From Takakia lepidozioides (Eukaryota; Plantae; Bryophyta), in contig CM060731.1 of assembly GCA_030704615.1 (NCBI GenBank), positions 19,406,001-19,470,000 of the forward strand: DNA of 64,000 nucleotides. Reading direction: 5' to 3'. Shown piece after piece: positions 1 through 64,000 of this stretch (positions within the stretch are counted from its first letter, which is position 1; every line of letters starts with the position of its first letter). The notes under the pieces are model-generated. The model was not told the DNA's origin, did no database searches, and saw only the letters and a program-made list of their open reading frames with translations. A program made the translations under genes and the position numbers.

Positions 1-113
1 TGTACGAACTGGTACTGCCTCTATCAATATCTACAGTTCTGTTCTTCATCTTCTTTTAGTTATATGTATATGACTAAAAGATGCAGTATGATGGTTGCCA
101 ATTTGCTCTGCAG

Positions 114-1744
114 GAATCAAATTGAGTGATGCTTCCAAGAAGTTGGGCAAGAAATTCGCCAGTGGGGCATCTGTTGTGAAAGTGAGGTCACTTCCTTCAG
201 ACTGCATTCATATGGAGAGGATCTGTGGTAGGATTTTAGGGTGAAACACTCTGTCATCAATACACAGAGGGAGGAGAAAGCAGGAGGGAATGTAAGGTCA
301 AAGGGCATTGATTTTACGGAAGTCTCAATCTCATTGTGGACTTGTTGGTTAGGGCTTTGAGAAAGGCAGAATGGTCCTTAGACTTTGCTTGCCATAGTCT
401 TATAGCCATGTGAAGAGAGAGAGAATGTACTCATAAGACATTGTTTGCCGTAGCCTTGTGGCTATTGAGCCCGTACCCAGTTTGAGTGGATGCTGGTGCT
501 GGTAGTATGACTTACCTTGGAACAGAAGATTGATCCGAGTTTTCCAGATATCCTCTAGAAATCCCTTTACACAAGCATCAATCTGCCCAATAACTAGGCC
601 CCAAAAGGGCTGGGCTTTTGGCTCAGCCTTGAGATTTTCCAAGTTGGTAAACATAAGTACAAGAACAAATCCCTTGATTAAGAGAATGTTCTCATAAGAC
701 GTTGTTTGCCGTAGCCTTGTGGCCATTGACCCCTCGCTCAGTTCTTTGGTAGAGAGAGAGAGAGAGAGAGAGAGAGAGTGTACTCATGAGACGTTTACAC
801 CCTGCGCCCAGTTTGGGGGGAACAAGAGAGAGAGAGAAGAGATGTACTCGATGAACCATCCCCTGTGAATGTTGTCTGCCAAAATGCTCTTTAGGTGTCC
901 TCACAAGCTATGACTCCCTTGCCTGTGGGGTGGTCAACTGCCACAACAAGGAACTTGCCCAAATTGCCTTTGCACTTGAACAGCCACACAGTAAATGGAT
1001 TGAGTACTATTCAAAGTAGAAAGCATTATGTCAAAACTAGCAGCACAGCTCAAACCCTGCGTGGGTGCCACACATGTGACTGGGTAAAGAGAGAAAAAGG
1101 TCAATGCTGGCATGGCATTGCCTCCGTTCAGTTGCCTGGTTGGAGCTCTTGTGTCACTTCCATGTTGATGTATTGTTGCAAGAACCTTTCCATCCAGGTG
1201 ACATCTTCACTATTGTCGTCCTTTGGCAGGGTCCGACGGAGAAGGAGCAAATAGATGTTCAGGGAGACATAATGTATGATATAGTTGACTTCATCACCGA
1301 GACTTGGCTAAATGTAAATATCTTGATCTCTCCCTTTCTTTGCTGCTCCTTTGATTGTAGGTGGTAAGGTCCAATGCTTTTAGAACTACTTTTGGGAACA
1401 GAAGCTGTCACTAGAACAACAAGAAGAACAACTCGACCCTGCATCACTGTACATGTATATTTTTTTCAGCAATTAGTTAGTTTGTTCTTACCCAATTTTT
1501 TCCTCCAAATGATAATTTCTACAACTGTCTATAGGAAAAAATGGATGCAGGTATGGTTACATGTTGGTGGTGATCTATGCCATGGCTTGTACACTTACTC
1601 TACATATGTTTTGGTATGTTAAGTTTAAGGTGATTTGAGATAAAGATGTAAAAGGACTGAAATATGGATGCTTCTTCATAGCAGGTGCCAGAGTCAGCAA
1701 TTTACTTCATTGAGGATGGAAGGAAGGTACCGGCTGTTGGCTAG
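114..1744 (+). CDS. DENR: DENR/TMA22 (SUI1-domain translation reinitiation factor), last three exons (114-181, 1230-1313, 1685-1744); 5' part lies before the window
   Basis: GT-AG spliced translation GIKLSDASKKLGKKFASGASVVK/GPTEKEQIDVQGDIMYDIVDFITETWLN/VPESAIYFIEDGRKVPAVG* matches the plant DENR C-terminus. Confidence 0.9.
412..850 (-). mobile_element. Cluster of short 3'-end fragments of the (CT)n-tailed LINE family in a DENR intron
   Basis: Reverse complement of the LINE 3' end at 17330-17597 (…IDACVKGFLEDIWKTRIN…; GGCAAACAACGTCTTATGAGTACA + (CT)n), repeated 3-4 times with GA runs. Confidence 0.85.
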
Positions 1745-2078
1745 GCACTGACTGTGGTCCATGTGTTACTTTCCATCTATTGTCAAGGGCAGATGTTCTT
1801 ACTGATTACTTTTTATCAAAAGAGGAGCTAGTTTGTACTCAGTTTCTGAGGCTCGTGTAATGCATGATATAGTGATGTGTATTCCTTATCATTCCAAATC
1901 TATCTCAAACCCCCCACCCCACCCCACCCCACTTCCACACACACACCCACCCTGTTCCCCCTTGTCCGTTTCTCTTTTAGTGTTATTAGCAATCCCATGT
2001 TTGTAGGATGCAGATTGGTAGCTGTACACTTATATCTATGGATGTGTTATTGAGGCATTCAATTTTGGTCCTCAAAAC

Positions 2079-3265
2079 CTACCTGGATCTCCCGCTTTCC
2101 TGTGGTGGAGGCAACAGCATAGTTCTGGGGGGTGGGGGATGAGGACGAGCTCTTTGTTGGACCCTTAATGCAAAACCTGGGTATGGCTCATAATGGAAAA
2201 TTTGTAGAACCTGCAAACAGATATTTGTCAACTTGCTGCAAGAAACATGAATTATTTACAATCCACTGTAGCAGCCACCATCAGGCTGTATTAAGCTGAT
2301 GTGTGTTACATGCAGCAGGAGTTGAATTAGAATTAGTTTTTCAGACCACCAAAATGCCAAACGGTATGAGCAAGAGAAATGGTAAAAAGTTCCATCCGGT
2401 GTGAAAAACTCAAGGCGTTCCAATGCTTCCTACCTCAAGCAAAACAAAGAAGGGCGCCATGAACCACGCTTGCACAACATTGTCCACAATTCCTGGATGC
2501 CTCCGCTGCATATGTGCAGCATGCCCACATCAAATTTCATTCCAAATGGGCCTCCTTCCCTTGAGTGCCGTCTCTCTAGCCCTCTCCCACCTCGCTCTTT
2601 TCTCACCCCTAGCATACACCTTTGTGGCAAGCTAACACTATACCCCCAGAAAATTTGATGTTCATTATAAATTATCGGCAGATAATCACCTCAAACAGTC
2701 CATGCCCAACGTACTGTCCCAGCCAACATATCAGTTGTCCAACAAAAACCATCTGTGCACACCCCACAAGAAGACCAGGAGACAGCCATATCATCAGCAA
2801 CTCGTGCTCTCACCCTCAAAAAAAATACATTCCACAGAATCCAATAGCCCATTGTGCATTGTAGGATCCAACCCAATGATGCCCAAGGAAATTCACCTTA
2901 CATGCTGCCTCCCATGGCATCTTCTGTGCAATCATGTTGCTGCCAACCCAACAGCCCATGACAAGCATGGCAGCCAAAAACCCTGCCCTTCTGTCCAAGC
3001 ATAGATACATGAAGGCATATGTAACAGCAATCACAAAGCTATAATTAAAGATCATAAACTCGTGGTAAGGCAATCCATCCAAATCCTGCGGCGTGGGGGC
3101 CAGTGTCCGAGTATACGCTGATAGGACCAAGACTGAGAACAGGACCGGCCAGACAAACAGCACATGCACCAATATGTTCCATCTGCTGTTGTTGTATGCA
3201 CCATAGAACGCAAAATGCCTCTCTATGTTCAGTAATTTCTTCAATCTGGCCTTCAAATTTATCAT
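2079..3265 (-). CDS. DUF962/Mpo1-like membrane protein (2-hydroxy fatty acid dioxygenase family); exons 3265-2897, 2752-2690, 2505-2434, 2210-2079 (~211 aa)
   Basis: Motifs ERHFAFYGAY, NILVHVLFVWP, WLGQYVGHGLFE, MAPFFVLLE and YEPYPGF; canonical splice sites; exon total 636 nt, in frame. Confidence 0.88.
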
Positions 3266-3602
3266 CCCCCAATAAATTTTCTCTGACCCTATATCTCATT
3301 CGCCAAATCGGTCTTCGAAGGCGATTTTTGGAAGACCGTTTCAAAGATTGTTACTGCATGCTCCAGATGTGAAGGTTATGCGGCTCCCAGCAAACTTGAC
3401 TAGACAGATGTGGGTCTCGGAGCTCTGACCTTGAGACTGAGATGGTGATAGCAAACGAGCAAAACGTCACACACACAAAACATGCAGTGAGGTGACAGGG
3501 ACGACCGGTCTGGAAGTAGGGTTATGCACGATGTCTTCATCCATTACTTCGTAAATAGTACAAACATTAAATACATATTTTTCAAGGCACATTATGAGTA
3601 GA

Positions 3603-3686
3603 GTCAGCATGGCCGAGTGGTCTAAGGCGCCAGACTCAAGTTCTGGTCTTCGTAAGGGGGCGTGGGTTCGAACCCCACTGCTGACA
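3603..3686 (+). tRNA. trnL-CAA: tRNA-Leu(CAA)
   Basis: GTCAGCA/TGCTGAC acceptor stem, D-arm TGGCCGAGTGGTCTAAGGC, anticodon arm CCAGA-CT-CAA-GT-TCTGG, long variable arm, GGTTCGAACCC T-loop. Confidence 0.97.
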
Positions 3687-3808
3687 AAAGAAATTCCGAC
3701 GACTATTTTGACGGTCCTATACAAATACTTTGATTGTGTCGAGCTTTTGCGTGGATCGAAGAGCGGGCATTGAAATTACTATTGAAAGACAAAACCGGTT
3801 AGAGCTTT

Positions 3809-3889
3809 TGTTGACAGTGGGATTCGAACCCACGCCCTTTCGGACCAGAACCTTAATCTGGCGCCTTAGACCAACTCGGCCATATCAAC
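3809..3889 (-). tRNA. trnL-AAG: tRNA-Leu(AAG)
   Basis: Reverse complement GTTGATATGGCCGAGTTGGTCTAAGGCGCCAGA-TT-AAG-GT-TCTGGTCCGAAAGGGCGTGGGTTCGAATCCCACTGTCAACA. Confidence 0.97.
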
Positions 3890-4665
3890 TTCTATACATG
3901 AATAGCTAGATTTTTTTCAAATTATACCTTGAAGTGTCACAGCATTTCCAGTCTATCTTATATGACGGGGATGATTGCTGCCTACATATCAGTGATGGGA
4001 AGAGGATGCCCCGTCATTGCTTTCTTGGCGTCTACACAGTAGTTATTCGATTTTCTAGGACCCTTGTGAGCCTCAAAACGAGCCTCAAGCATATACTCCC
4101 TTCCTCTCAAGAAACGTGTTTTCACAACAAAGGGGCAATCGAAAAGAGCAGGCAATGCGCGAGAGGAGGATCGGGCGGATCTGACATAGGGGCTCTCATC
4201 CAAAGTTTGTACACCCAAATCACCCAAATCAAAGTTTGTACACTAACACCTGAATACACCGCCCTGACCTTGTGTGAGGGCGCCGCCTTTATACAAAAGC
4301 CCTAACCATGGTGGCCTGCCGCGTGGCGAGGCATCATAGGCCAAAGCCCGCGGCTCCGCCTTGTAGCCCTAGATCTGATGAAGGGCCAGGATCGAGCCAC
4401 CGGCCTACATTAACCTTAATCTAGACATCATTGTAACGGATTAACGGCTTTATATGCCAAAAAAATATACTATGGATGTGTATCGCCATTTTGGATGAAA
4501 CAGGTTATTTCCAGGCGTAAGCAAGTATGGGGCTTTACAACCCTCCCTGTAATGGCACATTCAAACCGAGGGGTAACTGAGCAGTGTCTCATCTGTCGGT
4601 CTCTTCTGTCCCAAGCAGGTGGACCAAAGAGTAGAGGAGGCATGATTATTGGTGCTGCTGTCTGT

Positions 4666-4765
4666 GGGATGTAGAGAGAATGTACTCATAAGACGTTTGC
4701 TGGAGCCTTGTGGCCATAGACCCCACGCCCAGTTTTAGTGGAACACAAAGGGATGTAGAGAGAGA
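4666..4765 (-). mobile_element. Very short 3'-end copy of the (CT)n LINE with target-site duplication
   Basis: LINE 3'-end sequence flanked by the direct repeat GGGATGTAGAGAGA. Confidence 0.8.
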
Positions 4766-5081
4766 CGCAAAGAGAGATCAGGGATATAGAGTCATCAGGA
4801 TATCAACAGCAGGATATCAACCCGGATATCAATGTATCCGGACCCGGAACTGGTTTCAACTTCCTGGAAGCTAAGCTGTTCCTTCTATGTAATGGACACT
4901 TCATGACTAACTCACTCTTTGAAAGATGGGAGATTGAGACTGAAGAACATTTTATTGTCCTCTCTCCTAGGAGATCTGGGGCAGATACTTAAATAATTTA
5001 TGCAGGGACAACCAATCCGAGGTCTTCCACTAACTAGGCATTCAGAGTCCCATGAGCCCCTCTGTGGCCTTGAAATCCTCG

Positions 5082-5400
5082 TTTTTTTTTTTTTCCTTTT
5101 AATAGGGGACAGAGGCCCTGGAAAATTTTATTTATAAGCTAAGATTGATGGAAGACAGGCAAGGAAAAAGTAACCTTGCAGGACTTAAGGATCCAAGAGA
5201 GCTTTTGGGCCGAACAGTGCCGCTGGGTAATGCTGATAATGGAGGTTTTTAACGTACAAACCAGACAGCTTTGGCTAAGTTTTGCATTAATTTCAGAGTC
5301 TTGATTGTATAGGCTTGGTTCAAGGAATTGTCTTCCTTTTCGGCTGACAAGTGCCACTCGGCATAAACGGCGCTGTTGCGCCCACCTCCAACAATTCAGG
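5082..5400 (-). mobile_element. 3' end of a poly(A)-tailed retroposon (second family); another short copy at ~60835-60885
   Basis: Shared minus-strand tail CCAGGGC(C/T)TCTGTCCC…TTAAA followed by an A-tract at both loci. The 5' extent is uncertain. Confidence 0.5.
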
Positions 5401-5704
5401 AACATCCCACTCTTCTTCCACCCTGTCCTCCTCTGGTCTCACTAATAATGTCATCACACAGGTAAGCAATATTCCACAATACCCTAGGCAGGTGCTCAGC
5501 AGCTCATCGAGGCAGCAACAGCATACAACTTCATCTCAATCTCTCCTTTGATGCAGGAGGGGGTTGGATGACAAGACATTGTCCACAAGGTGATGAACAG
5601 TTTTGCCGGCACTATCAACAGGGTTGATAGTGTCAATAACTTTTGCCGGCCTGTGTCTCAACAAACACAGATGCATAGTAAGTTGACTTGATAAACGACT
5701 TTTG

Positions 5705-6238
5705 ATAAGGGAATCTTTGTGGTGAAGGCCACAGCAGGAGACAGTCATCTTGGTGGTGCAGATGGTGAATAACTTCGTCCTAGAGTTCAAAAGAAAGACA
5801 TCAGTGGCGCAGTCATCGACTGCTCAAACCAAAATTGAAATCGATTCTTTGAATGGAGGTTCTACTCCACAATCACCAGAGCCAGATTTGAGGAGCAGTG
5901 CATGGAATTGATTCGTTGGACAGAAGATTCTGAAGGTGGTCAGTAAGCACTAAGCAAGTCCTCATATAGGATTCCTCATGGCTGCCGACTTTTACATTTC
6001 CTTCCTCCATATTGCTTCATCTACAAAAGGGTGCCTAATTGTACGGAGCCAGTGGAGAAGTGTTTGAGGGACACGAAGATGGACCAAGGTCATATCGGGG
6101 AGGCAGTGTTGGTGGGAGGCTCTACTCAAATTCTCAGGGTACAAAAGCATAGTGCAAGAATTCTTTAATGGGAAGGAGCTGTGCAACCCTGATGAGGCAG
6201 TAGCCTATAGCACAGCAGTGCAGGCTGCTATTTTGGCC
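5705..6238 (+). pseudogene. HSP70: Cytosolic HSP70 fragment, heavily deleted and frameshifted
   Basis: Remnants [66 protein letters not shown] and [24 protein letters not shown] in shifting frames. Confidence 0.88.
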
Positions 6239-6389
6239 CATGTAAGAGTCTCACACCTCAGTTTTTCAACAACAGCTGTAGGTACGCCTGCAGAAGTCAA
6301 AAGTTTGTCTGTCTCTGCTACACAATGGGCGTCAGCAGGGGCGGTAAGTATCAATGTAGATTCGGGGAAGAGGTGGCTTCTGGCTCTCA

Positions 6390-6797
6390 ACAGACAAAAA
6401 GTAGGAAGCAAAGTATATTTGGTTGTTTCTTTGGTACCATGGCAGAAAATAGTGGGGTCAAGTACACCCTAGTCACTATTGAGCCGTTTCCCTGATCACC
6501 CTAGTCACTATTGAGCGGATTTCAGGGGTCATGATGAGACCTCGAATGCTCTGTTGAAGGCACAAGGACCCTATTAGCCCTATTAGCTGTGGCTAAAAAT
6601 GCAAAGAACTTCAAAGCATCATCTGTTCACAGAGCATTTGAGGTCTCATCATGATGCCTGAGATCTCGCTTAATTTGAGGGTTGAAAATTGCTAATTACT
6701 GCCTAGGTCAGTACTTGGTCGCCTCGCCCCCGCTGTTCCCTGCCATGGTGAACCACTACATAGATTGTACAACCCTTTGCTTTCCAGTTTTTGCCTG
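6390..6797. repeat. Degenerate ~400-bp fold-back (MITE-like or hairpin locus)
   Basis: TCATGATGAGACCTCGAATGCTCTG (~6528-6552) is inverted at ~6629-6654; outer arms CCATGGCAG/CTGCCATGG and AAGCAAAG/CTTTGCTT. Confidence 0.6.
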
Positions 6798-9107
6798 GAT
6801 TAGCTATGAAATGCAATGGTGGTAATATGGGTCACATGGTGTGACACTTAAAAATCATGGAGCATCAGACATAGCTAGAGGAAGTGCAATCATATTGGAG
6901 CTCTGCAATCTTCAGCTTTTCCTTTCCTATTGAGAAGGACTGCCACAAGAAATTGAACCCGCTCGTAGTGGAAAGTAGATAACCAACTACTGAGCAATAC
7001 AAAAGAAAAAGCTCACCATGAACATATTGTTGTGGAAGCGGCACTCCCCCATCATGGTTACAAGCGTAGTACCCACTGAGTCGCGGGAGACCCTTCACCC
7101 GCTAGACCGACCAGGGGCATAGCGCGGGAGTTGCATGCTGGACCCCTGGGGCTAGCACTTGGAGGGGGCTCACAGAACTGTTCAGTAGACAATAGATAAT
7201 ATAGAGTCAGCCTTCTGGATTCATCTAGCACCAGAAGCTGTAGTGCAATGCTAATGCTTAACAGTACCTACCATCTCGGCTATTCAGTGAGATGAGCCAA
7301 GAAGTCATACATCAAAGACAGGTGAAGCAACAGAGAAAAGACACCGTAGACGGTACACGGGTTCACCTACACTTTCGCCAATCGACCGGCAGTCTCTGAC
7401 CGCAGAATGCCCCACTGCATCATAGTCGAGAGAAATCCTTGTTAGGAACTTAAGTACGTGGAGCGCTTGCTTTGTGTTGCTTTTCCCTTCTTCATTTCCA
7501 CTACGCCCCGCATTATCACAGGCACACGCATGGCATCGGGCTCCTCAGCTCTCCTGAGCTCGCAGGGAGAACCCATACCCGAGGCCAGGCTTTCTCCTCC
7601 TTGTGGTTACTCTATGGGCGGAGCCAGCAGACTAGCACACTTAAGGAAGAAAAGTATCCCCCATTTCATGAATCGAATGAAGATTAACAGCTAATATCTG
7701 TAAAGTTTAGGGAATGATGGTAGTGTGCAATGGCTTCACTGTGAAATGCGTGCAATACCTGGTTTCAATGTGGCGGCAATATGTCTTGCAACCCAGTAAC
7801 TCAATGTGTCTTGACCTCCATGGCCACATGGAATTTCCTTAATCTGTATTGACTATTGACCTGCATTGCGGTAATCTGAGGTGGTGAACATTCGCCGGGA
7901 CTGTTGTCAGTACCTAGCAGGGCAGACCCCGGTTGAGATAGAAGACAATCCAAGATCTGCTTACATCAAGCTGATTGCCATTCTGCATGAGAGCATCCAA
8001 ATCGCCATCAAAGAAGTTTCCAACTTCCCCTCATGAATCCCACCACAAACATCCCGCACATTTGGCTACATCTCAACACAATTGGGACGAAGACGATAGA
8101 GTCTCCCAAGCAGCTACGTACCTTAAGCCTAGAAAGTCTGAAACTCTAACGCATTATCGAATATGCTGTCGAAATGGATGACACAATATGGGTCCATCCA
8201 TCGATTCCTTAACCAACATAAAATGCTTTCTAGGATGATTGTCCGAATCGACGATGACCTCAGTCAAACAGATCCAAGCTTCGGATAGCCCCATCATGAA
8301 ACAGATAATCGTACCGGAGTCGGTCGACGGGTCGAATCATTCTATAGCATTTAGTTAAATCAGATGGTTTCCGTTTTCTCTAACGCGGTTTCCGTCCGTG
8401 ACTGGCAGTGAACGGTTCAAATTCGGTCCTGGAGAACCTCAACGGATAAATGCCGGTTGCCGACATCCGTCGACGCGGGGTCCCTGGGGAGCTCAGAGTC
8501 ACGGGCCAGGGAAGGGGAAGGCGGCGGGTAATTGCCGGTTGACAAAGAGGGAAAACTGCGCGAGGGTTACCGGAGAAGCCGGTGGGTGGTGTGAGGGAGA
8601 ATGGATGGGAAGCGGACGCTTTGCATTGTGCTCGGCAATGCTGCGGACCTGCTCTCCACGATCTCGGGATGCCATAGCTTTCTCTCCACCTCGGGCCTCC
8701 TCTTCCGAATCGCTATGCTTGCTGGCTTATTAGTTGGTAGGGAAGTGAAGGGATTGGTCGAGGCGTTGATCCTCCGGTTGGCTATGTGCTGTGTGTGGCT
8801 TGAAGGAAAGGGAGGCGGGGTGTGCGAAGCATCTGTTTTGCCACAGCAGTCCCCGTGGGGTATTTTCCGCTGAGGGGCGAAGAGCTCGTGGGATCGAAAG
8901 GGGATAGAAGTGTCTAAGTTGCGGTAGGTTTGTGGTGGGAGCTTTGTGGGATGTGTGAGGCGGGCGAGGGCAAGGGTTTGGGAAATCTGTGGTAGGGTGG
9001 AGTGGGAAGGGCGCCTAGAGGTCGAACTGGATATAGCACGGAGTGCGAAGGTGCGGCTGGAAAAGATAGCGTCTGATAATGCGCCCCAAGGCCAGGGCCG
9101 GGGCAGC

Positions 9108-12100
9108 ATGGGAAGCACGGAGGAACCAGAGCGCAAGCGGCGCCATCTCAACACCCATTCGGTCTCTCCCCCTTTCAAGAAGCAGCCGGTTCCATCTTCT
9201 GATGAGAAGAAGGTAACATCTTTCTGTTTGCGGAGATGAAGCTCTTCAGACTCTTAGGGTGTAGAGTGTGACATGTTCGCGGTTGACGGTGGATGGAGCT
9301 CAACTGTACTATCGTGCCGTTAGTGTTCAGGCTGGATAAACCCTTGTTTCTGGCGTAAAGCCCCTTTGGACTGGTGGACTATTTCACCTGTGCGCTCCCC
9401 TGCCTCTCTGCAACAATCAAAGATGTGTTATCCTGCTGATTGAACAAATTTCATGTTCACCTCTGCAGTGGCATTCAACGTACAATGTAGTTGGAATGAG
9501 AGTAGGGTTTTCCTTTGGGCGGCTACAGTACTGTTTTTTCTTTTTTATTTGTTTTTATTTGTTTTTTGGTTTCCAACGGTGAAATGTCTACTATGCTCGT
9601 TTGCGCAGCGTTTGCAGAATATGGCTTCTTCTTAGCTGTGAGGAGTACAGTTATCTCATACCATGACTTAGCAGGGTTCCCTGGTTTCTGAAGTTCTCTC
9701 CTGGGAACTCTAGAACCAGTCAGTGTACTCGTCTTGTTTCTATCCTGAGAAGGGTGCCAGGAAAGGGAGAATGAGGACTTTGGGGCTTATTAGTGTGAAT
9801 GCTTATTTTTTGAGTGGGGATTCAGGTGGATGCAGCGATGCTGCAGTACCAAAACCAGAAGCTGGCGCAGCAGCTGGAGGTGCAACGGGCAGAAATCAAT
9901 GCATTGGAGGGAAAATTCAATCAACTGAAGACCAAACAGGCTTCCTATGATGACACTCTGATAGCTGTCAACCGTGTGTGGAATCAGGTCTGTAAGTGTT
10001 GTCTTCCCTGGTTGGTTTGTGGTGGTTAGGGTTATCTTAGCATGGAAGCCAAAGTAACGCATGCAGTCTGTGGTTGTAGAGAATGTACTCATCAGACATT
10101 GTGGCCATAGATCACTCTGCGCTCAGTTTGGGCGGAACATCTGGTTGTAGAGCGAGAAGAGAGAGAGAAAGGGCTTAAGGTATTGATTGGATGGTGTGCT
10201 CTGTAACAGCTGGTGGACGATCTGGAGTTGCTTGCTGTGCGCACTAATGCCACTACTAATGGGATTCGAGTCCTTGAACCTACAACCTCGACTAAAGGTA
10301 AGCTCTGAAATACTATGCCCGCTTATAGGAATCTGTTGGCCCGGGGGAAACCATCCTTATGGGGGAGAGAATCTTATTTATGCCAGCTTCAGCCAGCGTC
10401 ATCTTATTCATCGGTCCTTTGCCTTTGGCTGTGCAGAATTACCCTTCCTTTGTATCAAAATACCTTTGACTCTTCTTCAATTTGTTGAGATGGCCTTGCA
10501 TACCCTGTCAGCAGCTCCCTGGCAAATGTACGGATTGACAAAGTTGTCCATCATGGCTTCGTTATCCGATTCATGTCACTTGACTAGTAGTTTAGATGCA
10601 GGGGTGAGCCCCAGCATGGTTACTTAGTAAGCTTTGATAGAGCAATCTTGAAGAACTGAGTAGTTTGACACTTGCGGAGGGCGACTTATGTGGAGTTGTG
10701 CTTCTTGCAATCTTGTCAAACTTTTAGCTCTTTCACTTATTAGTTAGTTTCAGTGAGTTGTTTGGGTTGCTCTGTTGAGCAAACCGTCCGTGGCAGATGT
10801 GGACTACAAGATATGCTAAATTCATGTGACAGGCTGTTTGAGTTTTACCTAAGGTGAACTCACAAGCTTTGCACGAAATCTACCTTGCCAGGTAAGGACC
10901 TTACAAGTTACTATCTCAGGTTTTGGTGGAGACCAGGTATACATGTATTGTACACGTGGGTTTAGAGCTAAGGGAAATGTGGGTAAACACTCTAGTTTGT
11001 GTGGTCATCTGCTTTTCTAAACATCAATTAATAACCCGGTCTGCAGAGAGGATCAGTGCTTCATTCCCTCCAGAGGAAACCTTTCTCCAACGGTTGCTGG
11101 ACAGGGGTGCTACAGAGAGTAGCACCATGAGAGAGAGCAATAATTGTTCTGTTGAGGCAGGCCTAGTCACACGGAAGGCTGCTACTATGAAAACCATGAA
11201 GTGTCTGGTACGAGCAATTGATCTGCAGCGAACAAAAAACGAGGAGCTTGCTGCCTCTCTTCGCAACGTGCTATCAGCAGATGGTCAGTTCTCTTAATAA
11301 CAACCTGCACAACGAGATCAGACAGATTTATGATGTATTTGATCTGGAACGATTTTCATCACTGTCCAGTGCATGCCATTCTAGGAATGAGGAACTTGCT
11401 CACAAGCAGCAGTGTCTTGTTACGTTGGAAAAGCTCCATAAGGGGGAAGATGGTGTGAGGAAAGAGAATAAGAGATTGAAAGAGATAGACCAGAAGGTTG
11501 ATTGAGCAAATAAAGCAACGTGTGGTGATGTACATAGAACACAAACTTGTTTGCCAGTAGAAGATATCATTTGGTTTGAGTGCTGGTTAACTCTCCTGAA
11601 CTCTTCATCCGGAAGATATGGATATAGGTCTTTTGACCAACTCGTGAAAGTGTTTGTTGGTCCAGGGTTCCCTGGGGTTCATTATTTGGTGTGGTCCTTG
11701 ACAGCGACTAGCTAGATGCCGGGTATGCAATTCTACTGTCTCTTCTCAGAAAAGAGAGAAAGGGGAGGGAGCTAAACTCATGTGAGGAATGCTGATTCCT
11801 TTGTTCTGGTTATGTATTGACAGAGGCAAGTCAAGTTTTAGGGAACACAGATGAGGAGTTACGGGTTGAGATGGGGAGGTTGCGAGCGGCCATGGATGCC
11901 CTTCACTTGAAGCACAAAGACATGTCAGTCGAGGTTGGCTCTTCTCGAGATATCCATGCCAAAGATCAGGCAGAAATCAAGAGGCTAACAGGTGGTTTTT
12001 GGTCCCTTGCTTATGTGGGAGTGTCGGGGCCATGTATGTCAATCGTCTAGCAAGTGTGGATGGAAAAACTCACTTTTGTTCACTGACGTGGTTAGAAGTG

Positions 12101-15100
12101 GGTAAGAGGTTAACTTCCTGTGACGCTTTAAAGAGTAAATCAGTGTTTTTGAAAACTGTATCCAGGCGGAGATTGGAACTTCATAATAGAAAAAAATCAA
12201 GGGATTAGAACTTGCTTCAAAGCAGGAGGCTTTACAGGAACCCAACCAGAAAAGTGGATTTCTTCTTCCCTCTTCACCAAAGCCAATTTAAACTTAGCCC
12301 CTACACTTCTGACCTCCCTTTAGGATGCAAACTAAAAGGTGTGCTGTGTATAGAAAGCGTTTAGACTAGTGACAGACAGTCTTGAGACATGGCAACTGTC
12401 AAATAAAGTTCATTACCACAAAGCTTTTTAGACCAAGGTATATGCAAAAGCGCTATTGATCTGAAGGTTCTCTGGACCCTAGGGTACTGGTGTAGACTAT
12501 TGGCTGGAAGCATGTCAGTAGTGGTCTGGATCCAAAATATTTTCTTGGAAGCTTACACCCCGAAGTTGAATTTGCCTTGCTCCTGTGGGAGTTGCACCTA
12601 TTTGCAGAGGAAGAGTGGAAATGTCGATACTTACAGTTCAGCATGTGTTTCTGTTGTGAAGGTGAGGTGGAGGAGACCTCGGCTGAGCTGGAGATGTGTA
12701 GACGCAAGCTGGCCACACTCCGCAGCCAGAAAGAGGCAATGGCAGTACCAGGCACCCCCCTGCCTGGTGTGAAGATTGAATGTGGGGACCGAGTTGCAGG
12801 GCCTGAAAAGGTCTCAAGGGAAGCCCGTGAGCTCGAGGCTGCATTGGAACAAGCGAAGGTAAGTTGAGGTGTGCTCTCCTTATGCTAGTATTTCTAACAG
12901 GCAAACTTCGTTTCCTTTTTGTCTTACGAAGCAAGTAAAAAACTCTAATTATCACCATAATGTGAAGGAGGAATGGTATTTCTCATTCACCTCATCCAAT
13001 GAACAAGAAGTGCTTACACAGCTTGCAGAACTTTGGCGTTGAGAGTGCAATCTCAGCAACCTTGGAACAGACTAATGCACCAGCTTGGTATCTAACTGCT
13101 CGCTCACGTTATGCATATAGATACTGGCAGGACGAAGGCTGGCAGAACTTCAAGATGCACTGCAAACACAGCTGAATCTTTCACAGCAGCTGCGGCATAT
13201 GCAGGTTGAACATCAAGCTCTTGTGCTGCCTCATCATGTTATTGCTGTATATATAGGTTGTTTTCCCAAAAATTCTGGAAAAATTACAGCAGTGTTCAGG
13301 GACCCGCTGCTGGAGAGAATGCGTAGACAAAGAGATCTAATAGATTTTGTGGGCCACATTGCGTATTGCTGAGTGCTATGCTTTTTCTGGTTTGATGCTT
13401 GGATGATGATTTATTTCATTTCGTAATGTGAATGCTGCAGGACCTCCTAGATGATGAGCAACGAATTTTGGCATCACGCCCTTATCTGTTACTCAGTGAT
13501 CAAGTCCAGTATCTGAAGACTGAGGTTGAGCGGTATCGAGGCGTGGTAGACCAGTTACAGGTTGGCTTTGTTTGATGACTTGTTGCTTCTTACTACAAGA
13601 CTTCCTTTGTCATTATTTCAGACTTTATATGTGTGGAAGATGCCACATCTTTGTGGCTTATTTGCTCTGTGATGTTTTCCCTGTCACTGCGCATTTTTTG
13701 ACCTGGGGCATGCCCATGGTTCCCAGGGCTGAGCATAGCATGGACATGAACTTAATAATCAGTGTACTTGGATTTGAAAGAACTCTGTCCGTCATCAGAA
13801 CATTCGTACACCAAGCCAACTTAAAACTTTGGCCAATTTAAATTAATAGTTAACTTATCGGATGATGATATCAAATTTGTAATTTTCAGATCCGCTGGAC
13901 TTGTATCTTTGTTATTGCAGAGTGAGCGTGACATAGTACTGCGTCGTGAGAAAGAGGTGATTTTAAAGGCTGAAGCTGGCGAAGCGGCCCGAAGGGCAAG
14001 CACCTTTGCAGATGCCAGGGCAGCAGAGTTGGAGACAAAGTTACAGCAGTGCATAGCAGATCGTGACACTTTGCAATTGAGATTAGAGGAGGCCGCTCAA
14101 GCTTCAGGCATGTTTGCGATGAGACTCTCTCACCTGCCCTCTCCTCTATGTTATATTTGTATCTTAATGAGACAAAATGACTTGTCCATCCAAAGCTAGT
14201 TTACCAAAGGTGATTGACATTTACCTGATTTGTAGGAACTACCTAGCTTGCATCTCTGTCTGTGAATAGGCCATGGGCTGTTGAAACTGGAGTGCGGTAT
14301 GTGCTCATCATGGGGTTTGCCTTGCTACACCTTAAGTAGACTTGACATTTGTTCAGGAATTCAACTGGTTTGAGTGTTTTTCTATTTTGTAGTGTTGCTA
14401 GTTGTTGAGAAGGTGCTAAAAATCTCTATAATTTGTACTAGCAGGACTTGTTATGTGTCAAAGATAAAAGTTCCCTGGTCCATGGAATGTCCAGGAAGGC
14501 ATGTGAAGACGTTTCAATCGCTTTTGAATTTGTCGCTTTGAGAAGTGCATCATTTGTGGTTACCTTGATATTTGGTCTTGTTGTAGGGAGGAAAGAGTCT
14601 GTTGCTGAGCTGAAGGTGATGGTCACCACACTCCACAAGGAGATGAGCATGATGCAAGCTCAGCTAAACAAATACAAGGAAGCTGCTTGTGAAGTTCATT
14701 CACTTCGTGCAGAGATTAACTCTCTGGCTGTGATTCTTGAAAGAAAGGTACATTAACCAAATTCCAACCCTCTTTGGGAGGGTAGTTGGATCAAACCCTG
14801 GAAGCTCTACAGATTAGTTGATGATCCTCGAATTTGTCTACCAAATTCCTGAAGAATTCCCAGAAGTTTTTGCATGTGTAGGAATGGTTGGATGGGAAAC
14901 CCAAGGAACCCACTGCCTTCCTCTTGCAAGGACTCAGAATAGGCTTTGTCATGCTACCTCACTATATGCAGATTGACCAGTGCCCCGTGGGAGTTATAAA
15001 TTGGTCATGCAGTTGATCAAGGCCATCATTCACAGCTTGGTTTCTCTGAATCTAAATGAGAGGAGGTTTCTTGTGTTGTGCAGACAGATGAATGCAAAAG

Positions 15101-16422
15101 CCTTTCATCCCAATATGATGGCCAGGTTGCCGAACTGAATCTGCTGAAAAGTGAGGTGTGATTTTGGTCCTTTTTTAAAGTTAAATGAATCTTCTGAGAT
15201 TGAAATCAACACTTCTGAATTAGTCTTCCTTAGCATGGGTCACTTTCCTGTGTTACAACCCATGAATGATACAAAACTCCTATTTATCTCCAAAGTGGGA
15301 ATGCTCCAGCTCCATAGATGCTTAACACAGGAGTTTTGTATCATTCACTGACTCAATCATTCCGTTGGTATTTGAGTAGCACAAGCATTAGTCAAACTTC
15401 TTATCACTTGCATGTGAAGCTAGAATTGATGTTTTGATTTCCATGTCCTAAAAAGTAATTTCAACTGCAGGCTGATCCCCCGTAACTTCAGAAAAAAGAA
15501 AAATACTGGTATTTGATTGGGGTTTCCACATACAGGTCCAAGCTTTGCGGGATAGTGAGCAAGAGTTGAATCTTATCCTGGATATGTACAGCAGAGAATC
15601 GACTGACCCCAGGTATTTTTGGATTGCTGTCCTCCCAATTTAATTCCATGAAGCTTCTGAAACAAAGCAGGTTTAGTTTTTCTCTCATGTGGAGACCCCT
15701 GCAAGTAGAGATGGAGTTTGTGGAGCACTTTTTACATTCTATACTTCAATAAGACGTCTGTCAGGCTTGTTAATGAACGTAAAGACACTGTATATGCAGA
15801 GACATTATGGATTTGCAGCAAGCCGAGTGTAGAGTGTTGGCACAAGTGGAGCGCCTAAAGGCAGCACTGGATGAGCACAGCCTAGAGCTTCGTGTGAAAG
15901 CTGCCAATGAGGCAGAGGCTGCATGCCAGCAAAGGCTCACAGCAGCTGAAGCTGAGATTGTTGAGCTACAACAAAGACTAGATGCTGCGGACAGGTTTGG
16001 CTCTTACAGTATGAAAGCAGAAGAGATATAAGGAACATGCCCGTCTAATTCCTAATCAATCTCTACTTCAACTTTTCAGATGGTTAACAAATTTCAAGAC
16101 TGTTCAGATGACACACAGTCTGGAAAAGAAAATGGACACAGCTTGTTACCTCTGGTCAGGACTTTGTGTTGTGTTGCCTGTAGCGATAGGGCTTTTAGTA
16201 AGGAAGTCAATATGACTTCCTCTCTTGTCTGTTGTTATGTTCAATGCCAGGTTTGGACTCCTCTTGAATGTTCTATTTGAAGCTCGCTGGCCTGAAATTG
16301 TTTTCCCCAATGTGACCATGTGAGGAGGGGCTTGCATATTTTGCTGCAGGGATGTCGTGGAGCTAAGAGTGACTTTGAAGTCGAAGAATGAGGAAGGAGA
16401 TGCCTATATCGCTGAAATAGAG

Positions 16423-16466
<44 letters not shown>

Positions 16467-19400
16467 ATTGTAATTGGGATGCACATATCCGGAAAGTTGT
16501 TCAAACTGGCAAGAGCAAAGCTCTGGGGCTCACTAAATTTTTCCACTGCAGAGGGGTCAACTCTGAGGTTAAGAAAACCATGCTTTGTCGCGTTATTAGA
16601 CCTGCCTTGGAGTACGGATCTGCTATATGGGTTGATAACTCCAACCAGGCTAAGTCTCTAGAATCCATTCAAGTGGGGGTGCTTAAGGAGTGTATGTCAG
16701 CATGCTCCAAAACAGCCAATGTGGCTGTTCGGGGTGAGTTTGGCATTCCGTCCCTAAGCTCCCGACGAGATGAATTCAAGGTCAGATGGTGGGGTCAGCT
16801 ACAACATATGCCCAACACCAGATATCCTAAGTTAATGGACTCTATATCTTGGAAACAGGACCGCCCTGTCAAACAGGCTAAGTCCTGGCAGAAGAGAGTA
16901 GAAGAGATTCTCAAGGACCTGGACCTGGATCCGCAAGTCTTGACCCTGCTGGATAAATCTGACTTAGAGGCTGTAGTGTCCTCAGCCATGTCTGTTGCCA
17001 TGAGATTGTCTGATGAAAATGAAGTTAGGCAGAAAACTTCCCTGAACTTGTTTCCAGTCTGTGACATGGGGGAGGACATCTTGGATGACCTCAAGGGTCT
17101 ACCCACTCTCGGCACTAGACTGAAATTTAAACTCAGGGCAGGAAGCCTACCTTTGAACAGCAAACAGAAGCAGAGAGGAAAGGGAGAGTGCAATTGCCCG
17201 TTGTGTGGGCAATCTGAAGACAGTATTCATTTTCTGATACACTGTCCGGGGTTCTCTCACCAAAGAGACGCTCTCTTCAAATCTATTAAGGGAATTGTGC
17301 CTGTACCCCTGTTTACCAACTTTGAAAGTCTCGAGGCTGAGCCAAAAGCCCAGGCCCTCCTGAGGCCTAGTTTTTGGGCAAATCACACACAGCAGATTGA
17401 TGCTTGTGTGAAGGGATTTCTAGAGGATATCTGGAAAACCCGGATTAATTCTTTATATGGAGGTAAGTCTTACTACCAACGTCAGCCCCTGACAGAGGTA
17501 GGTTCTGTCCCTTTTGTTCCCGCTCAAACTGGGCGCGGGGTCAATGGCCACAAGGCTACGGCAAACAACGTCTTATGAGTACAATCTCTCTCTCTCTACA
17601 CGGGCCATTCCCCTGCAACTCCCTGGAGTGAGATCTCTGAATGGTAACAAGCGGACTCCTACCGCTTGGGGGCAGCCCCTCCGCCCAAATTGGGCAGTCG
17701 TATGCTCTGTCTAGCATACTCGGCACTGGGCTCGGGTTGGTTCCTGTGCTTAAACTTATGGCCTGCGAAAACAATCAAAAATTTAGCTTCTATCAACATC
17801 AACACTCCTCAGGGTGATCCCTGGGAATTGGTGACTTATGCCAAATCTAGGGCTTCATGTGTAGTTTTTGGGGTGAATCCCAGGATGGACGATGTGTCCT
17901 TTAAAACTACATGCTCTAGCTTAGGCTTGGATTTCATGGCTAATGGTACCATCTCGAGACTTGATAACAGGGGTACGTTGAAGGTTGCAATGACCAAAAG
18001 TGCTTCTAATAGAGTCCCGCATCAATTCAATCTCAAAGAAGTTCGTCCCTTGACTGGCTGGAGAGCGGTCTTAGACATTGGTGATTCAATGGGGCGCTCT
18101 AGGAAGACAACCAAGGGCAACAACTTCAACTTGAGAGTTTCTAATCGGTTTGATGCTCTGGATGAGGTTGAATCCAAACAGCGAGGCTGAGCCAAAAGCC
18201 CAGGCCCTCCTGAGGCCTAGTTTTTGGGCAAATCACACACAGCAGATTGATGCTTGTGTGAAGGGATTTCTAGAGGATATCTGGAAAACCCGGATTAATT
18301 CTTTATATGGAGGTAAGTCTTACTACCAACGTCAGCCCCTGACAGAGGTAGGTTCTGTCCCTTTTGTTCCCGCTCAAACTGGGCGCGGGGTCAATGGCCA
18401 CAAGGCTACGGCAAACAACGTCTTATGAGTACAATCTCTCTCTCTCTCTCTTTCCCCCTATTTTGGGACCACATGTAACCTGCCTTTGATGAGAAAGATC
18501 TACTAAATTTTGACTTTGGGTTTTATTTTTAAGTCTTATGCTGATAGCGTATTTCCAACAGACCATTGGGCAAGCATACGAAGACATGCAGACGCAGAAC
18601 CAAAGGTTACTTCAGCAGATTACAGAACGCGATGATTACAACACTCAGGTATGTGAAACCGTTCATCCTGTGTGCCATGTCCTAAGGATCTGTGAAACTA
18701 TCTGTGATGGTTACCATGTGCAGTCATATTATCTGACACCAGGCAGTAGCACATTAGGTAGTGGAGAAGCAGGAGGCGCCTTGTGTTCATGCCAGCAGGT
18801 ACGTACTGTCTCAAACTTTTCACTTTAGGGAGTCTTGCCACAGAAATTATCTCCAAAGGGCTCAGTAATGGTGTTCTGACCCAAATTCCAGAATTGTAAC
18901 CACAGATCAGTCCCTGGGTACAGAGAACCAGCATTGTTATCATACTTTCAGTTTATCTTGTCTTTCCAGAGACATAGTAATGGACGGGGTCACTTTGTTG
19001 GAATGCAGCTAGCTCTCTGGCTGGCTCACTCATGACAGTACCAGTTACGAATGTAGGTGTTAAAGTGCTCCGAAATGAGGCTGAAACTTACATGTAGTCT
19101 TGTGGAAGTCTGCTGACAGCAATTTTTCGTGGTCTTCAGCTGGTGGCAGAGAGTTTAAAGGCAAAGCAGCAGCATTCGTCTTTACAGTCCGAGAAGCATG
19201 TATTGGCCAGCCGTATGCAGCAGGCTTATGCTGCAGCTGACCTCCACAAACAGCGCATAAGTCGCTTGGAAGAACAGGTATGAGCTTTACACCATGACCG
19301 CAGGAAGCTTTCTAGTCATGTAAGATGAAACAAGAGTATCTTGGGTATTCTAGACCTGAGCACCATGCCTAGTACGTGTTTCACACTACCAGTGACTTGG

Positions 19401-20869
19401 TACATCTTCGAATGAGTATGTTTCAATCAACTGGTTACGAGTCACAAATCTGTTTGCTCACGTCTTTGCAGGACTTAGCAAGTGAAAACTGAGTAGTCTT
19501 TCTTACATGAATCATCTCAATTTAGTTCTTAAAGCCAAATCCTAACCACATATCTGATTGGCAATGGTGCAGGTTAGAACATACATAGATCAGTTAGGCA
19601 AAGCCACCGATGAAAACCGGCAGTGCACCTCAGCCTTGGAGAGTGCCAAACGTAATATAGTTGAGAGTGAGAGAGAGCTCCTGTCTATCAAATCAGCACT
19701 TGAAGCAGCACACAAGGGACTCGAGGATCGTGGACACAAAATAGCTGAAGCACAGTCTGAGCTTGAAAAGGAGAGGTGAGTTGCCAATGCTCATTTTTAG
19801 GAAAGAAATAGTGGTGGTTCTATAGTCAAAGACGAGCTAAAGTTGTGGGCAGAAATCCCACTCTTTGCTTCTATGTAACCAGTGCTCCACAGTCTACGGT
19901 TTGACTTCTCTTGGATTAGTTGAGAACCAAACACCATAACTTGAACTATGCATTCATTGTACCTCAAGCCCTTGCAATCAAACCTGTTACTGTGCTTCAA
20001 CAAGTTTTAAATGAATTCCTAAACAGGAATCTCTCCACCATAATTTGGAGACAGAGCTTACCATAGAGTGGGGGAGCCTTGTTGTCAGGACACTTTGCCA
20101 CCTATGTCGAGGATCTCATGTGGCCCTGGGCATCTAGGGGTGGCTGAGTCTCTTGGTGAAGAAGGAGGTATCTACAAACTACTGGGTGCCATTGTGATTG
20201 AAACAGCTGGCAGTACTGCCAATAACACAATGAGTGACTATCACCAGTGTCAGTATCGGTCTTTCCACATTAAGTGCATTATGTGTCTTGAAGCTGTTTG
20301 CTTAGTGAAATCACAGTTTCGACAGTGGTTTTTAAATGGAGTGGTTGCTGTTGTTCTTCTACAGGTTTGACAAGAGAAGGGTGCAAGAAGAGTTGGATGC
20401 GTTGAACATCAGGGTGACACGCTTGAACCTGCATTACGACTCTGGATCAATTGTAGAACGGCTGCAAGAGGAGATCAAAGAGTACAAAGCAATATTGAAA
20501 TGTAGTGTCTGCCATGACCGACCAAAGGAGGTAATCCCAGTTTCCCGGTAGTTCCCCGGACAGTTGGCCTCTCCACTGTTTTCCTAGTCCCATGGTAGAT
20601 GATCCTCTTTGGATTTAACAAACATGGATGTAACGGGGTTTTAAGATAGTGACTGTCATTAGAGACTGTGACCTCAATTTCTGGAAAACTTTCTCAAGGT
20701 CATTCTGACATCGATTCCTTTCGTTGTCTACTTGCAGGTGGTTATCACAAAGTGTTACCATTTGTTTTGCAGCCCGTGCATCCAACGGAATTTGGAGATC
20801 CGACATCGCAAATGTCCTGGCTGTGGTGTTCCATTTGGTCAAAACGATGTGCGCAACGTCTACATCTGA
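9108..20869 (+). CDS. HUB2: Histone H2B monoubiquitination E3 ligase, BRE1-like (HUB2-type); 19 exons: 9108-9212, 9826-9987, 10210-10297, 11047-11283, 11824-11991, 12662-12858, 13121-13204, 13441-13560, 13921-14107, 14587-14747, 15084-15155, 15536-15612, 15800-15994, 16350-16422, 18562-18648, 19140-19277, 19573-19775, 20365-20530, 20738-20869 (883 aa)
   Basis: MGSTEEPERKRRH N-terminus, LQYQNQKLAQQLE, coiled coils, ELRVKAANEAEAACQQRL, and C3HC4 RING CSVCHDRPKEVVITKCYHLFCSPCIQRNLEIRHRKCPGC. Exon sum 2652 nt is in frame. HUB1 vs HUB2 was assigned from the recalled RING sequence. Confidence 0.92.
10070..10152 (-). mobile_element. Short 3'-end copy of the (CT)n LINE in HUB2 intron 2
   Basis: GAATGTACTCAT…TGTGGCCATAGA…CAGTTTGGGCGGAAC flanked by the direct repeat TGGTTGTAGAG. 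Confidence 0.75.
16463..17597 (+). mobile_element. 5'-truncated non-LTR retrotransposon (RTE-X/CR1-like ORF2 C-terminus) in HUB2 intron 14
   Basis: RT thumb motif VIRPALEYGSAIW and zinc finger CPLCGQSEDSIHFLIHC; ORF ends just before a (CT)n tail; a (CT)~20 run precedes it. Confidence 0.9.
17598..18451 (+). mobile_element. Internally deleted LINE derivative: structured leader plus ORF1-like start fused to the last ~265 nt of the LINE
   Basis: ORF1-like reading ending in VSNRFDAL. 18182-18450 is identical to 17332-17597, including the (CT)n tail; junction at CGAGGCTGAGCC. Confidence 0.7.
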
Positions 20870-22792
20870 TCACATGTTCAGGTGAGGAGGAGCCTGATGA
20901 GGCAGGCCCTCTCAATTCTTTTTCTATCTTCTGACTTGAGTGTGGGCTGCTACATGAAAATATGTTCCCTTTAGAACAGATTTGTGTATTGCTGGTGGCT
21001 TAGATTGCATTTGGAAGAGGAGTCTGAATTGCATAGATAGGGATGTCCCTTACGATCAAGAGGCTTGTATCTTCTTAGCTTTGTATGGGGATCATTTTTT
21101 TGTTACAACTGATATTTTGTAAGCGGTACATGCCCCACATTGGCCTGGTTCCACATTTGCTTCCTCTCCCTGTCACCTTCTCTCTTTGCTACCTACAAGG
21201 CCCTCCATTGTGATGTGCCCTGCTGCTATTTTATATTGTGACTTCTAACTTGAGGTGTTTGCATTGTGGCATGACCGACCACCAACTCGCCTAATATTCC
21301 CATCTTCCATCAGATGGTTTTTTCTCCAAGGATCATCTCGGAGTCTATTGAAGAGGTGCAAGTTACCAGTGGCAACTGGTGATTGATTAAGGATAACTGG
21401 TCCCATCTATCTACGCATTAAGCTGCTGCCTACTTATTCCTACAGAAGGCTCTAGAATCTGCTGTCCAGTGACCTGTAATCAGACAATGCGAGCCAGTCA
21501 CGAAACTTTCTGTTGCGTGGAGGATTTGGGACTGAGGATGTTGAGGTGAGCCTGTTTGAGGACTGCATGAGCTGTGGACAGAAAAGTACTCCCTCAACGA
21601 GGTCACAGCATGTCTAGATGTGATGAGACTTTGCTTTTGCCAACAAAATGTGCTTTAGCGAGCAGAGATTTGGGATTGAAATTACCGTTTGGCCAAATGT
21701 CTGCAGAAATGCCATCGAGTAAAAGACTCGGACACGTGTAGTTTGACTATTGTTTCCTGGACTTTTTTTATGGACTTCGTAGGGATGGATGATCAAAACA
21801 CTGTAGGTCGACTCGAATAATCTACTCGTAGTGTCCTTTAAATTTGAACTCATGCCAGATATGGCGATGAAAGCCCAGTTATGAAGGAGATAGGCGATCT
21901 GCATGGTCGGGCTAGCGAAGCGAGTATCTAGGGTTTACAGCCTGAAGACCACGGTGCGCATCAATCCCATCTCAGTGACATTGGAAGGACATTCCAGGAG
22001 ATATAAAGTCAGGAAGGAAATGGATGACTGAAGAATGATGGCAGCTGGAGCTGGCTGGCTGCCTGGGTCTTTGGAACTCGGAAGTCTGTTCGACCCATTG
22101 CCTCTGGTTAACAGCTGTGTGGAAGAACAATAGACAACTGTAGCATGCAGAATGGAATCCTGATAGAGCAGTAGTTGAGAAGAAGCCAGTTGAGCATTCC
22201 TGACTCTCCTGCCAAGGTCTCTGGACATCTCACACAAGCTCTACATTGGGTTTCCCTTGAGAAAAGTTGCTTCCCAAACTTCTTAAAAGTACATTGTGGA
22301 TGTAATTTGGACAGTCAAGAGCTTATAACTTGTGACATCTACCTTTGGAACGAGCTGGTCATGGTAAGTCAGTAGTATCTTGTCTGAGTATTTGGATGAT
22401 GGAAGAACTGTGTAGACTCTTTGGAGATACACTAGATACACTGTTTTGTTTTATCTGTTAATGGGGTGGACGGGCTTCACACATTGTCCTCTCCCCATGT
22501 TCGGGAAAGGTGGAAGTTCATCACAGTTGCTTATATGCTACATTTGAGACCAGAAAAGGGTTTTTGAAGCATAATTTGAAACCCGTCTTGATCAGAATGA
22601 GGCACACCAAGATACCAGAGTATGCATCCGATAGACTGCAATGAAGAGGGCAGCTCCGTATTTGATGTATCAAATGAGTTGGTACATGATGACAAGGTTA
22701 TTGAGCTTGCCCCATAAAACAGACCTGCCCTCCCTCACTCAATTTTGGGGGCTCTCTCTCTGCCCCCAAATGTGGCTGATTACAAGCCATAT

Positions 22793-23648
22793 TCAAGATA
22801 GGATGGCTAGGATATCAGACTCCCTCAGAACCACATACTGAACGCCATCCTTGTCCTTGAATTCATTGCCTGCCTACTTCGAATACAACACCGTGTTGCC
22901 TGTGGTCACATGCAAAGGCTTCCTCTCCTAAGTCCCAGGCCCAGTGGACACCACTGTTCCAATCACAGGCTTCTCCTTTGAGCTGTCCGTCAAAAGAATA
23001 CCACCAGCAGTCTTTGACTTAGCACCGGTTACCTCAATGAGCACCCGATCATTCAATGGTTGCAAGTCCTTTATATTGTCTGTCGACAGCAGACCCACAA
23101 CATTCTCTTCCTTCAATAACAGGTGTCCGTCACCATTGAATTCTACCTCCGTGCCTGCACACTTCGAGTAAACAATTTGGGCCCCAATTTGCACGCTGAG
23201 CTCCAATTTTTTTCGCCAATGGTCTTGCCCTCGCCCACATTCACCAGTTCGCCACCTGCGGAACAACAGGAAACTAGTTAATAGAAACGACAGTGTACAA
23301 CAGAAGTGCTGTAGTCACTATGTCGGACTCTAGAACCAGTAATTTGTAGAGACAAACCTTATGGCTTAGTCTGAGCGGTGCTGGGGAGCAGAATGCCACC
23401 CATAGATCTCTCCTCACGGTTTGGATCTTGACGAGGATACGATCCCCTAAAGGCTTCAGGGTTGTGAACTTCGGAGCAACAGCTGTTGCAGCCCTTGCGC
23501 CAAGACACCTCCATGAAGGGATTGATACTTGCAGACGTCCAACTTGCACCCGGGAAGATGTGCCCCTCAATCCTCCGTAAGACGCGAATCCCAGACCATG
23601 CGAGCTGACCACCGATCCCAGCTGTGCAGCTGTCGACGCGGCTGCCAT
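22793..23648 (-). pseudogene. CPN20: Chloroplast co-chaperonin CPN20 pseudogene
   Basis: Transit peptide plus two GroES domains (LKPLGDRILVK…GGILLPSTAQTKP; LQPLNDRVLIEV…AGGILLT…VLRESDILAILS*). Contains a frameshift near 23410, in-frame stops (TKP*, GPGT*, YSK*) and one intron at ~23257-23357. Confidence 0.9.
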
Positions 23649-23813
23649 CTCTTCCCCAAATCAACCAACTACAAAATCAACTCTCCAGAAAAACCCTGTA
23701 CTCTGCAAACCGTTAACCCTCTCTCAAAGCTACACTCCTTGTGGCTTTTTGTATCATAACACTTATGTTTGAAGATGGCTCTTTTATTTTTCTTGTCCAT
23801 GGACGATGGACTA

Positions 23814-26800
23814 AGGTAGTTACACCCAAATGTGAGCGTTTTGCCCATACAATTGGTGCAGTAAGGGGAAAAATTATATGACTGGATGAGCAATTGAACA
23901 AACAGCTTGTGGTATGAATTGCATGAATTTTGGACGAAGTGGCTAATTGATATATATTATCAAAGTGGCAGGGCACAAAAATGCTATGCCTGAGCTATAG
24001 AGGGTACCATAACTCACTGAAATATTATCTAATATGAAGCCTACATGTGACCTGATATGCACGAGATGTGCACTTGAAATGGCCAACTACTACACCCAAT
24101 AACTCACCCAACAGCTCGGCCCACAAGAGCAAAAGGTATCCTATGGTGCAGTAGCGAAATAAAGGAGATCGGATGCATGAACTCCAGTAAGCCGCAAATG
24201 TCTGTTTGTGACGGTAATGTCATTGCTCATTGCCTTTGCTGATTCCAGAAAATGTGATATCCACTTGTGAAATAATATTGCAGTCATCCATGTTTTTCTT
24301 TGCATTGTCATTGTTGCTCCAGATTCACATTTGTGAATGTAATTGCGACGGAATCTTTTCCCTTTGAATATGTAGAAGTTTGGGATGTAACTTCCTGCAG
24401 CATTCATGCAGGTGAGGACGCTCAGCCACTCCCTTTGATCTGGTGTTATAGAATGAACAGATCTGGATCCGGTCTTGGCCAGCACAACAGCACCTCCGTT
24501 TCGCCCAGCTTGGGCCCCGGACTCGTCACAATTTCATATCCTTGTTGGCCCATAGTTGTGTACATCAGTTTTAGGTTAGCATAGAACGTCTTTACATTCT
24601 CTGGACATAGTCCCTTGGCCCTGCGAGTTTCTAGTCCTTGAGCTACTCTCAATGAAAGATGTGGATGTCGTGACCTGAACTATCTCACCCACCCCCAGCC
24701 CGGGATTCCATTTGTGAAAGGTGTGACTCTCTCTTGCGTAAAGACGTTCTATGCTAACCTAAAGCTGATGTATGAGAAGCACAACTATGGGCCAACAAGG
24801 ATATGGAATTGTGACGAGTCCGGGGCCCAAGCTGGGCGAAATGGAGGTGTTGTTGTGCTGGCCAAGACCGGATCCAGATTTGTTCATTCTATAACACCAG
24901 ATCAGAGGGAGTGGCTGAGCGTCCTCACTTGCATGAATGCTACAGGAAGTTACATCCCAAACTTCTACATATTCAAAGGGAAAATATTCCGTCGCAATTA
25001 CATTCACAAATGTGAATCTGGAGCAACAATGGCAATGCAAAGAAAAGCATGGATGACTGCAATATTGTTTCACAAGTGGATATCACATTTTCTGGAATCA
25101 GCAAAGGCAATGGGCAATGACATTACCGTCACAAACAGACATTTGCTAATTCTGCATAGTCACAACTCACACGTCACCCTAGACGTTGTCAAGCAAGCAA
25201 GATTAGGACTTGATGTCATTATACTTCCTTCCCACACATCCCATGCACTCCAGCCCCTTGATGTGGCAGTGTTCAAGCCCTTTAAGACTGCCTTCAGGAA
25301 ATATAGAGATGTTTGGACCATGGCACATAAAGGAAGAGGAGCGTTGAAAGAAGATCTGACCCAATGGGTCTCCCTTGCATTGAAAAAATGACTAACCCCT
25401 ACCAACATTGCCAAGGGATTCAAGACCTATGGGATCTGGCCTCTGAATCCAGAAGCCATGGCAGGAAAGATGGGGCCGGCATAATGTTTCTCAGGGCCGG
25501 GGACACCAGACCTGCACGCCGAGGAGATCAGGCCAGAATCAATGGACGAGGATACACCTGAGGGGGAGGTAGAAGACGTACTTGATGCCCTTCATGTGGA
25601 AGAGGTGTTGGGCAACCATGTGCCCAACATACAAGAGAATCACCACCACTACTTTGTGGTGGTCGAAGAGCCAGATGAGGATGGGCGCAATGACCAGGAA
25701 AGGGGCGATGACAACCAGCCACACTTTCGCAGTAGCCAGGAGTCCTTAGTGCAGCTCGATGATGACGCAGACTGGGAGATGGTTCCCAGCCAGCCAAAGG
25801 TCCCTTCATCAATCTCCCGATTCTTGACGCTCCCAGAGGCTCCTGCAGTCAATCGAAGGGTAAGAGCATCAAGAGATGAACCTATTATAGACTACAACAA
25901 GTCAATTATAATGACATCTGATGTATACTTGGCAGCACTAAAGCAAAAAGTGAGACTAAAAGAAAAAGCAACCCAAGCTCGTGAGCAGAAAAAAGAGGAG
26001 ACCCTGCAAGGTAAAACAAAGCGGGCAGCTAAGAAGATCGAGAAAGATGCTCTCAAGAAAGCCCGAACACAAGAGCGACTGGCCAAGAGGGCCTTCGACG
26101 CCAAGTGGTCGGCACGAGCCTGCAGCGAGGCAGGAGAACGTCTGAAGCAAACAACCCCTCCCCCAAGCATGCATGGATCGCCCCATTGTGCGGGTGGGCT
26201 CCACCAATCTGTAAACACAATCAAAAAATTGCTATTGCTAAACGTCGGACAAAGGCCCGAGGGGAAGACACAAGTCATCTGCAGGTCGTAGGAGTGCCAT
26301 GGGCGCATCAACCAGGTTCGGGACCACCTGTTGTAGAGTGAGTTGTTGTCATGGCAGACCATGGTGGGAAGGAGTTGCTGGGAGGCGACAAAGATGGCGG
26401 GAGGAATCAAGGTGGTGGCGGGAGAACAATAGGTGGAGAGCCGTCCTGTGAGACTGGTCCAAATTAGTGCAGTGAGAGGTGAGGTTTCAGGCTGGAAAAG
26501 CACGCAGTTTGGCACACTTTGGATCACTGCGTGCTTAAATAAAAATCCAAATCTAGGAGAGTGGGGTCCACTTTACATGCAGGATTGACCATTTCGCACA
26601 CATTCACGGTTTCCCAAGGGCTTACTGGAGTTCATGCATCCGATCTCCTTTATTTCGCTATTGCACCATAGGATACCTTTTGCTCTTGTGGGCCGAGCTG
26701 TTGGGTGAGTTATTGGGTGTAGTAGTTGGCCATTTCAAGTGCACATCTCGTGCATATCAGGTCACATGTAGGCTTCATATTAGATAATATTTCAGTGAGT

Positions 26801-27007
26801 TATGGTACCCTCTATAGCTCAGGCATAACATTTTTGTGCCCTGCCACTTTGATAATATATATCAATTAGCCACTTCGTCCAAAATTCATGCAATTCATAC
26901 CACAAGCTGTTTGTTCAATTGCTCATCCAGTCATATAATTTTTCCCCTTACTGCACCAATTGAATGGGCATATCTGCTTAAACGCTCACATTTGGGTGTA
27001 ACTACCT
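23814..27007. mobile_element. Tc1/mariner-superfamily pogo/Fot1-type (DDE_1) DNA transposon, rearranged into a fold-back
   Basis: Inverted termini AGGTAGTTACACCCAAATGTGAGCG each flanked by TA; ~380-bp inverted arms; transposase motifs IWNCDESG, LLIL(H)SHNSH and SHALQPLDVAVFKPFK at 24738-25391; an inverted partial copy at 24193-24740. Confidence 0.9.
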
Positions 27008-27267
27008 TACATGGACAAAAACTCCAATAAAGAAACAAGCCACAGGGCCCACAATAGCCACAAGCAGCAGATTTTCGTGCCACACGAGGACTAGAAGGTA
27101 TTTTTAGGGTGCTTTTCGAGGTTCTAGCAGCTCGAGATCTTCCGCTTGAATTGGAGAGCAGAAGGATTGGTGAGGTAGAGACTTGAGGTGTTCTGCCTCA
27201 TCTGAAGGTTCGCATATGTCAAAATAGTGGGAGGAGGAGGAGAGCAGATTTGAGGAACACAGAGGTG

Positions 27268-28032
27268 ATGGAGGATGGGTGGTTTTACCCAATTGCTTTG
27301 TGGAGCATGTACGTCTTAGCGCTGATGGCATTCTTGTCTCTAAGGGTTATGCAGGCACCGTATGGCCGGCATATAAGGAGGGGCTATGGAACCACCGTGG
27401 CTGCCCGAGAGGCCTGGATCATCTTCGAGAGTCCAACTCTCTTCGTGATGGTGATTGTATTCCATTTTGGACAACACAACATGGAGACGGTGCCCAATCT
27501 TCTTCTCAGATTTCACCAGTTGCATTTCGTCCACCGGTGTATTATATACCCTTTTCGCATGCGGGCTGAGGGCAAGCCTTCGGTGCCTATGGCGATCATT
27601 TTACATGCTATTGCTCTCAATGTGCTCAACACCTACGTGCAGGGTCGATGGATCTCGCACTACGGCAACTACACATCCTCATGGCTAACCAGCCCACAAT
27701 TTCTTATGGGCGCTCTATTGTTTTTCTCAGGAGCAGCGATCAATATCTGGGCTGACAACGTGCTTCTCAATCTCAGGGCGGACAGTCACGACCACTCCTA
27801 CAAAATACCCCGGGGTTTCTTGTATGACTATGTTACATGCCCTAACTATCTCGGCGAGATGATCGAATGGTTCGGTTGGGCCATGATGACAAACTCCTTT
27901 GCCGGTCTTGCTTTCTTTGTGTATTGTGTAGCAAATCTGGGCCCCAGAGCAGTGGACCACCACAAGTGGTACTTGAAAAAGTTCAACAATTATCCCCGGG
28001 ATCGAAAAATACTTGTGCCATTTCTGTTTTAG
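27268..28032 (+). CDS. DET2: Steroid 5-alpha-reductase (DET2-like), intronless, 254 aa
   Basis: APYGRH, AWIIFESP, NIWADNVLLNLR, YKIPRGFLYDYVTCPNYLGEMIEWFGWA, NLGPRAVDHHKWY and RKILVPFLF*. Confidence 0.93.
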   Translation: MEDGWFYPIALWSMYVLALMAFLSLRVMQAPYGRHIRRGYGTTVAAREAWIIFESPTLFVMVIVFHFGQHNMETVPNLLLRFHQLHFVHRCIIYPFRMRAEGKPSVPMAIILHAIALNVLNTYVQGRWISHYGNYTSSWLTSPQFLMGALLFFSGAAINIWADNVLLNLRADSHDHSYKIPRGFLYDYVTCPNYLGEMIEWFGWAMMTNSFAGLAFFVYCVANLGPRAVDHHKWYLKKFNNYPRDRKILVPFLF

Positions 28033-30181
28033 TGAACCTATTCACTCTGGCTAGAGTCCCTGTTCCACATCTGGTTCAGCACATCTTACTGTACCCTGTT
28101 TTGAGTCCTCAAAGGTAGCACTCATTGGGCTTGATTGCTGCAAGTATTCGGCTTGTATACATGATCAGTGATGAAGGTAGTTGCAGCCAATTCTATTGTT
28201 TTGGCCTCGAAGTGTGAGGATTAACTAATAGTTCTCTAAACTCTAAACCATCAGCGGAGCAATTCAAGAGGGTCTGTATGTATGTATGTTTTGATTGCCA
28301 AAATATATGGCAGCCTTGTTGGTCATGTGCTTGGTGGTGAACGAGGGCTCTCTTTCAAGCACGACAGAAGGAAGAGCGGCCCACTTTGCCTTTGCAAATT
28401 CTTGCCAAAGAGCTCTTTTGCCATGCTACAATTGATTTTCAGGAGAAAGAAAGGAAAATGGAAACAGCGGACCTTTGAAACGTGTATCACAATGGTGCTG
28501 AAGAACTTAGCATATCAACCATTGGAATTGAGTGGTGTATTGGTTGAATGAGAATTTCCATTTTTCTAATCTATTCCTATCGAATGATTTGTCAAAATTC
28601 TTCTACATCCTACCAGTCTTATAGATGTGTTAGACCTTAGTAGAGAAAATGTCATACAAATGTAACATTGTAACAGATATAGGGTAGGAGTCTTTCAAAA
28701 ATTGCACTTAGAAATGGAACACGAATGCAGAGATTGAACATTGGAACCTAACACTTAAAACTTACTTAGAGTCGTGTACTTTGGTGAGGCATGCAAGTTG
28801 CAAAAATTGCGAAGGTGCTTATCAATAGTGCAAGGTAGATTGTTTTGTTATCTCGCGCAGTTGAGGTCTCTCAAACTGTACGGCCTCCGCCCAATGGTCT
28901 TGATACCGCATCAAGGCGATTTCATAATTTTTGAGAGGTGTCGGAGATATTGAATTTCAAGTTTTTTTTATTGGAAATTCATAAAAAATAATAAGTTGGG
29001 TTTTTATAGGGAATATTGGTCCTTCACCTTTTGGTACACACGGTTGTAAATGTATGTGCTCATCGGCACAGACCACAGTCTATATGTTAAGTTTGGTAGT
29101 TTGTTTTGTTTGTTGGATGTCTTATGAATCGCTAAGCCCTTGCTCTGCCTTCCCCACTGTCACCTCCTCTCTGTTGGCTCCTCCCTATAAGGGAGAGACT
29201 ACGCATTGGTGCCGGTAAATGGCTGGAGACCGGTGGAGACTGGTGAAAGCCAGTTGCTGTTTCTTCTTCTGTTCGTAAAAGCCTGACCTTTGTCATCCCC
29301 TACGAGCAGATGTGATCACATGGGCTTGGATACTAAGTATCTGCAGCGGCAATGGATGCATGGCCACTGGACGGCAAGAAGCCCTTGCAGCAGCTGCGGA
29401 ATCAGACAATGTTAATTGGGGCCTTGTGCTTTTAGAAAGAAATAAAAATTAAAAATTAAAAAATTAACTGAAGTTCAAAACATTTGCTACAACCATTCTT
29501 TTTGTGCAGTAAGAGAAAATCAACTCATAGGAATAATTGTTCATTATCATTGTCCCGTACGGTAGTATTGGTACCATTACCTGCCGAGGGAGACGATCGT
29601 CCCTGTGTATACGTAAAGAACTGCCCAGAATTTTCCTATATGATTCAAGGTCCATCCCTGACAGGAATATGCCTCGAAATACTCCTGCTCGAAGTGGAGG
29701 AACATTCTGCAGATTGGATGAAAATTCTGAGCCGTTCTTCACGTTTGGGAAGGCCCCTGCCGAGGGCATTCCACGATTTACGTATAAGCTTAGCTCCAAG
29801 GGTGAAAAACGAAACGTTAGGACTTAGTCGCTGTGTTTGTGAGTTCTTGTTCTCTCATCCTGGACCGCATGATCAGGTCTGATCCTGTGATAGAAACGAT
29901 TCCCCCACAGCGTGTCTTACCTCCTTAATCGCGCGTTGCATGTGTAACCATGTCCACGGGACGGCGGATATTGCCACAAGGAAAAACTTACGGCATTACA
30001 TTACTCCCACTTTGTATCATGAAATTTGACTTACGTCTAAAAAGATTACGGATAACAAAGAGAAGGTGACATTGGTACAGGATAAGGCTTCCGCTCTTTC
30101 CAGAGCCTCGCGCATGGAATTTGAACACAGGATCCCCCGGTAAGAATTCACGTGTCCTACCCGTGGCTACCGACCCACCGC

Positions 30182-30273
30182 TTGGCGCTCAAAAGTTTGG
30201 AATACAGTTCCCGCCAACCGGGTATGAAACGGCGGGATAGTTGCCCGCCACTCGGGGAGCCCTGCTGGCGAAA
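30182..30273. promoter_or_regulatory. Cluster of E2F-like sites upstream of RNR2
   Basis: TTCCCGCCA, GGCGGGATA, TTGCCCGCCA and TGGCGAAA within ~90 bp; plant RNR promoters are known E2F targets. Confidence 0.55.
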
Positions 30274-30703
30274 CTTGTCCTAGAAGCTGTCCACACGGCG
30301 GCGTAGGATTGGTGGATCGTGGGTATTGAGTACAAATAGGCGTCCGCGCCATGGGGTGCGAAGGGGTCTGTACTAGGGTTATCACAGCGCAGCGCCGCGC
30401 TCTTGCTATCACTTTCCAGGAATTCGTAGTCTCATTCCTCGGTTGCAGAGAAGTCTGGATTGTTTGTCGAGCTCGAGGCGTCTTAGACGTTTCTTCTTTC
30501 AAGTAAAGCTTCATCGAGTAAGTTTGACTGCAATCTGAACAATACTCGTAACCTGTCTTGTCACGTGTTACCGGGTTCCTATCGCGGATGTCTGACGTCT
30601 CTTACACGGAGAATGCATGCTGGAAAAATTTGATTAAATGTTCTAATGGATTTGCAGTGCTGACTGACGGTTCCCTGTGATAATCAATCTGTGCAGAACA
30701 ATC

Positions 30704-33092
<2,389 letters not shown>

Positions 33093-33844
33093 ATCATCTC
33101 AACATGTACAGATCTGGCTGCTGTGAAGCATGCTTATGAATACTATTTCTGTTCAACTCACCAGGCCAATCTTTACAGTAGGTGATCCACATGGCCAGTT
33201 GATGCTGGCCCACAGATTTTTGCCATGACTTCCACTGGCTTGCTACTTTGGTGATGTATATAGAGCACCTTTTTTAATGCATAATTATTTTTTCTTGTGA
33301 TTAACTGTGGACGAATTATGAGTGGTAGGAGTGTAATTGAGGAGGCCTATTTCTGGGTTTGAAAGGTATAGAGGTGAACTGTAAGATTGCTGGCAGAGCT
33401 CTTTGCAGCAAGCCAGTAAGGAATTGCAGTGTGAAATGAAGCTGTCATTACATGGGGTAATGGAGATATGAAAGTTTTCTCATGTAGGAATGAAGCGACT
33501 ACAATCCAGAGTAGGACAAGTGAAACTTATCTGACAGATACATGATAAGTCACCATCAGAACAATTGCTTTTCGTTGCTTCTTGGATCCCATCATAAGAT
33601 TGGTTACTGTGATGAGTGGGAGAGACATGATCGTCTATTTGCTAGTTCTACATGCATCATATGTTTTGCAAGTACCTATGGTATTGAAATTGTGCCTCCA
33701 ACTCATGTAAAAGAAGTGGATGTTATGGAAGTGTCGTTTTATAATTGATTATGTGTTTTATTAATCCCTCCCTAACTGTTGATGTGTTAACCTTGTCTAA
33801 ATGTATTTTCCTTTTTACCCCCGACAATTAACATTATCCAAGGC

Positions 33845-34019
33845 AGATAAAGATAAAGATTCTTTAACGTCCAGTGAATTTACAGAGCCTACTGCTTAAC
33901 ACACAGGCCATCGAGAGCCCAATGGACGGTCTGAAGACACATGTTGAAGGATTGAACCCAGGATCACCAAGGTTATGCACAGGCAAGGCACAAATACCCA
34001 ACCACTGGGCTACCTGCTC
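33845..34019 (-). mobile_element. tRNA-derived SINE
   Basis: Minus strand has A box TAGCCCAGTGG and B box GGTTCAATCC with no complete cloverleaf; the tail GGACGTTAAAGAATC is followed by (CTTTAT)-type repeats. Confidence 0.6.
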
Positions 34020-34099
34020 AAGTGCAGACTGAAGTCACATATGGCTTTGTAAAACACTGGCAAATTTTTTTTCTTTGTAATTTAAGGAACCTCCCTGGC

Positions 34100-34200
34100 C
34101 GCAAGGGTCCCCCATTACGGGAAGTACCTTTCGCTTTTGGAAGGTCCCCCAATTTGCGGTAAGTACCTTCCGCGTTGGGAAGGGTCCCCCATTTGCGGGG
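34100..34200. repeat. ~38-bp tandem units (AAGGGTCCCCC…GCGG…AAGTACCTT), possibly subterminal repeats of the YR element
   Basis: About 2.5 degenerate copies are directly visible. Confidence 0.6.
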
Positions 34201-34609
34201 GCAAGGAAGCTCCACTACATTTCTTTTAGGGTTAATCTTTTGAGATAAAATTTCTTTCACAATTTGACAGGAATTTCTTTCAAAATATTCTTTCCAAGTT
34301 CCCATCAATGTAGACAAAAAAGAACGCTAAGCAGAGAAACTAAAATCAATAGAAGGTATTTTTGGCTGTATTTGTGAACGCCTCATACTGGCAACAATGT
34401 CTACAGTTTCTAACTGACTCAGGCACATGTGATATATCAGTTCTCCTTCAATTTCTTAAGAATGTCAGCTGCGGTTTCGTTATCAAGCACTTGCAGCGTG
34501 ATGTTGCCGTGAACAACTCCAAAACTAGGTCCAATGTGTGTCACATTTCCTGTTGAAATAACCTGGTTACGATCTCCAAATATTCTCTCCAATTTATCGT
34601 TATTCTGGT

Positions 34610-36483
34610 TCAAGGCTTCGGTAATAGCATCTTGAGTTTCCTAACTCTCCCAGAATGAGTCGTCGTCGATTTGGGTAACATTACTCTTACAGGGAGCCGT
34701 AGTAAGAGCTGACGATGAAGTAGAGTAGGATTTCTGGTTAACTCTGTCACTGACAAAGAGAACATCGCTGGAACTTGAGAGTGCATAATATTTGAATTAA
34801 CTGGTCCAATAGATCCACTTCCCTGAGAACCGCCATACTCAGATTCAATTACCCTTCTGTAGTTCTCTTTCTCTTCTTCAAGAGCTTGTTCATATGAAAG
34901 AGGCTTTCCATTGCACACTTCAACAGATACAATTCGTTGCAGGGCAGGATCTCTAACCATTTTGTTCATTTGATTGTATCTGCATACAAAGGAATAATAG
35001 CAATATATGAGTGTAAGATATTACCAGTTGAAATACAAAAGCAGGAAACATAGAGATCTAGATAGAATGTAATATACTTGCCATATGCCTTAGCACTCCT
35101 GTGACCTGTAAGCTCCATTCCATGTTCTCGTGGAACATAAGCTTCCTCCATCCGTGTTATTCCACCACCGCGACCAGTCTTGTTGGTAAGAACTTTGCCG
35201 GCTAATTCTGGCAGCTCCCTGGTCATCTTGTTCGTGTAGGAACGCAACGAATTTCTACCTACAGGAATCTTCGAGAACCAGACATCATCAGTAAACTTCC
35301 ATTTCTGCCTTGGTGTGAGGAACATAGGGTGCGGCCCTAATTCCTGAGGAATCCACGTAGGTCGTTTCTTGATGAGCAGTTTGTAGAGATCAATTACATG
35401 TGCATCCTGACAATCAACAGGTTTTCTATGATCTTCCGCATTGCAATGATTGATATCCAATTGATAATTCTCGGAGATGCCCTGACAAAACCTACAAAGA
35501 AAGTACAAAATGTCAAGCCAATACTTTGACTAAAAAGCATGTTAACATAATGCAATTCATGCACTGATCACTTATGTTGTGGCAAAACCTGCAAAGAAAA
35601 TGCAAGATGTCAAGCCAACGTAAATCTGAAGATATTTCCAAAAAACATGAATTAACATGCAATTCGTGCACTCACTGTAGAACAACTCCCAACCGCGTCT
35701 CGACTAGAGTGAAATCCTCTTCGTCCACTTTGCGAAGTTCAGCAAAAGCTCTTACGAAGAAATTTCGAGTACACATGTAGCTAAACCACATATTGAGACC
35801 AGATGGTGAGTAAGGCTGACAAAGTTTTTGGCTCAACATGAGGATTTCTTCCTGCTTAGTTAGCACATTGCTTTTTTAACAATGCGTCCCAAACCTGCAT
35901 TGCATGAGCGACAAACAGCCTCGTCCGCGGCCAGTTTCACTTTGGCATATCTTGGATCATTCAGAATGTTGAAGATACAAGCTGGCACTTCTCCAGACTC
36001 TACTATCCGCATCTCGCATGGTGCTCTTATAAGACGTCCCAAAGCTCTGAACATCGACTGTATACTCCCTGGAGGGTACAAAGAGCCATCGCTCTTAGTC
36101 ACCTCTAATATGAATAATGTTAGCATGTCTACTAACAATTTCACATCAGTTTCTGACAGGTCCACCACTGATTTTTCTGTCGAGTAACCTTTATGCTTCC
36201 TCCAGCAATCGAATGCTCGACGGGCCCATAACTCACCGTGCTTATTGCGACGCCGACCTCCTCCCAGCACATTCTGCAGCTCACTCTCGTCAACCTCTCG
36301 AAAGCGCCTAACCAAATTAACAACACTTCTAGGTTGCGTTGAAGTACGTGCTTGCGGATCCTTGTCATCACCATTATTAGGCACATCATAATCATCATCA
36401 GGTACCTCCTCAAAATCTTCGATAAGAGGAATACACCAATCTAGAAAACCAACAACCTCAGCGTCATCACAGACAGGGTTCTG
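34610..36483 (-). mobile_element. Crypton-like (DUF3504-type) tyrosine-recombinase gene with spliceosomal introns, catalytic part; degenerate
   Basis: KSDGSLYPPGSI, FFVRAFAELR (first Arg), WFSKIPVGRNSL, LTNKTGR (HxxR position) and LTGHRSAKAYGKY. GT-AG introns at ~35490-35675 and 35077-34980; a frameshift near 35865. Confidence 0.8.
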
Positions 36484-36502
36484 GGACGATCGCCTGGCAC
36501 CC

Positions 36503-37716
36503 TCACAGACGACCTCCGTCGTTTAAACCCTTTTTCTCTTTAAGCTGTTCAATCAAAGTTGGTAAATCTGACTGAAACGGACACCATCGAGTATAGTGTT
36601 CAGTGGATTTACAAATCATGCAAGCAGGCAAAGAAGCCTTGTTCACATACCTCTGACTTGCTTGAGGCTTGCCACGAGAACCAATAGGCTTGTTACCTTG
36701 AATATGTCGGCCATCGGAATCCGAGGGGCGTCGGGTTACTTCACTTTTCATGGCCAAAATTTGGTCTTGTACCTCACTACGAAATTGCTGCAGCTCCTGT
36801 ACAATGGCAGGAAGTAGCTCATCTGTGCAAAGCTTCCCCCCTTCATGAGAATCAGAAACGTTAGTACCACAAGAGCTGGCCAATAATTGGGTAGCCTTGG
36901 CGGGAGAAGTGTAGGGTACACCAGCCTTTGCAGCTTTTAACCTTAGCTTTTCTTCCAACTGACCAACCATCTCGTCTTCATGATGATGTTGTTGCTTCTA
37001 TAGAAAGACTCTTTCTGCTGGTGGCAAGCCCTTGATGAAACAATGTTTCAGGATGGCAGTCCGTTCAATAGGGTCGTCAACGGCCTTACACACTGTTGTG
37101 CGAGGATCAGTGTAATATTTCCATAAACTGTCGCCAGGGATGAATGTTAGTTCGGGTACAGTGTAGGTTATGGGCTTGGCCTCTCGAAACAATCTTCCTG
37201 CCGATGTTTTTGCTTCTTCCCAAGGCAGCTCAGTCTTACCTTTAATGTTGGATTCAAAAATCTTACGAGCCTCACCTTTCAGGCATACCTGGAAAGCCTT
37301 GACAACAAAACGAGATGGAACGGAATTGATCTCCCTACTGATATCAAAGAATTCCAAAAACGATTCAAAATCATCCCCTAAGTTAAAATCAGAGTAGGGC
37401 TGTTTGTGTATTTTCTCTGTGTAGTCAGGGGGTTTACCAGCAGTAGACACAGGGGTGTTTTGCTGAATCAACATTTTCATTAAAGGCGGACAATCGGATA
37501 CTACACCCATGGCTTCACAAAGCTTCTCCACATCAAGAGCTGGCTCTTGAGGGACCTTATCCTTTGCTACCCCTCCCTGATCAATAGATTCTTCAGCTTG
37601 AGAGATCTCATTCTTGTCAGCATCTAACTCTCTCTCTTTCTTCTAGCTTCAAGTTCACTCAATCCTACCATCTCTTCGGCTTCCTTTTCCAGCATGGCCC
37701 TAGTGTAGACAGGCAT
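36503..37716 (-). mobile_element. gag of gypsy element A (within the inverted segment), degenerate
   Basis: Starts MPVYTRAM; capsid-like LKGEARKIF…FIKGLPP; zinc knuckle CMICKSTEHYTRWC; ends at GGGTTTAAAC; in-frame TAG at ~36998. Confidence 0.8.
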
Positions 37717-38816
37717 GGGCAGGACCAATACAACTTATCTCCGATCCGCTGGAGCTGGAAGGAACTCCTCCCAGTTTGCCACACAATGGCGACTGATGTA
37801 CTTGTGTTTGGGCAAAAGGTAGACCATCTCACCCAACTGATCCCAGACTTCCCGGTCTGACTTGAGCCAAAATGAGACTTTGGCAATGGAGCGGATGATG
37901 CGTTCCTTAACAATCAGGGTATGGGGAGCGCATTCCGCGTGGCTTCCTCCTCCTGACTGAGCCCCACTCATTCGTATTTGAAGTTTTTGCCAGGGAAGAT
38001 CACTACGTCCATGGCACAATGAAAAAAACGCTGCTCAAGCACCCCGGCAACTACCTCCCCCCAGGTCGGATCAGCAGTAGCCGTAACAACCTTGGCCTCA
38101 CGAAGGTTGGCAAATACAATAGCCATGCCACCCTCTGACAAATTCCCAAAGCCTCAAATGACTAGGCCTGTTGGGATGCAAGAAGCTTTCCAAATCACGG
38201 CCAAGCTCACGGGAAATTGTAAACTTAGGAACACCTATTTCCGCCCAGCTGAATCGTTCACAGGCACTCATTCGACGTTTGAGCACTGAAAATGGGATGC
38301 GCTGAGATAATATCCCTACGCGTGCAGTTCATGCAAACAATTTCCAGCCCAAGCCCCTGCAGTGCTTCGCCACTTTGCGCTTCCTGCTCACGTTTTTTAG
38401 CGGCAGTGGATTGTCATTGTCGCAACCTCCCTCAACAGTCTCCTCTTCAAACTTGCAATCCAGTAATCAGAGGGGTGTCCAACACGATTTCTTCACGTGT
38501 CCATGCTTCCTGGTTATCAAACAGGAGCGTATTGCAGATATCTTTGCTTAGACGGACTCGTAATTCATGCAAAAAGGTAACTCAAAGTTGAGTTCAGGGA
38601 ATCTCAGGAAACAGCGGCTCAGACTCAGAGTGGGAAGGAAGATGCATCGTGCACAACAGACAAAAATCAAGACAAGTTTGCACAAACCAAAAACAAAAAA
38701 GACGAAGCAAGGAGTGTAAGCCGCCGCCATCGTGCGTGCTAATGGCTGTACCTTATGCTCGGAACAACACAGCACCTGAAAATTCATAGTTCATACATCC
38801 ATAGCAACCAGAATCC

Positions 38817-38834
38817 TGCCCCCCATCTCCACCA
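38817..38834 (-). other. Primer-binding site of gypsy A, complementary to the 3' end of tRNA-Ala
   Basis: TGGTGGAGATGGGGGGC immediately follows the LTR end on the minus strand. Confidence 0.7.
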
Positions 38835-39366
38835 AGATTCCGAGCCCGGGGGTATATTCCCCTGTTTGTCCGGTATTTACCAGTATGAGGGTTGTAGCAC
38901 AGTAGGGCAGTAATACGCTTGATAGGATGGAACCTTGTACAACGATTAACCTCACTTTAACACTTTCATCCAAGCACCACAAAGGTACACTGACAAGATC
39001 TGTAACCGAAATCCACCACCCGAGATTCTGAGTGCTTGATTTACATAGTACTAAGCATATAATCCTATCCAGCCAAACGGCCGTCATCATTGGGCTGGCC
39101 AGGATGCCATCCCAGCTAGGCCACACAATCAGGCCACCTCATCTAATCTAATCCTAATCTAACTGTTAACTAAAGACAACATCAACTTAATGTAGCCAGC
39201 TGTACCGGCACCTAATGCGTAACGGCTACTCAGTCACCATCTATCCAGGATTAACTGTGAGTTTCATCCATCGCGTCATTCGTTACTTTGAATGAGCGTC
39301 ACCATCCTGTTGCATCCGCGATCTCATTCATCCATGCCCAAAAGCAAGCAAGTCGGAATCTTCACA
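38835..39366 (-). repeat. 5' LTR of gypsy A (inverted relative to the 3' LTR)
   Basis: ~530-bp reverse-complement match to 57699-58230; internal terminal inverted repeat AGATTCCG…CGGAATCT. Confidence 0.88.
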
Positions 39367-39479
39367 TAAAAAGCCTTCTCTAGGGTAACGTGACATCCCT
39401 CGGATATTATATCTGTCATTGCATATATTACGAAAAATAAAATGGATGAACTTTCAAGTTTATTAGGGCTGAAAATAGA

Positions 39480-40136
39480 TTCCACTATTTATTAGTATTA
39501 GGGAAGGGTCGTTCCTAAGGCCCTTCCTAAATTTGAGAGCACTGGCAACGAGGGCGGAGCCCGAGTTCTGGGTGCTTGAAAATTCAGGAAGGGCCGTGGA
39601 ATGACCTTTCCAAACGTGAAAAACTGGGAATTTTTCTTCCCGCTCATTTCTTTCCGGTCTGCCATCTTTTCGATGGCCATTTCTTTCTAGGGTTGACAAG
39701 TTTCCATCCTTTCCTATTTTAAACCTACGTGTCTTCTGTGCACTGCATCTGTCGCGATGAAGATGTCAGGTCCCCGTGCAGATACTGATCTTGTCCTTGC
39801 ATTGCTTTTAATTTGGATTCTATTATCATAGATGCCTCATCTTGGACGTGGCGTCGTCAGGCGTAGAGGTTAGTTGATTGACATGTTGCAATTATTTCAT
39901 GCCGTTTAACAATGAGTGTCGAGGATTTTCAAGATTCACCGCTGAAGAAAATCTGTTGGGAATTCATGCTGAACATCATGCTTCTGTTGTTCTAGCTTTG
40001 AATGACGAAGTCAAGATCCATTTGATCTGGTGATCTCTCAAGCTTTTGACGATATCATATCTGAAGCTGGAGTTACTCTTACTCGTAACTCTCGACCATA
40101 TGAGTCAGGTTTGGAGAGTTCAAAATGACCTCAGAA
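39480..40136 (+). mobile_element. Probable 5' end (leader and first exons) of the Crypton-like gene, displaced by the inversion
   Basis: Spliced reading MPHLGRGVVRRR/FTAEENLLG…GLESSK*PQ joins in frame, through CAGAA, to NPVCDDAEVVGF… at 36483. Confidence 0.6.
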
Positions 40137-41810
40137 TTAGTGCTGGCTTCTAAGGTAAGCCTTTCCCCTGTTTCTCTTGCTGTGGGCACCTCAATGGCCA
40201 CTTTTGCTAAATTGCAGCTACAGGCTGCTAGCATGTGAGAACAGGTGGGGTTGCATTATAACTGGGCACGATTTAGACAATATGAAGCTGCTGATGGTGT
40301 CTTCAGCAATGGCTTGAAATTCCTCTCACCAGGTCAGAAGAGTGGACCCCCTCTGCCTGTTCCCAAGAACACATTGTTGCTTCGCTCCCCTATTGACTTT
40401 GTTCTGCCTGCCTTCTCTCAGCATATAGTGCCATCATGATTAGCATTTGTATGCCCTAAGGGCCACTTTCTGGAAGTGGAAGGCTGGAAAAAGTTAGCCT
40501 TGCAAAAACACTGCCTCGTGGCAGGGGGTGATTGATCGTGGCTTTAAAGGTGAAGTGAGGCTTTGCTTGCTAACCCCGAGCGTATACCTGTTCATGTGCG
40601 GAAGGGGCAGGTGCTAGCAAGGCTTTCTGCCGTCCCTCTTTCTGAGTTAGCTTAGGTTCAGCGTGCCTTGTCCCTCCAAGACATAGGGCTTGTTTACAGC
40701 CCCTTGGACCAGCTGCAGTCATTTGCTGCTCACCAGAGTTCCCCTGCTTGCCCAACGCTTACCCCTGCCCAGGAGACTCATTTTCAGCAGGTACTCACTG
40801 ACATCAAGGTGGGTGCTCATTCTACCCCTGCCGAGAAACCGATGTCTCGCCTAATTATTCGCAACAATCTAGATGTGTTTAGCCAGGGCCCTCGTGATCT
40901 TGGCAAGACTGACATTCTGCAGCATGATATAATCACTGAAGGATCCCCTTTCAGGCAACATGCATACAGGGAGAGTGTTTGTGAGCGCAAAATCATCCAA
41001 GAGGAAATCACCCGCATGCTTGATGCAGGCGTGATCACCCCCTCTATTTCTCCATGGGCTAGTCCCATCGTTTTGGTCGGTAAGAAGGATGGCTCCACTC
41101 GATTCTGTGTTGACTTTCGCCGATTGAATGCTATTACTAAACGTGATGTGTACCCTCTTCCTCGCATAAATGAAATGCTAGATCAGCTCAACGGTGCCAC
41201 GATTTTTTCGTCCCTAGATCTAGCCGCTGGATTCTGGCAAGTTCCTCTCACTTTCCTCTGCCAAAGAAAAGATTGCTTTTACATGCAGGATGGGTATGTA
41301 TCAGTTTGAGACTATGCCGTTTGGGCTTTGTAATGCCACTGCCACGTTTCAGCGGCTCATGGATGTAGTGTTAGGCAACCTCAGATAGGAATGTGCCCTT
41401 GTATATATTGATGACATCAATGTTTACTCTACTACCTTCGAAGCTCATCTGTTGGACTTGCAGAGGGTGGTGTGCAGACTTCGTGCTGCCGGACTTAAAG
41501 TCAAAGCAAAGAAGTGTGACTTTTGTATGAAACAGCTGCATTTTATGGGTCATCTTCTTTCAGCTGCAGGCATCAGTCCTGATCCAAACAAAATTAGGGC
41601 TGTTTGGGAGTATCCCACCCCCAAGGACAAGCACTGCGTCAAGGCCTTTCTTGGCTTAGGCTCATATTATCATCGATTCATCTCTCAATTTGCAAAGATT
41701 GTTGCTCCTTTGACTAGGCTTTTGTCTAAAGATGTGCGATTTGTTTGGGGCCTAGCTGAAACCTCTGCCTTTGAGAAACTCAAGATTGCCTTGTTCTTGC
41801 TTACCTAGAT
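40137..41810 (+). mobile_element. pol of gypsy A: reverse transcriptase, frameshifted
   Basis: [55 protein letters not shown] and FLGLGSYY. Confidence 0.93.
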
Positions 41811-42174
41811 TTCTCCTTACTACGACTATCTTGAAGTCTGTTAGAGATTTCTCCATAACCTCCTCAGCCCTCTCCTCCAACTGGCACGCAAATAACTTGG
41901 TTAGATTTTGCGAATGCACTCAAATACATTCAACACAGACATTGAAGAGCTGTGTCATGATATTTTTACCTGCGCCCAGAATGTGGCTTTATGAAACCAG
42001 ATGTCCCACACTTGGTCACTGAAAGGGGTGACGACTCCAGTGGTGGCGTTCTTCTCGCCCATGGGAAAACTATTTGCTTGCCGTAGAACAGGCTCAGAGT
42101 TCCAAATTTGAAGCCATCGTACTTTGACTGCTGGCTCCACCATTGCCATGGCAAGCTTGTGCAGCTTCTCTTGT

Positions 42175-44060
42175 ACTAGAAGAAAAACGTGGAATAACCA
42201 CTGGCCCTTTAACCACTACTGTATTTTTCCACTCTATAAACCACTAGTAACCACTTGCCAGTGGTTAATCCCAATGAAATGCCATGGTGGCATCACAAAC
42301 AGTGGTTGGAAGTGATTTCAACCACTCAGTAGTCCACGTGTAATAAATTGTTTTTATTTATTATTATTTATTTGGTAATACATTTTAATTAATAATATAA
42401 TATTCACGTGGACGAGTGCAGTGGTACATTGTGAGTGGTTATAGACACCTCAGTGATGGGAAGTGGTTGAAACCACTTGCTACTCCTCGTGTAATAATTC
42501 AAATTTTATTTGTGATTTATGATTTGGAAATATATTTTAATTCATAAATATAATATTCCACGTGGACGGGGACAGTGCACGTTGATCTTGAGTGGTTAAA
42601 GACACCTCATTGATTTGGTACCACTTTGACAGTGGTGGAGAGTGGGTGGTGAAAGATACTGCAGTAATTGGAACCACTATTCTAGTGGTTGCTCATGAGT
42701 GGTTGCCTACAAACAAGTGATTGGTACCACTTTTTGGGTGATACATGAAAAATTTTAAGTGGTTTGTGCAGCTGTGACAGACTTTGAAAAACAGACAAGT
42801 GGCCAGACCATTGTGGCATGATGCTATTGAACAAATGGTTCCAACAATAAACTTTATTCTGAATCTGAAACATATTCGTCACCCTTTGAATCACTTTGCT
42901 CAACTGGAATAGCGGTTGGTTGCACAAACGCCGCTTGAATGGTAGCCAACATAGCCAGGTCTTCTTTATTTAGAGCCGTGGCACCATCTAATGACCTAGG
43001 TATTGGCTGATCTGATAAGGTGGACAGTGCCTGAAGGCCAGTGAAATCTGCATTTTCTCCAATGTCACATTGATCTATGTCGCCACAATCCTTTTTGCTC
43101 TTGGATCCTTCCGAAGGACTACCTTCCACTCCGAACTTGGGGACTCATCCGAAAAGAACACCTGTTCAACTTGAGATGGAAAGATGAACGGCTGATCATT
43201 GGCGGGTAACATCCTCCCAAAATTTGCAAGTAGAAAACCATACGAATCCCGCTTCATTGTAGCATTTTGTCCAACGAGGTTGGCCCTCACCCAAGCACAA
43301 CGAAATACAATGGGGTGCACTCGTCCATAATCCAATTTGAAGATCTCTTTGATGACCCCAACGTACTCCAATGGTGACATGACTGGTTTCTATCACGCAC
43401 AGTATTTCTGCTCTGTTGCTGGAAGACGGATGCAACTCCGGAATCAAAAGAGACAAGAAGACGACTACTTTGGCACAAATCCGGCGGAAAATGCGACTCA
43501 CACGCATAATGACCCCACGTGGGCCTGGAGCCATGCAATGACGAATATACATAGGTAAAATCTGTTGCATTAAAACGTGATAATCATGGGACTTCATACT
43601 CGTCAAATGTTTCCTAGACGGGTGTATGTGTTTCTGAAATGCACCTGCAAATCCCGAAGGAGTTTTGATCATGTTTTGATAGCCCCCAAAGTATCAAGAA
43701 ATATCGTGATTTCAGCGGGAGTGAGAACATACGGTGTTGCTGGTTTCATGATACGTTTCTGTGGATCAGGCCGAAGCCACAAGTGACGTCTGATGCGATT
43801 ACCTCCATGTCGTTCCTCACCTTCACCGTGTCCTTCCGTCTGAAAATCGTCTTCAACAAGTTTTCACAAAAATTCTTTTCGCAATGCATGGGATCCAGTA
43901 AGTAGCGTTGCAACAGATCCTGCAATTGGTGACACCATTTCAGGAACATTCCGACAGATTGCAGTCCTATACAAATCAGATTCCTTTATGAGCACTATAT
44001 ACTTCCATGTCTAAAGTGGTTGTGATGCATGACAGTCCCTCCTCAGTGGTTCAAACAACT
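42175..44060 (-). mobile_element. CACTA/EnSpm transposon remnant (one terminus, subterminal repeats, deleted transposase)
   Basis: Terminus (T)ACTAGAAGAAAA; dense AACCACT/AGTGGTT repeats at 42190-42840; Tnp2-family motifs LDPMHCEKN, MKSHDYHVLMQQILP, YVGVIKEIFKLDY and PFIFPSQVEQVFF. Confidence 0.88.
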
Positions 44061-44129
44061 CATTTAGTGCATTATTAGCCTCTCAAGTGATGTCAACAAG
44101 CATTCAACGACACAGGAGAGGGAGGAAGT

Positions 44130-45302
44130 GATCTTAAGTGGCAGTGGGGTAACCAAGAGATCCCGGTCCTCTCTTCCTACACTTACCTGGGCGTTCACTT
44201 TTCCTCCAATTGTAATTGGGATGCACATATCCGGAAAGTTGTTCAAACTGGCAAGGGCAAAGCTCTGGGGCTCACTAAATTTTTCCACTGCAGAGGGGTC
44301 AACTCTGAGGTTAAGAAAACAATGGTTTGTCGTGTTATTAGACCTGCCTTGGAGTACGGATCTGCTATATGGGTTGATAACTCCAACCAGGCTAAGTCTG
44401 TATAATCCATTCAAGTGGGGGTGCTTAAGGAATGTATGTCAGCATGCTCCAAAACAACCAATGTGGCTGTTCGGGGTGAGTTTGGCATTCCGTCCTTAAG
44501 CTCCCGACGAGATGAATTCAAGGTCAGATGGTGGGGTCAGCTGCAACATATGCCCAAGACCAGATATCCTAAGTTAATCGACTCTATATCTTGGAAACAG
44601 GACCGCCTTGTCAAACAGGCTAAGTCATGGTAGAAGAGATTGCTAGAGATTCTCAAGGACCTGGACCTGGATCCGCAAGTCTTGACCCTGCTGGATAAAT
44701 CTGACTTAGAGGCTGTAGTGTCCAAAGCCATGTCTGTTGCCATGAGATTGTCTGATGAAAATGAAGTTAGGCAGAAAACTTCCCTGAACTTGTTTCCAAT
44801 CAGTGACATGGGGGACGACATCTTGGATGACCTCAAGGGTCTACCCACTCTCGGCACTAGACTGAAATTTAAACTCAGGGCAGGAAGGCTACCTTTGAAC
44901 AGCAAACAGAAGCAGAGAGGAAAGGGAGAGTGCAATTGCCCGTTGTGTGGGCAATCTGAAGACAGTATTCATTTTCACATACACTGTCCGAGGTTCTCTC
45001 ACCAAAGAGACGCTCTTCAATTCTATCAAGGAAATTGTGCCTGTATCCCTGTTTACCAACTTTGAAAGTCTCGAGGCTGAGCCAAAAGCCCAGGCCCTCC
45101 TGAGGCCTAGTTTTTGGGCAAATCGCACACAACAGATTGATGCTTGTGTGAAGGGATTTCTAGAGGATATATGGAAAACCCGGATTAATTCTTTATATGA
45201 AGGTAAGTCTTACTACCAACGTCAGCCCCTGACAGAGGTAGGTTCTGTTTTTTTTGTTCCCGCTCAAACTGGGCGCGGGGTCAATGGCCACAAGGCTACG
45301 GC
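44130..45302 (+). mobile_element. Second long, degenerate copy of the (CT)n LINE family
   Basis: Near-identical to 16463-17562; extends 5' to the RT motif SYTYLGV; contains stops and frameshifts; tail lost. Confidence 0.9.
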
Positions 45303-45319
45303 AGTGTATGTCAGCATGC

Positions 45320-48300
45320 TCCAGGTTCGAGTTAGTTGTGTAGCACTTGTGTTTTCAGATCATGAAAAGCGGTTCAGCCTAGAGTGCAGGGAGCCGTGCA
45401 TGAGCCTATGCAAAGCGGATAGAGTGCAAAGGCGAACAGGTTGCAGGTTTGCCATGGATTGAGAGGCGGGTAGCCTATGTTGAAGAGCGGCGTTGCATAG
45501 CTCAACGCTATGACAACCAAGTTTGGGCTTCTAGTGTGAAGCGGAGGAGATGTTGGCCACGAGTGGGCGAACTGGTGGTCATCTTCTTTAGCTGCAGGCC
45601 GAGTTAAGGAGCTGCTGAAATGTGGGCTGCGCATGGGAAGTTAGCATGTTGCAGGTTGGAGATGATATGATCAGCTCCAGGTATCTGCCCGAAACGAGTT
45701 GTTGCGGGTAGATGAGGAGCAGCCGAATGGCGGAGGTGCGAGGGGATGCATCGCAGCCTGTTGGGAGCTGCAGCTCCAAGCTCATGAAGAGAGGGGGCTG
45801 GTCCCTCTTGTGTGCAAATCAGTGCACTTGTGAAATATTGCTTGAGTTGGAAGTTTCAATTTGAAACTCTAGCACGTCGAGGGCTCTTGGAGTGGCAAGA
45901 GCAGGGTTGGAAGGGCAGCAGTGAGGCGTCCTAGAGCGAGGGAATGTGCAGTAGAACTGCAGGTACACCAAGTTTATCAAGGTGTGTATTTTCAGATTCA
46001 CTTTTGTGAGTTTCGTGGAGAAATGGAGCTTGTTGGGCAGCATATAGCTTGCTTGTTGAGTTGGGGGCACTTCTAGTGGGCCGTGAGAGCTCAGGAGTGC
46101 AGGGCGACGGGGCTGATGGCTCCCAGAAGCCATAGCTCAGCGGCAGCAGATGCAAGAGCAAACCCCAGCTCGGGGACAACTCGGGAACACGTGAGAACGC
46201 CGGGAATGCCTCGGGAACGCATGGGAACTCGTTGGGAGTTCCAGGGATCGCAGGGAATAGTGGTCATGATGGGCCGTTGGGGCGGTATCAATAGATACCA
46301 CGAGCCCAGGTCGTGATGGTTGACCGTGACCGTTGACCATGACCGTTGGAAGTCGTGGTGCAGATACAACGGGTGGGCACGGTGACCAGATCGTGGGGAT
46401 GGCGGGCCGTGAAGGCCCGTGGGAGTAGTACCACGGGGTATCACTGGGCAGCCCGTGGCCAACGAGTGCCTAGGGCGGGCCGTGAGGAGTCGTGGCGGTT
46501 GGAGCCACGGAAGGCCGCGAACAGTTAGAGTGAAAAAAATAAAAAAATAAAAAAAAATAAAAATCACTCATTTCGTGGGAACTTGATGGGGAGGCTGGGT
46601 TCTGAAGAACAACGGTTTTGAGCTAGCTGATCCGGCAGAAAAGTCGGAATTGCCTCCCTGTTGCGTTTTAACAAAGGGGATTACTTCCCTGCAGGTAATC
46701 TTTTCAGGTTTTCAGCCCAATTTTTAACTATGGGGAAGACCAGCCTGCAGGTAATTCCTTTGGACAGAATGTTGTTGGGGCCTATATGTACCTCTATTTG
46801 CTCCATTTTTGAACCTTCAGCGAATGGTGTGGTTTCCTGAGGTGGTTCCATTCGGAGGAATGGCTGGTGGACGTAAGGAGGCACTAGCGGACCCTGTCAA
46901 GGCTTGCATGGGGCCTTGGAGGCCAAGTTTCATGAGCTCGTAGAGGGCGGTTTGAGGAGTGTCTACAGGATGCTCTCATGGTCATGCAAGTGAGAGAAGA
47001 GAGGAAAAAAAAGGGTGTTGGGATGAGAGCGTGCTTGGGATAGGCATTGCTTTAGCTTCTCTTCCTCGTAGCTTTCCACCTTCTCTGTAGGCCGAGACCT
47101 TTCTGTAGGTGGAGGCAAGAGTCAGTCCGGGTTTGGGCTGGGTTGCAGGAGCGACACTATGGAGTTGTTTTTGGTGTGGGGGAGTTGTTGTTTTCATTCT
47201 TGTGTTTGGATCCCCTCCACACCTGCATGCTTGATTGTGCGCCATGCTAGTTTTGTGTGGGCGCTTGATTTTATAGGTGGTGGACTCAGGCTTGATCGCC
47301 GATCCCACCCTAGAGCATGTTGTCGATGGTGAGGCTGGGTTGATGACCAGTCAGACCATCTTTTGTTTCTCCTGTGGTGAGGTTGGAGGTGATGACCAGC
47401 CAACCATAGGAGTGCCTGCAGTGGATGCAGGTGTAGGTGCAGGCTATGTTAGGAACCTAGTATTCCAAACCATAAGCCACATCAGGTTCTCTACCCGGTT
47501 ACCTTGTGGAGAGGGGGTTAGAGACATGTTCATGACCGGTTGAGTGTCAGTTTGTCAACACGGAGGTGCCACTAGTTGCTGGGGAAAGTGCTAGTACAAG
47601 CACTAGCGATACTAGCGGGTATACGAGACGAGGTGTGCGGTTTAGGCCACCTTCACCTCCTGTGTCTTCTACGGAAGGTTCTGATTTGGATTGTGAATCA
47701 GGAAGACTCACACCGGCGGTGCAAGTTGTTTCTTTGTCATTGTTGTGGGACACGATGGAGGAGATGTATGGAGCCACCAAGGGGTCATGAAGGTACTCTG
47801 GGGCGATGGGCACCATTGAGTTGGATGATTTTATCCAAGAGTTTGATAGTTGGTGTAACTTGCAGGAAATGTGCAATCCACAATTGTTTACGCATTTCAT
47901 GGCATGGAAGGGGCTGTTTCAGCACCTTGAGGGGCCGCCCACGGACGATTATCATGAGTTTAGGCGGGGGCACGATGTTGAGATCGAGGAGTGGAGGATG
48001 TACTGGTCACCCGACTATGTCTCCATCACTAGAGGCACTAGAGGCATAAGGGCAGCAGCTACACCGGCAGCTGCACCAGCAGCAGCAACTACAATAACAG
48101 CTTCCACGAGCAGTAGTGAGACTAGTGGTACAGCAACTACGACGTCCACCTAAGCTATTGCTGCACCAGCACCAGTGGCGGTGCCTGCCTTCAACCCTGT
48201 TGTGGAGTTCTTCGAAGAGTTGAGAAGGAACTACCAAGGGGTGAGGACAAAGAAGTTGAGGAGCTTGCAAGAGTTCCAACGGAAGCCTACTAAGAGCTTG

Positions 48301-51300
48301 AGGGAGACTTTCACTCACATGAGGCGCTTGATTAATGTAACCCAAGGGGTTACGGAGGCTCAGGCAGTCCAGTTCTGCTACGGGATATTGGACAAGGAGC
48401 TGAGGAGAAGGGTGCGGGATGCAACTCTCCTACAAGCGACCCAACCCACCTTAGCAAATGTGTTTTTGCTGGCAGAGCGGATAGAGCTCAACATGGTGGA
48501 GGAACGAGTGGTCATGGTGGGATTTGCTAAGGAGGCACCACGGGGTAGTGGTGCTCCTAGCCAGCCACTACCTCAACGTGCTCAAGGCAGCAAGGGGGCT
48601 CAGGTGAAGCCTAGGGAAGGGCAGAGAAGACCTCAGATGCAGGGGTCTCTCTCTTCATTTGCTGGCCAACAACGGGCGGATGTGGTGTGCTGGACATGTG
48701 GAGGACCCCATGTCAAGAAGGATTGCCCAGAGGGAGGCAATGGTTTGGCACCGGCACAGCCTGCACATGTGCAGTGTGGGCATTGTGGCAGGTACGGGCA
48801 TGGAGAGGCCCAGTGCTATGGTTTGCACCCTGAGTTGCGCCCAGGCCAGTTCCAAGGGAACAATGGTGGCCGGGGGTGAGGTGGAGCAGCCCAGAGAGGA
48901 CAAGGTGGCCAGGCACGAGGTGCAGGCCAAGGGCAAGCTCAACATGGCCAAGGACGCGGAGGTCAGGGTGGTGACCAAGGCATGGCCAACCGGCTTCAGC
49001 AGCTAGAGCAGAGGCTTGTTGCCATGGCCACAACTCAGGTGGTACCGGCTCCAAGGCCGGATGATCCACCTCCTGCTCCTGAAGGAGGAGACTTGGGAGG
49101 CATGGGATTCATGTGCGGGGCAGCACTACCACTAGTGAGGGGTGCCACTACCACTACCACTGTGGGCGGGGCACCACTACCACTAGTGCCGGGCAGTACT
49201 ACCACTACCACTATGTGCGGGGCAGGACTACCACTAGTGCAAGTGGAGTCAGCTGCGGCAGTGACTCGAGGAGCAGCACGAGTTCCTGAGCCACGGGGTG
49301 CGGAGGTGGAGTTGGATCCACCGCGTGGGGAGGCAAGCCGTCAGGCCAGGCTTCCTCAGTCATTCACATTAGTGAAGACAGTGTCGACGCCGTCCATGGC
49401 ACCTAGTTCCCGCCCGACTGTTACCGAGGCGGAGGTTACTATGCCATTGGGGAGAGCTACACGGGCAGCACCACTACCTAGTGTTGCCAAGGCTACGACA
49501 GCTAGTGTGTTGCTGGGGGCGGCCACAGCTGTGTGCCAGACTCCATTGTTCTCGGCTACCATGATTGCGACGCCGGGGGTAAGACCAGCTGAGATGTTCA
49601 GGCTGGCAGCGACACTCTGTGAGAGTGGGGAGGTTACTTCATCTTCTGCGGAGATAGTGGGAGGTGTAGTGCCGGAGGGATCCTCGGATGTGAGGTTCAA
49701 GACTGCCACGGCAGCGCCATGGCAAGCTGCAGCTGCCAGGTTGATGGAGCTGTCAGCTAGGCCAGCCATTGAGCGCGCCATGGTAACACCTGGAGTTGTC
49801 ATGTTAGACAACTAGGATGACATTTTCTGTGTGAGTGGACCAGCAGGCAAGAGGTACCGGCCACTACGAGTCTTGTTGGACTCGGGAGCTCAGCCATTGA
49901 TGTTAGGCAGAGCTGCTATTGCAGGCTTGGGCCTCACGGAGGCGGATATGGAGCTGTGCCCTTTCCAGATACAGACATCTTTGGGAGGATCAAAGCAGGC
50001 TCGGGGCATGACACGGCGTGAGTTGGCTATCAGACTACAGCCGGATCATCCTACAGATGGCTCAGTGATGAGAGCCAAGGCCATTGTGACAGACGCGGTC
50101 TCGTACGATGTCCTTGTTGGTGGGGCAGTGTTGTACCTCATGGGCTTCACCTTGGATTTTTGGGAGGATTCAGCTTCCTATAGGCCTAGATGGCAGTCAG
50201 GGGAGGGCCGACGTGTGCAGCTCCTTGTGACGTTCATAGGAGGAGTTGCGGTTGTCCAGCGAAGCAAGATGCCAACTCTGGCAGCATTCACAGCTGCAGT
50301 GACTTGGCCTGGAGAGTTGTTGGATGACAACACTCATTCAGAGGATGTGTCACCTCCGGGAGAGCAGGATGACATGTATGGTATGACAGAGTTGCCTGCC
50401 ATGGTTGCTCACACTCCATTGTGGGGCTCGAGCAAGGATTTGCAGCGGGTTGCTGATTGTCGTGTGCAACAAGCCTGGGTAGAGGCTTTTGTACCGTCAG
50501 GAGAGGAGGACAGTGCAGGGATTGCACCAGGTCCATCTCAGTTGTCACCATTGGACACCACACCGATCATGTGGCAGTGTCCGGATGAAGGTATTTGCCT
50601 TCTGGACTTGTTTGGCGGGATCAGCACCGGATTGGCTGCAGTTCTACAGGCAGGTGTACGGGTACGGCGTTACCTGTATGTGGAGAGGGATGAGATTGCA
50701 CGACGCATCTCCCTACGCCATGTTGCTCAGTTGGTGCAGCAGTATCCTAAGTTGTTGCCGTTGTCTGCAGTTCGTGGATATTTAGTCAATAGGGATGCGC
50801 ATGGATTGAGTCGCAATCCATGCACGAGCCAGCAGGATGACATTGGAGCTCGGTGGCATGGTGAGAAGGACGAGGAGATGGTGCCGGGATGACATGCATC
50901 TGCCTTTTTGTGTATCTTGGCATCGGGAGGTCAGGTTGGACCTACAACAGGGATGACTGTAGACGGAGTGTCTGAGGACCCTGAGGCTAGTGATGAGCCA
51001 GGTGGTGCCAGAGATATACACGAGGATTCGGTTGTGTTGGACTACCTCCGCACTGGAGACACGGCAGCTAGTGTGACTGCCAAGGAGAGGGATCGGATCC
51101 TACAACGAGCCAAGAGGTTCAAGTGGGAGGGGATACACCTGCTTCGAGTGTGGGAGGATGGTCGGGTGAGGATCGTGCCTCACCCAACACAGCGTGCACG
51201 GTTAGTGCGGCATGCCCATGAGGAGTTGGGGCATTTTGGAATACGACGCACTCATAGTTTACTGAAGGGGCAGTATTAGTGGCGTGGTATGTACACAGAG

Positions 51301-53899
51301 GTGCAACAGTTCGTGGCTAGGTGCATGATGTGTGACAGGGTGCGTGCTTCATTCAACGCCCCTACACCACAGTTGCATCCTTTACCCATCATGGGATTGG
51401 GCTACAGGTAGAGTCTTGACTTCGCAGGGCTTTTGCCATTGACGATGCGTCTCCACAGATACGTGTTGGTGATGGTGGAGCACTTCTCCAAGTGGATTGA
51501 GTTGGTTCCATTGCCTGACAAGGCTAATGAGGGGGCTGCATATGCATTCCTGGATCGTGTGCTTAGCCGATTCAGTGCTCCTGCTGAGGTACTCACGGAC
51601 CAAGGGAGAGAGTTCTTGGGGGAGTTTCAGGCTTTGTGTGGTAAAGCCTTCATAGACCACTGTACCACTTCTCGGGATCATCCTGAGGCCGATGGCTTGG
51701 CAGAGAGAGTGGTGCAGACGGTGAAGAGGGGTTTGCGCAAGTATGGCTTGCAAACAAGCAAGCATCACTTGCCTCCTTCTCACCATATTTCCTTCTCTTT
51801 GGCCGAGAGCCAGATTTGCCTGCGTCTATTCGCAGGGAGGCTGCAGTAGTCCTCAACCTTGATGATCCGGATGTGTGGACACAAGCATGTGCCCAGCGGG
51901 CAGAGTTGTTCAAGAGAGTCATGCCTATGGCTTTTGAGAATCTTGCTATTGCCCAACACCGAGACACATTGAGGTATGTCACTATACGTGGAGGGGGATA
52001 TCGGCCAAGTGTTCGGCGTTTTCACCCTGGGGACTATGTGTATCTGCAGTAGACAGTGCCTACGACCTTGGATGTCACAGCAGGACGTGTGATTCTAAGG
52101 GTCAGGGAGGTGTTGCCTTCAGGAGTGTTGATTCTGGAGGGTCGAGATGGCATGGTATGGAAGGACCATGTGCGTAATTGTGCGCCATGTCACCTTCCAC
52201 ATGTGGATGGGAGGATAGATCCCAACCTTGCAGTGGTACCTGCAGGATTGCGTTGCATGCTATGTGGGCATGCTCGTGGTGCCGTCACTATGCTGGTGTG
52301 TGATCGATGCTCAAAAGGTTGGCACATGGGATGCTTGACACCACCTCTTGAGAGGGTTCCTGATGGAGATTGGTTATGTCCACCCTGCTTGGGATAGTGG
52401 CAGTGGATATGACTAGTGGCAGCTCACAAGACATGGGAGGCCAAGCTCATAGGAGTCAATACCGAAGATCTCAGGCTCAAGTTCACAGGTTGCAAGACGG
52501 CGACTAACGATGGGGCAACTCTTGTACCCGGCCTCTTGATCTATTGAGTTTGAGTGTAGTAGGGACAGTGGTGGAGGACCTAGTGAGGCTATGGCCACTA
52601 TCACATCTTGTGGCTACCTGGACTTAGAGGGACCTAAGCGCCAGCTAGGGGGGCGATTGTGATGGGCTAGTGGCAGCCTAGTGGTGGACTAGTGGCTGCA
52701 CTAGTGGTGACTAGTGGTTGTCTAGTGGCAGCCTAGTGGTGCACTAGTGGTGCACTAGTGATAGACTAGTGTTTGGTGTGTACATATGTTGTGTGGTTTG
52801 GACAGCGATGTAGTTGTGTAGCGATATGTATGCGCACGATAGCTGTCAAGTTATTTTACCACTAGTGTGAAGTTAGCTAGGAAATAGCTAGCTTTTATAT
52901 ATTGACATTTGGGATTGACCCAAGTGTCAATCCAGGGGCCAATACATGTTTGGGCACCTGGCGTTGTTATCTTCACGGCAGATCGCGGTGGGCTTATCTT
53001 TCACGAGTTGAGCCTCACCGCGTCTAGCTATGGCGCCGTAGTGTGGATTCCCCATGGCGTGGGGTGCACTTGGCTCGACTTAATATATGAGTGATGTTTT
53101 CATGTGCAAGTGTGTGAGTTTGAGAGAGCTTGTATGCTTGTATCATTCCTTTCCTTATCATTGTGATGGGCTAGTGGCAGCCTAGTGGTGGACTAGTGGC
53201 TGCACTAGTGGTGGCTAGTGGCAGCCTAGTGATGGACTAGTGGCTGCACTAGTGGTGGCTAATATCAGCCTAGTGGTTGACTAGTGGCTGCACTAGTGGT
53301 GCACTAGTGATAGACTAGTGTTCAGTGTGTACATATGTTGTGTGGTTTGGACAACGATGTAGTTGTGTAGCGATATGTATGCGCACGACAGCTGTCAAGT
53401 TATTTTACCACTAGTGTGAAGTTAGCTAGGAAATAGCTAGCTTTTATATATTGACATTTGGGATTGACCCAAGTGTCAATCCAGGGGCCAATACATGTTT
53501 GGGCACCTGGCATTGTTATCTTCACGGCAGATCGCGGTGGGCTTATCTTTCACGAGTTGAGCCTCACCGCGTCTAGCTATGGCGCCGTAGTGTGGATTCC
53601 CCATGGCGTGGGGTGCACTTGGCTCGACTTAATATATGAGTGATGTTTTCATGTGCAAGTGTGTAAGTTTGAGAGAGCTTGTATGCTTGTATCATTCTTT
53701 TCCTTATCATTGTGATGGGCTAGTGGCAGCCTAGTGGTGGAGTAGTGGCTGCACTAGTGGTGGCTAGTGGCAGCCTAATGATGGACTAGTGGATGCACTA
53801 GTGGTGGCTAGTAGCAGCCTAGTGGTTGACTAGTGGCTGCACTAGTGGTGACTAGTGGTTGTCTAGTGGCAGCCTAGTGGTGCACTAGTGGTGCCCTAG
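45320..53899 (+). mobile_element. Ty3/gypsy element B: long leader, gag, protease, C5-DNMT fragment, (RT/RH deleted), integrase, PHD finger, PPT and tandem LTRs
   Basis: gag ~47755-48879 with two CCHC knuckles; protease VLLDSGAQ; LLDLFGGIS…YVERD; integrase HAHEELGH…CxxC, LDFAG…TDQGREF…LAERVVQT; PHD at 52250-52397; PPT AGGGGGGCGAT. The 5' LTR was not found. Confidence 0.88.
52658..53899 (+). repeat. Tandem LTRs of gypsy B (52658-53160, 53162-53709, partial 53711-53899), each starting with a CTAGTGG minisatellite
   Basis: Units run TGTGATGGG…CCTTATCA, are nearly identical and are separated by a single T. Confidence 0.88.
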
Positions 53900-54339
53900 C
53901 TCATTCTCGTCTCCTGCAAGCGAAACAAACTCTCCCTCTTCCCGACCTTTTTCTCTACTAGATGCCGCAGCCATTCTTTCGAACTCTCGTCCTAACCTCT
54001 TACCCTTCATTCTCTCAAGTGCTTTCCTTCGCTCTCTCTCGGTAGTGAAATACGAATCCTCACAGACGTAATATCTGCTGCAATGATTATACTGCCAAAG
54101 GATGAGGATGTCCGGCACTGACCGACGCTTGATACTATCAAAAGAATGATCATGGCCACTACACGTCAGTGCCTATACAAGCAGCGATTGGCCAAGAGCC
54201 AACGGTTAAATTGACCACATTGATTTTTGCGCGTATATACCGTTGAGTTTGACCGTTACATTGAGGGCGTATCGGAAAAGGTATCCAAAGCATTGCATGC
54301 GCCGAATTCAGCGACAACCGACTTGTCACCGCTGGACAC

Positions 54340-55939
54340 ATGTTATGGCATACGCCGACATCCAGGGTGGATGAAGAAGTGCACATAACACATCAGGAAG
54401 AAGCCCTATGTGGACAATGTAACGAAAGACGCGGACATGACCTTTTCCATTCATCCCTAAACCCCAATCGTCATTTGAAATACCCCTCTGCAAAGCACCG
54501 TCCTTTCAGAGAGAGTGACCGTGCGGAGTGCCTAGCAAGCTGGAGGGGTTTAGCACAGTTAGGAGTGCGTTCAATCGTCGCAGAAGGAGGCAGTCTTACT
54601 ACTTTTGTACTCCTAAGTTCTTTGGTTCACGTACTCCATCCTGTGCACTGCACTTTACCTACACCCACTTGTGTTTGGATGAAGCAATCCGGGAAGAACG
54701 GGCGGGATCTGTACGTTGCCACAGCTGATGACATGGTCCGCGCGCTCTCGCAATAAACACGGTACCCGGGATTTCCTTCGGGGACAGGGTACAGACAAGG
54801 GGCCAGACAAGGCAGAGTTGCTGGTCAGGGCTGCAAACAGATTGAAAGACCCTACTAAGATGGCACGGGCTGTGAACGAGTGCACAATGGGAACACCATT
54901 GTAGTCACGGCTTACACATCTGGAAGGAGAGGAGAGGTTTGGTTCGTGCAAAAGAAAACTTGACACCCCACCAGGTTCGGATGCAGATTCACACCGCCAC
55001 GATCGGGATAACTTTTCAGTACCACGTGTGCATGTCAGCCCCGCTTTCGTGGGTGACACCCCCGACGTGGGGGAGTTGTCATCGCCTTCGTTCCCTCAGG
55101 AGTCTCCAACCACCGCAGTCCCCGGGGAAGGGGAGAACATGCTGCCGGTAGAGGAGACGGACTGTACAGACGCAACGTGGCATATAGAACGGACTCCCCA
55201 TGGATCAAAAGTCAAATGTGCCGCTATTAGGGCACCCTCGTTTCAAAAGTGCAAGTCCCAAATCTCCAAAGGGACTTGCGGTACTCCTGCCCCGATGTTC
55301 ACCGGGTTGTTCAAGCATTACCAGTCGCGGGAGTCTAGGCCTCACAAGTTTTGGTTCTGCCCGGATGACATTGTGCGCTGTGTCATGGGGACTGTTCGGG
55401 AATCTGTGATAATGAAGCCTCAAATTCCAGCTGTGTGGCCAGTGAAGTTTGGAACCGCACTCTCCAAACTGGAGATTGACATGCTGGAGGAGGCCGGGTT
55501 TCGCCTTCCGAGAGCCCCTCCTGTCATAACACCAGTTGACCCAATGGCTTTCCCTTCCAACTTTACGGCACGTCCTCGACATGGCAATGATAGGCCCACA
55601 AAAAGGAATGAAAGAGCGGTACGTTTGGTTGAGGCTGGTGCAGACAATGAGTGCAAGATGGAGTCTGCTAGAACCCTATAGTGTTGCGTCACCCAAATTG
55701 TGAATGTTCCCTTGCCAGGGTATGGGCGGGTGTACACCATGGCGACCTCTGGATCAGTTGTTCATGACCAGACCTATGAGATTACTATTGGCGATTTCCC
55801 TAATTGCACTTGTCTGGACTTTCAGAACACACTCTCAAGTTCTCTTGGCAAGAGAGTAAAAATTGTCCCGTGCAAGCATTTGTACTACATCTATATTCGG
55901 AGAATATACGTACATTCACCAATGTACGATTGGACCTAG
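54340..55939 (+). mobile_element. Degenerate SWIM zinc-finger ORF, probably the C-terminal part of a Mutator-like or related transposase
   Basis: YEITIGDFPNCTCLDF…PCKHLYYIY (CxC…CxH); upstream Cys-rich segment; in-frame stops. Confidence 0.6.
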
Positions 55940-56689
55940 CGACGGTAAACACTGCTACAACGAGATACTTCGGGTACAAATTGAGATGTAGTCTGGATTT
56001 GCATTACAACTCTACCCGTTTGCCCTCCTTGTCATTGTTACTCAAATCTGGGTGTATCGGACTTTGGAGATAGGTACGTTTGCTTCAAGGATGCATTTTT
56101 TAATGAGATCAATGTTGTTTTGCAATGAGGATTTCTTCTCAATCTTGTTTTTCAATGCATGTTTGTGTTCCAATGTATCTGGCTTAGTGCTGGATAATGG
56201 GAACACTTTCTTGAATGAGATCAATGATTGTTTTGCAGAATTGGCTTATGTATTCACTTTCTATGAGATAAATGAATGAGATGATACTGTTATGAAATGA
56301 TGAATGTCATGTATGTTTTCTTACAAGCTATTATATTAAACTCATTCGTGCTACATTCATTCATCCTTTGACATCCAACATCCATCTTTTAGTCATCCAT
56401 TTCCCTGAACCCATTCATACTTGCTTACTTCATCGAGAAGTTCTTCATACACATTCATCCCACATTTTCTGGCATGGAGGTCGGCACCTTCGGTCCCATC
56501 ATGGCATGTAAACCTCCAATAGGCATAAGTTTGTGTCAACGACAATAGGCCCTGCTTCTTCCACGGTTATACGCTCCACTTCCACTTTATGCTCATGCCT
56601 AACTTCTGCTCACACTTAAGGGAATCTGCTCATGATTAGTGGAATCTGCTCACACTTAGTGCGCTAAGCGTGAGCGCGCTCACGCCGCA

Positions 56690-57439
56690 GCTACTCTCCC
56701 TCCGGCATGGTTGTCCACTTGAGAACCAGCTCATGGAAATTGTCTTGTTCAATCTCAATATTATTCATGCGGTGACTGCTCCCTATAACCCCAATGCAAT
56801 GGCTTGACTGAACGTTTTAACCAAACCATGTGTAGGATGTTGGAGAAAAATGAGACTTTAATCGACGAGTGAGACATGGCTGTTCCAATTCTGTTGTTTG
56901 CTTATCACACTTCTATTCATGCTAGTACTAAGTTGTCACTTTTTGAGCTGTTGTATGGCAGGAAGTACCGGTCCCCTTTGCATATCTCTTGGTTGCAGGT
57001 GTCGGCTACTGAGCCTGAAAACTGGGAGCAATTTTTGCTTACTATGGATACTAAACGCCGGCAGCTCCGAGAGACTGCCAAGTCCAACATCCAGTTTGCA
57101 CAGGCATCTCAGGCTAAGTATTACAACCGTAAGGTTGTTTATTTTGAGTATTTTAAAATAGGGCTATGTGTTTGTGTCCGATTACAATCAGGGAAGCATG
57201 TTTCTAAGGCTAAACACCGCATCAATGGCCCTTATCTCATCACTGAAATTCTTTTAGGTAGACAGTATGTGCTTCTTCCACAACACACTTCAACTCCTAA
57301 TCTGGCTAGTTCGGTTCATGTGTCTTTGTTAGTTCCCTGCACTTTAACGTTTGACTTAACATGTTTGAATGTGGAAAATAGACAGGTGATTTATACTCCA
57401 ATTCGGGCTGCCCTCTCGCCTGCAATATGTCAGCACTGA
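56690..57439 (+). mobile_element. Integrase remnant of gypsy A
   Basis: TAPYNP-CNGLTERFNQT, LFAYHTSIHASTKLSLFELLYGR, AQASQAKYYN, GPY and VHVSLL. Confidence 0.85.
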
Positions 57440-57698
57440 GCCATAGTTAGCATTCGTTTGTTGTTTCGTGCTAGTAATGGCATCACATTGTACCAGGATC
57501 GGGGTTTTTCCAAATTGATCTTTTGTCCTTCGCCCACCCTGCAGCGCAAGGTTTTGTTCAGTTGGTTTTTTCATCCCAAGCCTGCGCGGATGCCTAGTTT
57601 TTTTTGTCTAGTTTTGTTATAGTTCCCCTGTTCTCTTTTCCTTTGTAGCTCGTTGGAGCTCGCTTGGCTTGAGGGGCCAGCAAGCCGCACATATGTGA

Positions 57699-58230
57699 TG
57701 TGGAGATTCCGACCTGCTTGCTTTTGGGCATGGATGAATGAGATCGCGGATGCAGCAGGATGGTGACGCTCATTCAAAGTAACGAATGACGTGATGGATG
57801 AAACTCACAGTTAATCCTAGATGGATGGTGACTGAGTAGCCATTACGCATTAGGTGCCGGTACAGCTGGCTACATTAAGTTGATGTTGTCTTTAGTTAAC
57901 AATTAGATTAGGATTAGATTAGATGAGGTGGCCTGATTGTGTGGCCTAGCTGGGATGGCATCTGGCTAGCCAATGAATAACGGCCGTTTGGCTGGATAAG
58001 ATTATATGCTTAGGTACTATATAAATCAAAGCACTCAAGAAATCGGGGTGGTGGATTTTGGTTACAGATCTTGTACGGTGTACCTTTGTGGTGCTTGGAT
58101 GAAAGTGTTAAAGTGAGGTTAATCGTTGTACAAGGTTCCATCCTATCAAGCGTGTCACTGCCCTACTGTGCTATAACCCTCATACTGGTAATACCGGACA
58201 AAGGGGCATATATCCCCGGCCCCGGAATCT
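57699..58230 (+). repeat. 3' LTR of gypsy A (may extend to CACA at 58239)
   Basis: Follows the integrase; reverse-complement match to 38835-39366. Confidence 0.88.
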
Positions 58231-58824
58231 AGCCTCACAAGGCACATCGTGGAAATAGTTTTCAACAAAGGAGAAGAGATGATACCTAGGCAAGGCACAA
58301 GCATAATCTGTTCTTTAGAATAAAGAGGAGTCAACGACGCAACAGCGTGAGCGTGTGAGCGTACGCTCACACACTGGTGACGTGGCGTGAGCGTGATGCA
58401 GCAGGTTACCATGGTGTCGAATGTTGACGTGGCGCCATGTCAGCATCCGCCACGTCAACCGAAACATACGGCGCCTATACCCGAGGGTCCTATGACCGTG
58501 GGATGAATTTAGGGAACATGAAACCATATACCATCAAGAATACCATCAAAATACCCGAAATGGGAAATACGCCTAAAACTGTGACATCCATTCCACAACA
58601 TTCTGCAATTACAATTGTAAGTTTTACAATAATAATTACAATCAGGACAAAATAACCTCATAAGGCTCCATTGAGGCTAACCCAGGAAGACCCTGTTTCA
58701 TCCCAAAATAACGAAGAGAAGAGGGATCACGGTATCAAAAAGAAGCCTGCAGTACATAGCGACACAAAAGAGACAAGAACAAATTTTTTTTAGGAACAAT
58801 ACGGGAAAAAAAAAAAAAAAACAA

Positions 58825-59366
58825 AGCAGAAGTGATTGTCGGCACCGATCATCACTTTGCTCTGTTTTTTGTTATTGTTTTTTTTTTAGGGGAAAAAAAA
58901 ACAGAGCAGAAGTGATTGTTGGCACCGATCATCACTTCTGATTCCGTTTTTGTTTTTGTTTTGGAAAAAATACGGAAAAAAAAAACAGAAGGGATTGTCG
59001 GTACCGACAATCCCTTCTGCTTGCTCTGTTTTTATTTATTTATTTTTTCTGCGTATTGTTCCCAAGGAAAAAATTAAACAGAGTAGAAGTGATTGTCGGT
59101 GCCGACAATCACTTATGATGATCGGCACCGACAATCACTTCTGCTTTGCTCTGTTTTGTTTTTTTCCTTCTCCGTATTGTTCAAAAAAAAAAAAAAAAAA
59201 CAGAAGTGATTGTCGGTGCCTACAATCATTTCTGCTCTGCTCTAACAAGTTGAGACACGCTTTGTTGTGCCGCAGCTCCGCTCTGGATAGCCGCACTGCA
59301 TTGCTTCACTGATGCAAGCACAGAGCATAGCAGAAGTGATTGTCAGTGCCGATCATCACTTCTACT
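58825..59366. repeat. Array of seven ~32-bp palindromes separated by A/T tracts, bracketed by TGACGTGGC-rich blocks (58375-58460, 59628-59730)
   Basis: Consensus CAGAAGTGATTGTCGG(C/T)(A/G)CCGACAATCACTTCTG at ~58827, 58907, 58986, 59085, 59115, 59201 and 59330. Confidence 0.85.
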
Positions 59367-61032
59367 CTGCTATCTTTTTATTTGTTTTTGTTTTTGTTTT
59401 TATGGGAGGGATAAAGGTCTCACTTTTGCAATCGCACACTTATCAAATTGCAGTTTATGACATGAGGGACGGCGGTGGGATGGATGTTAAAGATGCAGTC
59501 TGCAATGACTGGAAAAGATAAACCATTCCGCGGAAATAGGCACCTACTTCACGCCTTTGGGCTCACGATCTAGCATTCCCCCCTTTTGCCTGTTCTGTCC
59601 GCGGTTATAGGTTCGTGCCTATGGAAATGACGTGACATGACGTGGCGTGGCGTCAACTACACTGGCGAGGATTGCTGACGTGCCGTAACACCAGTGAACC
59701 AACGTGGCGAGAACTGCTGATGTGGCGTGAGCCTGACTGCGCTCACGTGCTCACACGGAGGCATTCCCCAAGAGGAGCTAACAATAAAAACGCCTGGTGC
59801 CACCGTCGAGGCAATGATATAGGCCCTAAGAGGAAAGTTTTAATGTTTTAATTTTAAGTTCTTTTTTAAAAACAAAAAGAAACAAGCGGCTAGTCGCGTA
59901 TGGCTCGCCGCTCCTCTTTGTGGATAATGATATCTACTTTCATCCATAATGAGCTGAAAATTCTTCCATTTATTTCTCATAAGTTGTTCAATACTAGAAG
60001 TATAACCTGAGGTATTTTGGTGCAGGGTCAGGACCTCTTCCCCTCGCCACACCGGATCCTCTCAAACTTATTCTTATCTCAGAATTTTTCATGCAACTTT
60101 CAGGTAGACCTAGGGTGGTGCGCACTTCGTGGATGCCCTGCTCAAATATTCAACCTCTCCCGGGGGATGATTCTTTCTACCATCATAGCCAGAGCACCCT
60201 TATCATGGCCATAGAATTGGATAAGCTAGTAGATGCAGCCCCATTCAATCACTTCTGGAAGACAACCCTATTGTCTTCTGATAAAAGAACTAAGTTCCAT
60301 TTCCATTCTGACAGGCCATCATTTGAGTCATTCCCGCTCAGCCTGACGGAGCTTAGCTTTTTTTTACACTACTTAATGCGTAGTCTCATCTTAAAATAAC
60401 GAGGAGCCAATAAAACATGGGACTGGGGCTAGGCTGGATGGAACCTTATTGGTCCTCCCTTCTGAAGGTAGGATTTACCCAAAGGGTTTATGGAGTCTGG
60501 TACTGATTCTGAAAATTCGCACATCCAACTAAGTCAAGACATGGATAGATAGAATCTTCCATGGGACATTACATCCATATTTTTAGATGAAATATGTAAA
60601 CAGGATGAAGTTCATCGGGTCAAGTTGATGTTTGACAGGTCAAGAGGTACATTGTTCAGTAATGGTGCAAATTTAGGGTTTCATGTTTCATCCAGCTCGA
60701 GAGTTTCTATACAAAGGTGCCACTTGGATTAGTGTGTAGAATTTGTGATCAACTTACAACCAATTAGTCATTACACAACAAGCCTGGGCTTGCATGAATT
60801 CCATGCGTTTGTTTGGGATTATTGGGGGCAAAGCTTTTTTATTTTCTTTAACAGGGACAGAAGCCCTGGGAAATTTATTTGGAATTATTTGGGGGAAAAA
60901 TTAAAACCCCCGGATCCACCATGATGCACACACCGCGAAAGTTTTTCATTCTTTTTTTTTAATTTAAGTTTTTAGCTCTGAAATTTTTGATTTACAGCAA
61001 GACATAAAAAATTGAGCTATATGGAATGACCT

Positions 61033-61258
61033 CATCCGACAGACGTTCATCCCACAACCTAGCAGAGCCTTATGCAGGTCCGGACTGACGACTACATCCG
61101 ACAGACGTTCATCCAACAACCTAGCAGAGCCTTATGCAGGTCCGGACTGACGACTACATCCGGCAGAAGTTCATCCAACGACCTCGGACAGACGACTAGA
61201 TCCGGAAGACGTTCATCCAATTACCTAGCAGAGCGTTATGCAGGTTCTGACGACGACA
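61033..61258. repeat. ~61-bp tandem repeat, about 3.5 units
   Basis: CATCCGACAGACGTTCATCC…ACCTAGCAGAGCCTTATGCAGGTCCGGACTGACGACTA repeated. Confidence 0.85.
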
Positions 61259-61762
61259 GCTGAGCGTTGGCAGAAACTACCAAACGTGGGGCACAGCTGT
61301 TGCCGCCTCGGACCATTCCGCATTCCATGATCCCTGTACAATGCAGCCCATCGCTCTCTGCCCATGTATTCGGCCATTGCCATTAGGGCCCAGGCTGCCA
61401 CGCCCGCACTTGTAATATGTCTCGTTCTTTCCCCCGCTTTGTGGCTTGCGCATTGTACATTTTCAGATTCTTCTAGGTTTTTCTTTTCCCGTCGTCCTTT
61501 CTCGATTGATGCTACGCCACATTGTTCCCTCGGAGAAAATCTGCAAAGGCGGAGGGGGAGGCCTTCGTACGTGATGAACACAGTCGCCCGTCGTGTTGGT
61601 TATGAAAACACGGCCCCTTGATACCCGCTCGAATCACCCCACTTATGGTTGATTCCTATCAACAGACAGACTTGTAAATTTGAGAACACTGCCTATCCTT
61701 AGGAAGCAAGACGACGTTTGCGCATTGCGGGAACCTGCTAGTTTGTCAAGCTGGAGGGAGTT

Positions 61763-63843
61763 ATGGATCTACAGAAGGTCTTCGACCAGACGGTCAGAGA
61801 GCTGTAAGATAGGGATTTTCTCTTCTTCCTTTGCCTCGTATGCCATGTTTTTCCTTCCAGTAACCAATGTGGATTATATGCGGTACACGTTCACCGTTTT
61901 CTGTTTTTATAAGCCTTTTTCGCTGGATTTATTTTCGATATGGGTTCCGAAACTAGCCTCACCGCATCAACTCATCAACTCATCGTTGGGACCTGAGGTC
62001 TTATACCGCCAGAGCTGAATGTAGCCATTGCTGGATTAGATCTGGTAGCTAATGTGAGCTGTAAGTTTACTCCCTCGAAATAGGGTAGAATGTGGTGGGG
62101 ACTTCCTTGTATAGTATTGCAGCATACCTCTTGTCCTGGTAGGGAGCTGCAAGATGGATTTCAGAAACTGTCAGATCTGATTGATGTCTGTCGCCGACTA
62201 TTTGGACTCGCAGGAAAAGGGAAGTGAACAAGAAGGTCCTCAAGGTGCCTGAGATTGAAGTCAAAGTATGCCATTTTTCACCTTTGAATTTATAATCTCC
62301 ATCAATGTATGTCACCAGAGCTTCATTGGAACTCAGATTTCTGAGTGGATCATGTTACTTAGAAAGGACACAAGTGTCAAAATCTCACCAACATGAAGGG
62401 AAATTTTATGAGGTGTTACAGACTTCCAGTCCTCTTAGTCCTACATTGGAAAGATGTACTTTTCTCTCTGCATATGATGGAGCTTCTTACCATTTCTCAA
62501 GCAGCGTCTTGTGCTGCTCATAGTACTTGAAAGTGTGTTGTACAACTGAGCAATTGGCTGGAGAAAAAAGGAGCTGAAGATGGATTAAGGCGCTTTGGGC
62601 AGATTCCTATTAGAGAGTCTGTACCTCTCTGATGAATGTTGTGCAGGGGTAGTAGGGTTGTTTTGTAGGGAGAAGAACAAGGATCAATTGACAACTGATA
62701 TACTCTTAGCCTTTTGTTTTCAGGTACTTGAGGCAACCAGCAATGAGCCCTGGGGTCCCCACGGAACGATCATGAGTGACATTGCACAAGCGACTCGAAA
62801 TTTTGTGAGGAATCAACCACCCCGATCACTGCAATTACTAGTATGACATATTTGGAGGAAGCTGTTACTGCATTGTTGCCGTTGGGATATTGCAGTAAGC
62901 AGCATAGCTTTGATTGGCATGTTGCCCATTTCAGTATGACTGTTTTGTGCAGCACTGAATACCAGATGATAATGGGGGTCCTGTGGAAGCGCCTGACTGA
63001 TACCGGGAGGAACTGGCGGCATGTGTACAAGGTTAGTAGATTGGTCAGGCCCTCGTTCATGGAGGTGCTGCTGTAGCATGCCGTATAATTTTCCAGAAAT
63101 TTTACCATCAGTGTCTTCAGGAGCATTTTGGGAATCTGTTCATAGAAGGTGCATGATAACGTCATGTAAACATGAATGGGCGAGTCAAAGAGCTTATAGT
63201 GGTCTGTAAACCTGGCTGCCAGTCATTGACAGTTTTGGAATTTTTGGTCGCCAATGGTGCTGAAATAATCATCGACGAACTTCGGGAGCATACATACCAG
63301 ATTCAGGTGACTTCCGTTGTTTTCTGTATGCTGCACTTATTGCTATTATATTTGTCTTTCTCGCGTTCCGTTTTCTTTGGAGCAGTGAGGGATTTCTAGA
63401 GGATAGCTGGAAAACTCGGATCATTACTGTTCCAAGGTAAGTCTTTCTACCGGTGTCAGCCCCTGACAAAGGTAGTTTCTGTCCGTTTGGGGGCGGGGTC
63501 AGGGCCACAGCTACAGCAAATAACGTCTTATGAGTACATTCTTTAGAGCAGTGAAGCATCCTTAAAGGACGATGAGCAGTATAAAGATTTACACGAAATA
63601 AGAGTTGATCTATCTTGATATTGGGCCATTTTGTCTATTCTTATGCTCTTCCCATCCATATGCAGTGGATACTGACGGTGAGTCCTCTGTTTCTTTCAGA
63701 CCTTGGTGGATTTCCAATATCTCGAGCCAAGTGGCAAGGATCAGGGTATCAACGTGCGTAAGAAGGCACAGACCTTTGTTGCTAATCAATGACAAGGATA
63801 GAATTCGTGAAGTAAGGCAAAAAGCAGCTGCCAACAGCGACAA
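61763..63843 (+). pseudogene. Epsin/clathrin-interactor (ENTH domain) gene, 5' part; exons 61763-61803, 62214-62265, 62724-62804, 62953-63031, 63223-63306, 63700-63843; two frameshifts; continues beyond the window
   Basis: [55 protein letters not shown] and DQGINVRKK. One extra T before the exon-3 donor and a 2-nt loss near 63782. Confidence 0.8.
63385..63542 (+). mobile_element. 3'-end fragment of the (CT)n LINE in an epsin intron
   Basis: GGGATTTCTAGAGGATA…AACGTCTTATGAGTACATTCT. Confidence 0.85.
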
Positions 63844-64000
63844 GTAAGTAATTTCAAACTAGGTCTAGGTAGACTGTAGATTGTGTAGACAGGATTTCCT
63901 CAGAATTAGCATGTTTGCATATCCTTACCGGCCATGGGCTTTCCTGCATTCATCTGATATTTATGATGTGAATCTATGCATCTTTGACAACAAAGTGTGA

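Follow-up and report, generated by a model that had tools for sequence, protein, structure and literature searches.

The window analyzed here, a stretch of 64,000 nucleotides from Takakia lepidozioides, holds the remains of an element whose domains lie in Gypsy order from 47755 to 52397: gag, protease, motifs I-II of a DNA methyltransferase (DNMT), a deletion, the end of RNase H, integrase, and a PHD finger. All features are on the forward strand except a palindromic junction, to which no strand is assigned. An earlier note on this DNA had started the element at 49831; tblastn with the Marchantia protein P0003, together with translation, moved the start to a gag ATG at 47755. The gag region (47755..49866) encodes two Cys/His knuckles and a long linker and contains four in-frame stops. 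It is followed by an aspartic protease (LLDSGA; 49867..50193), with LLDSGAQ near 49873 marking the reading frame; the Asp_protease_2 match (E = 0.017) is below the Pfam cutoff, and the call also rests on tblastn to the family protease. An N-terminal fragment of a DNMT3-like C5 methyltransferase (motifs I-II; 50590..50781), placed by tblastn and alignment to relatives, abuts the C-terminal end of RNase H (NRDAHGLSR; 50782..50814; tblastn and translation). The integrase (51184..52202), with H2C2, a DDE core, and a GPY-type C-terminal region (PF17921, E = 5e-5; PF00665 [rve], E = 5e-12), carries stops and a second, small, frameshifting deletion at 51755. A C4HC3 PHD finger and its stop codon (52254..52397) end the integrase frame. 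In translation, eight in-frame stops precede the terminal one, and DNMT motifs III-X and the reverse transcriptase (RT) are deleted; the copy is dead, as previously proposed.

The methyltransferase peptide first noticed in the protease frame was located at 50590-50781, with LVNRDAHGLSR following in frame. Pfam returned no match to this 71-residue fragment alone; the fragment is 81% identical to P0008 over 68 columns. Residues 1-943 of P0003 aligned to 47755-50781 at 47% identity by tblastn, ending at 50781, and relatives with a whole PF00145 domain aligned up to the same position and no further. The host's own copies were observed via contigs of sequencing runs: in four of four runs, some contigs departed from the window sequence at 50780/50781 and continued through the DNMT residues that come next; others joined it at 50781 from the RNase H side. 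Because sister contigs diverge at 50781 on both sides, the deletion of ∼2.5 kb (junction 50781..50782; 2496 to 2641 nt in three relatives) is specific to the window copy, from which it removes DNMT motifs III-X, a stop codon discussed below, RT, and most of RNase H. The jump from DNMT to the RNase H end described in the earlier note is thus borne out, as a deletion private to this copy, and its sister copies do retain the methyltransferase segment, their contigs continuing into that domain in all four runs.

Relatives in Marchantia, Calypogeia, Sphagnum, and green algae encode a DNMT3-like domain with PCQ/ENV motifs under purifying selection (dN/dS of 0.13 to 0.24 between lineages with measurable dS), plus a PHD finger. 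PF00145 was matched by 17 of 25 longer relatives of the protease-DNMT frame. A PHD finger was found at the end of 115 of 120 integrase relatives, and DNMT segments also occurred in 42. P0323 holds all domains in one ORF of 2,811 residues. By tblastn, DNMT, RT, RNase H, integrase, and PHD followed in order at 17 of 80 loci, a set drawn chiefly from one decayed family, with some sites entered twice from two assemblies. The order gag-protease-RT-RNase H-integrase with a DDE integrase was seen in the window remnants, at the 17 loci, and in P0323; an algal type has the order RNase H-DNMT-integrase. A search at 50% clustering yielded 235 clusters at E ≤ 1e-30 and 803 at 1e-10, and viral contigs searched for relatives of P0067 and P0031 returned none.

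Motifs I, IV (PC), VI (ENV), VIII (RxR), and X lie in unpermuted order in the relatives, the window copy retaining I-II. A motif check downstream of I-II found the PCQ and ENV motifs kept, as had been predicted: 73 of 75 loci have the catalytic Cys, and 65 of 71 have the Glu of ENV. EC stands in place of PC in many algal relatives; Cys, ENV, and RxR are retained in all intact land-plant-type domains. The whole domain resembled DNMT3A by sequence (best PDB match DNMT3A, 1e-11, ahead of DNMT3B and then HaeIII/HhaI) and by fold (top Foldseek match DNMT3A, E = 2e-9, from a weak model with pLDDT of 52 and TM of 0.39). DNMT and RT trees, both of family sequences without host DNMT3 or named Gypsy references, gave the same splits; the RT tree is a quick version, and one of its intended outgroups (L029) turned out to be a family member. 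Together, the whole DNMT3-like domain and the PHD finger in relatives support the proposal that the intact family encodes its own methyltransferase and histone reader.

The PHD finger matched PF00628 (E = 1.7e-10, 52254-52388), confirming the domain at the integrase end. No chromo family appeared in the Pfam results, and the PHD finger occupies the integrase C terminus. Its closest solved structures are CHD4 and PHD1 of KDM5B/5A. The KDM5B PHD1 residues contacting A1 and R2 of histone H3 have been defined (PMC4225485). By sequence comparison, the residues of the A1 pocket (L, P, G, W) and the Asp that binds R2 in the KDM5 PHD1 type are present; among 92 relatives, 91 keep this Asp and 82 keep Gly-x-Trp. 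The window PHD lacks the Asp with which KDM5B binds H3K4; 53 of 92 relatives have an acidic residue within the four residues before the first Cys. The domain would tether integrase to the free N terminus of histone H3, which would bias insertion toward nucleosomes without H3K4me3.

In relatives, a conserved TAG-CAA stop after the methyltransferase places DNMT in the Gag frame. This stop and the permuted ends described below were both overlooked by the earlier note. An in-frame stop separates DNMT from RT in 28 of 30 same-frame loci, and it is TAG or TAA in 35 of 37 loci having the context. ORF1 gene models from Marchantia, Calypogeia, and JGI end 82 to 88 residues past motif X. Two loci, L028 (TAG CAA CCA) and L082 (TAG CAA TCA), have no adjacent ATG and fit UAG-CAR-YYA, a readthrough context (PMC3159437); in relatives, the TAG-CAA stop is likely read through, judging from this context. 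In the commonest family an ATG sits two codons past the stop, so re-initiation is possible there. The L079/L080 family shows no clear stop at this position, and P0323 has none. The passage from DNMT to RT was also considered as a frameshift, a reading dropped once an in-frame stop was found.

Because it lies before the stop, DNMT would be produced and packaged in Gag-like amounts; once released by the protease, it would methylate new cDNA at CG. A CpG-depletion test for such self-methylation gave no signal beyond other repeats: the observed/expected ratio was 0.47 in the window element versus 0.33 to 0.54 in neighboring elements, and 0.50 to 0.59 in six relatives, with flanks no higher. This absence of element-specific CpG loss is consistent with a different role in an otherwise identical family and anatomy, with DNMT serving as a structural DNA/RNA binder in the particle, acting on host chromatin near the insertion, or being nearly inactive. 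Such a role is the most credible of the alternatives we weighed, though still on the unlikely side. The EC motif of many algal relatives points the same way, as does the Gag-level dosage, which would exceed what catalysis on one cDNA needs. The Klebsormidium domain produced no methylation in yeast, a result its authors call inconclusive in the portion of the report available (de Mendoza 2018, PMC5890265); however, human DNMT3B likewise failed in that assay, and related Symbiodinium retrotransposon DNMT3s are described there as methylating CG de novo. Retention of Cys, ENV, and RxR under purifying selection in every intact land-plant-type domain also argues for catalysis.

The ends of the element are unusual. 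The segment 52658-53160, earlier read as an LTR, proves to be a single B-A unit within an array of the form B-A-B-A-(partial B) rather than an ordinary LTR, and a search across the window found no 5′ counterpart of the repeat. The array is preceded by a polypurine tract (AGGGGGGCGA, 52647..52656), the same tract that stands before B in two other lineages. The first repeat B (52657..52841) is an 11/44-nt minisatellite ending in CACGATA, its final ∼70 nt being 75 to 78% like B of metagenome relatives. The first repeat A (TGTCAAG...TTATCA; 52844..53160) contains a putative self-primer at 52999-53012. Where B meets A lies a palindrome, CACGA(C/T)A-GC-TGTCA (52835..52848, second copy 53384-53397), the candidate integrase site; in relatives, its arms equal the outer ends of the element adjoining the 4-bp duplications. 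A second B-A unit (53161..53709) is identical to the first at 380 of 385 nt outside the minisatellite, and at its A-B joint the end of A is fused to the base following the polypurine tract. A third B (53710..53898) is truncated ahead of its CACGACA end. The extra B-A unit is probably a duplication through collapse or B-B recombination. At the other side, 46563..46580 comprises the last 4 nt (ATCA) of a lost 5′ repeat A and a putative self-priming primer-binding site (46567-46580), which pairs at 13 of 14 positions with 52999-53012 (10 Watson-Crick, 3 G-U). Pairing this good with any 14-mer of A occurs at nine of 2,240 positions in 45501-47740, and among them 46567-46580 alone follows CA. The leader that comes next (46581..47754) is non-coding as far as seen; family-level contig depth begins at ∼47000, and the distance from A to gag in relatives is 1.2 to 1.5 kb.

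Across the family, the order of parts is A-coding-B-A-B, and target duplications of 4 bp adjoin the outer A and the outer B. This layout is whole in L008, L035, and L055, and its 3′ part is seen in L033, L039, L072, L081, and the window. Among eight loci with both ends, duplications are exact in six and have one mismatch in two. The conserved palindrome CACGACA-GC-TGTCA at the B-A junction, the polypurine tract ahead of B, and B-A-B all recur in three lineages, and the self-priming site after A covaries: three different primer sites are each complementary to their own A. Primer site, polypurine tract, and a duplication of 4 to 6 bp are Ty3/Gypsy traits that the family shares, the duplication (4 bp) being read in relatives, since neither end of the window copy survives. 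Matched complete LTRs (TG...CA) at both ends were not found in these copies, which have A at the 5′ end and B at the 3′ end. Pfam scans of family proteins detected the rve integrase but no tyrosine recombinase. The right flank is common to L011 and L033, although L011 ends in B and L033 in B-A-B; therefore, collapse or B-B recombination happens. An A-coding-B form had been entertained as the product of a one-repeat circle and was given up, as these two loci show that collapse or recombination can yield it.

These ends suggest an integration route. RNA would start inside the 5′ A, ∼30 nt past a TATA-like motif, and would prime itself, as Tf1 does; reverse transcription would yield B A-coding-B A, whose two ends would join blunt, the end of A meeting the first base beyond the polypurine tract. 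Integrase would nick both strands of GACA-GC-TGTC, each time after CA, which would leave 2-nt 5′ overhangs on the two ends, and the opened circle would insert with a 4-bp stagger to give A-coding-B-A-B. Judged from these sequence features, the family likely inserts as circularized cDNA reopened at the palindrome inside its terminal repeat. On balance, we favor the view that the window copy is a dead, internally deleted member of a high-copy Gypsy-order family that likely integrates in this way. More tentatively, and with somewhat less than even confidence, we propose a green-plant-wide LTR clade with palindrome-cut circle integration by a DDE integrase, DNMT3 at Gag stoichiometry via readthrough, and a PHD finger reading H3.

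From a symmetric circle with two repeats, A-B-A-coding-B would be expected as well; this form was found at none of 20 intact 5′ ends, where short-read collapse could mask it, and that counts against the circle model. The absence of this form, a layout identical to that of DIRS-type elements, and a 20-nt insertion at the A-B joint of L008, as after repair, would fit split repeats made by another route: a DIRS/Ngaro-like single-strand circle that uses the internal junction as template, or internal cutting of linear cDNA whose ends host repair joins during insertion. We consider this doubtful. The tract before B and the primer site after A point to ordinary LTR-type reverse transcription, the 4-bp duplications to a DDE integrase, and either route requires the internal palindrome too. 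Far less probable is an ordinary LTR element with odd ends made after insertion by recombination, nesting, or misassembly. Tandem LTR structures are described as common in plants in the available part of one study (PMC11899658), L011 and L033 differ in their ends, and the extra B-A unit of the window is probably such a duplication; however, at six of eight loci the duplications flank the start of A and the end of B, none of 20 5′ ends bears B, three lineages whose synonymous sites are saturated have this layout and palindrome in common, and the same layout is described in Klebsormidium (PMC5890265, in part). A chance resemblance of the peptide at 50590-50781 to methyltransferases, or the capture of a piece of host sequence by this copy alone, would fit the missing Pfam score and is nevertheless scarcely credible, the whole domain lying in the same place in sister contigs and dozens of relatives.

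The closest published element is KnitGypsy-Dnmt3, a Gypsy element with Dnmt3 in Klebsormidium nitens (de Mendoza 2018, PMC5890265). It shares the Gypsy domain set, a Dnmt3-like domain under purifying selection, and DIRS-like repeats A-coding-B-A-B; the K. nitens integrase P0141 is 48% identical to the window integrase, the rest of this comparison being by description. In contrast, the text and supplements searched mention no PHD finger, and the available text reports no land-plant copies or stop before RT and describes no target duplication, priming mode, or repeat mechanism. Gypsy-7a_cRei of Chlamydomonas has a PHD finger in its polyprotein, proposed to steer insertion, but that finger is listed before integrase, whereas the window PHD ends it, and the part of the paper available does not mention DNMT (PMC9940879). 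EpiLTRs are likewise LTR elements with a chromatin reader and a DNA methyltransferase, but carry a chromodomain, DAM, and a DNMT4-sister enzyme and are stated, in the portion available, to be distinct from streptophyte Gypsy-DNMT3 (bioRxiv 10.64898/2026.05.21.726589). As partially available accounts describe them, Tf1/Sushi and Tcn1 chromoviruses share tRNA-free self-priming and a reader at the integrase end, but have a chromodomain, matched LTRs at both ends, and no DNMT (PMC6317226, PMC4600332). DIRS/Ngaro tyrosine-recombinase retroelements share split direct repeats, and some carry methyltransferases; unlike them, the window family has a DDE integrase, a protease, and 4-bp target duplications. 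REM1 of Chlamydomonas is reportedly another PHD-bearing Gypsy element. To our knowledge, most circles of DDE-integrase retroelements are regarded as dead ends. Integrase does cleave HIV 2-LTR circle junctions, cutting a palindromic junction of two ends, but as a side path at the joint of true cDNA ends (PMC4372172, PMC1180852, PMC1905944, each in part); in the window family, integrase would act at a dedicated palindrome within the repeat for every intact-ended copy. If this is true, circle integration is directly testable via a short defined site.

DNMT3-bearing elements have been stated to be absent from land plants (PMC6338049). Contrary to that statement, DNMT3-bearing Gypsy elements do occur there. 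A host gene in the window (27271-28029) has its best named match in Calypogeia (54%), below other matches at 58 to 60%, and the host is probably a bryophyte. In literature searches with Repbase, subscription journals, and supplementary figures outside their scope, neither land-plant DNMT3-Gypsy elements, nor an element with both DNMT3 and PHD, nor such an end mechanism was found described. What appears to be new is the land-plant members, the conserved TAG-CAA stop, and the permuted ends; DNMT3-Gypsy (Klebsormidium) and PHD-Gypsy (Chlamydomonas) elements had been published separately. According to the accessible portion of one account, surveys based on LTR_FINDER require matched LTRs (PMC6317226); such surveys would miss these elements because their two ends do not match. 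The land-plant members include the model Marchantia polymorpha, making the role of a retrotransposon-borne methyltransferase genetically tractable. Several Marchantia gene models called hypothetical or DNA methyltransferase are copies of such elements.

From an ATG at 47755, the first frame of the element in the window encodes gag, protease, GICLLDLFGGISTG...YLYVERDE (from 50590), LVNRDAHGLSR and the integrase zinc finger and core. A small deletion lies at 51755, downstream of which a different frame encodes a C4HC3 finger and then closes at a stop codon (52395). The copy is dead, as an earlier note on this DNA had held, with eight premature stops. That note had also described a Gypsy element bearing a DNA methyltransferase (DNMT) fragment and a PHD finger, with a deletion jumping to the RNase H end, and both descriptions stood. 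Pfam matched rve (E = 5e-12) and PHD (E = 1.7e-10) in this element but left the 71-aa methyltransferase fragment alone unscored; the domain of relatives did match PF00145 (17 of 25 longer relatives of the protease-DNMT frame). The named hosts of these 25 are Marchantia polymorpha, Calypogeia fissa and Sphagnum fallax. Alignment of these relatives to the window runs to 50781. Because contigs of all four runs compared depart from the window at 50781 into the following DNMT residues, and further contigs arrive there from RNase H, the loss of ~2.5 kb is limited to the window copy.

The methyltransferase fragment is real; the note's observation is confirmed and its interpretation supported. In metagenome locus L028, the intact domain scored PF00145 at E = 4e-13, and DNMT3A ranked first both against solved sequences and in a fold comparison based on a weak predicted model (pLDDT 52). 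Across the 80 metagenome loci, mainly one decayed Sphagnum-like family (break-free DNMT domains in 2 of 62), the downstream motifs were retained, with the catalytic Cys in 73/75 loci and the ENV Glu in 65/71. DNMT dN/dS was 0.13 to 0.24 between lineages where dS was measurable, with similar values for protease and gag, and 0.5 to 0.8 among dead sister copies.

The pairing of DNMT and PHD is clade-wide: of 120 integrase-end relatives, 115 carry the PHD and 42 DNMT segments as well, with Marchantia, Calypogeia, Coleochaete (a transcript), Pleodorina, Haematococcus, Hariotina and Cymbomonas among the named hosts. Two layouts were observed. DNMT lies ahead of RT in land plants, protein P0323 and contig L082, and between RNase H and integrase in a second type whose named members are chlorophytes. 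In quick RT and DNMT trees, unrooted and built without host DNMT3, the second type separated with support of 100 and 96, and the window copy grouped with Marchantia, Calypogeia, L027 and L028 (support 97). Their concordance fits long vertical inheritance with one shift of DNMT position; two separate captures are possible. Judged by the best named match of the gene at 27271-28029 (Calypogeia), the host of the window copy is a land plant, probably a bryophyte. The Hariotina member (P0331, residues 2403-2459) has a PTM/DIR17-like Tudor domain beyond its PHD, a possible second reader. An intact eukaryotic family member also lies on contigs in a cyanobacterial genome bin (L082:1-9285, L081:1-2905), probably as algal or plant contamination.

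The solved domains nearest to the PHD are CHD4, KDM5B and KDM5A PHD1, WSTF, ATXR5, BAZ2B and BHC80. According to the available part of one study (PMC4225485), KDM5B PHD1 contacts unmodified H3 via L325, D328, P347, G349, W351 and D308. Counterparts of the first five are present in the window PHD and in most pattern-fitting relatives (92 of 120); the window PHD has none for D308. Two residues before the His, Gly stands in 82 of the 92. Readers of H3K4me3 place a cage Trp at this position. The finger is predicted to bind the H3 N-terminus but not K4me3.

The more surprising part of the element lies just beyond the segment covered by the earlier note. At its 3' end, the window reads polypurine tract-B-A-B-A-partial B, where A and B are the two parts of the terminal repeat; no 5' match to the repeat was detected in the window, and a GC-rich repetitive segment with an A-rich tail (46090-46564) occupies the expected place of the 5' A. 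Relatives read A-coding-tract-B-A-B in L008, L035 and L055, with the 3' part also in L033, L039, L072 and L081; others stop at the first B, and the L082 assembly is circular, containing a single B-A unit. Elements start with TGTCA and end with CACGACA, flanked by 4-bp duplications (exact in six of eight loci, one mismatch in two), and the window shares its internal B|A junction, CACGACA-GC-TGTCA, with the Sphagnum-like family and L081/L082. The end of A directly abuts the first base past the tract, which is how a finished cDNA would be joined at its two ends.

No tRNA-type primer site follows the 5' A. In its place are 10 to 14 nt able to base-pair with a segment of A that lies ~28 to 30 nt past a TATA-like motif (absent at this spacing in the window). 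Primer-site letters vary among three lineages while pairing is kept: 14/14 in L045, L054 and L055, 12/12 in L082 and, counting G-U pairs, 13/14 at window 46567, though weaker in many decayed copies. This is the pattern by which Tf1 and Tj1 prime themselves (PMC4600332). Thus the repeat is B-A as far as reverse transcriptase is concerned, but the ends used by integrase fall between B and A. On the simplest reading, a two-repeat circle would be opened at the internal palindrome. However, L011/L033 present a single site in two forms, B and B-A-B; the short form may therefore result from collapse or recombination, and several loci represent one site in two assemblies. Collapse could also account for the lack of A-B-A-coding-B, expected of a symmetric circle, among 20 intact 5' ends. 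In the Sphagnum-like copies L011, L015, L024 and L033, another repeat of ~0.8 to 0.9 kb is inserted just 3' of the PHD.

A stop lies 43 codons upstream of the RT block in 28 of the 30 loci having DNMT and RT in one frame; the site falls within the deleted part of the window copy. TAG or TAA is followed by CAA in 35 of 37 loci with context, from 45 RT starts. Two further lineages, L028 (TAG CAA CCA) and L082 (TAG CAA TCA), fit the tobamovirus readthrough motif UAG-CAR-YYA, as given in the accessible portion of PMC3159437. L082 has a stop-free gag-protease-DNMT part and a whole second frame, and first-frame gene models of Marchantia, Calypogeia and JGI terminate at the same place. DNMT may thus be produced with Gag, and Pol via putative readthrough. 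Against this reading, an ATG stands two codons 3' of the stop in the commonest family, P0323 has no such stop and L079/L080 no clear one. We regard the family anatomy as close to certain and modestly favor the full mechanism.

Several components have precedents: KnitGypsy-Dnmt3 has DIRS-like repeats and a DNMT for which no activity was seen in yeast, with cDNA methylation proposed for such elements (de Mendoza 2018, PMC5890265); Chlamydomonas has Gypsy elements with a PHD (PMC9940879); and EpiLTRs combining reader and writer occur in Cymbomonas and Euglena (bioRxiv 10.64898/2026.05.21.726589). A 2019 review (PMC6338049) described methylase-bearing transposons as missing from land plants such as tracheophytes, and a 2025 paper and the available part of the 2026 preprint name only "streptophytes" as the range. 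Within the papers covered, neither land-plant members nor the stop nor the end mechanism is described; Repbase, the paper on REM1, a thesis or further supplements may contain such accounts.

Inverted repeats at 38877-39367 and 57698-58191 (97%, ~18 to 19 kb apart) enclose the whole element. A second, unrelated, broken Gypsy RT (40656-41793, forward strand; ~41% to the family) served as a tree row only. LINE-like 3' end copies lie at 16421-18404 and 44064-45462 (94 to 96% alike; judged by eye to comprise an RT tail and a zinc-binding region), and a DDE_1 (pogo/Tc5-like) DNA transposon at 23842-26970 has 352-nt inverted arms (99%) and contains a further inverted pair of 367 nt. Reverse-strand ORFs at 35860-36522 (no Pfam match) and 34966-35529 are putative tyrosine-recombinase/DUF3504 (Crypton-like) remnants by eye. 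An intronless steroid 5-alpha-reductase (DET2-like) gene occupies 27271-28029 on the forward strand (best named match Calypogeia at 54%, then Ginkgo at 51% and many bacterial at ~50%), and two tRNA-Leu genes lie on opposite strands at 3603-3686 and 3809-3889.
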